DNA from: Chara braunii
Taxonomy: Eukaryota; Plantae; Charophyceae
Assembly (NCBI GenBank): GCA_003427395.1
Contig: BFEA01000015.1
Span: 5,939,027 to 6,003,026, forward strand
DNA length: 64,000 nucleotides
Reading direction: 5' to 3'
Shown: positions 1 through 64,000 of the stretch, piece after piece
Layout: each line of letters opens with the position of its first letter
Numbering within the stretch: the first letter of the stretch is position 1
Made by a program: the position numbers and the translations under genes
The notes under the pieces: generated by a model
Databases searched by the model: none
What the model was told of the DNA's origin: nothing
What the model saw: the letters and a program-made list of their open reading frames with translations, nothing else

Positions 1-67
<67 letters not shown>
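1..67. repeat. (GA)n microsatellite
   Basis: Perfect GA dinucleotide run from the window start. Confidence 0.98.
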
Positions 68-69
<2 letters not shown>

Positions 70-535
70 ATTGTCATCATCATAATCATCTTGCTAAACC
101 TTCTTCCCCCGAACACAACACCTACTTTTTATGACTGTATCTAGTCAGGAACACACGTCAAATACATTCATGATGACTGAGTTCTTCCCTCCTCCTCACC
201 CTTCCCTAGCACGTAGCTCATACATACGGATTCTTGAACGTATTGGGGCGACGATCCTGGCTAGATGCAGTCATACTGGCCACCATTACCACCATATGCG
301 CTGGTGTCTGAATGAGCAATGCAGCGATTTCTCTGAGAAAACAATAAAGATGAGAACCCCCCCAGTACACGGCCCTGGCCTTGTGGAGAAATCTTTCATC
401 ACCTACAAACATTTTGGACGCTCTGGGCTACTGGACCACAATGGCTGGCGGCACCAGCCAGAAATGAAAAAAGAAGTGCGCCGCTGGTGGTTCTGCAAGG
501 CTTGGCGCGCAGTGTAAGGCCGTCAGGCCCAGGTG

Positions 536-625
536 TACTGGTGGTTTAAAATTTCCCTCCTTTGGAGGTTTTCCGTCTGTTACTGGTGGTTTAAAATTTC
601 TCTCCTTCGGAGGTTTTCCGTCTGT
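536..625. repeat. 45-bp tandem duplication
   Basis: tactggtggtttaaaatttcYctccttYggaggttttccgtctgt occurs at 536-580 and 581-625. Confidence 0.9.
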
Positions 626-809
626 TTATATTTACAACGGGCCTGTACTAGCAGGCTCTTTCCTTAGCTATGGTAGAATATATTTTTTTCTAATTCTCCT
701 TTCTATCCTTCTTTTGCTTTGCTCTTCCTGATTGTTAGGGTATTTTGTTTTACGGACCTACTGTATGTTTCCGTTTTTTCAAGTGTTGGTTATGGTAGAT
801 GGTATTTTT

Positions 810-1270
810 GGTACTCTTTGTCTGCATCCCGGGTTGGTTTTGTCTCGTTGTTCGGTCCACGTGGCGGTGGTTTCATGTGGGTTGTTCGGTCCAGGAGGCG
901 GTGGTTTCGTGTGGGACTTGTCATCCGGGTTTTTCTTTTTGGCATCCGAGTTGGCTGGTTCCCGGTGTTTGGCCTATCGAAGGGGGCGGTGCTTTTAGGT
1001 GGGAATCGTCAACTGGGATTGTGTTTATATAATTGTTTTTGCAGGAAAGGGTGTTGATTGCTATCCTGGTTGGTCTTGTCCCATCGTTTGGCCTGTGAAG
1101 TAGGGGGCGGTGCTTGCATGTGGGACTTGTCATCTAGGATCTGTTATGTTTGTTTTTTGGCACCCTTGTCTGCATCCCGGTTGGTTTTGTCCCGTTGTTC
1201 GGTCTATTTTGGCAAGCGTAGCGGTGCTTTCATGTGGGACCAGTCATCCGAGTTTTTCTGTTGTTCGGCC
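810..1270. repeat. Degenerate ~110-130 bp tandem repeat
   Basis: Recurring gcatcc(c)ggttggtt...tcgttgttcggtc...ggcggtg(c/g)tt(t)catgtgggac blocks, about 4 copies. Confidence 0.6.
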
Positions 1271-1310
1271 TATGAGGGCATGAATGTTTTAGGAATGGGA
1301 ATACTGACGT

Positions 1311-3274
1311 TGTCGCACCAAACACCCTTACAAGGGTATTTGGCGTGTTTTCTGCAAGTTACACCAGTGCAGCCTCGCTCGTTCGACGGCGAGCACGTGA
1401 GAGAAAGCTCGGGTCCTTGTCTGGGTGAGCGGCGCGCGTGGGGTATTGATGGCGAGGCGCAACCATGCGCAGCTGGGTGTGCGCGGCGTCGCGAACCAGC
1501 GGGATGTGCGGCATTCATTTTCGGTTTTATTATTTATTTATTTATTTATTTGTTTTTATTATTTTTTTCCTCGGTAATCGGTTCTAAGGCCGACGCCGGG
1601 CACGGAGGCCGAAACGACAGTCAAAGATCTTGAGCACGGTCGTCGAGACTCCGGCATGGCCGAGGCGTTGACAGAATCCTGACTGCGTGGGAACATGGAC
1701 CTAGGAGGTCAACGGGTATGAAGGCCAGTGGATGCTTGGCCCACGGCGGGGGGGGGGAGCGGTAATGGTGGGGTCCGTGGTTGTGGCTTCCCTCTCGTTC
1801 TACTTGGAGAGCGTCGATAGCCTAAAGTGGAAGGGAATAGGAGAACATTCCGAGTGGACCTATGTGGCTGCAGCCTGAGGGCAGCTAGTGACGCCGCGGG
1901 CACACGGCCCGGCACCCGCCGCTTGCTGTCAAAGGCTTAAGTGTGAGCATGCTCGCTCGGGCCCGGCAGACAGGGATTGTACCCAGATGCCGTGGGGCAA
2001 AGTGGCCAAGGGGCACTAAGGGAAGACCGCAATGGTGCAGCGGTAGGTGGCCAGGCTGCTGGACACGGCAGGCTGGATGTCTGCTACTATCATCAGGACC
2101 TGTACCAGGGCTCGTCTTACCTGGGCCGGTCCTCCATCTTGCAGCAGGCCCTACGCCTTCCCACTCGCCGAAGGGTCGGCGCCCTTGTAGGCTGGGTGCT
2201 GTAGGGCCGTCGGCCCTCAGTACTGATCAAGCCAGCCGGTAAAGTCCTACACACTCTTCATCGGACTTCGATTACGTGACTACAGTTCTACTGCCTGTGT
2301 CGGCGGGCGCTGCTGTGATGTTTGGGTCGTTGTGCAAACTCGGCGCAGGCGGAAAAAAAAAAAAAAGAGAGAAAAAAGGGGGGATGAATCAAGACGACGG
2401 GCCTTCCGGATATATGCAGAGGAGGAAACGAGCTATGGCAGGATTGAGTGGAAGTGGGAAAGAGAAGAAAACGACGAACTCGCCCATAACTCGATGGAAA
2501 TGGGCGATGGAAATGGGTGAGGAAAGAGGTGATTCGGGGGTATTGACCCCAGACGAGCGTGAATCTGAAATTAGTTTAGTTAGTAAGTCAGTAGCTTAGG
2601 AGATAGTTGAGAAAGGAGATGCGTGGGGATTGAGGGGAGCGACGATGGCAGGGATGGCAAAACAAAGAGTTCACTCGATCCTGCACGGAATCGAGGGAAC
2701 CAAGATGCGAATCTGGGGTTCTAGCCCCGGGCGAGCGCGACGGTCGAGTTAATTTTTGCAGTAAGATAGTAAGTCAGAAGCTAGTAAGGATTTGGACAGT
2801 GCCGAACTTGGAGATATGGATATGGAGGAGAGAGGGAAGAAGCATATGGCAATCAATTGTAAGTAGAATCGAATGAAGGAAGTATCGATTTGGGGTCATT
2901 GGACTATGACAAAGTTGATGGTAAACTCAGATTCTAGTTCCTATGAGTTGGTTTGGCGGGGCTGTTGTCTGGGGCTGCGCACGAAAGGGAAAAGTTAAAA
3001 TGGGAATGTATCTTTCCGTGTTTTAGCGGAAGATTCGTTCTCTTTTTGCACGTTTCGAAGAGAGTGCACATCTGCGCACGAGAGAACAGATAGGGGGTAG
3101 GAGCGAGATCAGAGCAGGAGATTACAACGAGAGGAGCGTTTGGCCAAAAAGGATGGGCTGAACCCTGACGCAAAGTTGCACTGGGTGCATTCGAAGATTG
3201 GCATGGCGGAGAAGAAAAGGATGACGGGTATGGTTGAACGAGATTTTTTGCCTAGCCTGATCGATTGTCAACGG
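1311..3274 (+). mobile_element. Older LTR related to element A, left part (interrupted by element A)
   Basis: Starts TGTCGCACCAAACACCCTTACAAGGGTATTTGG, homologous to the element A LTR start TGTCGGCCCGAATACCCTTACAAGGGTATTTGG. Confidence 0.7.
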
Positions 3275-6200
3275 TGTCGGGCCGAATACCCCTTACAAGG
3301 GTATTTGGGCACATTTTCGCAGCGCTCAGGAAGGACGGGCCTGACGATATCTGAGGGCGCGCCCCATTTATATTGATTAGAGAGTGTGTGGGCGTGCAGT
3401 TCGTGGGCACGCGTTAGCCTGACCGAGCCAGGGTCGGGGAAGGCCATGCGACGCCGGTAGAACAAGTGTAGGCGGCCGCAGCCTCGCACATACGAGCGAA
3501 GTTACAAGCGGCGTCGCGTTGACCAGGTAGGAGTGTGACTAAAGAGGAGTGTGGTCCGACTTGCGGGGGACCGGCGTATAAAGGCCGTGCCAGGTAAAAG
3601 TTACGTGGGCACTAGGATGCCGCTGCACCAACGATAGTAAAAGTCGCCACGGGTGCTAAGCAAGGGGGGCACTAAGTAGAGCAACAAGCGGGGGTTTCCT
3701 CGACCGAGAGGCGGTAGGCAGGCGTCGTGGCAGGCCATGAGAGGCTCGGCCCGCCGCCCTGCCGTGGTTGAGCCGGCGCGTGTAGTGCGCCAGCGGAGCC
3801 GTGCCTTCAAGATTGCCAAGTATGGCCTTAGGGAGCCAAGGACGCAGGCCGCAGGTGGGAGAAACAGCCTGGGGTACCGTTTGCAGGCCCGGGCTGGCTG
3901 GCCATACTATCCATATGGAGGATTGCGCCTGCTCCACCCAGGCTTGGGCTCAGCCCTATTGGTTACGGTGCCAGACTCTCACCAGGCAGATTCCGGGATC
4001 GAGGCCAGCAGCAAGCGAGGAGGAGCATTATGGAGTGAACCGAGGGGTTGAGGGTCCTGCAGGACTATCCCTTTTGGTTTTGATGAGGGAAGCCAGTCGC
4101 GGGCCCGTGAGGGTAGGACCAGGTACAAACGGTCCCCTCCCCCGTCCCTTTCTTTATGTTTTTTTTTTTTTTTTTTTTCTGAGTTGTATTTTTTTTTTTT
4201 TTTTTTTCTATTTCTACCTTTTTTTTTGTTTTGGGAGGAGGCCCAGTGTCGATGCCGGGACCTGCAGCGAGCCCACCGGCCTAGTTCCGCCACGAACTGC
4301 CGGGGGGGGGCTGTTGTCGAAGTATAGTCCTTTGGAACATCCGTCAAAATTGGAACGGTACCGAGGAGATTAGCATGGCCCCTGCGCAAGGAGGACATGT
4401 ATAAAGCCGGGAGCAGCCCGACGTGTTGATGTTGCTGTGGCATGCGGTGGGCTGCCGGCTGCTGTACGATCCCTCGGCCAAATTGGTCACTGGGCACTGC
4501 GTTGTAGAGGCGGGTGGAGCCCAACACGGCGATCGCTGCGAAGGTGCGAGAAAGAGTAAGGTGCTAAAAGGAGAGACTGTACCTGGACAGGCAAGAGCGT
4601 CGGGTGCAGGTGAGGACGACGGGGAGGACTCGTAAACGGGCAGGGCTGACTGGGTTGAGCTAGCAGGAAGGGCAGAGTGACACAGCGGGAGTGACCATGC
4701 TAGAGCAACAGCAGAAAAAAAAGAAGCAGGGAACGAGCTGTACCTGGACGGGAAACAACGCCGGGTGCAGACGAAGGTGAAGGAGGAGATGGCGGAAGGT
4801 AGCTAGGCAAAAAAAAAAAAAAGAAAAAAAAAAAAAGGAAAAAACGAACTCACCTGTCTCTGAATGGTAGTAGAGGAAGGAGTGGACGAGAGAAAGTTAG
4901 CTTAAGAAAGCGCAGCTCCGGGAGGCGGGAAAAAACTGAAAAACAAAGACAACAAGAGGTGAACCTGGACGCAGATTCGAGCGAGGTACGTTCAAAAGAG
5001 AGAGGGGGAAAGGAGAGTTGGAAGGGATATAACTCGCTCATTCCTAAACGAAATAGAGCGAGCCGGACATTGAACCTGGTGGTTTGGGGGCAGGCGACCA
5101 TGAATCCGAGCTCAGAATTGGACGAGAGTTAGGGAATGGTGAGCTAGATAAGAAATAACGTGCGCGGAGGAGGCCGGGAGCTATGGGGGAGAAGAGGGTA
5201 GTCATCAGATCCTTGGCCGTTTGTGGCAATCTAAGATGGTAAGTGGGGGGTTTGAGGCCTTCTGAAGGCATTGGACGAATCAGAATTGTGATCTGAGCAG
5301 CGGTTTGGGCGGGTGGAGCGCCAGGGGCTGTGCGACTGTGTGAAGCAGCTGAAGATGGTGAATGCATCCTCCCATGTTCAGGCGGGAGATCCATTNTCGT
5401 CNTNCGAGCAACGAAGCGGGCNGACCCTTATGCTGTNCGTTCCTACTCNTAGTTGAGAGCCGTTCTGCTCAGTTTCGCGCCGCCAGCGAGGTCTCCTCTG
5501 ACGACCTTGTTGCTCGTTGCGCTATCATAACCGCCTCNGCCGAGGAAGGGCAGTGACTATGTTATAAGCATNGTTACAAACACTGGTCGAAGTAAAAGCN
5601 GTTTTCCTCCATNAGAACCTGCCCCCAACACTCNTCGGCATCNCAATNTTCNTATGGCATANGGAAGAGAGCCTTGAGGGGGACTTGAGGGGGTGAGGGG
5701 AACTCGGCNACGAAGGAAGCACCAAGGGAGAGGAAGAAAGGTCGGAAGCACATATAAGGAAGGATGGGAGCTGACGGGGGAAAAAGAAGGAGAAGTTGGT
5801 GCATCTGTTGTCGTGGGGAGTCTTCGTANAAAGGGCCGGTNCCGATAGCGCCCGCGGGTGGGGAGCAACTGCCCATCGCCCTGCTGACTTCCGGTGGACC
5901 GATGCACCCGNCCACTTTTCTAGCGGATGGTTCACTCCGAATCCGCTCGTCCAGCAGATGGGAGTGACGCGAGGACCAGTGGAAGGGTTGGAAGCTTACT
6001 TGTTGACCTCGGGCAGTCGGATGCCGAGAGGAAGGCAGGGGAATACGTACCTGGACCTCTTCTGCAGGAAGGTCCACTCTCGTCCCTGCCGTTAGTAGGT
6101 GGCAGTTGCGGCCCAATCCTGATATTCCGGCATCTCGGTTGTCCCGGAATGGTCGAAGTTTCACCTTCGACAGACCACGCTGGGTCATGTGCACTAGAGA

Positions 6201-8945
6201 AGGGAGGTTGGGCTTCCCGGTGTTGCAGGGGTGCTTTTGCTAATTCGGTTGTTGTGCCCTTTGCTGCCGCAGAGACGGCCAAATGGAGGTCTGGTAAGTA
6301 GGGTGTTCAGAGAGTGGCTGCGCCTCACGGTACCACAGCTGCGGTTCCAGCTACCGCGACCTTCTTGCTTGGCCCCTGCTGTCGGTGCTGATCCACGCTG
6401 CAGCAACTATCACCAGACAGAAGAGGAGGAGGGAAGATCTATCTGGTGGGCTGTGGGGTCATAATTTCTTTGACGTGCTGCTTATAATTGTTGAAGGGGT
6501 GGAAGTTATCGGACTATTGCTGCATGTGCGCCAGGGCCCTAGATTTCTCGTCCAGACACAGAAGCGGGGTGTCTTGGGTGTTGCAGTCCCAAACCCTATA
6601 GACTGGCATACCAGCGAAGGCGGCTGCTACGGGCTGCTCCTGACTTGCTGGATGGTAGTTGGACCATCTGAGGTAAGCACTGTACACAATGCTGACTGTG
6701 TACTGCTGTGCTACTGGGCATCCTGCCTCAAGCGGCATACGGGCTATTCTGGTGCACAACATTGGAAGGGTTTTGGTGAACTCCTGACTGTCACGATGCC
6801 ATCGATGTGACTGCTGAAACGTGGGCTACTACACTACATTTCCGTTGTGTATTGTTGGGTCTCGAATAGGCTACGAAGCTGTATCAAAATTAAACCCGGA
6901 CCTGTCTGCCAGTGACTGCCACATTCAACAACGTCACATANTTGGACAAGCTTGATGAAGAGAGAGAGTGTCTGCGACATGAATGTGGAATGTTTTTCGT
7001 CCTTCAAGTCTGATCCGATTAATTGAGTAGTGTGGGCTNGCTTCTGACAGCCTGTGTGTGTGGACCGTGGTGGGCTGTTTTTCTTTCTCCCCCCTCCCCT
7101 CGTGAGTGGAGTGGCGGTANTTACCTNAGGCAGCATGGTCCGTAATCACATCAGAAATTTNTTTTAATAGGTNTGTTCGCTGCGGTGTATCTGCCTATCT
7201 CTTNNTGGAAGATTCCCTCTCATATTGCATAACTGACAGGCCGGATAGACTGGGCACCTCCAAAAGCTATAACTAGAACTGAAGGAATAGGGGAGAGNGG
7301 AGGAGACTCCCAAAAATTTAGGTGGAAGTGTTGACGACGAGGGTGGGACTCTTGGAAATTCTTGGTGCCAATTGACTTGGGGAGAGACAGTAGTTAGATC
7401 TAATTTTTGTTACAGATTGTACTTTCGACGTTAAGTGCACCCGCTGTGTACCCTCGTCGCCAGGCTCAGGTGGCAGTGCCCCTCATGATTGTTATCTTGA
7501 ATCCCAACCTTGCCTCATTGGGACTGTCACAAGGAGGATCACTATCTTTGACCTGAGCTGGTGGGCCAGCTAAGTGGTGAGTACTAGGTAGCTGGCATGA
7601 GTGCTTGGTGTAGTGCTACTGCAGGCCGCGGGGTCTATTCGGTGGCAATACATCTGTAATCGGGACTGATCAGTGAGTTGCTGCTGTCTAAGTATTGTAG
7701 ATAAGTAATATATATATATTTTTTTCTTTCCTTTTTTTTTCTTTTTTTTCCTGATATCTTGATGTAGGCCGCAGTTCCAGCATTGGCCTGTTACTAAGGA
7801 CAGTGCGGTGTTAGAGGCCAAGACAGAGGCAGGGGTTTTGAAGGGCACTGCTTAGACTTGAAGGGGTGTTTGTCTTAGCGGCAGCGACTGCCATCACCAA
7901 GGGCCACTGTTTTTTCTAAGAGCGGTACAGCAGGGCAGCGAGCTGTCAGACTGCTGCTGTAAGGCTACTGTACTACTGAGTTGCTGCTCCAGTACTTCGG
8001 TGTGTTCCAACTGTGTACCACTGTGGGTTACCAAGCCCCCGTTGAAGTGCACTGTATACTATGGCCAGTTGGGGGAGTCAGGAAGCCGNTGTAGGTCACT
8101 GAGGTTCGGACTATTGCAAGTACAGCCCCCTCTCTCAATCTACGGGGGCAGTAGCGACCCATTTTCGATATCATCAATAGGGTCGTTCACCGTCCGCCTT
8201 GTCGCCAGGCCCGACAAGTCGTGGTGCCACCCTAGCGGGCGGTACACTATCACGCTGATTATATGNGATCGCTGCGAGGAAACCAGTCTGTTGGAAATCG
8301 ACGGCGACTATTGCATTGAGTAAAGCCAGGGTGTGCTCTGTTCAAACGTAGCATTCTTGTGACTCAGAGCAGNAGTTCGGACGGAGGGGGACCACCGGGA
8401 GGTGGCGGTTCCCAGCAGCAGGCTGTGGGGAGTTTTTGGGTAGCTGCTGTAGCATCTTTGTTGGAAATATTACAGTAGCTACCACTACTGTTGAAAAGAG
8501 CTGCGGAGCCACCTTGTGTTAGGCCTGGTATGCTGCTGTAGTTTCGCTGAAGGGTTTCGCTGTGCGCGTGGTTGTCCACTAGCTCTACACGACTGTGTAC
8601 TGAGGAACGGGGGCAGCCATAGCACCAGGACTGTGGCCTCCAGAGGCTGGGGGCTGTATAAGCGTTAAGAGTGCTATAGTGGATTAGTTACCAGCGTTGT
8701 TGCAGGTTATAGCTGTGTTGTGCACCATTCTGAACGCTGCCGCAGTGCAGGGCGTTGTTCGGCACTGCTGTCGTGCAGAGCACTACTCATTGTTGTGCGC
8801 CATTCCTGTTCGTTCTTACGGCGGGGTCGTTACGGCGACTAAGGAGGTTGGCAAGGGACTGTCATTCTACATTTTGGCCGCAAGTTGGACACCTTCACTG
8901 CGCTACTGGCCACCATTGCGGGGCCCTCAGGCGTATCGAGATGAC

Positions 8946-9166
8946 GAGGCCCTCTCACTGTGAGTTGAGTGCACCTCTCTTGGATCTCGAGAGTCTGACT
9001 TTTCTTTCGCTATCCTTCTNAGTCTAAGTNTGGTCTTTGGTTACGAGAGGAAGGCGGCAGGNGGGATTGCAACCCGTAGGACCGCGCCAAGGCCTCTGTG
9101 GGAGGTTGCCCCACCGATTGCGGGAGCTCTGCCGGGACCNAGGCGGGGTTCTNGAGGCAGAGAACT
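8946..9166 (+). ncRNA. Putative structured cis-RNA element in LTR A (copy at 26494-26714, homolog at 31360-31580)
   Basis: Block strongly conserved with the diverged LTR; helices show compensatory changes (GGCCUC/GAGGUU vs AGACUC/GAGUCU; GGGACCN/GGGUUCU vs GGAACUC/GAGUUCU). Confidence 0.6.
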
Positions 9167-9487
9167 TCAAGTATAACCTCGTTAACCCGTGTCATCCCTT
9201 CCCCTATTTGTTATCCCCTGGGTACCTGAATATGTATATGAAAGGCTATTACCTTTTGTTTTGCTATGTATGTCAGGACATGCTTTGCCTAAAGGTGAAA
9301 TGAACATGTACATATGAGAGATCAGATAACTCTTGAGCGAATTCAGACAGAATGAACAGGGGGAAGGTGGGAGAAAGATGGTTGCATGTGTTTGACCGGG
9401 TCAACCCAAGGTTGAGCTCCTCTTAGCTGATGTGGGCTCAGTGCTGTGTTTTGTTTATGTTTGCTGGGCTGCTTGTATGGTTTTGAG

Positions 9488-10692
9488 GGCTGGGCCTATC
9501 CTAAGTTGGACGGACCAGCCGCTGTTTTTTTCTGGGGTTTCTGAATAGGAGGATGGGCACCCTAAGTTGGGATGTCTCAGAATCCTGGTGTTTTTTTTCT
9601 ATGGGTTGCTGAAAACAGGACTGGGAACACTGTTAAGTTGTGTGGACTCAGTTCTGCGTGTTTTTTTTTTCTGGGGGGGAGCACCGGCATGAGGCTGAGC
9701 GTACCCTTAAGTTAGGGCGGTTCAGTCATAAGCCACGAACATAATGGTCAATCTCAAGTATACAATTTTGATATATACCATGCGAACCTATACCATCTGG
9801 CAGGCGGGACACCCTAAGTTGGGAAAGCCAGTCAGTAAGTCAGGTAGAACAATAAGAGGAGAAAAGCAATGAAGAATATAATGAAGGTAACCTGGGCAGG
9901 CTGAGCGTACCCTTAAGTTAGGGCGGCTCGGTCCTATGCTCGTAATAAGACAAAGGATCAGCGAGTTAGTATGAACTTGTTTTATTTTTCCTTCTAAATA
10001 CGAGGCAGGGTTGGATGTCTCCCTAAGTTGGGTAGGTCTGATCATCTGTCTAATAAGAGAGAAACACAAAGTTTGTGCATGCATCAATGGTGTGGTTTTC
10101 ATATGATTGTCGTTACGGAGGCTAAGCGTACCCTTAAGTTAGGGCGGCTTAGTCATATGTCGTTGTGCTTTGTTCACGCAGATTCTGTCTTATGTAACTA
10201 TATTGTTTAGGCCAGCCAGGCGTACCCTTAAGTTAGGGCGGCCTGGTGATAGGCTCTTGTCGTTGATGTGATGTTGGTTGGACGTACCCTTAAGTTAGGG
10301 CGGTCTGACCATTCGTCGTTCGTGCTTGTTCTAGGCAGGTTAGGCACACCCCTAAGTTGGGCCGGTCTGACCATTCGTCGTTCGTGCTTGTTCTAGGCAG
10401 GTTAGGCACACCCCTAAGTTGGGGCAGTCTAATCCTATGCCCTATGTAACTTGTGTAAGGCTGGCTAGACATACCCTTTAGTTAGGGCAGTCTAGTCTTA
10501 TGCTTCATGTCGTCAGTATAAGCTGAAGCCAGGCATACCCTTAAGTTAGGGCGATCTGGTCATATGCTTTATGACTAAAGTTTATCTGGAGTTGGGCATA
10601 CCCTTGAGTTAGGGCAGTCCAGTTGTGCGTACCTTGTTTATTTAGGCAGGTTGGACATACCCTTAAGTTAGGGCCTTGTCTGATCCTATGCC
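9488..10692 (+). repeat. Array of 16 stem-loops with TAAGTT loop
   Basis: Loops start at 9502, 9563, 9634, 9708, 9815, 9914, 10024, 10135, 10229, 10291, 10353, 10415, 10478 (TTAGTT), 10542, 10605 (TGAGTT), 10664. Most are closed by CCC(T)/(A)GGG above a variable but pairing lower stem. Confidence 0.9.
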
Positions 10693-12805
10693 ATAAGTGA
10701 GGGGGTTATTGAAAGGGAACAACTGAGTGATCTAACGAACTACCTGGGTAAATGTATGTGGGATTGTGAGAGATGCATGCTCATGTATGATTGTAGGGTC
10801 TCACTTGGGGTGTCTTTTCGATAGGTTAGTTGCTTTAGATGCTCGCCAAGTGCTGGAGCCATAGGTAGGTTAGATGGATGTCGGGAGGGAAACTTGGGAT
10901 GAGGATAGGACTGGCCCTGCAAGGGGTTAGGCCCAANNCTAGCCCATGGTCTCTTCCAGAGGTTGTGTAAGCCGTCATTGATCNTGATTCATCAAGCAGG
11001 CGTCAGTAGTTAGTCCCAAGTGTAGTTGCTTTGTCTTTCTGTTTTTTCAGCTTTGTATAAATCTTGGTAGCCTCCTGTTCCTACTGGAAGCGCTGCCGAA
11101 ATTTTTANAAATCTGAAAGGGTTAGTCATTTTTGGGTCTTAGAAATTATGAAAAGGCACTTTTCCTANGGGAAGCGCTGCCTAAATTTCGTGAAATTTAG
11201 GGAGTTAGAATATTTTTCAGTTAGAAGTTACTTAGCAGATCCTAACTGATTAGAGGAGGTGTTCAACTAATTGGTANTAGTAGAGGAGCTAGAGTACGAC
11301 TAAGGGGAATAATCTCCCCTTGACACAGACGTAAGTACTACTCTTCGTTGGCCTGTACTATGATGCAGGTTGCTGTGCTATCACTTGAGAGCCTGATTTG
11401 ATCAGGTCATTCCTTCAGAGAGATTATTTCTCTGTTACCACTGATAACAGGTCGGTTGCCGAATCGTCGGTCTACGACTCAACCCCAATTCACCCTCAAT
11501 ACTCAGCCTAAAGAGGCTTTAGCCATGGTGATTTTATCTGTTTTGTTAAGGTTTCACCCAGACTTTTATTGAATGGCCATTTAACAGAAGTACTGAGTAC
11601 TTACTTATGGTTGGTTGGCTGGAGGTTGGGGCTTGCATGACTAAAGCACAGGGTATGAGTGGGGAGGTTGGTTGGAGTTGACCCCGTGTTGCGTGGGGAT
11701 CTTTGCTTGATTCTGTGATGTGATTGCAGGTATGTATGGAAGAGTATCATCTGAGTTATGTTGAGTGATCGTGTCTTGGATTGAGATGGGCAAACCACAT
11801 AACTGTCGTGAGAGTGAACTACCCCACAACTTGGTGTTTGAGTAAGAGGGTTTTATTCCCGTTTTGCTGAAGTGGTAACCTATGTAAGTGTACGTTCGGG
11901 TAACCTCTACAGGGCTAGTCCCGACAAGGCCTCGTCTAATGAGATTAGGGGTACATATGTTATCCTTGTTTGAATTTATTTTGGTGGGACGATAAAGATC
12001 CGGGCGGAAGGGTTAGCGTGTCACTGGTGATGCGCCAAACAACTCACCACCGCTCTAAATTCCTTCCTGACCTAGGGGCCGTCTTACCCCGCACCCTTTG
12101 GGGCAACCCTCGAAGTTATCAAGGGCCGCAAGGCTACGAGTACACCAGAGTACCCCATCAGCGCGAATGCTTGCAAATAACCAAATGGCTGGTTGTCATG
12201 AGGAGGCCATGCGCTCGCTCGACTCTTATACGGAAACCCAGCGCGCGACGCCTATCTGGTTCTGTTGCGTAAAAGTATGGGTTGGATACTGAAGGGACTA
12301 GGAGTTGTGGTGTTGTGGCGTTGTTTGTGGCGGCCGTTCTGTGTGTGTTTCTATATGTTATGAGTGGGTAAGTATGAGTATCGTGGTGTAGCGCGTGGTG
12401 AGAGTAGTGCGTCCTGGTCGACCGGCGTCGAATCGTGTCTTTGATTTCAGGCCCTCAGTATGACGACTCGCGCACGGGTTCGATTTCGGGCGTTCGACCG
12501 CGCGTACCCCCTATGCTACAGCGAGCGAGAAACGCCCTCGGCTGGGCCACCTCTGCAATTGCATATGAAAAGCTTTCGTATGTGGTTAAGTAGCTCGGCA
12601 GGGATACACCCTCCTAAGGGATGGTGACAGCTCCCGCAGGTGGAGGTAGCGGTGCCTCGCATGACTCTGTCCTGTCGTAGGGGCTCGCGAGAGGTACGGC
12701 TGGCGCACTCGGCCTGAGCGGCAAACGCTCTCCGCGACAAGTCCTGCATAATCCTGCGTGACGTGGCCGGGAGGGTTTCCGTGCGGGACCGATGCGCTCG
12801 ACAGG

Positions 12806-12825
12806 TGTCGCTGTTGCAAGGGATC
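12806..12825 (+). promoter_or_regulatory. Degenerate primer-binding site (tRNA-Asp type)
   Basis: TGTCGCTGTTGCAAGGGATC, 16/20 match to TGGCGCCGTTGCCGGGGATC (complement of the plant tRNA-Asp 3' end), 2 nt after the LTR. Confidence 0.75.
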
Positions 12826-13140
12826 TCGGATGCCTACCGGGGTCTTTAAGAGAACGAACCCAAGTTAAGTGCAGGCTGATGACCTAGGCAAAACGACAAA
12901 GGTTATAGGATGGATTGGCTTATATAAGAGGGATGTATATGAAGTCATAATAAGACTAAGTGGTGTATAGTGCGACTAAAGGTTGTATCTCGGGCGTAAA
13001 TGACTATGGTAGAGCGGTCAGCTAAACTTAGGGGTAGAATGGTCAAGAAGGACGTAGGGCAGACCCTTTAAACTTGACGAACTACTTACCGATCTATCCC
13101 TTGTTTTTCCTGTCAGGTTGGTTAGCAAAAAGAGGTGAAG

Positions 13141-16005
13141 ATGCCGGACGCTGATGAAATCGAGCATGGCCCGGCCGCTACGCCAGAGGATTTCGTCATG
13201 GCACTCGAGAAAAGGGAGTTGGCACGACTTCAAGTGCCGGAAGTTAACATATTCCATTTTAATGGGGACAAAGTATCCGAGTGGTTGGAGCTGCTGGAGC
13301 AGGTTACGGCCGAGGTGCCTGAGGCAGATAAATTCAAGTTCCTACCCAGGTACGTCTGCCGGGAAACTCGGCCCGAGGTAATGAAGGTGGCTGCTGGAGC
13401 AGAAGGAGACTGGGCTAAGTTCAAGGCAGAAATGCAGGGGCGGTTCTAGTTAGGGGATGGCTTGTTAACGAAGACAGATTTGGAGATGTTACAGCGGGAC
13501 GAGTTTTCCACGGTGGGAGCTTTCGCAACGACATTTGAGAAGATGGCCAAGAAAGTCCCCGAATTGGTGGAAGAAGAACAATGTGCCACTTTCCTGGGGC
13601 ACTTCAAGAATTGGGAGGCCTCGTCGCTAACCAAGAAGGCTGCGCTGGGAAAGAAGCTCACTTGGGTCGCCATAAAGGAGGGTGTAATAGAAGGAGAGCT
13701 GGACCAAGTAGACATCTTCCAAATGCGACAGGCTAGGAAGAAAAGAAAGGCCTTGGACGCCACGACGAGCGGCGGGCGAGACTTTAAGAAACTGATAGAA
13801 GATGCAGTGGCTCAGCTCGATGCAGAGAAAGAGGCAAAAAGGAAAACTATGGCGGCACCACAGACCCAAGAGAAGGCAAAGAAAGCAGTGGTGCAGGAGG
13901 AAGAAGAAGAGGAAGAGGAAGAGGAGCCTGAGCCACAGAAGTTGACCGAGGCTCAGAGAAAAGCAAGGAACTTGGCTCAAGGGGGGCAAGGCTCAGGAAA
14001 GGGGCAGGTCCCACAAGCTGTAGCCATGCCACCTCCTGAGTCGCCCAGTCAGGCTGCACCAGCTCACTATGGGCCATGGCCAGGTTGTGGACCTTCGAGT
14101 CATTGGCATGGGCACTGTTCATACGCCCCGTGGCGAATGAGCGGACCGCATGGGTCGTGCGCCGGACCATCAGTGAGCGCGGCTTCCTGTGGCTGCTCGG
14201 GACCCCAAGCGCAACAAGTGAGCCACCCGAACCCACCGCCAAACAAACCCCAGCAGTCAGCCCCACAAGGTTCGCAAGGCAATCAAGGGGGTGGGAGTGG
14301 ACAAAACCAAGGGTGGGGCCGAGGACGGAGGAATGGTGGCCGTGGAGGAAATGGTAGAGGAAATGGTGGTGGTAACACTTCAGGTGGCGGAAACGAGGGT
14401 TTGGGGTATTCGGGAGTCAAAGCGGTCAAGAGGGTGGAAGAGGTGCTGGCAGAGGGAGAGTAGACTGGAGAAATGCCATTTGCTGGCATTGTGGGCAGAA
14501 AGACCACACTATTAAGTTCTGCCACGTCAGGAGGAATGACGAGGACAAAGGTTTAATTAGCACCAACTATGATGGAGACATGTACGACAAGTGGGGGTAC
14601 CACCTTGACCCGAAGATTCCAGGCGGGACGAGGAAGGAGGCCCTATGACGAGTCGAGGCAGGTGAACCACCCGCCCCTCCAGCCATGTTTCGGATGTGGC
14701 AGGAGAAAGAGGTCCACATCGACACCAGGGTGGAAGAGGTAGGACAGAACGAGGAGGTAGAGCAAGGAAGGAAAGCTGACACCATCAAGGAGGAGCCAAT
14801 CATAGTAGAGTCGAATGATGAGATTGAAGAAGATTACTGGAACGGGACGTTGCATGCTGAGATAGGGGAAGACTATTGGAGAACGGCCCGACAAACAATG
14901 GAGAGAATGGAGGACCTGATAGACAAAGTCGGGAGATACCAACAAAACTGGCTGATATGTGCGAAGAAGTCGAGGAGTGGCAAGGTAAGGAGCCATCGGT
15001 ATACCTCTAGGACCTAGGTCCGGGACCGCAAGGAGAATCCGGGAATCTACCAAACGTTACGACCTCAGGAGCAACGCCTCGATCAGGCACGACTTTCAGA
15101 CCACCTTCCAGGACGGGGAGGGTACCGTACGCCGTCAGAACGAGGGTTAAAGGGCCAGTGATTCCCGAAGAACCAGCCAAGGATGTTCCTGAACCCAGTA
15201 GAGAGAAAGAGGTAGTGGACGTTCCAGAAGGAGAGGATGACGAAGATGATAGGTTGAGGAAGGAAGAGGATGAGAGGGCCGAGCAAAGGGCCAAGAAGAG
15301 GGGTGTCAGGCCTGATACAGACAAGGCACAAGAAGTAAAGAAGAAGAAGTACGTTGTCCGAGTGGAAGAAGGCTTCGATGTGGAAAAGATAATGGACATA
15401 ATCCTAGAGGGTCATAATCACCTTATGAACCTGAAGGACGTACTAGCCTCAACGCCTAGACTTAGGGATGAGTTAAGAGCAAGAGTATCCAGGAAGATGG
15501 TAGCCAGCATACGATTGGGGATTATAATCCCTAAGGAGGCGGAGGGGGCTGAAACGGGTACTAAGATGGATTGGAAGTCTGTCGTCTGTGGCTGCCTTGA
15601 TGTTGTGGTAAAAGGGAAGACATGCACCGCAATGGTGTACAGTGGAGCGGAAATGAACCTCATAAAGGAGGAACATGCCGTACGACTGGGAATGGAGATA
15701 GACCGCTCTGACAACGGGGTTTTGATGGGGGCCAATAGCCGATCGATATTCATTGGGACCGCGTCATCAGTAATATTGGAAATTGGAAAGGTGAAAGTAA
15801 GGAGCTGCTTCTTTGTGATGCCTAACTTGGACCACCCTATTCTACTTGGGAGATCGTTCCTAAGTCGGACAGAGACGGTCATCCTCAACAAACATGACGG
15901 GACTATGTTCCTCGTCCTGTGTGACCCCGTGTGTGGGAATTACGAGGTCATCACCTGCAAGAACGCAGGACCCAAGAGCGTAAGGAACTGGCCCAACCCC
16001 GGTTC
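13141..16005 (+). pseudogene. gag: gag-protease of element A, disrupted
   Basis: Capsid-like FHFNGDKVSEWLELLE...W; zinc knuckle CWHCGQKDHTIKFC near 14481; protease AMVYSGAEMNLI (catalytic D changed to Y) and ILLGRSFL; stops at ~13447, ~14646, ~15008 plus frameshifts; upstream splice-acceptor-like cttgtttttcctgtcag. Confidence 0.88.
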
Positions 16006-16212
16006 ATGTTGTACGACTCGTCCCTGGAAAAGCAGTGGTCGCGGAAGTTGGAGAAGAGGTGATTGGGGCCTTACAGGGTCACCAAATGTGGTGAACATGG
16101 TGCCTACCAAATCGAAGAGCTGAATGGGACGGCATGGAAGGACTGGGTGTCAGGCTCGAGGCTAAAGAAGTTTGTGGCTCGAGACGAGGTGAGCAGGGAT
16201 CCCACCACTTAA
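16006..16212 (+). pseudogene. Integrase C-terminal (GPY/F) fragment
   Basis: MLYDSSLEKQWSRKLEKR*LGPYRV...GAYQIEELNGTAWKDWVSGSRLKKF, homologous to element B LLYDAVLERTWSGKLANRWMGPYRV...GAYIIVEL; joined directly to the protease region. Confidence 0.85.
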
Positions 16213-16436
16213 AGTCATCTAGCGGCTACTTCGGGTGCTGCTCTGAGTAGAATAGCGTGATAGGTTGTGGTTAGACTTGCATGTGTATATGACTATGTAT
16301 GCGTATGTGTGTGTAAGTAGGTAGTTGAGATAGGTGTGGGAGGGTTATGTCCATCTCCTGTTGTGTTTTGTCTGACATCACTTACCCTCTCTGTGCTTCT
16401 GTTCGCCTCTTCCCTGTTGTGCAGGCTTGATACCGC

Positions 16437-18725
16437 TTGGGGCAGCCATGCCAAGAGGGAGGGGAGGGGCAGGGCCAGTGGAAACCCCTTTGGGGGAAAA
16501 CCCGACAGAGGACGCAGATGAGGACCTGGAGAGAGGACATGCCTCCAGTCTTCCAGGGAGGGAATATTGAGCTGTTCGTGATGGAGTTCGAGCGGCATGC
16601 GAGAGAGTTTGGATGGGACAGCACCAGGATGTTGAGAGAGGTGCGAGGCACAGGCGAGTGGGCGGACCCTATTGCTAAACTGGTCAGAGAGTNGCTGAGN
16701 TGGCAAGACTTTGGACGGAGGNTGGAGGGTTTGCATNCNTCACCACTGGGAAGGGATGGACNACCCATTCGATTCGACTCCACTAATCTGGGGGAGTTCT
16801 TATGGGCTTATGATCGATATGCGGATGAGCTCTGTATCCCAGGAGAGCAGAGAGTGGGGAGGTTCCTGTTGTTTGTAAGACACGATATCAGACCCTTCGT
16901 ACGATCCATGGTGGCATCTGCCATGAACTGGGGGCACTGCAAGAAGCTGCTATGGAACTATTATACTCCAGCTCGTCAGGCAAGTGAGAGGAGAGGTGTG
17001 GAAAAAAGGAGAAGGGAACCTGAGACAGAGGCGAGGGGAACCTTTGAGCAGGGCTCATCACCAGGGGCTCAGAGGGAGGAAAGGAGGAAGGAACACAAGT
17101 CTCACCGACATGAGAGAGCAGAGGGGTCCGATGGTTCAGATGCACCTCCACAACCTGCTCAGAGGGAGATGGATGGCCCCATGCCTGACGCAGAGTCAAA
17201 CATCCCTCACAAGCCGCATACGCAAGAGCCGAGGGAGGAACCGTCTGTTGATGAAAAGGAGCCGGACAGAGAAGAGAGGGCAGCAAGGGAGCTGGAGATC
17301 AGGACTCAACTCCGAAAGAAGAACCTGGCAAAACTGCATGAGAGGATGCAGTAAGGAAAGGCGCTTGAGGAGGTGGAGGACAGAAAAGGAAAGGGTACCT
17401 GCACTCAGGAGGAAGACCCTCCTCTGTTCTCAGAGGTCTGGATGGGCTTCGATAAGCTGATGGACGCCACACGAAGATCAGGTGGACAACATCAGGAGAT
17501 GGGGGTTAAGTTGGTCTCTACAGACCTGCTCAACCTAAGGAGCGTGATGAGAGAAGGCTTCGCTGCCGCAAGGACCTCAGATCAGAAGATTGGTGACAGG
17601 CTGACAAAGGCGGCACAAAAGGCTTATGGCCAGAGGGTGGACTGGGAGAGAGAGGCTGAGGGCCTGAAGAGGGAGCTGGGAAGACAGGGCAAAGAGTTGG
17701 CAGCAGTAAAGGCGGACATGGAGAGAATCTCAACAGTGAATAAGGCCGTCAGACAAGTCAACCAGACCCTTAACAAGGTCACTGACGCGCTGAGGGCCTA
17801 TTTGTGTACACAACTGACCTTCTTCCAGGTTAAGGAGACTGAGTGGGAGAAAAGGATTCGAGACCTTGAAGCCAAGTATGCCCAACAAGCTTCCACAAGG
17901 GTGGTGGATTGGACAGAGGTCCAGAAGTTCGAAATCAGGGAACAACCTGCAGAGGAGGTCTTCAAGAAGGAAAAGGAAGTGGAGAAGGCAGACCAGCAGG
18001 AGGGTGTGGAGATCCCTCTGATCGACAAAGAGATGTTGGAGCAGCCAGGAGTGCTTGTGGAAAAGGGTGCAGAGGTCGGAGAGTTTGAGTGGAGGTTACC
18101 TGCTCACCTGACACTGGGACACGAGCCGGCAGTACCACAGGAGGGACCACCAGTTGAGGCAATGAGAGCTGAGGAGGTTCCACCTACTATTCGAAAAGAG
18201 ACTGTGGGGCAACAGGAGGGTCAGGAAAGTGTGGGCCAGACCATGGTTGGGACTGAGCGGAGAGTGGACCTGAGGGACTGTCAGGAGTCAACCATGCTTC
18301 AGGAGGTGCCAATTGTTACTGATTTGCGGGATGTACTGGGATCTTGGGCCACTGGGTCTGGGCCAGAGGGGCGTGTTGGGGAGTTGGGGATGCCAGCAGA
18401 TGACAAAGCAGCCTGCCCCGCTTCCTCAGGGGTCCCACAACAGGAGGTTACGAGCAAGATCTCAACAACCCCGTCATCTGTACCCTCGCTGGAAGGAGAC
18501 AAGATGTCCCAGAAGAAGCTTGGCAAGTGTTTTTATTGCAAGAGGGGCAAACATCGATTAGACGACTGCCCCAAGAGCCTCAAGGACGAGGCAAATGGAG
18601 TGTGCACCAGAGAGTCATCGGGGGTATGGAGAGATAGAAATGGATTCCTAGTTCCTAAGACTCGTGATGGGGTGAGGGCGCAGTTGTATAGGCAGCTGCA
18701 GGAGGTCATGAGTGATCAGGAGTAG
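16437..18725 (+). pseudogene. Second Gag-like ORF downstream of pol (two capsid-like repeats, coiled coil, CCHC knuckle), one in-frame stop
   Basis: ORFs 16437-17354 and 17373-18725 are in the same frame; PPVFQGGNIELFVMEFE and PIRFDSTNLGEFLWAYD repeats; CFYCKRGKHRLDDC; polypyrimidine tract and TGCAG acceptor ending at 16424. Confidence 0.8.
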
Positions 18726-20590
18726 GATTTTCCAATAAGGTCCGGAAAGGCCTAAGTCTAGTATATGCGAGACGTCTCTGACTCACCGACTGACGGTTAC
18801 TTGTATATAGAGGGATACATGGAGGATTGGATCAGACCCATGTACATCAGTAGGCTGAGCCAGTAGTGAGGTGTTACATCGCATTATAGACTTGAGAACC
18901 TTTTTCTGTACATAAGATAACGTTGAGTCTGACTATATTTCTTTCCTTCTGCTAATGTGATGTAGAGTGTTGATACCCTTGTAAAATAACGCTCATGAGT
19001 GTGGAGCGGTCGTCGAGTTCCGACACTTCGACGCTTGACTACCTTGATTCTTTATGGGATACCTGAACTCCTTGTATAATATTTTAAGTTCTATAATAAG
19101 GATAGGAGCCTTTGCATAGTGCGGGGGCCCATGTCTTGGGTGTACACGCGAGTCTCAGACCTTGTCTTTATGTTATGTGTGTCGTATCACTCTCACTCTC
19201 AGTTTGTGGACTTGCCCATTTGGATGATGGTGTGATGAGATGAATGTTGTGAAGTGAACTGATCGGCACCTTCTTCCACTGTACTTATGCCTCCCTGCCC
19301 CATGACAAGTGAAGCCGGGAGTATAATGAAAGGAAGTGTTATCAGATTATGGAGACAATGATGGCATGATGTATTTTGCCCAGATAATAATGAATGGATA
19401 GGTCACAACTAAAAGTTGTGTGTTTTTGTGTATGATTGGAAAAGAGAGAGGGAAGTCCAATGACCGATTGGACTTTCTTAAAAGGATCAAATTTTGGGAG
19501 AACACTAAAAAGAGATGCTATAAGTAATGATTAGTTGTGTGCATGTAAAAGTCTGACGAGGAAAGACCAGGTATTTTGTGAGAATCATGGATGGAAACCT
19601 CTGGCAGTTATGTTGGAACTTTGGAAAGTTTTGTGAGTATCCCTAAAAGACGTGTGACCTTACCTGCTTTTGATCAGAGCAAGGGAGGCACGACCCTGTG
19701 GAATTATTGAGGATTTTGGATGAAACATTGAGAAGGGCACTATGCCTCCACGTTGTCCCGTGGGCAGCGGTATGTGATCCTTTGAGTATTATTGTGAGAG
19801 AAAGCGCCAAACCACGATGGGTTAGTTCAAGGGGCCTATTGTGAGCCCAAGCTAAGGGGCTATACTTAGCATCGCTGGAACTGTAGAACCTAACTCCCAG
19901 CGAGGGCCACTGACCGACACAACCTGGCAGCGGGACCATGACTTACCAAAGGTTAAGTCTTGAAGGGTCGGCCACTCGGAGTGGCTTAGCTAGAGGAAAA
20001 GGTCATTGGGGTCGATTAGGTCAAGAGTCAGGTCCCTTTTTGGGTGCCAAGATAGAAAAGTTGCTTATCGTTGCGTAACCAACGAGGGCACCATCGCTAC
20101 ATAACAACGCAGTGGGCCGTGGATTCAGCATGATTGACCGGTCCATGGTGGGCCAAGATGGAGACCTGAAGCCGCCTGCTGGGGGTTCGTTGTGGTTTGA
20201 GATAGTAGTCACTACCATGTGGGCGGCTGAAGGCGCCCTGTGTTTTTGAGAGGTCTCGGTTAGGGCCCGCGTCCTAAGTTATGACACCGTTCGCGGGACG
20301 ATGACAAAATAGGACACCCAACGGTGAACTGCCAGAGGTCTACGACGAAGGGAGAGGACTATCAACCTACTACCTGGGAGCGGGTAGTACGCTGTAGTAC
20401 GGAACAAAGTATCCCCTAGCTCCGAGGCTAGGACATGGGAGACCCAGGTTGAAACCCTGGCAGTGGAACGTCATGACAGGAGCAGGTTGATGAGACAACC
20501 TCAAACGGAGTCGAGCCGGTGAACCGAATTGGTCGTTTCCTTGTCAGCAAGATGTGTTTGTGGTCGTGCTTATAGAGCTGATTGTCCGAC

Positions 20591-20663
20591 GCGACGGGGA
20601 CGTCGCTTACTAAGGTCCGGAAAACTGTCGGCCCGAATACCCTTACAAGGGTATTTGGGCACA
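20591..20663 (+). other. Structured module at the 3' LTR boundary in place of a polypurine tract
   Basis: GCGACG-GGGA-CGTCGC hairpin, then TAAGGTCCGGAAAAC, then an LTR-initial fold-back hairpin; equivalent module at 62901-62969. Confidence 0.55.
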
Positions 20664-23600
20664 TTTTCGCAGCGCTCAGGAAGGACGGGCCTGACGATAT
20701 CTGAGGGCGCGCCCCATTTATATTGATTAGAGAGTGTGTGGGCGTGCACTTCGTGGGCACGCGTTAGCCTGACCGAGCCAGGGTCGGGGAAGGCCATGCG
20801 ACGCCGGTAGAACAAGTGTAGAGTTTCTGAGGCGGCCGCAGCCTCGCACATACGAGCGAAGTTACAAGCGGCGTCGCGTTGACCAGGTAGGAGTGTGACT
20901 AAAGAGGAGTGTGGTCCGACTTGCGGGGGACCGACGTATAAAGGCCGTGCCAAGTAAAAGTTACGTGGGCGCTAGGATGCCGCTGCACCAACGATAGTAA
21001 AAGTCGCCACGGGTGCTAAGCAAGGGGGGCACTAAGTAGAGCAACAAGCGGGGTTTCCTCGACCGAGAGGCGGTAGGCAGGCGTCGTGGTAGGCCATGAG
21101 AGGCTCGGCCCGCCGCCCTGCCGTGGTTGAGCCGGCGCGTGTAGTGCGCCGGCGCAGCCGTGCCTTCAAGATTGCCATGTACGGCCTTAGGGAGCCAAGG
21201 ACGCAGGCCGCAGGTGGGAGAAACAACCTGGGGTACTGTTTGCAGGCCCGGGCTGGCTGGCCATACTATCCATATGGAGGATTGCGCCTGCTGCACCCAG
21301 GCTTGGGCTCAGCCCTATTGGTTACGGTGCCAGACTCTCACCAGGCAGATCCCGGGATTGAGGCCAGCAGCAAGCGAGGAGGAGCATTATGGAGTGAACC
21401 GAGGGGTTGAGGGTCCTGCAGGACTATCCCCTTTGGTTTTGCTGAGGGAAGCCAGCCGCGGGCCCGTGAGGGTAGGACCAGGTATAAATGGTCCCCTCCC
21501 TCGTCCCTTTCTTTATGTTTTTTTTTTTTTTTTTTGAGTTGTATTTTTTTTTTTGAGTTGTATTTTTTTTTTTTTCTTCTATTTCTACCTTTTTTTTCTG
21601 GTTTGGGAGGAGGCCCAGTGCCGATGCCGGGACCTGCAGCGAGCCCACCGGCCTAGTTCCGCCACGAACTGCCGGCGGGGGGCTGTTGTCGGAGTATAGT
21701 CCTTCGGGACATCCGTCAAAATTGGAACGGTACCGAGGAGATTAGCATGGCCCCTGCGCAAGGAGGTTATGTATAAAGCCGGGAGCAGCCCGACGTGTTG
21801 ATGTTGCTGTGGCAAGCGGTGGGCTGCCGGCTGCTGTACGGTCCCCCAGCCGAATTGGTCACTGGGCACTGCGCTGTAGAGGCGGGTGGAGCCGAACACG
21901 ACGATAGCTGCGAAGGTGCGAGACAGAGTAAGGTGCTGAAAGGAGAGACTGTACCTGGACACGCAACAGCGTCGGGTGCAGGTGAGGACGGCGACAGTAG
22001 GACAACGGGGAGGACTCGTAAGCGGGCAGGGCTGACTGGGTTGAGCTAGCAGGAAGGGCAGGGTGACACAGCGGGAGTGACCATGCTAGAGCAACAGCAG
22101 AAAAAAAAGAAGCAGGGAACGGGCTGTACCNNNNNNNNNNNNNNNNNNNNNNNNNNNNNNNNNNNNNNNNNNNNNNNNNNNNNNNNNNNNNNNNNNNNNN
22201 NNNNNNNNNNNNNNNNNNNNNNNNNNNNNNNNNNNNNNNNNNNNNNNNNNNNNNNNNNNNNNNNNNNNNNNNNNNNNNNNNNNNNNNNNNNNNNNNNNNN
22301 NNNNNNNNNNNNNNNNNNNNNNNNNNNNNNNNNNNNNNNNNNNNNNNNNNNNNNNNNNNNNNNNNNNNNNNNNNNNNNNNNNNNNNNNNNNNNNNNNNNN
22401 NNNNNNNNNNNNNNNAGGAGTGGAAGAGAGAAAGTTAGCTTAAGAAAGCGCAGCTCCGGGAGGCGGGAAAAAACTGAAATACAAAGACAACAAGAGGTGA
22501 ACCTGGACGCAGTTTCGGGCGAGGTACGTTCAAAAGAGAGAGGGGGAAAGGAGAGTTGGAAGGGATCTAACTTGCTCATTCCTGAACGAAATAGGGTGAG
22601 CCGGACATCGAACCTGGAGGTTCGGGGGCAGGCGACCATGAATCCGAGCTCACAATTGGACGGGAGTTAGGGAATGGTGAGCTAGGTAAGAAATAACGTG
22701 CGCGGAGGAGGCCGGGAGCTATGGGGGAGAAGAGGGTAGTCATCAGATCTCGGCCGTTCCTTGGCCGTTTGTGGCAATCTAAGATGGTAAGTGGGGGTTT
22801 TGAGGCCTTCTGAAGGCATTGGACGAATCAGAATTGTGATCTGAGCAGCGGTTTGGGCGGGTGGAGCGNCAGGGNCTGNGCGACTGTGTGAANCAGCTGA
22901 AGATGGTGAATGCATCCTCCCATGTTCAGGCGGGAGATCCATTNTCGTCNTNCGAGCAACGAAGCGGGCNGACCCTTATGCTGTNCGTTCCTACTCNTAG
23001 TTGAGAGCCGTTCTGCTCAGTTTCGCGCCGCCAGCGAGGTCTCCTCTGACGACCTTGTTGCTCGTTGCGCTATCATAACCGCCTCNGCCGAGGAAGGGCA
23101 GTGACTATGTTATAAGCATNGTTACAAACACTGGTCGAAGTAAAAGCNGTTTTCCTCCATNAGAACCTGCCCCCAACACTCNTCGGCATCNCAATNTTCN
23201 TATGGCATANGGAAGAGAGCCTTGAGGGGGACTTGAGGGGGTGAGGGGAACTCGGCNACGAAGGAAGCACCAAGGGAGAGGAAGAAAGGTCGGAAGCACA
23301 TATAAGGAAGGATGGGAGCTGACGGGGGAAAAAGAAGGAGAAGTTGGTGCATCTGTTGTCGTGGGGAGTCTTCGTANAAAGGGCCGGTNCCGATAGCGCC
23401 CGCGGGTGGGGAGCAACTGCCCATCGCCCTGCTGACTTCCGGTGGACCGATGCACCCGNCCACTTTTCTAGCGGATGGTTCACTCCGAATCCGCTCGTCC
23501 AGCAGATGGGAGTGACGCGAGGACCAGTGGAAGGGTTGGAAGCTTACTTGTTGACCTCGGGCAGTCGGATGCCGAGAGGAAGGCAGGGGAATACGTACCT

Positions 23601-26600
23601 GGACCTCTTCTGCAGGAAGGTCCACTCTCGTCCCTGCCGTTAGTAGGTGGCAGTTGCGGCCCAATCCTGATATTCCGGCATCTCGGTTGTCCCGGAATGG
23701 TCGAAGTTTCACCTTCGACAGACCACGCTGGGTCATGTGCACTAGAGAAGGGAGGTTGGGCTTCCCGGTGTTGCAGGGGTGCTTTTGCTAATTCGGTTGT
23801 TGTGCCCTTTGCTGCCGCAGAGACGGCCAAATGGAGGTCTGGTAAGTAGGGTGTTCAGAGAGTGGCTGCGCCTCACGGTACCACAGCTGCGGTTCCAGCT
23901 ACCGCGACCTTCTTGCTTGGCCCCTGCTGTCGGTGCTGATCCACGCTGCAGCAACTATCACCAGACAGAAGAGGAGGAGGGAAGATCTATCTGGTGGGCT
24001 GTGGGGTCATAATTTCTTTGACGTGCTGCTTATAATTGTTGAAGGGGTGGAAGTTATCGGACTATTGCTGCATGTGCGCCAGGGCCCTAGATTTCTCGTC
24101 CAGACACAGAAGCGGGGTGTCTTGGGTGTTGCAGTCCCAAACCCTATAGACTGGCATACCAGCGAAGGCGGCTGCTACGGGCTGCTCCTGACTTGCTGGA
24201 TGGTAGTTGGACCATCTGAGGTAAGCACTGTACACAATGCTGACTGTGTACTGCTGTGCTACTGGGCATCCTGCCTCAAGCGGCATACGGGCTATTCTGG
24301 TGCACAACATTGGAAGGGTTTTGGTGAACTCCTGACTGTCACGATGCCATCGATGTGACTGCTGAAACGTGGGCTACTACACTACATTTCCGTTGTGTAT
24401 TGTTGGGTCTCGAATAGGCTACGAAGCTGTATCAAAATTAAACCCGGACCTGTCTGCCAGTGACTGCCACATTCAACAACGTCACATANTTGGACAAGCT
24501 TGATGAAGAGAGAGAGTGTCTGCGACATGAATGTGGAATGTTTTTCGTCCTTCAAGTCTGATCCGATTAATTGAGTAGTGTGGGCTNGCTTCTGACAGCC
24601 TGTGTGTGTGGACCGTGGTGGGCTGTTTTTCTTTCTCCCCCCTCCCCTCGTGAGTGGAGTGGCGGTANTTACCTNAGGCAGCATGGTCCGTAATCACATC
24701 AGAAATTTNTTTTAATAGGTNTGTTCGCTGCGGTGTATCTGCCTATCTCTTNNTGGAAGATTCCCTCTCATATTGCATAACTGACAGGCCGGATAGACTG
24801 GGCACCTCCAAAAGCTATAACTAGAACTGAAGGAATAGGGGAGAGNGGAGGAGACTCCCAAAAATTTAGGTGGAAGTGTTGACGACGAGGGTGGGACTCT
24901 TGGAAATTCTTGGTGCCAATTGACTTGGGGAGAGACAGTAGTTAGATCTAATTTTTGTTACAGATTGTACTTTCGACGTTAAGTGCACCCGCTGTGTACC
25001 CTCGTCGCCAGGCTCAGGTGGCAGTGCCCCTCATGATTGTTATCTTGAATCCCAACCTTGCCTCATTGGGACTGTCACAAGGAGGATCACTATCTTTGAC
25101 CTGAGCTGGTGGGCCAGCTAAGTGGTGAGTACTAGGTAGCTGGCATGAGTGCTTGGTGTAGTGCTACTGCAGGCCGCGGGGTCTATTCGGTGGCAATACA
25201 TCTGTAATCGGGACTGATCAGTGAGTTGCTGCTGTCTAAGTATTGTAGATAAGTAATATATATATATTTTTTTCTTTCCTTTTTTTTTCTTTTTTTTCCT
25301 GATATCTTGATGTAGGCCGCAGTTCCAGCATTGGCCTGTTACTAAGGACAGTGCGGTGTTAGAGGCCAAGACAGAGGCAGGGGTTTTGAAGGGCACTGCT
25401 TAGACTTGAAGGGGTGTTTGTCTTAGCGGCAGCGACTGCCATCACCAAGGGCCACTGTTTTTTCTAAGAGCGGTACAGCAGGGCAGCGAGCTGTCAGACT
25501 GCTGCTGTAAGGCTACTGTACTACTGAGTTGCTGCTCCAGTACTTCGGTGTGTTCCAACTGTGTACCACTGTGGGTTACCAAGCCCCCGTTGAAGTGCAC
25601 TGTATACTATGGCCAGTTGGGGGAGTCAGGAAGCCGNTGTAGGTCACTGAGGTTCGGACTATTGCAAGTACAGCCCCCTCTCTCAATCTACGGGGGCAGT
25701 AGCGACCCATTTTCGATATCATCAATAGGGTCGTTCACCGTCCGCCTTGTCGCCAGGCCCGACAAGTCGTGGTGCCACCCTAGCGGGCGGTACACTATCA
25801 CGCTGATTATATGNGATCGCTGCGAGGAAACCAGTCTGTTGGAAATCGACGGCGACTATTGCATTGAGTAAAGCCAGGGTGTGCTCTGTTCAAACGTAGC
25901 ATTCTTGTGACTCAGAGCAGCAGTTCGGACGGAGGGGGACCACCGGGAGGTGGCGGTTCCCAGCAGCAGGCTGTGGGGAGTTTTTGGGTAGCTGCTGTAG
26001 CATCTTTGTTGGAAATATTACAGTAGCTACCACTACTGTTGAAAAGAGCTGCGGAGCCACCTTGTGTTAGGCCTGGTATGCTGCTGTAGTTTCGCTGAAG
26101 GGTTTCGCTGTGCGCGTGGTTGTCCACTAGCTCTACACGACTGTGTACTGAGGAACGGGGGCAGCCATAGCACCAGGACTGTGTCCTCCAGAGGCTGGGG
26201 GCTGTATAAGCGTTAAGAGTGCTATAGTGGATTAGTTACCAGCGTTGTTGCAGGTTATAGCTGTGTTGTGCACCATTCTGAACGCTGCCGCAGTGCAGGG
26301 CGTTGTTCGGCACTGCTGTCGTGCAGAGCACTACTCATTGTTGTGCGCCATTCCTGTTCGTTCTTACGGCGGGGTCGTTACGGCGACTAAGGAGGTTGGC
26401 AAGGGACTGTCATTCTACATTTTGGCCGCAAGTTGGACACCTTCACTGNGCTACTGGCCACCATTGCGGGGCCCTCAGGCGTATCGAGATGACGAGGCCC
26501 TCTCACTGTGAGTTGAGTGCACCTCTCTTGGATCTCGAGAGTCTGACTTTTCTTTCGCTATCCTTCTNAGTCTAAGTNTGGTCTTTGGTTACGAGAGGAA

Positions 26601-29600
26601 GGCGGCAGGNGGGATTGCAACCCGTAGGACCGCGCCAAGGCCTCTGTGGGAGGTTGCCCCACCGATTGCGGGAGCTCTGCCGGGACCNAGGCGGGGTTCT
26701 NGAGGCAGAGAACTTCAAGTATAACCTCGTTAACCCGTGTCATCCCTTCCCCTATTTGTTATCCCCTGGGTACCTGAATATGTATATGAAAGGCTATTAC
26801 CTTTTGTTTTGCTATGTATGTCAGGACATGCTTTGCCTAAAGGTGAAATGAACATGTACATATGAGAGATCAGATAACTCTTGAGCGAATTCAGACAGAA
26901 TGAACAGGGGGAAGGTGGGAGAAAGATGGTTGCATGTGTTTGACCGGGTCAACCCAAGGTTGAGCTCCTCTTAGCTGATGTGGGCTCAGTGCTGTGTTTT
27001 GTTTATGTTTGCTGGGCTGCTTGTATGGTTTTGAGGGCTGGGCCTATCCTAAGTTGGACGGACCAGCCGCTGTTTTTTTCTGGGGTTTCTGAATAGGAGG
27101 ATGGGCACCCTAAGTTGGGATGTCTCAGAATCCTGGTGTTTTTTTTCTATGGGTTGCTGAAAACAGGACTGGGAACACTGTTAAGTTGTGTGGACTCAGT
27201 TCTGCGTGTTTTTTTTTTCTGGGGGGGAGCACCGGCATGAGGCTGAGCGTACCCTTAAGTTAGGGCGGTTCAGTCATAAGCCACGAACATAATGGTCAAT
27301 CTCAAGTATACAATTTTGATATATACCATGCGAACCTATACCATCTGGCAGGCGGGACACCCTAAGTTGGGAAAGCCAGTCAGTAAGTCAGGTAGAACAA
27401 TAAGAGGAGAAAAGCAATGAAGAATATAATGAAGGTAACCTGGGCAGGCTGAGCGTACCCTTAAGTTAGGGCGGCTCGGTCCTATGCTCGTAATAAGACA
27501 AAGGATCAGCGAGTTAGTATGAACTTGTTTTATTTTTCCTTCTAAATACGAGGCAGGGTTGGATGTCTCCCTAAGTTGGGTAGGTCTGATCATCTGTCTA
27601 ATAAGAGAGAAACACAAAGTTTGTGCATGCATCAATGGTGTGGTTTTCATATGATTGTCGTTACGGAGGCTAAGCGTACCCTTAAGTTAGGGCGGCTTAG
27701 TCATATGTCGTTGTGCTTTGTTCACGCAGATTCTGTCTTATGTAACTATATTGTTTAGGCCAGCCAGGCGTACCCTTAAGTTAGGGCGGCCTGGTGATAG
27801 GCTCTTGTCGTTGATGTGATGTTGGTTGGACGTACCCTTAAGTTAGGGCGGTCTGACCATTCGTCGTTCGTGCTTGTTCTAGGCAGGTTAGGCACACCCC
27901 TAAGTTGGGCCGGTCTGACCATTCGTCGTTCGTGCTTGTTCTAGGCAGGTTAGGCACACCCCTAAGTTGGGGCAGTCTAATCCTATGCCCTATGTAACTT
28001 GTGTAAGGCTGGCTAGACATACCCTTTAGTTAGGGCAGTCTAGTCTTATGCTTCATGTCGTCAGTATAAGCTGAAGCCAGGCATACCCTTAAGTTAGGGC
28101 GATCTGGTCATATGCTTTATGACTAAAGTTTATCTGGAGTTGGGCATACCCTTGAGTTAGGGCAGTCCAGTTGTGCGTACCTTGTTTATTTAGGCAGGTT
28201 GGACATACCCTTAAGTTAGGGCCTTGTCTGATCCTATGCCATAAGTGAGGGGGTTATTGAAAGGGAACAACTGAGTGATCTAANGAACTACCTGGGNAAA
28301 TGTATGTGGNATTGTGAGAGATGCATGCTCATGTATGATTGTAGGGTCTCACTTGGGGTGTCTTTTCGATAGGTTAGTTGCTTTAGATGCTCGCCAAGTG
28401 CTGGAGCCATAGGTAGGTTAGATGGATGTCGGGAGGGAAACTTGGGATGAGGATAGGACTGGCCCTGCAAGGGGTTAGGCCCAANNCTAGCCCATGGTCT
28501 CTTCCAGAGGTTGTGTAAGCCGTCATTGATCNTGATTCATCAAGCAGGCGTCAGTAGTTAGTCCCAAGTGTAGTTGCTTTGTCTTTCTGTTTTTTCAGCT
28601 TTGTATAAATCTTGGTAGCCTCCTGTTCCTACTGGAAGCGCTGCCGAAATTTTTANAAATCTGAAAGGGTTAGTCATTTTTGGGTCTTAGAAATTATGAA
28701 AAGGCACTTTTCCTANGGGAAGCGCTGCCTAAATTTCGTGAAATTTAGGGAGTTAGAATATTTTTCAGTTAGAAGTTACTTAGCAGATCCTAACTGATTA
28801 GAGGAGGTGTTCAACTAATTGGTANTAGTAGAGGAGCTAGAGTACGACTAAGGGGAATAATCTCCCCTTGACACAGACGTAAGTACTACTCTTCGTTGGC
28901 CTGTACTATGATGCAGGTTGCTGTGCTATCACTTGAGAGCCTGATTTGATCAGGTCATTCCTTCAGAGAGATTATTTCTCTGTTACCACTGATAACAGGT
29001 CGGTTGCCGAATCGTCGGTCTACGACTCAACCCCAATTCACCCTCAATACTCAGCCTAAAGAGGCTTTAGCCATGGTGATTTTATCTGTTTTGTTAAGGT
29101 TTCACCCAGACTTTTATTGAATGGCCATTTAACAGAAGTACTGAGTACTTACTTATGGTTGGTTGGCTGGAGGTTGGGGCTTGCATGACTAAAGCACAGG
29201 GTATGAGTGGGGAGGTTGGTTGGAGTTGACCCCGTGTTGCGTGGGGATCTTTGCTTGATTCTGTGATGTGATTGCAGGTATGTATGGAAGAGTATCATCT
29301 GAGTTATGTTGAGTGATCGTGTCTTGGATTGAGATGGGCAAACCACATAACTGTCGTGAGAGTGAACTACCCCACAACTTGGTGTTTGAGTAAGAGGGTT
29401 TTATTCCCGTTTTGCTGAAGTGGTAACCTATGTAAGTGTACGTTCGGGTAACCTCTACAGGGCTAGTCCCGACAAGGCCTCGTCTAATGAGATTAGGGGT
29501 ACATATGTTATCCTTGTTTGAATTTATTTTGGTGGGACGATAAAGATCCGGGCGGAAGGGTTAGCGTGTCACTGGTGATGCGCCAAACAACTCACCACCG

Positions 29601-30351
29601 CTCTAAATTCCTTCCTGACCTAGGGGCCGTCTTACCCCGCACCCTTTGGGGCAACCCTCGAAGTTATCAAGGGCCGCAAGGCTACGAGTACACCAGAGTA
29701 CCCCATCAGCGCGAATGCTTGCAAATAACCAAATGGCTGGTTGTCATGAGGAGGCCATGCGCTCGCTCGACTCTTATACGGAAACCCAGCGCGCGACGCC
29801 TATCTGGTTCTGTTGCGTAAAAGTATGGGTTGGATACTGAAGGGACTAGGAGTTGTGGTGTTGTGGCGTTGTTTGTGGCGGCCGTTCTGTGTGTGTTTCT
29901 ATATGTTATGAGTGGGTAAGTATGAGTATCGTGGTGTAGCGCGTGGTGAGAGTAGTGCGTCCTGGTCGACCGGCGTCGAATCGTGTCTTTGATTTCAGGC
30001 CCTCAGTATGACGACTCGCGCACGGGTTCGATTTCGGGCGTTCGACCGCGCGTACCCCCTATGCTACAGCGAGCGAGAAACGCCCTCGGCTGGGCCACCT
30101 CTGCAATTGCATATGAAAAGCTTTCGTATGTGGTTAAGTAGCTCGGCAGGGATACACCCTCCTAAGGGATGGTGACAGCTCCCGCAGGTGGAGGTAGCGG
30201 TGCCTCGCATGACTCTGTCCTGTCGTAGGGGCTCGCGAGAGGTACGGCTGGCGCACTCGGCCTGAGCGGCAAACGCTCTCCGCGACAAGTCCTGCATAAT
30301 CCTGTGTGACGCGGCCGGGAGGGTCCCCGTGCAGGACCGATGCGCTCGACA
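20626..30351 (+). repeat. 3' LTR of element A (contains N gap 22131-22415)
   Basis: Begins TGTCGG, ends GCGCTCGACA; direct repeat of 3275-12803. Confidence 0.9.
27036..28240 (+). repeat. Second copy of the 16-hairpin array (3' LTR)
   Basis: Matches 9488-10692 at offset +17548. Confidence 0.9.
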
Positions 30352-33300
30352 GCGGGATCAGGGAAAGCCAAGTAGTAGGTAGGGGTTCTAATGGTGGGCG
30401 AACCTAGTTATGAAGTCAGTTCTAGAATAAAGTTAGTAAAAAAAGAGGATAGCAAAGAAACGGGCGCGAGGGAACGATGAAGTTGGAAGCACGAGCATGA
30501 ATGAGGGAGTAGAGTATCGGCGGAAGTAGAGAGAGGAGAGTAGGGAGATAACACGTACCTGGTCGACAAGAAGCCATTGCGGGGTGAACCGAAAGCCAAG
30601 CTACGAGGACAAGCTGCGTGGAATACTATTAAAGGCAAGTCGGGGAAAAAACAACATCTGGCTGCATATTTTCTACAATATAGCGGAAGATTCATTCTGA
30701 ATTGTCTCATCCCTTTGAAGCGCAGCAGCAAGGAAAACTGGTCACAGGATTGTAGACTTACCTTTTGGCCGTGCGCTGCTCATTCCGTTGGATCGAGGAG
30801 TGAGCCGTAGGGCCCTGACACTTACTTGCTGACGGATGTGCTGCTCACCCTGTAGAACGGAGGAGCTGCAGGCGAACTGTGAGCTTGAAGACTTACTTGT
30901 TGGTTGGTATACAACTTATTGTACTGATTAGCACAGCTACAGACAAGGTGTGAGATGCGGGCTTGTTTTGCCAGTCGGTACGCTGTTCGCTGCCGGGCGG
31001 AGGAAATGAAAATGGGCAGCGAGACAACAATCCTACCTACGAGGCGTGAGCAACTTGCCTCATTGGAGTGGTGAGGTAAGGAGCGGGCTATAGAGAGAGG
31101 TGGATGAACTTGTGATTCACAACCCATGTCTTAAGCAGGGGTCGAGACATTTCAAACCGTCAGTATTGCAGGGGTTGTTGGGAATTAGAGGTCGTTTGGG
31201 AGTTAACGACAGACAGTTGGACCCCTGTTTGACCAAGTAGTTGTGCATTTTGGTCGCCAATGCGATTTGGAGGACAGTCTGGGTGAGGGTACTCTGCGTT
31301 TTGATTATGGTTCGACCATCCTTGCTGCGTTTTGACCACCATGGTGGGACCCTCATTGCAAGGCCCTCTCCTGCGAGTTGAACTGCCCCTCTCTTATATC
31401 TCGAGTGTCTGAAACCCCTACTTTTGCCCTTCTCACTCTAAGTCGAGTTTGTTGATTCTGAGAGGAAGGCGGCAGGTGGGATTGCAACCCGTAGGACCGC
31501 AGCAAGACTCTGTGGGGAGTCTGCCCACTGATTGCGGGAGCTCTGCCGGAACTCAGGAGGAGTTCTGGAGGCAGGGAACTGAGAGGTAACCTTTCATGTC
31601 CTTCTATAAACCCAGTTATAACCCTTATCTGTATTCCTTGTTATGTTTTGACTGCGTATACTGTGTGCATCCCTACTTTGATGTTTCAGCTCGACTTTCG
31701 GGACACGAACCAGACTAAGTAAAGGAATGTATGTGCAATGTCAGTTCCAGTTTCATTGTTTGACTGAAGCAGATTGTGGGATTGTATCTGGGGGGAAGGA
31801 TGGGAGGAAGGTTGTATTGGATGCGTTTGACTGGGTCAACCCAAGGCTGGGAGATTCTCCATAAGATTGGAGGGCCCAATGCTATGTTTATTTTCGATTA
31901 CCTGAAGCTCCAGACATGTTTCCATAAGTTTGGGTAGTTTGGTTGCTTTGACTTGCAAGGGCTGTTTGTGTTTGACTTTCAGGGACCAAGCATTTTTCCA
32001 TAAGATTGGATGGCTTTGTCGCCTTGTTTCGTTGGGATTTCTGATGTTTATTAGTTTCTCTCTTGATTATTTTGAAGGGAATTCAGGCGAAGGGCTAGAC
32101 ATGTTCTTATAAGATTGGGAGGTCTGATCTGGAGCTGTGCACATGCTTGAACCAAAAGGTTAAATCTGTTTATATTCTATACTACTTACTTATGAACATG
32201 CTAGTCATACATTTTTCTATAAGATTGGATGGTCTGACTATAGCTTATTACCAACTGAAAAGAGTATGAATACAAAATAAAAATGGTGGTAAGAAGGGAC
32301 AGGCTGAACCTTGATCTAAGATGACCGGTTCCGTTATATGTTATCTTAAAAGACAAAGTGCAGATAGTTACATATAACTTGGATACGTAAATGGTTCAGT
32401 GCGACTAGACTGAATGACCTAGTCATGTGCACAAAGAAGAGAAAAGTTGTAGTACCCTGTGTTTGTGTATATTCTATGACTAAGCTAGATAGGTTCCCAT
32501 AAGATTGGGTGGTCTAGCTTTATGCCTTATGTAGGCTAGTATAAAGGGGATAAATCATTGAAAGATCATGAACTACTGTTTGATAAGGTTGACTTTAGGA
32601 TGGTGGGAGTACTTACCTTTGTGGTTTGACCTGCATGTGGCTGAGTGAAATTACTACTTAGTTTGAGTTTCAGTTTGATAGGTAATTGTTTTAGTTGCTC
32701 CCCACGTGCTAGAGCTATAGGAGTTAATTTTAATTCGTACATTTTGTGAGCTAAGTTTTTTTTACTTTAGATCAATTCTCGCATTTTCTGGGATCATTTG
32801 TTATATTTGGCTTTGTATAAATTTTGGTAAGCTACTTTCTCTACGGGAAGCATTGCCGAAATTTCTGCAAATCCAAGAAGTTAGTCGAAATTTGACTTTT
32901 CAAAGTTCAACTTGTCTGATTTTTATTTATGGCTTAATAAAAATATGGGAAGTCTCATTTTCTAAAAGGAGTGCTGCCCAAATTTTTACCAATTCAGGGA
33001 GTTAGATAAAATGACTTCGGAAAGTTGAAGACTATTTCTGTTTTCATATTCAGGCTGATATAAATTCTGAAAAGACACTTTTCTTACGGGAAGCGCTGTC
33101 GAAATTTTTGTAGTGTAAAGGAGATAGATTATATTATATTTCGACAGGTGGCGATTCTGGTAATCCACCCTGCATAGGGGAGATACTGTCAAAGGTCCAC
33201 CTTTCTTTGGACACTGACTTAAAGATAGACCTAGGGTTGGTTATCAGGATAGTCTTGAATGAGAATGTATCATTGACCTGTCTTATGATACAAACCTTCT

Positions 33301-33670
33301 TTGGATATTCGATCCAGGATTTGGACTAGTTTCAGCTTTATCCTACGAGGGTCGTCTTCTGTTATCACTGATAACAAGTCAGTTGGTTGATCGGCGACTC
33401 GTCGGCTCACAATACAACTTTGCTTACACCTGTACCTCAACTCGATTGCCTTAGTCTTGAGATTCGATATGTTTCTTTGAGGGTTTTGACCAGACTTCTT
33501 TTATTGGCCATTATAAAGAACTTCTGAGGTTTAGGGAAAATTGAGTTATAACTGGGGTTTGAGTGTAGTTGACCACATTGGTGTATGGCAATGTAGCTAA
33601 TGTGTGTGGCTGTGTTTTCTGCAGGTTAGTATTTTGGAGTGTACCTTGGAGATAGTGAGAATGACAACCA
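30352..33670 (+). mobile_element. Older related LTR, right part (end not resolved)
   Basis: 31360-33640 is collinear with LTR A 8946-11740: structured block, TTTGACYGGGTCAACCCAAGG, hairpin array, GCGCTGCCGAAATTT motifs, CTGTTAYCACTGATAACA. Confidence 0.75.
31843..32525 (+). repeat. Homologous hairpin array with TAAGAT loops (about 7 units)
   Basis: CCA-TAAGAT-TGG type units with loops near 31862, 31925, 32001, 32110, 32220, 32317, 32500 and pairing lower stems (e.g. AAGCTAGAT/GTCTAGCTT). Confidence 0.8.
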
Positions 33671-33740
33671 TGTGTCGCACGATCTGCATACGTGATGGGT
33701 TTATGTTTCCCCTTCTTTTATTTTATCTCGAGTTCTGATT

Positions 33741-34093
33741 TGATATATAAGTGTTGGGATGTTTATATATTTATTGATTGATTTTTCTTGTTAATTTTTA
33801 TAGTTGGACATTGTCGGGACCGGTGGGTCCCGAGACAAGTCCTGACCCCCGAGAGATAGTATATGGCAGAAGTGTGCGCAACAGAGAAAACCAAAGGCAA
33901 GAGAGATATGAAAAATGATATATAAGTGTTGGGATGTTTATATATATTATTGATTGATATTGCTTGTTAATTTTTATAGTTGGACGTTGTCGGGACCGGT
34001 GGGTCCCGAGACAAGTCCTGACCCCTGAGAGATAGTATATGGCAGAACTGTGCGCAACAGAGAAAACCAAAGGCAAGAGAGATATGAAAGATG
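33741..34093. repeat. ~176-bp tandem duplication, each copy with a GC-rich hairpin
   Basis: Two near-identical copies; TCGGGACC-GGTG-GGTCCCGA within 33806-33842 and 33982-34018. Confidence 0.85.
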
Positions 34094-34639
34094 AAAGGTT
34101 AAGGCATAAGTGCCGGCGTCTAGGGTCCTAAAAAATGCCCTGGGTCGCCGGAACCAGTGAACCAACAAGAAATTAGTAGGATACTAAGTGACAAAGGGCC
34201 GCAAAAGAATAATTAAAGCGACCCTTCTTCCTGAAAGAAGGAGTGCCGGAAAAAATAATGTAAGGAGTCAAGGAGGTCAAGAAAATAGTGTTGGGGCACC
34301 GACACGTGAGAACGGAGCACGGGGCCAAGGGGGCCACCTGAAGTGCGACATAAGAAAGGCCAAAGGGCTATGAGCTAAGTAAAGAGCCGCGGCCGGTTAA
34401 ACCGGCACGCGTGGGATATAGAAAGAGATTAAAAATGAGATAGCCATGGGGAGGAAAGTGCCAAGAGAAACTGGGATACTGCAAGGAAAAGTGTCGAGGA
34501 CCATAGGGGACTAAGTAAAAATAATAATATTTTGGGGCCAAGTACCTGTGGGACCACCAGCGGGACAAGTGCCGGCGGGGCCACGAGTGAGACAAGTGTT
34601 GGGGACTAGCGTGGGACAAGTGGCGGGCAAAACGGGAGG

Positions 34640-35129
34640 GCCAAAAATATTAGCCCCACTAGTGCTTGAATGAAGGGCCAAAACAGGAAGAAAAACAAAA
34701 GAAAAGCAAGGGAAGAAGCATGGCAGCAATCCGAAATATCTCGGACTAGCCACTTTGAGGAAAATGAAGCCTAGAGAGGCTCCATGTGAAAATAGGCTCC
34801 CGAGACAAAATCGGAGCAAAGGGGGCCACAAGTTGGAAGAAAGGGAGACAAAATGAGGCTTCCCTGGGCATGGGGGAACCTCAATTGTAGTCCGAGAAAT
34901 AACGGACTGCTCATTGGGCATAGGAAGGGTTAAAACTAAGAGGAAAAACCTAGAAAATGCCTTAACGGCTAGTTGGCACTTGACATGTTAGAAAGAGGGG
35001 AAAAAAAAAAAAGGAAGAGGTGAGCGAATAAGACAAAAGGAGTGAGAGGGAGTGAGTGAGTTGGCCGTCAGTAGGGACTGGCAGGTCCCTACTATCCAAA
35101 AATAGAGGAGAAAGAAAAGAAAAGAAAAG

Positions 35130-35161
<32 letters not shown>

Positions 35162-36395
35162 GAAAAGAGGAAAAAACCTTAACGATAAAAAACGTTTACT
35201 TGGGGAGATACATCCGTGACCAGGTACATTCTGGGATATGGCGGTTGCAAAGGATCTTGATTTTCTTTTGATTTTGCTTAGAAAATCAAGAAAAATCAAG
35301 GCGTCATACAAGTGAGATACAACGGATTGCATGGGGGAGGAAAAATACATGTTTCAGATACATCCGGAGCCAAATATTGAGCCCGGATGCACTTGGGAGT
35401 TGGCCGTTGCATTTTGTTTCAGTTTAAGGCATGTTGTGATAATGAGGTTAGGAAAAAAACCATTATGGCAGTCCGAGAAATAACGAACTGTCTGGGGGTG
35501 CTTAGGCCAAAAGGAAAAGGGTCTTGGCTTACCCAAAACACTAAAAAAAAAAAACATCCTTGGCTTGGGCAAATAAAGACGACAAATGGGGACCACGGCG
35601 TGGTGGATCTCGCGACCTAGAATATTCGCGACACTTGAGGTCCATGGGAAGAAGGGATTGGGATTGCGGGGGACAAGAGAGCCCTAAATAAAAATGAGAC
35701 GTCACCGGGAAGGATGCCGAGGAACAAATGGGCCCCAATAAAAGTAGTTGAAATTTGGCACATGTGCCGATGGGATAGCCGTCGGGATTCAGAAAATGGA
35801 ATTGACATGGGAGAGTGGCGGGGACTTTAGTAGTGCTAAGGGAACCATGAGCTAGAAAAAAAGGAGTGTGCAAGCAAAAAGTGTCGTCAAGATCAAGATC
35901 TTACGGTGGAAAATATTAGCCACTGTGAGTGCAAAAGTGAAAGAGCCTAGGGAGTGGGTGCCATAAGGCAAAAAAAGAGAGAAAAAGGGTAAAAGGAGGG
36001 GACTGCCCAGCAGTTCGAGATATCTTGGACTAGCAGGGCACAAAAAAATAGAGCCTCAATAGGCTCTATGCAGAAAATAAGCTGCCAAGGAAAAATCAGA
36101 GCATAAAGGGGTTCAAAAATGAGAAAACGGAGGCAAACAAGAGCCCCCATGAGCATGGGGGCTTCATTATTGTTGCAACTGCCAACTGCTATGCATGAAT
36201 CTGACCATGAAGGAGGGTCTAAGGCCTAGAAAGAGAGTGCATAACAACTTGACATTTGTCACAACAGAAATAAAAGAAAAAAAAAATAAATGAGAGAAAA
36301 TGGACGGAGAATGAGACAAAAGGGGAGAAAAGAGTGGAGGAGAATGTACCGGTCAGTTGGGACTGGCACAATAGGGACTGACAGGTCCCTATTGT
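34640..36395. repeat. Diverged ~1.28-kb-period duplication in an A-rich unclassified repeat
   Basis: Shared landmarks aatattagcc (34646/35912), atatctYggactagc (34736/36020) and tagggactgRcaggtcccta (35072/36372). Confidence 0.6.
35110..35167. repeat. (AAAAG)n microsatellite
   Basis: Pentanucleotide run. Confidence 0.9.
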
Positions 36396-37609
36396 GACCT
36401 CATCCCTCCAGATTTTGTGGAGGGCAATCTGGATTGCAAAGATAATGCCCTTGGAGCATTATCTCAACAATATCTGAATCTAAAAGGGCAAAAATGAGTG
36501 AAAAAGCAAAAAGGGGTTGACCGTTTTTTTTGTGAGTCATGGATCTGAGATCAGATCTCATGGTTAAGAGCATATGGACGTTTTTTGTGGGGCCAGCTCA
36601 AACGGCCAACTCCGGAATGAGTTGGCAACCCAAAATGGAAAAACATAAAAGAAGGAAAAAACCGAAACTATACATTTGGCCTAAATAGAAGGCCAGATGC
36701 ACCAAGAATTGAAAAAGTGAGCCTAGGGGCTCAAAATTGAAGCAAGGACCACTTGGGGGTAGCTCATAATTATGCTGGCTTATGATCTCAGCCAGATCCA
36801 ATACTAAGATTGCTTCGAGATGTGAGAAAATATCTTGGCCTACCCAAAATAGGGTAGCAATAACAAAAAGTGAGAAAAGGGTCCATAAGGCTTTTTTTTT
36901 TCAAGTGAGGCTGCCCGTTGAGCATTTGGACTCAAGGGGGCAGCATTTGAAAAGGAAAAGGAGGCTTGAGGAGGCCAAGAGGCAGTCCGCGTTGGTACCA
37001 ACCACTCGGACTGCATGTACCTGGCCGAAATGAGGCTCATGTACCCCCGAGAGGCCTAGTGGAGGAACTTGGCCTTGGGGGTACCTTAGTTCACTTGGAG
37101 GCACATGGGGAGGCCCATGGGCTGGCCGGTACACCAGTTGCAACCTATATTAGTCGAGGGAGCAACCTGCCACACTCACATTTGCTTGAGGAGCGCCCGT
37201 GCTGCCCAAGTGAGATCATAGGAGCACTCTACTTACTTGGAGTGAGAGGAGGGGAACCGATGCCGGTTGGCGAACTTGGAGGAGGCTGTGGGATAGGAAA
37301 AGTTGCCATTAGAGCTAGTGTGAGTAGTGGAGGCTCAAGAAGGTGGTCCGCCATAACCCCCAGGCTGTGGGAGAGAGATAGAGGCTTGGAGGAGCCCATT
37401 CAACCCTCCTAGAGGGGAGGACTCCATAACCTTGGTAGTTGGAGCTTGCCATAGGCAGGGAGAGTCTGGAAGAGGAAGGAGTTGAGGACTTGAGGAAGAA
37501 GAGAGCCATAGCTAAGTGAGATCAGTGCGAAGGAGGAAGAAGCTTCACCAAGATTAGTCTTCAATACCAAGAAAAAAAAAAAGAGGTGAGTGGGAACAAG
37601 GAAGAAAAA

Positions 37610-37815
37610 CTTCTTATTCTTTCTCCTCGTCTTTTTCTTCTTCTGTTCTCCTTCTTCTTCTTCCTCCTCCTTTCTTTTTCCCTCTACTTCTTCTCCTTCT
37701 TCTTCTTCTTCTCCTTCTTCTTCTTTTTCTTCTCTCATTTTCTTCTTTGATCTTTTTCTCTTCATCCTCCTCCTCCCCCTTTTCCTTCCTCCTCTTCATC
37801 TTCAACTTCCTCTTC
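37610..37815. repeat. (CTT/CCT)-rich low-complexity tract
   Basis: Pyrimidine trinucleotide repeats; they produce the Glu/Lys/Arg-rich minus-strand ORFs. Confidence 0.85.
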
Positions 37816-38029
37816 AGGGAAGAGACAGAAAGTAGGTCCTTCGTTAGTGATGTCTCCATGATAGTCATTTCCTTCACTCCCTATCAAATCGCCATTTTGG
37901 GCTATCATTTCTTTTTTTCACCCATGGAGACACTTTGGTGATCCTAGCCTCCCACATTGTCAATTTCTCCACCTTGTAATGATCCGATTCAATGTTGGAT
38001 GCTTCCATGAGTACTATGCAGGTGTTTAG

Positions 38030-39866
38030 CAAGTCTCACTCACATGCAACTCGCTCTCCCAATTGGTGATGTACCGGTCCCTTGCTAGTTGCTCCATAGC
38101 ACATGTGTGTGTATGCTGTAGGTTCATTTGTCCAAGTTCAGTCTTTCTCTCACTTGGTGATGTGGCAGTGCTTTCCTAGTTGCTCCATTGCTCATTTGTG
38201 TGTGTGTTGTAGTCTCATTGGTGCAAGTTTAGTCTTTCTCTCACTTGTTGATATGTTGGTTTCTTCCTAGTTGCTCCGTAGCTCGTGTATGTGTGTGTTG
38301 TAGTCTCATTGGTGCAAGTCCAGTCTTTCTCTCACTTGGTGATGTGCCGGTTTCTTCCTAGTTGCTCCATAGCTCATATGTGTGTGTTGTAGTCTCATTG
38401 GTGCAAGGTCAATCTTTCTCTCACTTGGTGATGTGCCGGTTTCTTCCTAGTTGTTCCATAACTCGTATATGTGTGTGTTGTAGTCTCATTGGTGCAAGTT
38501 CAGTCTTTCTCTCACTTGGTGATGTGCTGGTGCTTTCCTAGTTGTTCCATAGCTCATGTATGTGTGTGTTGTAGTCTCATTAGTGCAAGTTTAGTCTTTG
38601 TCTCATTTGGTGATGTGCCGGTCTCTTCCTAGTTGCTCCGGAGCTCATGTATGTGTGTGTTGTAGTCTCTTTGGTGCAAGTCCAGTCTTTCTTTCACTTG
38701 GTGATGTGCCGGATTCTGACTAGTTGCTCCATAGCTTCATGCATGTGTGTGTTGTACTCTCATTGGTGCAAGGTCAGTCTTTCTCTCACTTGGTGATGTG
38801 CCAGTTTCTTCCTAGTTGCTCCATAGCTCATGTATGTGTGTGCTGTAGTCTTTCTCTCACTTGGTGATGTGTCGGTGCCTTCCTAGTTGCTCCGTAGCTC
38901 ATGAATGTGTATGTTGTAGTTTCATTGGTGCAAGTCCAGTCTTTCTCTCACTTAGTGATGTGCCGGTTCCTTCCTAGTTGCTCCATAACTCATGTATGTG
39001 TGTGCTGTAGTCTCATGGGTGCAAGTTCAGTCTTTGTCCCAGTTGGTGATGTACCGGTTCCTTCCTGGTTCCTCCATAGCTTGTGTGTGTGTATGTTGTA
39101 GGTCCATTTGTCCAAGTTCAGTCTTTCCTCACTTGGGGACGTGGCGGTGCTTTCCTAGTTGCTCCATAGCTCATATGCGTGTGTGTTGTAGTCTTGGTGC
39201 AAGTTGAGTCTTTTTCTCACTTGGTGATGTACCGGTTTCTTCCTAGTTGCTTGATAGCTCACATGTGTGTATGCTGCACTCTCACATGTGCAAGTTCAGT
39301 ACTTCCTCACTTGGTGATGTGGCGATGCCTTTCTAGTTGCTCCATAGGTCATGCATGTGTGTTGTAGTCTCATTGGTGCAAGTTCAGTCTTTCTCTCACT
39401 TGGTGATGTGTCGGTTTCTTCCTAGTTGCTCCACAGCTCATGTATGTGTGTGTTGTAGCCTCACGGGTGCAAGTTCAGTTTTTCTCCCACTTGGTGATGT
39501 ACCGATTCCTTCCTAGTTGCTCCATAGCTTGTGTGTGTGTATGTTGTAGGTCCATTTGTCCAAGTTCAGTCTTTCCCTCACCTGGGGATGTGGCAGTGCT
39601 TTCCTAGTCGCTCCATAGCTCATATGTGTATCTTGTAGTCTCATTGCTGCAAGTTCAGTCTTTCTCTCGCTTAGTGATGTACCGGTCCCTTCCTAGTTGC
39701 TCCATAGCTCACATGTGTGTATGCTGCACTCTCACATGTGCAAGTTAAGTCCTTCCTCACTTGGTGATGTGGCGGTGCCTTTCTAGTTGCTCTATAGCTC
39801 ATGTATATGTATGTTGTAGTCTCATTGGTGCAAGTGCAGTCTTTCTCTCACTTGGTGATGTACCGG
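38030..39866. repeat. ~91-bp satellite, ~20 copies, interrupted by element B
   Basis: Unit gtctttctctcacttggtgatgtgccggtttcttcctagttgctccatagctcatgtatgtgtgtgttgtagtctcattggtgcaagttca; starts at 38141, 38232, 38323 and onward. Confidence 0.95.
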
Positions 39867-41490
39867 TGTCAGGCGGCCGCAGACGGTTGGCCACCCGACA
39901 TACGAGGTATTCGTCTCTCAACCGAACGTCCGGTTAGGATTTGTTGGGTACTCTTGTCGGGACCGTCGAGGAAAATTAGGGGTCGGAAAAAGGGCCCTAA
40001 AATTCCCTCGATCGATTATGAAAACTGACCCTTGAAATTAACAAAATGAACAGCCACGCCCGCCGCCCCTAACACCTACCGTTTTCATTCGTTCCAAGGT
40101 TGTTCCCAATGCGGCCGACCATGGAACCGGGATACGGTGCTAGGCCGTGGCGCGCTCCTTTCACACTGGACAATTGACGAGGGAAATGGGCCAGCAATTT
40201 TCGCCGATTTAATAACCAAATCAAAATTGAGAAAAAGAATTAAAAATAATAAAAGGGAAGAAAATAACGGAATATTTGTTACTTGATTAAATTTTATCGG
40301 AAGTTATCCTTGGTAAAATTATCCTTTATTTTTATTAATTTCAATATCAAAATTAATAGTGCATAAAAGAATTAAAATAAATAAATAAATGATTAATTAT
40401 TATTTGATTAATTTTAACGGAATTTACTCCTGATCTTGGGAATTATTTAATTATCCGGAGTCCGTTGATCCGTGCGAGTTCCGATGGCTATGAACCCACG
40501 CTTGATTTTGCCTCTGTATGACCCCGATGTTATTGAGTGAGCCGGGTTGTATTCTGCTGGATTCTTATTGTCTTTGATTATATTGACGGTGAGATCAAAC
40601 AGACCGGTTTACGGTTCACAGCAGCCGGTCAGATTGGTGTAGTTACTGGTCCAGCGTTGACGAGATTCATGGTGGTATGGTAGTCACGCTGGTTGGCACG
40701 ACAATTGGTCCGCGGTTCGGTACTTTTGCTTGGTACGGTCACTGACTTAGCATTTACATAGTATTGGAACAGTGTATTGCAACCTGATCTCATTATTCTG
40801 GTTGATCACTGGTCCAAAGCTGGTACGCCACACTTGTTGCTCGGTATGGTATTCAACATTGGATTGATGCGGTTACAGGGCTGGTACTTGCACGACACAC
40901 GTTTTGTCTGCTTCGGTATTCGGCCTGGGTGGGGATTCCCGCTGCCTACTCTTGCTGATGGTATTATTATGATATGATCGTGACTTTGCGGCATCTGCTG
41001 GTTTGGTACGGGGACGGTTCACATCGGGTTGGATATCATTATTGCTTGGTTCGACATTGAGGCCTGACGCGATGATGTTGATGAGGCCTACTCTCATTCA
41101 GGTACGGCCACTGGTCCAACTCAGGTACGGTACAGGATTCGTTGGATACGAATGTCGCGGCTCATCTGTGTAATACGGATTGCTAGCAGACCACTGTAGG
41201 CTACAAGAATTGGTCCGGACGCGTTATACCTTGCTGGAATTACCGGTGCATTCCCTGTTGGTATCGCTGGGCCTACATGGGTCCCAGTCCACTGGGCCAT
41301 CACTATACTGGACCTGTGAGCCCGGGTTTTGCTGCTACCTTCGGTCCGCTGAGGCCTACGACCAGTGCGGCAGTCCGCATATAGCCAGAGCAGATTGGAG
41401 TTTTGAAGCAAGCATTTTCTCGCACGTGCTAGGCGTACGCAGCCCACTACCAATGTTACTGGACAGCGAGAGGGAAGAAGCTCGGTTCTC

Positions 41491-41777
41491 GCATCAGAAG
41501 GGAGATACGATTCTAGTCCCGGAGAATGCATGCGAGGTGTACGCGACCATTGATCAACGTTCGGAGCGGCAGACATGGGGTAGAGCGGAAGGCAGAGGAA
41601 CGAAGGGAAATCAAGAGAGGAGATCCTAGCTCGGTTCACGCATCAGAAGGGAGGTGCGATTCTAGTCCGGGGGAATGCGTGCTAGGTGTACGTGGACATT
41701 GATCAACGTTCGGAGCGGTAGACGTGGGGTGGAGCGGAAGGCAGAGGAACGAATGGAAGCCAAGAGAGGAGATCCTG
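41491..41777. repeat. ~149-bp tandem duplication within LTR B
   Basis: gcatcagaagggag...ttgatcaacgttcggagcgg...caagagaggagatcct occurs twice. Confidence 0.85.
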
Positions 41778-42793
41778 GTGCGCGCTTCGGTTGGCGTACG
41801 CATCTTGGGAACAACAAAATAGTGCAGAACTGAGGGGGGGGGTGATGGGAGCGAACGAGGACGCATGAGGGGACGAGATTGAGAGAGAAAGAGGGAGAGG
41901 GTACATGTGTGCCTAACCCAAGTGTGCCTAACCGTGAGAGGGTGAAGCGAGAAGGGCGGTTAGAGACGCCCTATACGAATGAAGGGGGAAATGAATACAG
42001 TATGTATGCGGTCCTAAGCAAGGCAACTCTTCCAAGTTCGAGTGCGAGAGATTACACAGGCGTGAAGTTCAAATACGTACAGTGATATAAAGCCGGGTGA
42101 AGGGCACAAATCTACTCGTTGCTCCGAAATTGATTAACTTGGCCGAGAACGCAGCCAAGTTCATTCGTATTTGAGCCAGCCTGTTCGCCTCCTGACAACG
42201 GGAAGTTGAGAATAACGTTCTCTGCGCAGTCAAAATGGTGTTCCCTCAAAAGTTTGCCTGCAACGTCGCTCTACTCGGAGTGTCGGTGATCTAGCAGAAA
42301 GGCCATCTCGATTGGGTGGGTAAGTCGTCACGGAAGGTAAGGATTGACGCTGCTCATCCTCTTATCTTTCTAGTCAGCAACCTCCCCTGTTTCGACGTGA
42401 GAGTAATTGGAATTAGTGCGCGTCTTCAATCGCCTACACATGCGCACAGTCTTGGGCTCGAGCTTGGGGGTTTGAACGAGTGTGTCTGTAAGCGTAAGTG
42501 AGGGAGGGAAAAGAGCAAAGACAGATAAGGTAACGAAAGGAGAGAGGAAGCCCAATACACGCAGGGACGAGACGGGAACTTTCAATCACGTGTGGGGAAT
42601 CCCCGTGGAGACTGGTTTATCATAGTCCTAGCTCTCAAGAATGTGTCCTCTCTCGACCACGAACTGTTCGATCTTGATTGGGGGGGAAAAAGTCAAACAG
42701 TCGTGAATGCGCAATGGTAACGGTTGATGCTGAAATGATATGAGCTTACCCTTGTGCGTTCCCTTCGAAAGGCTTGAGGTTATCAACGATGGT

Positions 42794-43244
42794 CTGTGTG
42801 TCCGAAATTGGATTCAACCCGTGTTTCGCGTTGAAAAATTGAATGCACGTTGAATTCGCGTTGAATCCCCGTTCGAACACGCGTTAGACGCGAATGAACG
42901 GGGCCCGCGAACCGCATTCGCGCGTTTGGGAGGGGGGTAGGGGTTTTTTGAAGGTGTGGGGTGGTAGTGTCCGTTGTCGGGTACCACCCCATGCATTCAT
43001 TTTTATTTTATTTTATTTTATTTTTACTAAAAAAAAAATTAAAAGAACGCGCGTGAACCCGTTTGCATCGTGCAGGGCGTTCGCGGGGTGCCGGCCTTCG
43101 GCGGCCTGCTAGGGGGGTGGCGCAGGGGAAACGGTCCGAACGGGTACAAAAAAAGTCGTTGCGTTCGGCCGCAACTCATTTGCCGTGCGAGCCATAACGC
43201 TCCAACACGACAAACGGGTTCCCCCTGCGTCGAACGCAGCGGAC

Positions 43245-43277
<33 letters not shown>

Positions 43278-46200
43278 GGGCTGCCGCAGGAGAGAGAGGG
43301 AGCAGGGAGCGTCGCAGGGAGCGTGGAGCGGAGCGGAGCGGCGCTGGTGCTGCGACGAAGCTAGAGCAGCAGCGTAGCACGTTCAACGACGGTGGCGAAT
43401 CGACATGCGCGGCCCCGATTGACGCCGTTGAATTTTTAATTCAACGACGTTAAACGCGATTGCACGCGTTTGAACACGTTTGAAGGGCGTTCAACGCGAT
43501 TGAACGTGTGGGGCCGGCGGGCGTTTGCCGGGGTTCAGCGGCGTGCGCNNNNNNNNNNNNNNNNNNNNNNNNNNNNNNNNNNNNNNNNNNNNNNNNNNNN
43601 NNNNNNNNNNNNNNNNNNNNNNNNNNNNNNNNNNNNNNNNNNNNNNNNNNNNNNNNNNNNNNNNNNNNNNNNNNNNNNNNNNNNNNNNNNNNNNNNNNNN
43701 NNNNNNNNNNNNNNNNNNNNNNNNNNNNNNNNNNNNNNNNNNNNNNNNNNNNNNNNNNNNNNNNNNNNNNNNNNNNNNNNNNNNNNNNNNNNNNNNNNNN
43801 NNNNNNNNNNNNNNNNNNNNNNNNNNNNNNNNNNNNNNNNNNNNNGGGGGGGGAGTGGGGTACTGGGGGGGGGTGTGACGGAGTTGGGGGAGGGGGGACC
43901 CTGCGACGGGCAGCGGTCGACGGGCGTTGGGTTGCAGCGGTGCGCTCGGAGAGAGTTAGCGAGGGTTGTCTCGCCAGGGCGGTCGGCATGGGGAGGGCAC
44001 AGCGCCGCCAGCGTGAGCCTTCCCCAGACCATGTGCAGGACACATTCAGGGCCTGCTCCCCTGGGCATCGGTACCTGGTTATCGGCTAGAAGGTCGACAA
44101 CAAGGGGTTCATGATGCTTCGTTGCACGTTTTGCAACAAAGTTTTCCAAGGGACCCAGTTCCAGGCCACGAGGCACTTCACACAGACGAAGTACTGCAAG
44201 GACGTCAGCGACGAGGCGCTGTATGAGATCGCGCAAAAGACTCAACAGAAGTTCGAGGTCGATCAGATGGAGAGGGTCGCCAAGTATGCAGCGGAGCGCG
44301 GACTCGATGTGCCCGACACGGGTGGTGCAAGGGGAGGAGAGGCGGGGCGGCGTCCGGTGGAGGGAGGGGTTGGGGGAGATGGTGGTTATGGTGCGCCAGA
44401 CCACCCGTTGGGGGGTGGAGGCGGTGACACGGAGGAGGGCGTGATCGACCTTGATCGCGAGGCGTGTGGCCTGGGCGAGGAGGGAGTCCCTGAACAAGAG
44501 GACGTTTCAGAGTTTTATCTAGGCACTGCGGAGAGGATGGAGGATTGGCTGAGGCGACCAGGCAAGGGACCTGCAACGGAGGGGTCTTCCAAGAGGAAGG
44601 AAGGAGGAACTAATCCGGCTGCTACCCCAGTTGGAAAGAGGCTTCGCCAGCAGAAGGTGACTGAGGTCTACGGTGGCGAGTGGGTTGCTCGCCACAAGAA
44701 GGCCTTCCTTTGCTGGCTCTATTCCAGCGGGGTCTCCTTCAATGCCTTCCGCAACCAAGCTTGGAAGGCATATGAACAGTTGCTTCTTGAGCAGCCTGGC
44801 AGTTCCCTGCGCGCTGTGCCAGCGAGATTGCGAGTATGCGGGCGGTGGAGACCCACCGTGCAGAGCCGGCGGAGGAGTTGGAGGAGGTGAGGCAGCCATT
44901 CTGGGTGATTGGTGCCACCCTCCTTCCGACGGGAGGAAATCATGAGACGGGAGACCGATCGTGAATTTCCTTGCCGCTGGCTCGCGAGGGGTCGTCGTGT
45001 ACACAACGATCAATCGAGAGGGCGAGCCGGACGATGCAGTGCACGTCCTTCGGAGATGGGTTACCATCTTCCACGAGTTCAGGTTCGGCGGCCCGCAGCG
45101 GGTCAATGCGATATGCGCTGACTCCGCTTCTGCGTACGTGGGGGCTGCCAGGGCATTGGCCTCGCCGACCATGCCTCTTGCACCGAGGAGGATCACTTGG
45201 CTCTCGTGCTCAGTCCATGTCTGCAACAAATTGTTGTCTGACATGGGGACGAGTTGCGACGCGTTTGTCGACGCTATCACACGCGCTCGTGTGCTGGTGG
45301 TGTTTTTCAAAACCCACTAGACCGCCCTTCATTTTTTTAGGAAGCGCAGCCCCAACAAGGGGCTTATTCTTTCTTGCGAGACGCGGTTCGCGTCTGTTTA
45401 TTCCATGCTAGAGAGGCTGTTGGCCCTGCAGGACACTTTGCAGGACATGATGCGAGGGGATGACGCGCGGGCTTTGGCTTCCATCCCGTGGTCCGCCGAT
45501 GTGTGGATTATGGCGCGTTGGGTGCACCGACAGATCAGATGGGATCCTTGGTGGCAGAGGGTGGCCACCATCGTCCATATCATGCAGCCTGTCATGGAGT
45601 TGCTTAGGCGGATGGATCGTGGAGGACAGTACATGTCCCTCATGATCGAGTGGACACAGGATCTTGTCCGTCGTGTCACGGACGCATGCGCTCCTTTGGG
45701 GGAGTCGTTCGTCGACCGGATCATCAGGCGTGTGCAGGCTCACACACAACACATGCTTGAGCCGGCTCACTGCGCAAACTGAAACCCCGCAGGCGACACG
45801 TTCGCTAGTTTCCAGGCGAGGTTGATCGGTACCATGCTTGGCTCGTGGGGCAAGCCAAGAGGTACATTCTGACGCATACGGGTTTCAAGTTGGAGGGTGC
45901 GGAGTACATCCTTGCATGTTGGCAGTTTGAGGACTTCGACATTCAACACGGCAGGTTTGGGGATTGGGGCGGGGCGGGGCGGAGGGGCGTCCTCGTGGGC
46001 GCGCGTGCAGCGGCGACGGCGAGACGATTTCGTGCGCGTCTTGGTGGTCTCAGTTCGGGGCTGGCGCGTCAGAGTTGCAGCGGTGTGCTCTTCAAATGAT
46101 GCACATGTGGTCTTGCGCCTCTCCAGCGGAGAGGAACTAGGCAGTCCACGAGGGCATCCACACGAAGAAGCGCAACCAGTTGGCCTTCGAGAAGGTCGTT

Positions 46201-49200
46201 CAACTCGTTGAGATCACCGCAAATGTGTGGCTGACGGAGTATCGGCGGGCTGGATGCGGTTATGTGCTGCCATGGCAGAGGGACAAGGGCATGCTGGATT
46301 GCCAGGCAGGACTCGAGGTGGAGCTTGTGTGCACGGGCACGCGCAGGGGGATGATGGAGGAGGGGATTGCCCGTCAGGTTGCGCTTATTACCCGGGATCC
46401 CATCGGGGCCTCCGCACCACCCTTTGCTGATGCCGTTTTCGGTAGACGTGCTTGCATTTTTCGTCCCTACCCCAGGGAGGACGACTCGGACGAGGAGCCG
46501 GTACCCGAGGCGGTAGATGACCCTGCGCTCCGCATTCCCCATGAGATCGACGAGACGCACGACGAGATGCTGGGGGGAGAGGAGGAGTTTTGGGGCCCAT
46601 TCGGGGAGGTCGCTTCCACGGACGGCACAGAGGCGCGGGCGACGACCCCCACTCCGACGAGGCGGGAGTCGTCCATGGCGCCACCTTGTGCTGCGAGTCC
46701 TGCACCACCATCGCCCGTCTCGCCACTTCAGCCGGCCATGGCAACGGCGGACACAGAGGAGTTGGCGTCCTCTTTGCCTCAGCACGGACTTCTCCACAGA
46801 GGCGGGGCAGTCCGCCAGCTGAGGTTACGATCACCTTTCCCGGGGATATTGCAGGAGGAGGGGGCACCGTCGGCAGCAGCAGTGGAGGGGGGGATGGCAC
46901 CAGCGGCGGTGGCGGAAGCGACGGTCGCAGCTGTGGTGGACGAGATAGCAGCAGCAGTGCTGGAGGAGGTGGCACCATCAGTGGTGGAGGAGGAGGCACC
47001 AGCGGCAGGAGGAGCAGCAACAGTGGAGGGGGAGGTGGCAGCAGCAGGAGGAGCAGCTGGAGGAGCGGCAACCGTGGAGGTGGAGGGGGCAGCAGCAGTG
47101 GAGGAGGAGGAGGCACCGATAGCAGCTGCAGTGGAGGGGGGGGTGGCAGGACCAGTGGAGGAGGAGATAACCGCACAGGTGGAGGTGCCGCGTGGGGGCG
47201 GTGACGAGCGCTTCATGCAGCAGTTCCTCACGGAGGAGCTCGATCCGGTAATAGCGGGTATGACCCCGGGTGTGGCGAGGGGGTCGGGGATTTCGGATTC
47301 GGAGATGGGGAACCACTTAGACTTTGATTTGTGGATGGGTCTTCCACCTAGTTGCGGCTGGGCGACATCGACGGATCGGGCTCCATCGAGGGACGAGGCG
47401 GCAAGACAGACTTTGACGCAGACCCCGAGAGAGAGGACGACGACTGAGTCTCCAGATGCAGCACGCGACATCATGGAGCGAGAGAGAGCTCGACTTATGG
47501 CATCGAGTAACCTGCGTGCTCAGGCATTCGCACAGGCCTTGGAGGAGGTTAGGCGTCGAGAGACAGGGGGTGATGGTGTGCAGGGTGGGGTGGTGGTGGG
47601 GGAGGACGTTGTGGAGGGAGTGGCAGCAAAGGCAGGGGGGGATGGTGTGCAGGGTGGGGTGGTGGCGGGGGAGGACGTTGCGGAGGGAGTAGCAGCGGAG
47701 GCGGACAATGAGGCTATGTCGGGTGGGCCACAGACAGCGAAAGTTGTTGTGGAGGGACGGCCACAGGCGGTGGATGAGGTTGTGCAGGCAGGACAGCGGT
47801 AAGATGAGGGGGCTATAGACGCACGACGCGTGGTCCAGGAGACAACGACGGGTCTAGTCGTTCCGTTCTCGGGCCTGCACTTGGCTCAGGGCCGACAGTC
47901 CCAGGCGGTTCAGATGGCAGTGCATGGTGTGCCACCTCCCGTTATCACAGATTTGGGGTCCGAGTCGATGGTTGTGCCCCCATGTTTTCCTAGTCACTTT
48001 GCTCCGCAGGAGGTCCGTCGTCCTTTGGACGCAGAGGAGTTGGCGAGAGAGGCTGTGCGCGATGTTACTCGATTGGACCGGCGGATCTTCGACCAGAGGC
48101 TCGAGCATCCACCATGGCAGGCGATCCCTTCGGTTCCATGGGGTCCTGCGTCGCCCGTGTGGTCTGGGTCTACCTCCACTGGAGGACGTACCGTGGGAGA
48201 TGTTCCAGGGGTTTCGGGTGGCGTGATGGAGACAGCGCCACGTACAGGAGACATGCCACCCCCTCCTCCTAGACCACATGTAGGTGATCCATCATCGTCG
48301 CCCACAGGCAGAGGCTCTCGATCCCCACACACACCTGGGAGATCCAGGATTCGTGACACGACAACAGTTCAGCGGGACGTGTGTGACACAACGTTATTCG
48401 GGAGGATAGACATAGATTTGGATTCCACCCGCCGTGTCACGAAGCACACCGCACACCTTCAGCCAGGCTTGGGACCCCACGGGGCCAGGACGACCGTGGC
48501 GAGGGAGGTACCAGCATCAGGTTGTGAGCGTCAGCGAGGTCGCGGCAGAGGAGTGTCCACCGAGAGCTTGGAGCACGCTCTGAGAGCAGCGACGCGTGCC
48601 GTTCATGAGCAGACTCCACGCAAGCGTGGAGTGCCTCCTCGTTGATGCCCCGTGCCTGCAGAGGGAGGCACTGCACTTGGAGAGAGTTCGGGGGCGGAGG
48701 GGTTGGGGATGCCTCGTGGATCCCGCCGTGAGCAGACGGTTGCAGAGGCTAGTGCGAGGGTTGTTGTGTTGAGGAAGGGAGGAGGCCCTGTCACCATCGA
48801 GGAGGATGATCCTGATACGGATGCGGCAGTGCGGGAGGAGGACGAGGACTATGACGGCGAGGAGGAGGGAGAGGAGGAGAGCAAGAGCGGTTTCGATGGT
48901 GACGACCACGATGATGAGCCCCCACCTCGCCCACCGACGAGTGCATCTACACGCTCGGCTGTGCGGACTTCTTCATTCGCACGAGGGAGGAGGAGGTCGA
49001 CATCCGACACTCGAGGGGGTACGAGGAGATAGAGCAGGAAGGGGAAGAAGGGTCGTTGACCGATAAGGCCAACACTCCGCTTCTCCCGTACTCACACTGT
49101 ACTTCGTCATGTTGTGCGGTCCTAGTTTTTTTGGCCGCCTTGTCTTGTCTTAGTATTGTTAGACACTCAGTGGTAGTGTGCGTGCTTTAGTTGTTGGTGT

Positions 49201-50516
49201 GTATGATTTTGGTAGGAGTAGGGTGTTCATAGAGTATGATTTTGGTACCGGTAGGGTGTTCGTAGAGTACCGTCGGTTGCAGCAGACTGAGTACAGCATC
49301 TCGGCAGCTACGACACGACTTGTCGACTACTGTTTCTTGTATTTTTTCGACATGTGGAACCAGTACCTTAGCAGTAGGATACATTGTATCATGTTACATT
49401 TTTCATGTGTGATTTTAGTGACAGGTACTGCGCGTCGCTCACGACTTTACATTTTCCATGTACATTACATTTTCCATGTACATTTTCTGTTACGGGTGAT
49501 GCACGTCGTGTGCACGACGTTGCGTGCCCATTTTTTTTGGGTGTGTGATTTTATATCTTTAATTGTTGTTCTCATTTTCAATTTCATTTCTTGCGTTTGT
49601 TTCTTTTAATTTATTTTTGGCTTGGAGAGTTCGGTGGTTGTTTTCTTTTTGTTTGTGTTAATTGTTGATTCTATTTGCATTGAATGAAATACAAACTGAT
49701 GTTTCGGGGGGTGNNNNNNNNNNNNNNNNNNNNNNNNNNNNNNNNNNNNNNNNNNNNNNNNNNNNNNNNNNNNNNNNNNNNNNNNNNNNNNNNNNNNNNN
49801 NNNNNNNNNNNNNNNNNNNNNNNNNNNNNNNNNNNNNNNNNNNNNNNNNNNNNNNNNNNNNNNNNNNNNNNNNNNNNNNNNNNNNNNNNNNNNNNNNNNN
49901 NNNNNNNNNNNNNNNNNNNNNNNNNNNNNNNNNNNNNNNNNNNNNNNNNNNNNNNNNNNNNNNNNNNNNNNNNNNNNNNNNNNNNNNNNNNNNNNNNNNN
50001 NNNNNNNNNNNNNNNNNNNNNNNNNNNNNNNNNNNNNNNNNNNNNNNNNNNNNNNNNNNNNNNNNNNNNNNNNNNNNNNNNNNNNNNNNNNNNNNNNNNN
50101 NNNNNNNNNNNNNNNNNNNNNNNNNNNNNNNNNNNNNNNNNNNNNNNNNNNNGGTTGTTTAGGGGTGGGTGTGAGGGGTAGTGGGGGTTCGGGGTGGTGT
50201 TGGCAATGTGTAGGTTGGGGGGACGGGGGTGTGTTTGGGATCAAAGCGCGGTTTTTGGGGCCTTAAGGGGTGTGGGGGGGGGTGTTAACGGGGGGTGAAT
50301 GTTTTTTTTCCTTTTCTCGGTTCGAGTGTTCAGGCACGTGTGCGTTGGCACACATGTCCGAGGGCCAACGCGCGAATTCCGAAAAATTTTGTTTTTCGGA
50401 ATTCGACGCGACACCACCGTTTTTGCGTTTAACGCGATTGAATGGGGGTCCTCAGACCCGTTAAACGGGTGTTCGGGCGTTTAATTCGGCGTGTTCTCCG
50501 TTAAAACGATACACAG
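42794..50516 (+). mobile_element. hAT-superfamily DNA transposon
   Basis: Perfect 8-bp TSD ACGATGGT (42786-42793 and 50517-50524); TIR CTGTGTGTC / GATACACAG; many subterminal (aa)cgcg(a)ttgaa motifs at both ends; transposase inside. Confidence 0.93.
44050..49032 (+). pseudogene. hAT transposase (BED-finger, DUF659-like core, dimerisation domain) with long acidic tail; disrupted
   Basis: RCTFCNKVF...ATRHF; SDGRKS, ICADSASAY, WLSCSVHVCNKLL, TRFASVYSMLERLL, WWSQFG, CASPAERN, KKRNQLAFEKVVQLV; several stops and frameshifts; start not resolved because of the N gap. Confidence 0.88.
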
Positions 50517-51703
50517 ACGATGGTTTTGTCACCCTGCCTTCGTGTGTCAGTTGCAGAAAGTGAATTCATTGGAAGATCCTGCTCCAAAGCCTAAGTCGAC
50601 CTACGAGAACGGTCAAAGCAGAAACGTAGGTTCTCTCGAGAGCCTTGTTGCCAGAGACCTCAAGTTGATCCATGAGCATTCCCCTTTGCCTCGACCTGCC
50701 CATCTATTCAACGAGAGACTTGAGCATCGTGTTCCTGATCATTGGGAGTGACGAAGGATCTATTGGTTGATCCGATCAGAGACGGACTTAAAATCGGCTT
50801 GAGCGTGCTACGGAAGGTAGAGTCGGGCAGTGGGTTTACTGACTCTCTAACAACTTAGACGTGCGGGCTGTAATAGGGGACGGGTAAGGCTCGACGTCTG
50901 AACCGAGAGGAGTGGTATGAGTGACAGGAAGGTATAGCGAATTCAAAAAAAAGAAAAAAAAAGAAAAAAAAAAAGAGGATTGATGGGAGCTAATCGAGGG
51001 AGCATTGCTAGACGTGAGAACCGAGTACTAACGCTGCCAAATTCGAATTATCTTGAACTGTTATGATGTTCATCACCATTACTGAGCTCAATATTCCAAA
51101 TTGTCAAGTTTTGCAGTGAAAAGCGTAAAGCTATTTCCACTTGTTTCCTTGTACTCCGGGCTCTGTAATTACCACTGGACGCGTTACAGCTATGCTCACG
51201 GACGACTCCAAGTGAAAGCAGAGTCGTCGAAGTCGCATCTTTCGGTCATTTAAGAGTCTTGCTTTGAATGCTCGTGGGAAGGGAAAGCGCTACACCTTAT
51301 GACTGTATCATTCCTGAGAATCTAAGAAGAGATTCACAACGACGATTCGAAGCGACAATCAAAACGACCAATAAATTATGCAGAATTAATTTTAATCCAA
51401 GTTTTAACTTTATTATATATATATATATATATATAAACTCCGACGAAACAGTTTGTCACAGCCCCTCGTTTGTTGTCCTCTTCTCTCTCTCTGCCTACGG
51501 TTTACCGGGCACTTCTGTTTGTGACGATATATATATATATATATATCTCGGGACTGAAAAAGGAGATCTTGACAGGCAGTGCAAACCTCAGTACCCTGCT
51601 GATCGCTGAGGACCTCGGAAGCGGGCGCGGCAAGTGACAGACGTCGTTGCCCTTGGCTTAAGCGAACGGTAGGGGACCCCTCCTCGAGTTTCCTTACAAA
51701 CTT

Positions 51704-51721
51704 TGGCGCCGTTGTCAGGGA
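51704..51721 (+). promoter_or_regulatory. Primer-binding site (tRNA-Asp type)
   Basis: TGGCGCCGTTGTCAGGGA, 16/18 match to TGGCGCCGTTGCCGGGGA, 5 nt after the LTR end. Confidence 0.88.
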
Positions 51722-51788
51722 GGGGACTGCACCTCGAAGGCGTCGGCCTTCCCCAATCAACAGGGGTGCGTTGGCTAATCAGCCAGAT

Positions 51789-52018
51789 ACTAATTAGCTT
51801 TAAACCACTAGTACCTTCGCCGCGTGGGAAAATAGCGGGCCTTGGGTATGCGTCCGACCTTTTCAGCGGCCGAAACGAAATGACGGTCTCCGATCAGATT
51901 TATCAATGGCTATCGTCGTCGGGCCCGACCTCTGAATATTGACGAGTTTGGAAAAACTGCCAGTTTCCCTATTTTCCCACGGGGGAAAGGTATTAGTGGT
52001 TTAAACAAGTTGATTAGT
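51789..52018 (+). other. Long inverted repeat in the leader of element B
   Basis: TTTAAACCACTAGTACCTTCGCCGCGTGGGAAAATAG pairs with CTATTTTCCCACGGGGGAAAGGTATTAGTGGTTTAAA (33 WC + 1 GU of 37). Confidence 0.85.
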
Positions 52019-52550
52019 TGATTTTTTTTTTTTTTTTTGTTTAATTTTGAAATTTGTTTTTTTTCTTCGATATCTCCTGATCCGCGCGTTTTTGGGCGAG
52101 CCGCCCCGGGCTCAAAGTTCGTCCTCTCATCTAGGCGAACATTTTGAGACCTCTTTTTAAAAATTCGAAGGACTGGATTTTTAGATAATCAATTTTCTTT
52201 ATTTTTTCTAATTACGATTCCGAAAATTTACGGAAAGTCCGAGCGAAATCTGGAAATGATCCCCCGGAACAAAGTTGTTCCGTTTATTTTGCCTGACGTT
52301 TTCAGATATTAGTCGGGGAAAACGGAGCCCGTTTGGAAAAACGACGGAGACCAACAAACAAGAAATTTTAACGAAATTAGAACGGGAATTCGATTTCTTT
52401 GTAATTTTGTTAAAATTTAAAGAAGCAAAAAGAAAAAAAAAGTGATCCGATAAGTTTTCTTTTTGAACTTGAAAGAATTCCACAAAAGTTTTCCACAGTG
52501 GTTTGGGGTTTTCCGGTGTGCGCGCGGCTGCGCGCAAAACACAAAACCGT

Positions 52551-52600
52551 AGTTAGGGAAAACCCTAATTAGGGCGAAACCCTAGTACCCCTATATAAAT
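52551..52600 (+). promoter_or_regulatory. Putative internal promoter: telo-box cluster plus TATA
   Basis: TTAGGG, AAACCCTAA, TTAGGG, AAACCCTA, then CCCTATATAAAT (52589-52600). Confidence 0.5.
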
Positions 52601-54224
52601 ATAGGATCAACTAAAGTTCTAACCAAAACCTTGCAGATTGCAGTTAGGGTCTAGGGGTTTGTGGGCAAGGTATATATGCTCCGAAAATAAAAAAGTGTAA
52701 ATTTGAATTTTTGTGCTAATTAAATAAATAAAAGATAAAATTAATATCTAAAAATTAATAAAATTGGAGTTCTTTAAACTTTCGATCGTTTATCTTTGCC
52801 TCCTTTTTGACGGTTGATTAACGGATAACCTTCGAACCCCATCTCAAGGGGGGGGAGGAAAATTGTTCTTTTGATTTAAAATTTTGATAATTAATTAAAA
52901 AAAAATATTAAAAATGTCTAAAAATCAAGTAAAAATCGAACTTCCTCCTTTGTGATATTTTATTGGGTTTTCGTCGTTTCGGCAACATTATTTGAGGGAC
53001 TTGCCCCGCACCCCATCCCAATGGGGGGAGGCGGAACGCCGCCAAAATTTTTCGGAAATCCCCAAAATTGTTCTAGGACTCTATAAAGCTTGAAAACTCT
53101 GCTAACCGTAGCGAAACGTGACCCTCGACGAATATAAGAAAAGGGAAAGAATTGATTTCAAAATTTTTCTATTTTTTTCTAATTATAAAGTAAAATCACG
53201 AGAAAAATTCCTAAAGGGAGATAGAAAAGGGTACTAGGCTTGTTTTAGATTGGGTGAGGATTGTAAAACCTCCCCTAAGATTGGATACGAAGAACGGGAA
53301 TTTTACTCAATTAATACTATTTTTGGACGAATTAATTGATACAAAGTCAAGAAAAACCAAACGATAGTGGGAAAAGCAGTTGGACGTTACGTCACGCCCC
53401 AATTGCATCTGTGTATACTTCGGCTGCGAACTGTGGGCAGGAAGTGTAACCTTTTGGTTTTTCTTGAATTTTTATTAATTAAACTATTGAAATTCTTCAA
53501 AATTAAAAGATATGGCTTAAAAATTTGAAAAGAGAGTATGTTTACTTTTTGTTTTTGATTCCTGTCTGGTGGACTAGGTCCATTGGTCGGGGGTGTGTCG
53601 CTGGTGTACCTTGCTGGAATCCCTCGAATTGAGCACGCTCCTTGTATTCGAGGGAACTCGAGTAGAAGGCTTGCGTGTCCGATCCGAGTTCGGAATTTCG
53701 CGCCCTTGATACCTGGGCCACTCTAGGGCCTGTCTAGGACTTAGGTAGGCAGCACTTAATATAGGGACGACCTTTCGGACCCCATCCCAACGGGGGAAGG
53801 TGAAACGCTGCCGAATTTTTTTTTAGAATGCGAGCCTTTCCACCTTTATTTTTCTAGCTTTTCTTACATCACTTGGATGTGGCCGCCCTCGACGGTTGAG
53901 GAATTCTCGGTTGACAGGTACTGGGTCGATGAGCCTCCAGAACTTATAGAAGGAGATCTGGTGGAGTTTGCCCTGCCTTGTCGGCCCACAGACGGACACG
54001 ACGGTCGACACAAGTGGCGGTCTGTCCCTTTGTGGCCCAGCGCCTGACTGTGGATGTACCGTGAGCTTAAGAGTAGCCAGGGCCCGTACGGTAGGCGTCC
54101 GGGGGACATTGCCTACGGGGAGGTCAAGGCCTACCTCTACCTGAGCCCGAAAGTGGCAAAGAAGGCCGCTTTGACCCGCGTGACGTGGGGGACGTGAGGG
54201 ATTATTGGCTGGGCGCAGCGGTAC

Positions 54225-54937
54225 GTGCAGGAGGAGGTAGAGGCTTTCAGGCTCGAGGAGGAGCAGGACTCGATAGCGTGGCTCCACGGGTTTCCTCCCC
54301 GTGTGATTACGGGGGACCTCCGAGTTTTCCAAGAGGGGTTCCTCCCGCATTCAGGTTGTAGACTGAGGGCAACGGTCCCTACATTCGTGGTAGACGCGGC
54401 GTTCGGCGGGGTAAGACGATTGGTTGAGGCCTATCTCACCACTAGGGAGCTCGAGCATTTCTCGAGGGGAGATTTAGACTCCCATTTTATCTACTACTCC
54501 GTGGTGACTGTCGGGTTGTGGTGGGGAGATGAGAGGGTATAGCTTATAGAGTTGATCCAGTGTACCAGGGAGCCTCGTGGGAGGAGGGTTACGACCGGAG
54601 ACGGCCTCCGCGTGCATACGTGTGGGACCTGTTGGATCGTGAGCTTCGAGCAGGACCCGACTATACCATGTGTATAGGTCGGCTCTTCACGGAGTACTTG
54701 GAGTCGTGGGGACCTGGAGCCACTGACCCGCTCATAGTCGTGTACCAGCTTACGTGGTATTATGAGGGGATCCGGGCGCCGGGATATCGATTAGAGGAGG
54801 ACCACGGCGACGACGACGAGGAGGAGGCTTGGGAGCCTGATTGGGTCGACTCCGACAGGGAGGACGCCGAGTCGGGAGAGGAGGACGATATCGCGGACGC
54901 TGCTTTCCCGAGGATAGGGGTCGCGATCAGAGCCTAG
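54225..54937 (+). pseudogene. Extra ORF-A upstream of gag (unknown protein, acidic C-terminus)
   Basis: Two adjacent protein-like ORFs, 54225-54542 and 54560-54937, likely one gene broken by a stop/frameshift; may extend upstream. Confidence 0.5.
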
Positions 54938-54993
54938 GGTGAGGCACGCAAGTACTAAGTGGATGTGGGGCTAAGTAGTCAAAGATATTATGG

Positions 54994-55466
54994 ATGGGCA
55001 GACACGCGATTTTCTTTCGACAGGTATGTTGGAGTCGTAGGACGCTTGACGAGCGAGGGCCTATTAGTAAGGAAATCGATGTAGTGATACACAACTTGAA
55101 CGAGTAGTCAGGTACCAGGTAGCAAACAACGGTTGGGACATGAATCAATTTTACTTAATAACCGTACACTTTCCCGACCTAGGAGTACACCACATCGGTA
55201 TATACGCACCTAAGGAGCGTGCAAAGTTATGTGCCTACACGAGGTGCTGGAGGATAGCCGCCTAGAAGTTGAGAGAAGAGAAGAAGAGATTGGAAGATTT
55301 AGGGAAGACTGTCGAGGTCTACGACGACATCTCGATTTTCGACGGTTTGCCTGGGCCGCCGATTCTTGACAGAGGATTAGAACGGAATGGTTGGGAGGCG
55401 GTAGTGAATTTTGCTAGGACGGTTGGAGCGAGAAATGGTCCCAAGAGGTCGACAGGAAAAGAATAG
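54994..55466 (+). pseudogene. Extra ORF-B (paralog of ORF-C)
   Basis: VVRYQVANNGWDMNQFYLITVHF...AYTRCWRIAA*KLREEKKRLEDLGKTVEVYDDISIFDGLPGPP; start uncertain (frameshift). Confidence 0.6.
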
Positions 55467-55475
55467 GATGCAGGA

Positions 55476-55970
55476 ATGAGCGAAGAGAGAATTATCTCTG
55501 ATCGCAAGTTGGAGTTGAGGCGAGAGAGGTTTCTTGCTGGAAACAGACCGGCCGAGGAGAAACTAAAGACTATCTGTGGCCTGTTGAGGTCACTAGGGAA
55601 GAGAGAGGTGATCCCGCACTAGGTAGAGAGGTACGAGCTTGTGGATAGCGGATGGGAGGAGATATGTCTTCATGTGATGACCGTCAGGTTTATCTACATA
55701 GACGTGTATGATGTGAGGATTTCTCTGCCTAGGGAGAGAGAAGTTGATCTTGTATACGGTCAATGTTGAGAGCGCGCGGAAGAGGTTGTAGAAGGCGAAA
55801 GAGATAAGTTACTAACTCTAGGGAAGAACGTTATCTGGGACACTCGGATAACGATCTTTGAGGGGCTTCCTAAACCTCCGACTCCGTATCAAATTACACA
55901 AGAGGGAAACTACGGAACCATAGTAGAGCTTGCCTTACGACATCAGGAGTTTGATGGCAAGAGGAGGTGA
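55476..55970 (+). pseudogene. Extra ORF-C (165 codons, two internal stops)
   Basis: MSEERIIS...VERYELVDSGWEEICLHVMTVRF...VYGQC*ERAEEVVEGERDKLLTLGKNVIWDTRITIFEGLPKPP; aligns with ORF-B. Confidence 0.65.
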
Positions 55971-56001
55971 GTACCCGGGAGCCAGTGTCGCACGGTGAGG
56001 G

Positions 56002-56274
56002 TTGAGCGACTTAGAGAGGAGGATATCGATCGATCTACGAGAGCGCTTGCGTGCTTGCACTCACGAGGAGTTATGCACTATAGGGAGCGCGATTTGTAGG
56101 GGAGTGAGGTGCCCCGAGACAGGAGTGTTAGAGGTCAGGAGAAGTGCTGCCTGCATAGAGGGACAGGAGGGGCGACTTTTCCTTGACATGGAAGTACTAG
56201 GTATTGAGGGCGAGCACGAGTTCCGAGATGAGAGCGGAAGACTAACGACTATTTTGAGGTCGGTTGAGAACTAG
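56002..56274 (+). CDS. Extra ORF-D, ~90 aa, unknown
   Basis: Open frame with protein-like composition directly after ORF-C; no ATG start. Confidence 0.35.
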   Translation: MSDLERRISIDLRERLRACTHEELCTIGSAICRGVRCPETGVLEVRRSAACIEGQEGRLFLDMEVLGIEGEHEFRDESGRLTTILRSVEN

Positions 56275-56300
56275 GTTTGGGTTCTTAAAGATTGCCAGAA

Positions 56301-56392
56301 CCGGCTTTGACATTAGGTCCGGACTGCCGACTTTGACATTAGGTCCGGGCTGCGCGTTCGAGTGTTAGGGACGATAAACTCCCTATATAAAT
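56301..56392 (+). promoter_or_regulatory. 26-bp tandem repeat plus TATA immediately upstream of gag
   Basis: ccgRctttgacattaggtccggRctg twice (56301-56352), GTTAGGG, then CCCTATATAAAT (56381-56392). Confidence 0.5.
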
Positions 56393-56418
56393 GCGAGCTC
56401 TGAGAGGGAGCAGAGTAT

Positions 56419-59400
56419 ATGGAGTCTGACACAATGGGTCCACATCCGGATATAGAACAGCAAAGTAGTGTATACCGAGCGTCACCGGACTGTGCTCTGC
56501 AAGACCTCAAGGAGCGAATCCGGCAGAATGCACCGCTGAGATGCGTAGATCAACCCAACGATGGGGAACCCGAGGTGATGGGCTGCCCAACCGTCGTTGA
56601 GCCAGATAGGACAGCGTCAACGGTACGGATGGCAAGTAGAACAGAACCTCCTAGTATCCGGCGGGAGATGCCTGCTCGACGCTCTCCTACGTACGAGCAG
56701 GGAGACATTAGAGGTGATAGAGGAGGAGATGACTGGAAAGACCAGTATGTGCGGGAACAGGCCTGGAGAGATAGAGATAGACCTCCGGAGAGGGGCACGC
56801 CACCTATACGGATCTACGACCCACAGACGGGGGAGTCGTATATGCTTCCTTACGAGAGGAGGGACAGATACATCATCTCGCACCAACCTTCGGAGTTAGA
56901 CACCAGGCCGCCCATTTTCAAGGGATACCGTATCACCGAGAATCTTGAGAAGTGGGAACTGCATGCATATCGCAGCCAATGATCGGAGAACGAGATTATA
57001 GACAATTTATTGTTCAACTCGGATCCAAGCTTGAGCCAAGTAATCAAAGAAGCACGACAAAAAAATAGGGGGTGGACTACCTACAAAGTCGGCCTTTATG
57101 AACTCTTTAAGCTGGAAGATGTCAAGTACTCTATCTGAGATCTCGAAATGATGACTCAAGGTGAGGACGGGAACGTCCAAGCATTTGGGAGACGCTTCCA
57201 GAAGATATCCGATGCCTTGATTGCGAAAGGGAAGTTATCGGAGGTCGAGCGGTGCACGATCTTCATCGGTCGATTACTAAGAGGGAACCAGAAGGGGGTA
57301 CTGAGAGAAATGCCTCACGACAAGATAAATTTTGCGACGGTTCTCAAGTTGGCAATGAAGGCTGAGGCAAATGATTACAAGGACCTAGTCTAGAGGGGGA
57401 TGCAACGTCGGAACTTCTCTCTCCATCGTGAGTACGACGCGGAGAGGTGTCTTGACTTTAGCGATCAGCCTTGGGCAGAACGGCCGTATTTGTTGGACGG
57501 AGTCCGACCACAGCGACTCAGGGATAGAGAGGTAGTGATAGAGGAGATGAGGGCGATGAGAGAAATGATGAAGGGACTGGCCAGGCAAATGACCAACATT
57601 GAGACAAAGACGGGAGCCACGGCTTACAGAGACAAGTCGGGATCCCCATATTCGCTGCGATGGGATCGTAGGAATACTGACCCTTGGCGGAGTATGGAAG
57701 AAAGGAACCCGCAGACACTCGCGGACTATCGCGCGCGGGAGAGATGATGATGGCTGACGACGTAGGAATGAGGAGATTGATAGGGATCGCCGAGGGGACA
57801 GGTACCACGGGGCGGACACCTTTAGCCGAGGGGGAAGGCAATAATAGTACCCGCGCAGTCCCAGATATGATGGGAACGTGGAGGGGTACCGGAGCCCGGG
57901 CAATATCAACCGGAGAGACAGAGATGACTCCCGTGGCCGATGGGAATCGGACAGGGACCGCAAGGATGGATATCGTGGCGGCTATGAGAGGGCAGAGCGA
58001 GTAGGAGGACGTCGAGACGATGCACGTGGAGGAGGGTACCCCGCATCGCCTGGATACCTGAAGTCTCCGATCTATCCCAAATCTTCTGGACCTTCCAACC
58101 AAGAAGTCAGATCTGTGAGAGGACCAGCCCCTAGAGGTGTAGAGGACTGATCGCCCACACCTAGGAATTCCTGCATCTATTGGGGGGGGGAAGATCATGT
58201 CAAGAGGGACTATCCGGACCTCAGGAGAGCCATCGACGAGGGGCTTGTCATGCTTGATGAACGCAAGTACGTTAAGTGGGCAGACGATTTATGCAACGTA
58301 TCGATGTTCCCTTCGATGAAGGAGAACGTTGAGGTCAGGCGGGTGCGGCCGAGCAAAGAGAAGGAGGCGGCGAAGAGTCAGAGTGTCAGGATGACGCTGC
58401 CCTGTGAGGATGAGATGCCAACCACGCCTATCCGAGTCGCGACGACGAAGTCTGCAAGGGCTTCATCGTCGAAGAAGGCCGACACGGACTATGTGATGGC
58501 AGAAAAAGACTGGCAGAGAATTGAAGGAGAGGAAGTTATACTTTCGCCACGCAAGCGCGGGGCTCATAAATTTACCATGAAGAGCTCCTTAGACGATATT
58601 GATACAGTGGAGCCTCTTAGGCGCGCACTTAGGCAACCTATGCAATACTCGATACTAGAGTACTTGGCTGCTTTAAGACCCACGCGAGATGAGCTTCAAA
58701 TGATCACGCGTAAGACGCATATTCCTCTGGTCGATGAAGTCCAGATGACTTCTAAGCTAGAGGTACCCATAGTAACAGTATCGGGAGTAAGCGCAAAGGC
58801 CAAACGCGCGGCTACAGTCTATTTGGACGGAATGAAGGGGGTACCACCAGATAAGTTTTACATTCTAGGGAGTGGGACAGTTGAGATCATTCTCAACGAT
58901 GAGATAGTTCTCCAAGGAGTGATTGATAATGACAGTGGAGCTGTCATCACAGACGAAGAGCTCGCCGTGCGATTAGGATTGAACCTGGACATATTCTGAC
59001 TGTTTGAGATGGAAACAGCCGAAGACGAAAGCAGAAGATCTCCGGGGTCTGTTACAAGGTGGCCATCGAGGTCAAAGGGTTGCGCGGACTGATGCCCATC
59101 TTCGCGGTCAGAGACTGCAGTTCGGAGCTACTACTAGGGCACACGTAGTTGGGTTCATGTGGTTACGATAGAGCGACCGGACGTAAGCCAGATACTTTCT
59201 GTTAAGCGTCCAGATGGTGGTCGGATTATGATAGAGATAGTCGAGCCTCGAGATCCGAGGAACAGAGCGGCCTTGGCGACTGGTGGCACACGCAAGCCAG
59301 CCACCCTCGCGAGTCGGTCGTTGCGATTCCGCGAGAAGAAGTATGGGACATCTCTCACGGAGGAAGAAGGACGCATATTGGAAGTCGAGGACTTAGGTGA

Positions 59401-62400
59401 TCGTGTCCTCGTGGGTGGAAACTCATATCCGAAGGCTGAAGATGAGGAGTTCGGAGGTATGATCTCTGTGCCGTTTTTAAGGGCGTAGGCTCCTACAGGG
59501 GGCGACCCAGGAGGCACAAGACAGTAGATCAAAAGGTTATGCCGACGGCGATAGCTCGAGAGCGATCAACACTAGACAGAATATCTAAAGAAAAGATTGT
59601 CAGAGAGATTAAGGAAAGGAAGAAGAGGGAGACGCAACGAATAACAGAAGAGAGTATAGCGGAGATGGACATAGGGGATGGAAACTTGACAGAACAAGAA
59701 AACGAGCGTGTACTAGAGGTTCTTAAGACTTGTGACAAGGCCATAGCCTTTAGCGACGCAGAAAGAGGAAGGATCGATCTTAGGTACGCCAAACCCGCCA
59801 GGATCTATACGATTTCGCACACTCCATGGAATGACGCAGGGTGGAAGTTTGCTTGAAAGGAGAAGGAAGAAGTAATTGCCTTTCTAAAAGAGAAGATGGC
59901 GTCGCATGTGGTTGAACCATCTGATAGCGCGTACGCAAACAAGTGGTTCTTCTTACGGAAACCTCATGGGAAAATCCGGTGGATTCAAGATCTTCATAAG
60001 GTTAGCTTGGTTACCATCCGGGAGGTAGGGTCCATACCACATGCTGATCTATTAGCAGAGGGAGCAGAAGGCAAATCGATCTACTTCGTCTGCGATCTAT
60101 TTTCGGGTTATAATGAGATACCTCTGGATCCTAGAGATAGACACCTTACTGCCATGCATACGCCTCTCGAATTAGTGCAAATGATGGTTGTGCCGATGGG
60201 TTGGACCAATAGGGTTGCGGTCTTCCAGAGAGCTATGGTAGCTGTTCTGAAAGACTACATTCCTGATAAAGTTGAAGTCTTTTTTGAAGACTTCCCGATA
60301 AAAGGGCCCGTACTGAAAGATGAGATGGAGGTTGCTCCTTGTGTCAGGAGATTTGTAGAGCAGCACTTGACGGACATTTACACGATCCTAGAACAACTAG
60401 ATGATGCTAATCCAACGGTCAGTGGGACGAACAACCAGTGGGCTGTCTCGTCGATTAAAATTTTAGGGTTCATATGTGATTCGAGGGGACGCCGAGCAGG
60501 CCTAGCGAAACTAAACAAACTCTTGAACTGGCCGACTCCGTTGCATAGCGTTACCGAAGTCCACCAATTCCTCGAAGTTATAGGTTACTGGCGGATCTTC
60601 ATACGTGGGTACGCGGAGAAGGCGGAGCCCCTACGAATTCTCCTTAGGAAAACCGAGCGATTTTACTGGGATTCTCCTCAGGAGCTCGCGGTATTAACCC
60701 TCAAAGAGGAATTCAAAGAAGGAGGACGAATTTTAGGCGTACCGTTCTTCGAGGACGAGGCCAACAGGCCATTCATAGTATCTACGAATGCTGGACCATG
60801 CTCGGTCGGAGGACTGCTTTCTCAAAAGGACGCTGACGATAAGAAGAGGCCACTGAGATTTGAGAGTCGTACGCTTAATACCGTTGAACGCAACTCTAGC
60901 CAGTTCAAAAAGGAGGTGCTATCTGTCCTACAGTGCTTAGACGTCTTTAAACATTACATATATGGGAGGCGATTTATTCTAAGGGTAAATCCTACAGCCA
61001 TAGTGTTGGTTTTACAAAAGGACTTCACTCTGACCGATCCCACGATTGTGAAGTGGTTGATCAGGATTCGACTTTACGACTATACCGTTGAGAGGGTCTT
61101 AGGAACGAAGAATGTTGTAGCGGACGGGCTCTCGCGAATCCCGATTGAAGCGAAACGGCCGATAGCGGCAGTGATGCTGATCATGACAGAACCTAGACGG
61201 ACTGATCGATTCCTAGTCAACCTTTATGAAGGTAAGTACCGGACGATCGGATTGCATCTATTGCGAGAGGAGAGTTCAGATTCGGAGATTCGGAGACAGG
61301 CAACTCAGTACTGCCTAAGATCTGGGCATTTATTCCGTCGACCTACTGGATCTGGGATGCCTCTGCGAGTAGTCTGTGATCCCGAAGAGAGGCGAGTGGT
61401 GATAGCGGAGCTTCACGACGGAGTAGTCTGTGGGTATAGAGGAGTAAAAGGGACATATGGGAAGGTGCGCAGACTATACTGGTGGGAAGGTCGGTACAAA
61501 GATGTAGAAAAATATTGTGCGATCTGTGAGGAATGTCAGAAAAGATCCCTTGTAAGGTACAAGGAGCCACTTCATCCTTCCTATCCTACTAGACAGGGCG
61601 AAAAAGTGCATATTGATTTAGTGAAGATGCCGAAAGGCGTAGGAAACATGAATTATGTCGTGAACATCAGAGATGACTTCACTGGATTTATCGACGGAAA
61701 ACCTATCAGAAGAAAGGCAGCCAGAGAAGTAAAGAACTTTGTTCTGGAGTATTTATCTAGGTATGGGTGTGTTAGTAGGATCGTAATGGATAGAGGAGTG
61801 GAATTCCTAGCCGATGAGGTCCAAAGCGTGTTTAAGAAAGCAGGGGCTAGAGTCTCCATAGCTACTGCCTACCACCCTCAATCTAACTCACCTGTAGAGC
61901 GAGGCCACTAGTCCTTGATAACTTCATTGTCCAAGTGGTGTAGAGGTAAAGATAACGACTGGCCAAAATATTTTCGATACGCGATATGGGCAGACAATGT
62001 CACAGTCCGGGCTAGCACGGGATACCCGCCTTATACTCTATGGTTTGGAAGGCACTGCCCTCTACCCATAGAGTTTCATGTTGATAGTTGGACTACAATT
62101 ACCTGGGCGGACAATATGTCGCGAGAGGGGCTTCTGGCGGCCCGGACGAGACAGATATCCTACGGGTTAGAGGACAATCTCACGACCGTGACCAATCGAT
62201 TGGCGGTGGAAAGGGAGAAAGGCAAGGAAAGATAGGATAATGATGTCAGGATCAGAAAGGAAAAAATAAGTGTAGGTGATAAGGTACTTCTCTACGATGC
62301 AGTATTAGAGAGGACATGGTCAGGGAAGTTGGCTAACAGATGGATGGGACCTTACCGCGTAGTCGGCACGCTTGGTTGGGGCGCGTATATAATAGTTGAA

Positions 62401-62711
62401 TTAGATATGTCTAAGTGGAAAGATCCTGTGGCAGGGCTAGATTGGAGTTGTTCAAGCCGAGGGAAACCCCTACCCCTGCGCCAACTCTGTCAAACCCAAA
62501 AGGGAAGGAGAAAGCCAAGGTGGCAGATGAGGGACCATCGAGACGGTTCGAAGTAGGTGGGAGTTCGAAGAAGAGAAAGAGGGTAGAGACCAGGAAAGCA
62601 AAAGGCTTGACACTAGGGAAGAAAAAAAAGTGGTTTTTTGTACTTCGCAGACCGAAACGAAGGGTCCGCATCAGACAGGGTGACTCATCTGGGCCGAAAA
62701 CATTTCAATGA
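56419..62711 (+). pseudogene. gag-pol: gag-pol polyprotein of element B (Gag, PR, RT, RNase H, integrase), disrupted
   Basis: Capsid PPIFKGYRITENLEKWE; degenerate knuckle CIYWGGEDHVKRDY; PR VIDNDSGA; RT DLFSGYNEI, VPMGWTN, FFEDFPIKG; RH VSTNAG, RNSSQFKKE; IN HDG...CEEC, IDL, MDRG, SNSPVERGH, GPYRV; multiple stops and frameshifts. Confidence 0.95.
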
Positions 62712-62935
62712 AGCAAGAGGCACGAAAACACTTTTCTTCCTATACCAAAACGACTGCGACATAGGAGGTGCAAAAAACATTTTCTGAGCTCCAGGATTCC
62801 TGGAAAAACCAAACACAAAACACTTAAGCGCCGACACAGGCGACGAATACGGGCGGTCACTTTGAAACTTGTGCATTTCCTGTGACCGGCGCGACGGTAT
62901 CTCGACGGGGACGTCAAGAAGAGGTTCGGGCTTAC

Positions 62936-64000
62936 CGTCGGGCGGTCGCAGACGGTCGGCCACCCGACATACGAGGAATTCGTCTCTCAACCAAACGTCC
63001 GGTTAGGATTTGTCGGGTACTCTTGTCTGGACCGTCGAGGAAAATTAGGGTTCGGAAAAGGGGCCCTAAAATTCCCTCGATGGATCATGAAAACTGACCC
63101 TTGAAATTAACATGATGAACAACCACGCTCGCCGCCCCTAACTCCTACCGTTTTCATTCGTTCCAAGGCTGTTCCCGATGCGGCCGACCACGGAGCCGGG
63201 ATATGGTGCTAGGCCTTGGTGCGCTTCTTTCACACTGGACAATTGACGAGGGAAATGGACCAGCAATTTTCGCTGATTTAATAACCAAATCAAAATTGAG
63301 AAAAATAATTAAAAATAATAAAAAGGAAGAAAATAACGAAATATTTGCTATTTAATTAAATTTTATCGAAATTTATCCTTGGTAAACTTGTCCTTTATTT
63401 TCATTAATTTCAATATCAGAATTAATAGTGCATAAAAAATTTAAAAATAATAAAAAAGAAAAAAACAAATGATTAATTATTATTTGATTGATTTTAACGA
63501 AATTTACTCCTGACGAATTTTTGTTGGGAATTATTTGTTTATCCGGAGTCCGTTGATCCGTGCGAGTTCCGATAGCTATGAACCCACGCTTGGTTTTGCC
63601 TCGGTATGACCCCGATGTTATTGAGTGAGTCGGGCCGTATTTTGCTGGATTCTCATGGTAGTTGATGATATTGACGGTGAGACCAACCAGACCGGTCTAC
63701 GGTTCACAGCAACCGGTCAGATTGGTGTAGTTACTGGTCCGGCGTTGACGAGATTCATGGTGGTATGGTAGTCACGCTGGTTGGCACGACAACTGGTCCA
63801 TGGTTCGGTACTTTTGCTTGGTACGATCACTGGTTGAGCATTTATACAGTACTGGAACAACGTATTGCAGCCTAATCTCATTATTCTGGTTGGTCACTGG
63901 TCCAAAGCTGGAACGACACACTTATTGCTCGGTATGGTATTCGACATTGGATTGATGTGGTTACAGGGCTGGTACTGGCACGACACACTTTTTGTTTGGT
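62936..64000 (+). repeat. 3' LTR of element B (partial)
   Basis: CGTCGGGCGGTCGCAGACGG... matches 39867 onward; terminal T changed to C. Confidence 0.92.

What the first reader, a model, noticed from the sequence alone, without database searches (positions are those of the whole stretch)
9488..10692. CRISPR-looking array of 16 covarying RNA stem-loops with a fixed UAAGUU loop inside a retrotransposon LTR
Seen: typical unit is lower stem (~8 bp), 3-4 nt bulge (GUA/AUA/ACA), CCCU, UAAGUU, AGGG, 2 nt, lower stem. Lower stems differ between units yet still pair: GGCUGAGC/GUUCAGUC, GGCUGAGC/GCUCGGUC, GGCUAAGC/GCUUAGUC, GCCAGGC/GCCUGGU, GGUUGGAC/GUCUGACC, GGUUAGGC/GUCUAAUC, GGCUAGAC/GUCUAGUC. Non-WC pairs are mostly G-U on the + strand. 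Spacers are mostly unique; loop spacing is 59-74 nt at the ends and 94-111 nt in the middle. Neutral tandem decay would not keep pairing while erasing spacer similarity. Inference: a selected multivalent protein-binding array (a natural MS2/PP7-like cassette) for packaging, capsid nucleation, export or silencing evasion. I know no described equivalent in plant or algal LTR elements.
Basis: partly seen in the sequence, partly recalled or inferred. Interest (0 to 1): 0.92.

Follow-up and report, generated by a model that had tools for sequence, protein, structure and literature searches.

The report
Stem-loop array in algal retrotransposon LTRs
The giant terminal repeats of a Chara braunii (green alga) retrotransposon carry a conserved row of about 17 small RNA-type hairpins, all showing the same six-letter loop on stems that differ yet still pair, which looks like a natural multi-site docking platform on the element's RNA; its binding partner and function are untested.

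Summary
There are 16 hairpin units plus one degenerate unit at 9406-10692. An identical copy lies at 26954-28240. Both sit in the 9.5-kb LTRs of a defective Ty3/gypsy-type element of Chara braunii.

- **Unit structure:** a variable lower stem, a small internal loop, a 3-4 bp upper stem and the loop UAAGUU.
- **Selection for pairing:** covariation is supported by shuffles, by slid controls and by my own tree-aware null.
- **Conservation:** ten other genomic loci carry homologous arrays in the same LTR position. Units are positionally orthologous. Lower stems diverge as fast as spacers but keep pairing. Loops and upper stems are conserved.
- **Sister family:** it keeps AUAAGUU in 17 of 18 units on stems of many different complementary sequences.
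- **Loop switches:** whole arrays have changed loop by lineage (UAGGUU, AGGGUU, UAAGAU), and one distant family carries a different apical module.

This argues for a cis-acting structured RNA array read by a common trans factor. My best guess is an element-encoded CCHC zinc-knuckle protein (Gag nucleocapsid or the extra gag-like ORF) that marks genomic RNA for packaging.

Not shown: transcription, protein binding, function. The G-U strand bias is largely compositional. The array is not CRISPR and matches no Rfam family.

The parts
3275..12803 (+). 5' LTR (9.5 kb), starts TGTCGG, ends CGACA
   Evidence: Self-BLAST gives 94-99.5% identity to 20626-30351.
20626..30351 (+). 3' LTR
9406..10692 (+). 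Hairpin array in the 5' LTR: units u00-u16
   Evidence: Covariance model R1 hits, single-unit folds and pair counts.
9406..9450 (+). u00, degenerate unit; loop position 9423-9428 reads TTAGCT
   Evidence: R1 gives 13.3 bits, E 0.56. The orthologous unit has an intact loop in other copies.
9484..9528 (+). u01, loop 9502-9507
   Evidence: 34.9 bits.
9547..9589 (+). u02, loop 9563-9568
   Evidence: 34.0 bits.
9615..9660 (+). u03, loop 9634-9639
   Evidence: 35.1 bits.
9689..9734 (+). u04, loop 9708-9713
   Evidence: 53.7 bits.
9799..9841 (+). u05, loop 9815-9820
   Evidence: 36.5 bits.
9895..9940 (+). u06, loop 9914-9919
   Evidence: 59.9 bits.
10005..10050 (+). u07, loop 10024-10029
   Evidence: 46.3 bits.
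10116..10161 (+). u08, loop 10135-10140
   Evidence: 57.5 bits.
10210..10255 (+). u09, loop 10229-10234
   Evidence: 52.4 bits.
10272..10317 (+). u10, loop 10291-10296
   Evidence: 50.7 bits.
10334..10379 (+). u11, loop 10353-10358
   Evidence: 53.3 bits.
10396..10441 (+). u12, loop 10415-10420
   Evidence: 58.6 bits.
10459..10504 (+). u13, loop 10478-10483 (TTAGTT)
   Evidence: 54.0 bits.
10523..10568 (+). u14, loop 10542-10547
   Evidence: 50.0 bits.
10586..10631 (+). u15, loop 10605-10610 (TGAGTT)
   Evidence: 44.8 bits.
10645..10692 (+). u16, loop 10664-10669
   Evidence: 50.8 bits.
26954..28240 (+). The same array in the 3' LTR; every unit lies at +17548
   Evidence: There are 0 differences in 1341 bases.
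8907..9165 (+). Strongly conserved GC-rich block where homology among all family copies begins; either the promoter-proximal region or the first leader exon
9171..9176 (+). GTATAA in an invariant AACTTCAnGTA context, about 230 nt upstream of u00; either a TATA box or a 5' splice site
   Evidence: The assignment is an inference.
12806..12823 (+). Primer-binding site, 2 nt after the LTR end; diverged in this copy
   Evidence: The alignment with other copies shows a TGGCGCC-type PBS.
13098..13116 (+). Pyrimidine tract plus CAG, 25 nt before the gag ATG (13141); a probable 3' splice site of a leader intron
   Evidence: It is conserved in all families, including L008. The assignment is an inference.
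13135..14609 (+). gag, with an in-frame stop at 13447-13449 and the CCHC nucleocapsid knuckle in another frame at 14412-14609
15158..16123 (+). Aspartyl protease; RT, RNase H and integrase are missing after about 16005
   Evidence: Pfam. RT_RNaseH and Integrase_H2C2 are found in L007.
16437..18725 (+). Extra gag-like ORF (one in-frame stop): helical N-terminal domain, long coiled coil, CCHC knuckle
31862..32526 (+). Remnant array of a sister family: six units with loop UAAGAU

Best explanation
The array is a selected, cis-acting set of RNA hairpins carried by the retrotransposon's full-length (+ strand) transcript.

Each unit is a scaffold: a stem whose sequence is free as long as it pairs, displaying one conserved apical motif (UAAGUU in this family). 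About 17 copies of that motif form a multivalent docking platform for one trans-acting reader.

The most likely reader is an element-encoded CCHC zinc-knuckle protein, either the nucleocapsid part of Gag or the extra gag-like ORF at 16437-18725. Binding would mark and nucleate the roughly 18-kb or longer genomic RNA for packaging into virus-like particles.

Diversified stems and spacers would keep the hairpins folding locally and protect the array from repeat-mediated deletion during reverse transcription.

**Shown:** the array, its conservation, pairing kept by compensatory change, loop constraint, and array-wide loop switches.

**My confidence by layer:** hairpin structure under selection 0.9; acts as + strand RNA 0.75; protein platform 0.6; packaging specifically 0.35. 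The confidence figure given for this explanation (0.45) is for the statement as a whole.
For: **(1) Covariation.**
- Window units, MAFFT alignment: 11 pairs with double changes against 5.7 +/- 1.5 in shuffles. Paired cells are 82%, against 24-53% when partners are slid.
- 124 distinct units from 8 sources: 260 double-change cells against 86 +/- 16 in shuffles. The loop-closing pair is U-A in 70 units and C-G in 46.
- My tree-aware null with substitution shuffling: 5 of the 6 top-scoring pairs among all 1035 lie in the proposed structure. Four pairs reach E < 0.05 in the 15-pair test.

**(2) Rates.** Between copies, lower stems are 0.83 identical, much like spacers at 0.82, yet about 87% of lower-stem cells are paired. 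Upper stems and loops are 0.91 identical.

**(3) Spread and order.** Model R1 finds arrays in L001-L008, L010 and L011. Within the element they share its + orientation. Alignment of eight arrays from seven sources shows the units in the same order.

**(4) Sister family on the L010 minus strand.** It has 18 units with the same spacing plan. The loop AUAAGUU is kept in 17 of 18 units. Twelve different upper-arm pairs occur. 95.5% of cells are paired against 68% in shuffles. One pair shows all four Watson-Crick types.

**(5) Array-wide loop switches while unit-specific stems and spacers stay orthologous.**
- UAGGUU in 18 of 18 units of L003 and 16 of 17 units of L006.
- AGGGUU, or C-GGGU-G, throughout the L010 plus-strand array.
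- UAAGAU at window 31862-32526.
- A different apical module on the same scaffold in L008.

**(6) Candidate readers in the element.** Two CCHC knuckle proteins are encoded. From established knowledge, retroviral nucleocapsid knuckles bind exposed G in hairpin loops, and the loop G is invariant across the UAAGUU-derived variants.

**(7) Retained in a defective copy.** The window copy lacks RT and integrase but keeps the array.

**(8) Precedent.** Repeated structured motifs serve as packaging signals in ssRNA viruses (abstract of PMC8206606).
Against: - There is no transcript, structure-probing or binding evidence.
- The start site is unknown, so U3 cannot be told from R or U5.
- The array lies inside the LTR, 2.1 kb upstream of the PBS. 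Retroviral packaging signals lie between the PBS and gag.
- The strand signal is weak: the + strand energy advantage equals that of control windows.
- Among orthologous units, recent changes include pair-breaking ones (WC to A-C 15 against WC to G-U 23). This is as expected if many genomic copies are decaying.
- A global minimum-energy fold keeps only 9 of 16 hairpins.
- The zinc-knuckle sequences do not visibly switch together with the A-to-G loop change.
- Short-tract gene conversion could contribute to the array-wide loop changes.
- Both LTRs carry single-base N at the same offsets, which suggests an assembly consensus of multiple copies.
Confidence: 0.45

Rival explanations
1. The array is an RNA element for nuclear export, stability or splicing control of the unspliced genomic RNA, working like Rev-RRE or CTE. 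It would sit in a leader intron and recruit an export adaptor so that intron-containing RNA leaves the nucleus.
For: - A pyrimidine tract plus CAG lies 25 nt before the gag ATG and is conserved in all families.
- An invariant GTA follows a conserved block upstream of the array and could be a splice donor.
- If so, the array lies only in unspliced RNA, as RRE and CTE do (established knowledge).
- BARE elements use distinct spliced and packaged RNA pools (PMC3735527).
Against: - The splice sites are only motif-level inferences, and GTATAA could equally be a TATA box.
- Family-specific loops within one host genome argue against a fixed host export factor.
- No Rev-like ORF was recognised.
Confidence: 0.15
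2. The array is a DNA-level set of protein-binding sites, acting as an enhancer, an insulator or a telobox-type site, like the 12 Su(Hw) sites of Drosophila gypsy. The conserved core would be read in double-stranded DNA and the stems would be incidental.
For: - The conserved core is compatible with a sequence-specific DNA-binding site.
- Some units contain CCCTAA or TTAGGG-like strings.
- The array lies just downstream of a strongly conserved block that may be a promoter.
Against: - Arms vary in sequence but stay complementary, which a dsDNA reader does not require.
- The sister family has no TTAGGG or CCCTAA at all, yet keeps the loop.
- About 19% of lower-stem cells are G-U, which would be A-C on the other strand, so cruciforms are disfavoured.
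Confidence: 0.1
3. The array works by RNA-RNA pairing. The loops would pair with a host RNA such as the U1 snRNA 5' end (UAAGU is the core of the 5' splice-site consensus). They would act as decoy sites that suppress premature polyadenylation or splicing across the giant LTR.
For: - UAAGU is complementary to ACUUA of U1 (established knowledge).
- UAGGU would still pair through a wobble.
- The element has very long non-coding stretches.
Against: - AGGGUU, UAAGAU and the L008 module lose complementarity.
- Six-nucleotide loops are poor pairing partners.
- There is no complementary motif array in cis: AACTTA occurs once in 27 kb.
Confidence: 0.07
4. The array helps reverse transcription. If it lies in R, the hairpins and their cDNA complements would nucleate minus-strand transfer, like TAR and cTAR annealing in HIV-1.
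For: - The units have a TAR-like geometry: a 3-nt bulge, a 4-bp upper stem and a 6-nt loop.
- The array lies in the LTR.
Against: - An R region of more than 1.3 kb would be far longer than usual.
- Identical loops in all units are not needed for R homology.
- Array-wide loop switching is not predicted by this model.
Confidence: 0.06
5. The array is an ordinary retrotransposon-borne tandem repeat, of the hypervariable non-coding repeat kind seen in Ogre elements. It would happen to derive from a palindromic unit and be decaying neutrally.
For: - The 3' units still show 62-64 nt periodicity with 75-93% matches.
- Such repeats are common in plant LTR elements (PMC7004042).
- Another unstructured 91-nt repeat lies in the same window.
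Against: - The array plan and the units are conserved and orthologous across diverged copies.
- There is an excess of compensatory changes.
- Loops are nearly invariant, while lower stems change as fast as spacers.
- Loop switches are coordinated across whole arrays.
Confidence: 0.03

Closest known systems
Repeated stem-loop packaging signals of ssRNA viruses (repetitive structural motifs in coronaviruses; alphavirus nsP1 stem-loops with GGG; dispersed coat-protein hairpins of MS2-like phages)
   Same: Several hairpins display one short conserved loop motif on stems of variable sequence. Capsid protein is thought to bind them multivalently (abstract of PMC8206606; the remainder is my own knowledge).
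   Different: Those signals have 4-8 units or dispersed sites, and lie in coding regions of RNA viruses. Here there are 17-19 tandem units in a non-coding LTR of a retrotransposon, and binding is untested.
Retroviral psi packaging signals bound by the nucleocapsid (HIV-1 SL1-SL4, MLV)
   Same: The system is a retroelement with a Gag protein carrying CCHC knuckles, and the hairpins expose a G in their loops. Psi may be restricted to unspliced RNA, which could also hold here if the inferred leader intron is real.
   Different: Psi lies between the PBS and gag and consists of non-repeated, dissimilar hairpins. This array lies inside the LTR, 2.1 kb upstream of the PBS, and is a repeat of one module.
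HIV-1 TAR and the iron-responsive element (as hairpin geometry)
   Same: The geometry matches: lower stem, small bulge or internal loop, 4-5 bp upper stem and a 6-nt loop. TAR is also LTR-encoded (own knowledge).
   Different: Those are single hairpins (or two) with unrelated sequences and known partners (Tat with cyclin T1; IRP). No relation by descent is implied.
Synthetic MS2/PP7 tagging cassettes
   Same: Tandem hairpins carry a constant protein-binding loop. Newer designs diversify stems and linkers to avoid recombination, and the natural array shows the same pattern.
   Different: Those cassettes are engineered and use phage coat proteins. No cognate protein is known here.
Su(Hw) binding-site array in the Drosophila gypsy 5' UTR
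   Same: About a dozen repeated binding sites lie in the leader region of a Ty3/gypsy element.
   Different: That array consists of dsDNA sites for a host zinc-finger protein, with no stem covariation.
Tandem repeats in non-coding regions of plant LTR retrotransposons (Ogre/Tat; source of satellites)
   Same: Both are tandem repeats inside an LTR element (PMC7004042).
   Different: Those repeats are hypervariable and no conserved structure is reported for them. This array is conserved in plan and shows covariation.

Membership tests
CRISPR array | Near-identical direct repeats with regular spacing and unique spacers of similar length | tested here: not met
   Units are 67% identical on average. 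Spacing runs from 59 to 111 nt and spacers from 13 to 65 nt.
CRISPR array | Prokaryotic or viral genome context with cas genes | tested here: not met
   The host is the eukaryote Chara braunii. The context is an LTR retrotransposon. The doubled motif is absent from the viral and metagenome collections.
LTR retrotransposon, Ty3/gypsy type (the carrier) | Two long direct terminal repeats with TG...CA ends | tested here: met
   3275-12803 and 20626-30351, running from TGTCGG to CGACA.
LTR retrotransposon, Ty3/gypsy type (the carrier) | PBS next to the 5' LTR; gag, protease, RT, RNase H and integrase in that order | tested here: met
   A TGGCGCC-type PBS lies 2 nt after the LTR in relatives and is diverged here. 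gag and protease are present here. RT, RNase H and integrase are found only in relatives L007 and L011. The window copy is internally deleted.
LTR retrotransposon, Ty3/gypsy type (the carrier) | Target-site duplication | tested here: inconclusive
   The flanks read AACGG and GCGGG, so there is no clean duplication.
Any described RNA family (Rfam 15) | A match to a covariance model | tested here: not met
   The only hits in 3000-31000 at E <= 1 are a U6-like sequence and one chance lncRNA match. Nothing falls on the array.
Retroviral-type packaging signal (psi) | Lies in the genomic RNA leader between the PBS and gag, downstream of the major splice donor | tested here: not met
   The array lies 2.1 kb upstream of the PBS, inside the LTR. 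Its position relative to a splice donor is only inferred.
Retroviral-type packaging signal (psi) | Specific binding by Gag or nucleocapsid and a requirement for encapsidation | not testable with these tools
   CCHC knuckles are present. No binding data can be obtained here.
Structured cis-acting RNA (general) | Base pairs supported by compensatory substitutions beyond what phylogeny explains | tested here: met
Structured cis-acting RNA (general) | Transcribed on the structured strand | not testable with these tools
   No transcript resource was reachable, and protein searches returned genome-derived models only. The strand bias of wobble pairs is weak.
Plant microRNA or siRNA hairpin precursor | A stem long enough to hold a duplex of about 21 nt | tested here: not met
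   The stems total about 12-15 bp and are interrupted by an internal loop.
Neutral retrotransposon tandem repeat or satellite seed | Hypervariable copy number and sequence between related elements, with no structural constraint | tested here: not met
   Unit order and number (17-19) are conserved. Covariation is present.

The most novel reading that the evidence does not exclude
A clade of giant Chara retrotransposons may carry natural MS2-like cassettes: 17-19 hairpins per LTR whose apical motif co-evolves with a family-specific RNA-binding protein. That would give several mutually orthogonal hairpin-protein pairs (UAAGUU, UAGGUU, AGGGUU, UAAGAU, UACUGU) within one genome. Specificity switches would be driven by competition between sub-families for packaging. 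If so, this would be the first packaging or identity code described for a plant-lineage LTR retrotransposon, and a source of new orthogonal RNA tags.
Probability: 0.3. Interest if true: 0.85.

Novelty: new variant of a known kind. Interest (0 to 1): 0.72.

Why it matters
How LTR retrotransposons of the plant lineage select their genomic RNA for packaging is essentially unknown. These elements make up most of many plant genomes.

This array offers a concrete, easily mutated candidate cis element with natural specificity variants. Cognate against non-cognate binding and mobilisation tests could be designed directly from the sequences.

It also shows an unusual evolutionary pattern: a motif changed in every unit of an array while the units stay orthologous. 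That bears on how multivalent RNA-protein codes evolve.

The natural design (constant loop, diversified stems and spacers) matches what engineers arrived at for stable MS2 and PP7 arrays.

The carrier elements themselves are notable: 9.5-kb LTRs, a captured U6-like sequence and a second gag-like ORF.

Tried and rejected
- **Rfam scan of the element:** no family matches the array.
- **Public collections:** a doubled-core pattern search in the metagenome and viral collections found nothing. A Gag-based locus search in metagenomes also found nothing. In the data I could reach, the family is seen only in Chara braunii.
- **Strand test by folding energy:** the + strand is more stable, but control LTR windows show the same bias. 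I rejected it as evidence.
- **Orthologue-based event count:** WC to G-U 23 against WC to A-C 15 is not significant.
- **Complementary motif array in cis (kissing partner):** none found.
- **Co-variation of the CCHC knuckle sequences with the A-to-G loop switch:** uninformative.
- **AlphaFold model of the extra gag-like ORF:** mean pLDDT is 46.8 and only the coiled coil is confident, so I ran no fold search.
- **PDB and Pfam searches on that ORF:** nothing beyond a weak zinc-knuckle match.
- **Consensus fold of the conserved block upstream of the array:** too conserved to show covariation.
- **Transcript evidence:** protein-database hits were all genome-derived models.
- **Target-site duplication:** not clean.
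- **Readings rejected on anatomy:** CRISPR, microRNA precursor, telobox-only.
- **Restraint:** ORFs interrupted by stops were searched as separate pieces.
Full report
**What is there**

The region 9406-10692 holds 17 tandem units: 16 with the loop T[A/T/G]AGTT and one degenerate unit, u00.
- The 14-nt core occurs 20 times in the window, all on the + strand. Shuffles give 0.41 expected.
- Loop-to-loop spacing is 59-74 nt at both ends and 94-111 nt in the middle.
- Each unit folds as an outer 3-bp stem, an 8-bp lower stem, an internal loop (3 nt opposite 2 nt), a 3-4 bp upper stem and a 6-nt loop.
- The same array recurs without a single difference at 26954-28240.

**Context**

Self-comparison shows two 9.5-kb direct repeats, 3275-12803 and 20626-30351, with TG...CA ends.

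Between them lie:
- gag, with a weak Retrotrans_gag match and a CCHC knuckle;
- an aspartyl protease;
- a second gag-like ORF with a long coiled coil and a CCHC knuckle.

All 27 homologues of that second ORF and all 10 homologues of Gag are Chara braunii proteins.

Relatives carry RT, RNase H and integrase in the Ty3/gypsy order. The window copy lacks them, has a stop and a frameshift in gag, and has a diverged primer-binding site. It is a defective member of a family of giant elements.

Both LTRs carry single-base N at the same offsets. Their near-identity therefore probably reflects assembly consensus rather than youth.

**Is the pairing selected?**

*Within the window (MAFFT alignment, not fitted to structure):*
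- 82% of cells pair, against 74% in shuffles and 24-53% with partners slid.
- 11 of 15 pairs show double changes, against 5.7 +/- 1.5 in shuffles.

*Across copies:*
- A covariance model built from these units finds 178 matches at E <= 1, all but one on the + strand. Arrays appear in each of seven loci fetched around homologous proteins.
- On 124 distinct units, double-change cells number 260 against 86 +/- 16 in shuffles.
- The loop-closing pair alternates between U-A (70 units) and C-G (46 units).

*Tree-aware null:* shuffles ignore relatedness, so I wrote an R-scape-like null using a tree, parsimony substitutions re-dealt per branch, and a G-test with APC correction.
- Five of the six best-scoring pairs among all 1035 lie in the proposed structure.
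- Four pairs reach E < 0.05 in the structure-given test.

*Other controls:*
- Units fold better than shuffles (z = -2.46), unlike control LTR windows (z = -0.10).
- Spacers within the array are as dissimilar as shuffled sequence.

**Comparative picture**

Aligning eight arrays shows that units and spacers are positionally orthologous, with only a few unit gains and losses.

Identity between copies:

| Region | Identity |
|---|---|
| Spacers | 0.82 |
| Lower stems | 0.83 |
| Upper stems | 0.91 |
| Loops | 0.91 |

Almost all loop differences fall at one position. So the lower stems drift at the background rate but stay paired, while the apex is constrained.

A sister-family array on the minus strand of L010 makes the same point more cleanly:
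- It has 18 units with the same short, long and short spacing plan.
- The loop AUAAGUU is kept in 17 of 18 units.
- Twelve different upper-arm pairs occur.
- 95.5% of cells are paired against 68% in shuffles, and one position shows all four Watson-Crick pair types.

**Array-wide loop switches**

In L003 (18 of 18 units) and L006 (16 of 17) the loop is UAGGUU. In the other copies it is UAAGUU with two single exceptions. The units remain orthologous throughout.

At the arrays' mean divergence of about 0.19, 17 independent hits on the same loop position have a probability below 1e-12. That figure is my own arithmetic from the numbers.

Other lineages differ again:
- The L010 plus-strand array has AGGGUU, or C-GGGU-G, throughout.
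- A remnant array just 3' of the element (31862-32526) has UAAGAU.
- The distant L008 family keeps the scaffold but carries a different apical module with a UACUGU or CAUGGU loop.

One common reader of the loops explains this best. Several specificities coexist in one genome, which favours an element-encoded reader over a fixed host factor. Short-tract gene conversion may contribute and is not excluded.

**Cautions**
The G-U to A-C ratio is 4.1:1 against 1.9:1 expected from the G+T-rich composition. The + strand energy advantage equals that of control windows.
- Recent changes between orthologous units include pair-breaking ones, as expected for decaying copies.
- A global fold keeps 9 of 16 hairpins.
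- The transcription start, the poly(A) site and any splicing are unknown.

Two conserved motifs suggest that the array is transcribed as part of the leader. An invariant GTA lies in a GTATAA motif after a strongly conserved GC-rich block at 8907-9165, and could be a TATA box or a splice donor. A pyrimidine tract plus CAG lies 25 nt before the gag ATG in every family. If the intron reading holds, the array would be present only in unspliced RNA. This is inference.

**Interpretation**

The best-supported reading is a cis-acting array of RNA hairpins that presents about 17 copies of one loop to a trans factor.

I favour packaging of genomic RNA by a CCHC knuckle protein of the element, for three reasons:
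- known nucleocapsid-hairpin recognition offers a direct analogy;
- repeated structured packaging motifs are known in RNA viruses;
- the array is retained in an internally deleted copy.

Export or splicing control, DNA-level binding sites, U1-type RNA pairing, help with strand transfer, and neutral repeat decay are rivals in falling order. The last is largely refuted.

**Status and novelty**

The array is not CRISPR and matches no Rfam family. Literature searches found no description of such an array. The Chara genome paper itself was not in the library.

I file it as a new variant of a known kind, namely the cis-acting structured RNA elements of retroelements and RNA viruses.

Noticed in passing
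window 4327-4428 and 21699-21800 (+); also L001 16817-16919, L003 14888-14994 and 15130-15229, L007 21551-21651: A U6 snRNA-like sequence (Rfam RF00026, 49-72 bits) sits about 1 kb into the LTR and is conserved across family members. Its ACAGAGA box is altered. It looks like a captured snRNA module, reminiscent of the 5S sequences in Cassandra TRIM LTRs.
   Followed up: partly
window 3275-12803 and 20626-30351: The LTRs are 9.5 kb long, which to my knowledge is exceptionally long. Only the first 1.1 kb or so and the last 3.9 kb (from about 8907) are shared with other family copies. The middle 4.5 kb is lineage-specific.
   Followed up: partly
window 16437-18725 (+): A second gag-like ORF lies downstream of the integrase position. 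It has a helical N-terminal domain, a confident helix of about 130 residues (coiled coil), an acidic or disordered region and a CCHC knuckle. It is conserved in all family members, and its homologues were found only in Chara braunii.
   Followed up: partly
window 9171-9176 and 13098-13116: Two conserved motifs could define a leader intron of about 3.9 kb that contains the array and the PBS: an invariant GTA after a conserved block, and a pyrimidine tract plus CAG 25 nt before the gag ATG. The first motif could instead be a TATA box.
   Followed up: partly
window 31862-32526 (+): This is a remnant of a sister-family LTR with six hairpin units of loop UAAGAU. One neighbouring unit (about 32400) has its apex deleted down to an L008-like remnant. 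Sequence downstream to about 33260 is homologous to the L008 LTR.
   Followed up: partly
L010 7600-8720 (+) and 20365-21556 (-): Two further arrays lie in this locus. One has loops changed array-wide to AGGGUU or GGGU and is cut off at 8720 by an inverted LTR end. The other is an 18-unit array with an invariant AUAAGUU loop on continuous stems.
   Followed up: yes
window 38055-39868; 39868-40907 and 62937-63995: About 20 copies of a 91-nt tandem repeat show no fold signal on either strand. They abut direct repeats 23 kb apart (90% identity), probably the LTRs of another giant element.
   Followed up: partly
window 5396-11277 and 22944-28825: Single-base N calls occur at the same offsets in both LTR copies. 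The first 1.5 kb of the LTRs is only 94% identical while the rest is 99.5% identical. This suggests consensus or collapsed assembly of a multi-copy repeat.
   Followed up: no
window 9484-9680: The first three units are each followed by a run of 7-10 T and then G-rich sequence, and this is conserved between copies. The meaning is unknown.
   Followed up: no
L009 20740-21197: A satellite-like tandem repeat of about 24 nt lies at the end of the locus next to an assembly gap. It is unrelated to the hairpin units.
   Followed up: no

Follow-up and report, generated by a model that had tools for sequence, protein, structure and literature searches.

A conserved hairpin array in a Chara braunii long terminal repeat with features of sense-strand RNA structure

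We observed an array of short hairpins (array B) in a long terminal repeat, LTR B, of Chara braunii. The array lies at 31845-32519 on the + strand of the window, the 64,000-nucleotide stretch of DNA that we analysed (contig BFEA01000015.1, positions 5,939,027 to 6,003,026), and comprises six clear hairpins and one degenerate hairpin. Our data support selection on these hairpins as sense-strand RNA structures. Array B is real and structured, has natural variants between families and has apparently not been described before. The best explanation, to which we give somewhat less than even confidence, is that it would serve as a multivalent docking site on a genomic RNA leader, read via an invariant loop by a Gag knuckle for packaging, and that the differences between LTR families would be tolerated variants homogenised by unit recombination.

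The loop was UAAGAU in six of the seven array B units and UAAGUU in the remaining one. In each clear unit, a 5x2 internal loop separated an upper stem of 4 bp from a lower stem of ~8 bp, and an A-U pair closed the loop in all six. Unit 1 (31845-31881, +; loop UAAGAU at 31862-31867, A-U closing pair) folded with z -2.2 and a closing-pair probability of 0.96. Unit 2 (31908-31944, +) carries the UAAGUU loop at 31925-31930, with an A-U closing pair and the 5x2 internal loop. Unit 3 (31984-32020, +; UAAGAU at 32001-32006) reached z -2.8. The closing-pair probability was lower in unit 4 (32093-32129, +; UAAGAU at 32110-32115; 0.38), where G-U pairs in the upper stem weaken the hairpin, and in unit 5 (32203-32239, +; UAAGAU at 32220-32225; 0.33). 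Unit 6 (32302-32335, +), the degenerate one, was read from the sequence and has UAAGAU at 32317-32322, a C-G closing pair and a differing upper stem. The best preserved was unit 7 (32483-32519, +; UAAGAU at 32500-32505; -17.0 kcal/mol, z -3.3).

We searched with a fixed unit rule that asked for a UAAGWU loop on a 4-bp upper stem, the 5x2 register and no fewer than 5 of the 8 lower pairs. The rule found six units in 31801-32560, and more than one unit in 0 of 5000 dinucleotide shuffles. Elsewhere in the window it found two units on the remaining + strand and none on the entire - strand. The 14-nt cores were 83% alike between array B units and the flanks 28-29% alike. As a whole, the 771-nt array B region folded no better than its shuffles (z -0.78). 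A covariance-model search of 26500-34200 returned no Rfam family at gathering score; its sole match was at chance level (22 bits vs 99) and lay outside the arrays. An unbiased scan of the window's + strand for repeated hairpin loops gave no additional array. On the - strand, a weak cluster of repeated hairpin loops was seen at 45905-46240. Our searches of the open-access literature, a scope outside which subscription papers (the genome paper among them) and supplements lie, brought up no description of such a hairpin array from LTRs of Chara.

The window is repeat-rich, and the gag homologs of its elements were all from Chara braunii (14/14). Part of LTR B (31310-33528, +) shows homology, at 60-80% identity, to the 3' half of the LTR of a second element, element A. 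Positions 31310-31894 match LTR A at 8884-9456 (67%, E 9e-53), where the match stops just 5' of the hairpin array of LTR A (array A). Positions 32797-33528 match 11031-11597, just 3' of array A. Because the two matches bracket array A, the position of array B is homologous to it; the first-pass annotation had described about seven units at the homologous position, in agreement with our six clear and one degenerate. We found no coding region beside LTR B and no adjoining gag, and only one end of this LTR could be identified. This copy of LTR B is an older, decayed member of its high-copy family.

A putative 5' piece of LTR B lies at 1311-3274 (+), in which 1311-1343 aligns with the beginning of LTR A at 85% over 34 nt. 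Because of this match to an LTR start, LTR B is possibly the insertion target of element A. Element A may thus have inserted into LTR B and split off 1311-3274, with an imperfect target-site repeat. The flanks of element A (1311-3274 and 30352-31310) match in only three of four bases. We also noted that 30352-31320 is low-copy and the array side of LTR B high-copy, and that several imperfect short repeats occur at 536-1300, upstream of the putative LTR B start.

Alignment of the two LTRs showed two further conserved parts. A polypurine run with a TTGAC inverted repeat (31790-31846, +) stands directly before the array in LTR A and LTR B; the inverted repeat follows the run at 31832-31846 in LTR B and at 9392-9406 in LTR A. 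A structured segment at 31400-31590 (+) is also common to both and ends at a donor-like GAG/GTAA (31585/31586). Together with its counterpart at 8990-9175 it is the most conserved part of the LTRs, with three predicted hairpins and two compensated pairs between the families.

Element A has paired LTRs, TG...CA ends and a primer-site-like sequence, as is characteristic of a Ty3/gypsy LTR element. Its 5' LTR (3275-12803, +) is 9.5 kb long with TG...CA ends, and the primer-binding-site-like sequence follows 12805. Its 3' LTR (20626-30351, +) is paired with the 5' LTR; 146 contigs leave the reference at 30351, and their flanks are unrelated. Of 42 N positions in 4878-12804, 41 are common to both LTR copies. 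Because these positions coincide, most of the LTR pair is one assembled sequence used twice. Array B is N-free and far from LTR A, so the annotation was right in holding it independent of this assembly collapse.

Element A has a broken gag, with an RG-rich stretch and one CCHC knuckle that contains a Trp, and a protease (together 13141-16010, +). It lacks reverse transcriptase, RNase H and the greater part of the integrase, leaving a deleted pol beside gag and protease. An extra ORF follows pol (16431-18725, +). Its N-terminal part has two Gag-like stretches and its C-terminal part a CCHC knuckle, and it is a second candidate reader of the hairpins. All 22 homologs of the extra ORF were from Chara braunii, and in some cases their locus tags adjoin those of gag homologs (g3685/g3687, g41601/g41598). 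Its atlas matches scored 0.85-0.89, below 0.9, and give a lead only. Within Chara braunii, homologs were 43-92% identical for Gag and 49-87% identical for the extra ORF.

Array A lies at 9480-10690 (+) in the 5' LTR, with 16 hairpins of which 14 have a UAAGUU loop; the 3' LTR copy (27030-28240, +) is not independent of it. Ten of the 16 units have a 3x2 internal loop, and the distal units are tandem copies of 62-64 nt. All 23 units of arrays A and B fit the loop U-n-A-G-n-U, with positions 1, 3, 4 and 6 invariant (23/23). The annotation had proposed that the closing pair flips from U-A in LTR A to A-U in LTR B. The A-U side of this proposal stands (6/6 clear B units, 0/16 A units), but array A is not uniformly CCCU/AGGG, its closing pairs being U-A in nine units, C-G in six and U-G in one. 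The larger structural difference between the arrays, absent from the annotation, is the internal loop, 5x2 in B and 3x2 in A.

We next consider selection on the hairpins as RNA. The covariation alignment was made from the 10 array A units (of 16) that have the 3x2 register and from six of the seven array B units, the degenerate one being left out. Stem cells were paired at 96.7% in array A and 88.9% in array B; slid registers dropped to 17-56%. Cells changed on both sides numbered 14 in array A (5.0 in shuffles) and 12 in array B (4.6 in shuffles), with 0 of 500 shuffles as high. Lower stems vary and still pair, as annotated, and all four stems quoted as examples are present. The changes in the lower stems were almost all transitions. 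Ordinary decay predicts A-C cells as frequent as G-U cells, but we counted 23 G-U and 4 A-C cells in the lower stems. With column make-up kept, lower-stem A-C cells numbered 2 against 10.7 expected in array A and 2 against 7.3 expected in array B. A hand count of distinct column-and-type events that included the upper stems gave 12 G-U and 3 A-C. Because the units share ancestry and their registers were set on the very sequences counted, neither these figures nor the shuffle counts are clean probabilities, but their direction is consistent and points to the + strand. The depletion of A-C, the retention of G-U and the covarying stems together favour a sense (+) strand RNA structure over DNA decay or a DNA palindrome.

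Relatives of LTR B in public runs were aligned to it at 80% likeness, relatives less than 80% alike falling outside the counts. Units 1-3 were profiled from one DNA study and one RNA study (1086 + 1145 contigs, 164 + 8 reads). The alignment depth of relatives peaked on the hairpins of these three units. Positions varying at 15% or more made up 2 of 42 in the cores and 13 of 65 in the spacers (p 0.043; units 1-3). By hand reading of units 1-3, 10 of 11 lower-stem variant letters paired with the majority letter of the partner. Four stem mismatches were private to this copy, those positions being paired in at least 93% of the relatives' depth. Conserved secondary structure in the sense-strand RNA, which is expected of a packaging signal, is thus seen in the covariation, in the A-C depletion and in the conservation among relatives.

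The closing pairs of units 1-3 showed no variant at 15% or more in the 1086 + 1145 contigs. In unit 1, neither loop nor closing pair had such a variant, and clipped RNA reads show UAAGUU with an A-U closing pair there. At unit 2, loop position 5 was U in 81-87% of the relatives' DNA depth. A accounted for 19% in run X1 and 13% in X4, and was carried by 10 of the 85 X6 reads and by none of the 6 X7 reads; part of this A signal may stem from other units aligned there. U is the family state at this position. In unit 3, clipped DNA contigs carry UAAGUU with an A-U closing pair. Joints in relatives revealed units deleted and duplicated in other copies, so that unit recombination can yield concerted change without a co-evolving partner.

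These data bear on the idea of a loop switched from UAAGUU to UAAGAU as a family-specific recognition code. The switch holds for six of seven units in this copy. It is not family-specific, given more than 80% U at unit 2 in relatives and UAAGUU at units 1 and 3 in some of them. Concerted family change is borne out for the closing pair and the internal-loop geometry, but not for the loop letter, both loops co-occurring in this copy and in its relatives. Because loop position 5 is mixed within family B, a self/non-self code in the loop letter is not supported, and the claim of a switched recognition loop was overstated. Random mixing of variants within arrays had been named as an observation that would speak against the code. 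Mixing does occur, in the closing pairs of LTR A and the loops of LTR B, and in part agrees with that observation, but it follows unit position and is not random.

We also assessed transcription of LTR B in public RNA runs. Sense poly(A) reads from relatives piled up on 31442-31563 (58 vs 3 and 135 vs 1 in stranded runs X5 and X7). Depth over array B was ~1-4 in X5 and X7, in mixed direction. Run X6 was symmetric on 31442-31563 and leaned to the opposite direction over array B. Almost no reads were 99% alike to this copy, and the RNA reads are therefore no evidence that this copy is active. DNA relatives diverge directly after the GAG/GTAA site (31585-31589), and clipped ends of RNA reads lie at 31587; both fit a putative splice donor. 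No RNA joint was listed for splicing over array B, and two clipped-read motifs had no above-chance match in the window. The segment at 31400-31590 is likely the start of a transcript, and array B probably lies within the transcribed leader, possibly in an intron. The presumed leader of element A is ~4.1 kb long and holds 90 ATG triplets.

The packaging reading would work as follows. The array would sit in the long transcribed RNA leader of a Chara-type Ty3/gypsy element. A reader would see a loop of the invariant form U-n-A-G-n-U whose G would be exposed; CCHC zinc knuckles with a Trp bind unpaired G in loops. The candidate reader would be the element's own Gag zinc knuckle, a CCHC known here from the sister element A, and Gag binding to the array would select genomic RNA for packaging. 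The A-U closing pair, the 5x2 internal loop and the frequent A at loop position 5 would be tolerated variants spread by unit recombination, and not a strict self/non-self code. Against this reading, the array is inside the LTR and upstream of the primer-binding site, and no gag is linked to LTR B. In retroviruses the packaging signal is usually found downstream of the primer-binding site. The RNA depth over the array, low and mixed in direction, likewise speaks against this reading.

In a rival reading, which follows the annotation's proposal, the arrays would be modular RNA address labels: the hairpin type of each LTR family would co-evolve with that family's own zinc-knuckle reader (Gag or extra ORF), and families resident in one host would thereby sort self from non-self RNA. 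We consider this unlikely. Such a code would rest on the closing pair and internal loop rather than on loop position 5. The A-U closing pair is uniform in the clear B units, without a common variant at the three tested in relatives, and absent from array A. The 5x2 and 3x2 internal loops likewise separate the families, and B units with unrelated flanks share the change. The range of identity among Gag and extra-ORF homologs also indicates that diverged readers exist within Chara braunii. However, both loop letters occur within family B, the closing pairs of array A are mixed and unit 6 of array B closes with C-G. Unit recombination alone gives concerted change, and no protein is linked to LTR B.

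A second doubtful alternative, judged about as probable as the address labels, is a host RNA-binding protein that would read the hairpins for export, stability or splicing control of the unspliced 4-kb leader RNA, by analogy with the RTE/MTE of mouse IAP/MusD. One slow-changing host protein would fit a loop core common to diverged families. The long, ATG-rich leader of element A and the position of the array 3' of a donor-like site, where it may mark unspliced RNA, point the same way. The available part of one review describes such export elements for other LTR elements (PMC12786077). Yet no RNA joint was listed over the array, the clipped-read motifs lack an above-chance match in the window and no Rfam family matched.

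We regard DNA-level sites as improbable. Here the hairpins would be inverted half-sites for a transcription factor or for an anti-silencing protein coded by the element. The core is a spaced inverted repeat within an LTR and differs between families, as do, in the portions available of these papers, Sirevirus palindromes (PMC4728375, PMC2829016) and VANC targets (PMC5735166). Lower stems that change yet stay paired, with G-U kept and A-C depleted on one strand, are unneeded for binding of double-stranded DNA. Moreover, the loop is conserved here and the array follows the sense-RNA segment, whereas Sirevirus palindromes, as described in those portions, conserve their arms more than their centre and precede the TATA box.

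The notion of a neutral relic, one inverted repeat duplicated repeatedly and then decayed by ordinary transitions, is very improbable and already largely refuted. It would account for the near-exclusive transitions in the lower stems, for the tandem 62-64-nt copies in distal array A and for a region that, as a whole, folds no better than shuffles. It does not predict the shortage of A-C relative to G-U cells, nor cores that are alike between random flanks. A closing-pair change between families requires two transversions, and the mismatches at four stem positions are private to this copy. By reasoning only, we also rejected dimerisation through kissing loops (self-complementarity is absent from both loops), U1 decoys (UAAGU equals donor +2 to +6 without the +1 G, and the match is broken in UAAGAU), telomere-box sites (TTAGGG occurs in some A units only) and small-RNA precursors (the stems are too short).

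Searches beyond Chara gave no related array in what they covered. A 22-nt anchor common to both LTRs had no match in metagenome, prokaryote-genome or viral contigs. A three-unit pattern occurred in 2 viral and at least 123 metagenome stretches, and among the matches listed (125 loci) none matched the window. One of these 125 listed loci, with at least three loop-closed units, was an unrelated repeat.

Other features of the window were noted. A 91-bp satellite of ~20 copies occupies 38055-39867 and is cut at 39868 by an LTR of another family, a second copy of which is at 62937. A lone CCCTAAGATTGG at 53273-53284 lies in the leader of a Ty3/gypsy element that is unrelated, and is no more than chance would give (0.54 expected). 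In region 44090-48645, a set of broken ORFs shows a BED-like Cys/His motif together with repeats rich in Gly/Ala. They had no Pfam match; by their likeness, they probably belong to a decayed DNA transposon.

Little is known of how LTR retrotransposons of the plant lineage label the RNA that they package or export as their own. According to the available part of a review, direct export studies in plants have not yet been done (PMC12786077). A covarying, repeated hairpin with natural loop, closing-pair and bulge variants, together with two candidate knuckle readers, opens this question to tests with small synthetic RNAs. Should the families indeed discriminate, the arrays would show how many related elements share one cell without cross-packaging. 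Subfamily address labels, if true, would parallel the VANC arms race at the level of RNA and offer orthogonal hairpin-protein pairs that occur in nature.

We compared the array with known systems, each described here from the part of its literature that was available. Like the Gag-read packaging signals of retroviruses and Ty1, the array would be a structured cis element near the RNA's 5' end in a reverse-transcribing element, with a Gag nucleocapsid as candidate reader. It differs from them in that 7-16 short hairpins, nearly identical to one another, are distributed across 0.7-1.2 kb within a very long LTR and thus upstream of the primer-binding site, and is known here from sequence. The UUYYGU hexaloops of coronavirus SL5 resemble it in being a repeated hexaloop with fixed and tolerant positions and variable stems in the 5' region (PMC10705266); a packaging role for SL5 is, in the sections available, proposed and unproven. 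SL5 belongs to another virus class, has another loop and bears two or three loops on one junction, in contrast to a dispersed array.

Sirevirus LTR palindrome arrays (PMC2829016, PMC4728375) share multi-copy inverted motifs in plant LTRs that differ between families and members and can form hairpins. As described there, those Ty1/copia palindromes are CpG-rich, conserve arms more than centre, lie upstream of TATA and act as DNA cis-regulators and siRNA hotspots. Our array instead has a conserved loop and stems that covary with a sense-strand G-U bias. Its invariant loop and variable lower arms, and the lack of a CGG-CCG core, exclude it from the Sirevirus palindrome type. VANDAL/VANC target repeats are a model for the annotation's idea, being tandem motifs that diverge with an element-coded reader. 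In the text available, they belong to a DNA transposon, with experimentally shown DNA binding and no RNA structure (PMC5735166).

The RTE/MTE of IAP/MusD (PMC12786077) and the CERV of Cer1 (PMC10309623) share a theme with the array, in that structured cis elements or an extra element protein handle unspliced LTR-retrotransposon RNA. These are single complex structures in animal hosts, likened here by description and not by sequence or structure comparison. Like our array, the tandem arrays of Retand are variable and occupy non-coding parts of Ty3/gypsy elements in plants, but they lie mostly between pol and the 3' LTR, and the main text of that paper, as far as available, does not mention stem-loop, hairpin or packaging (PMC11963269). 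By analogy, the array likely resembles multi-copy packaging-type stem-loops in its working, and we propose it as a candidate member of that class.
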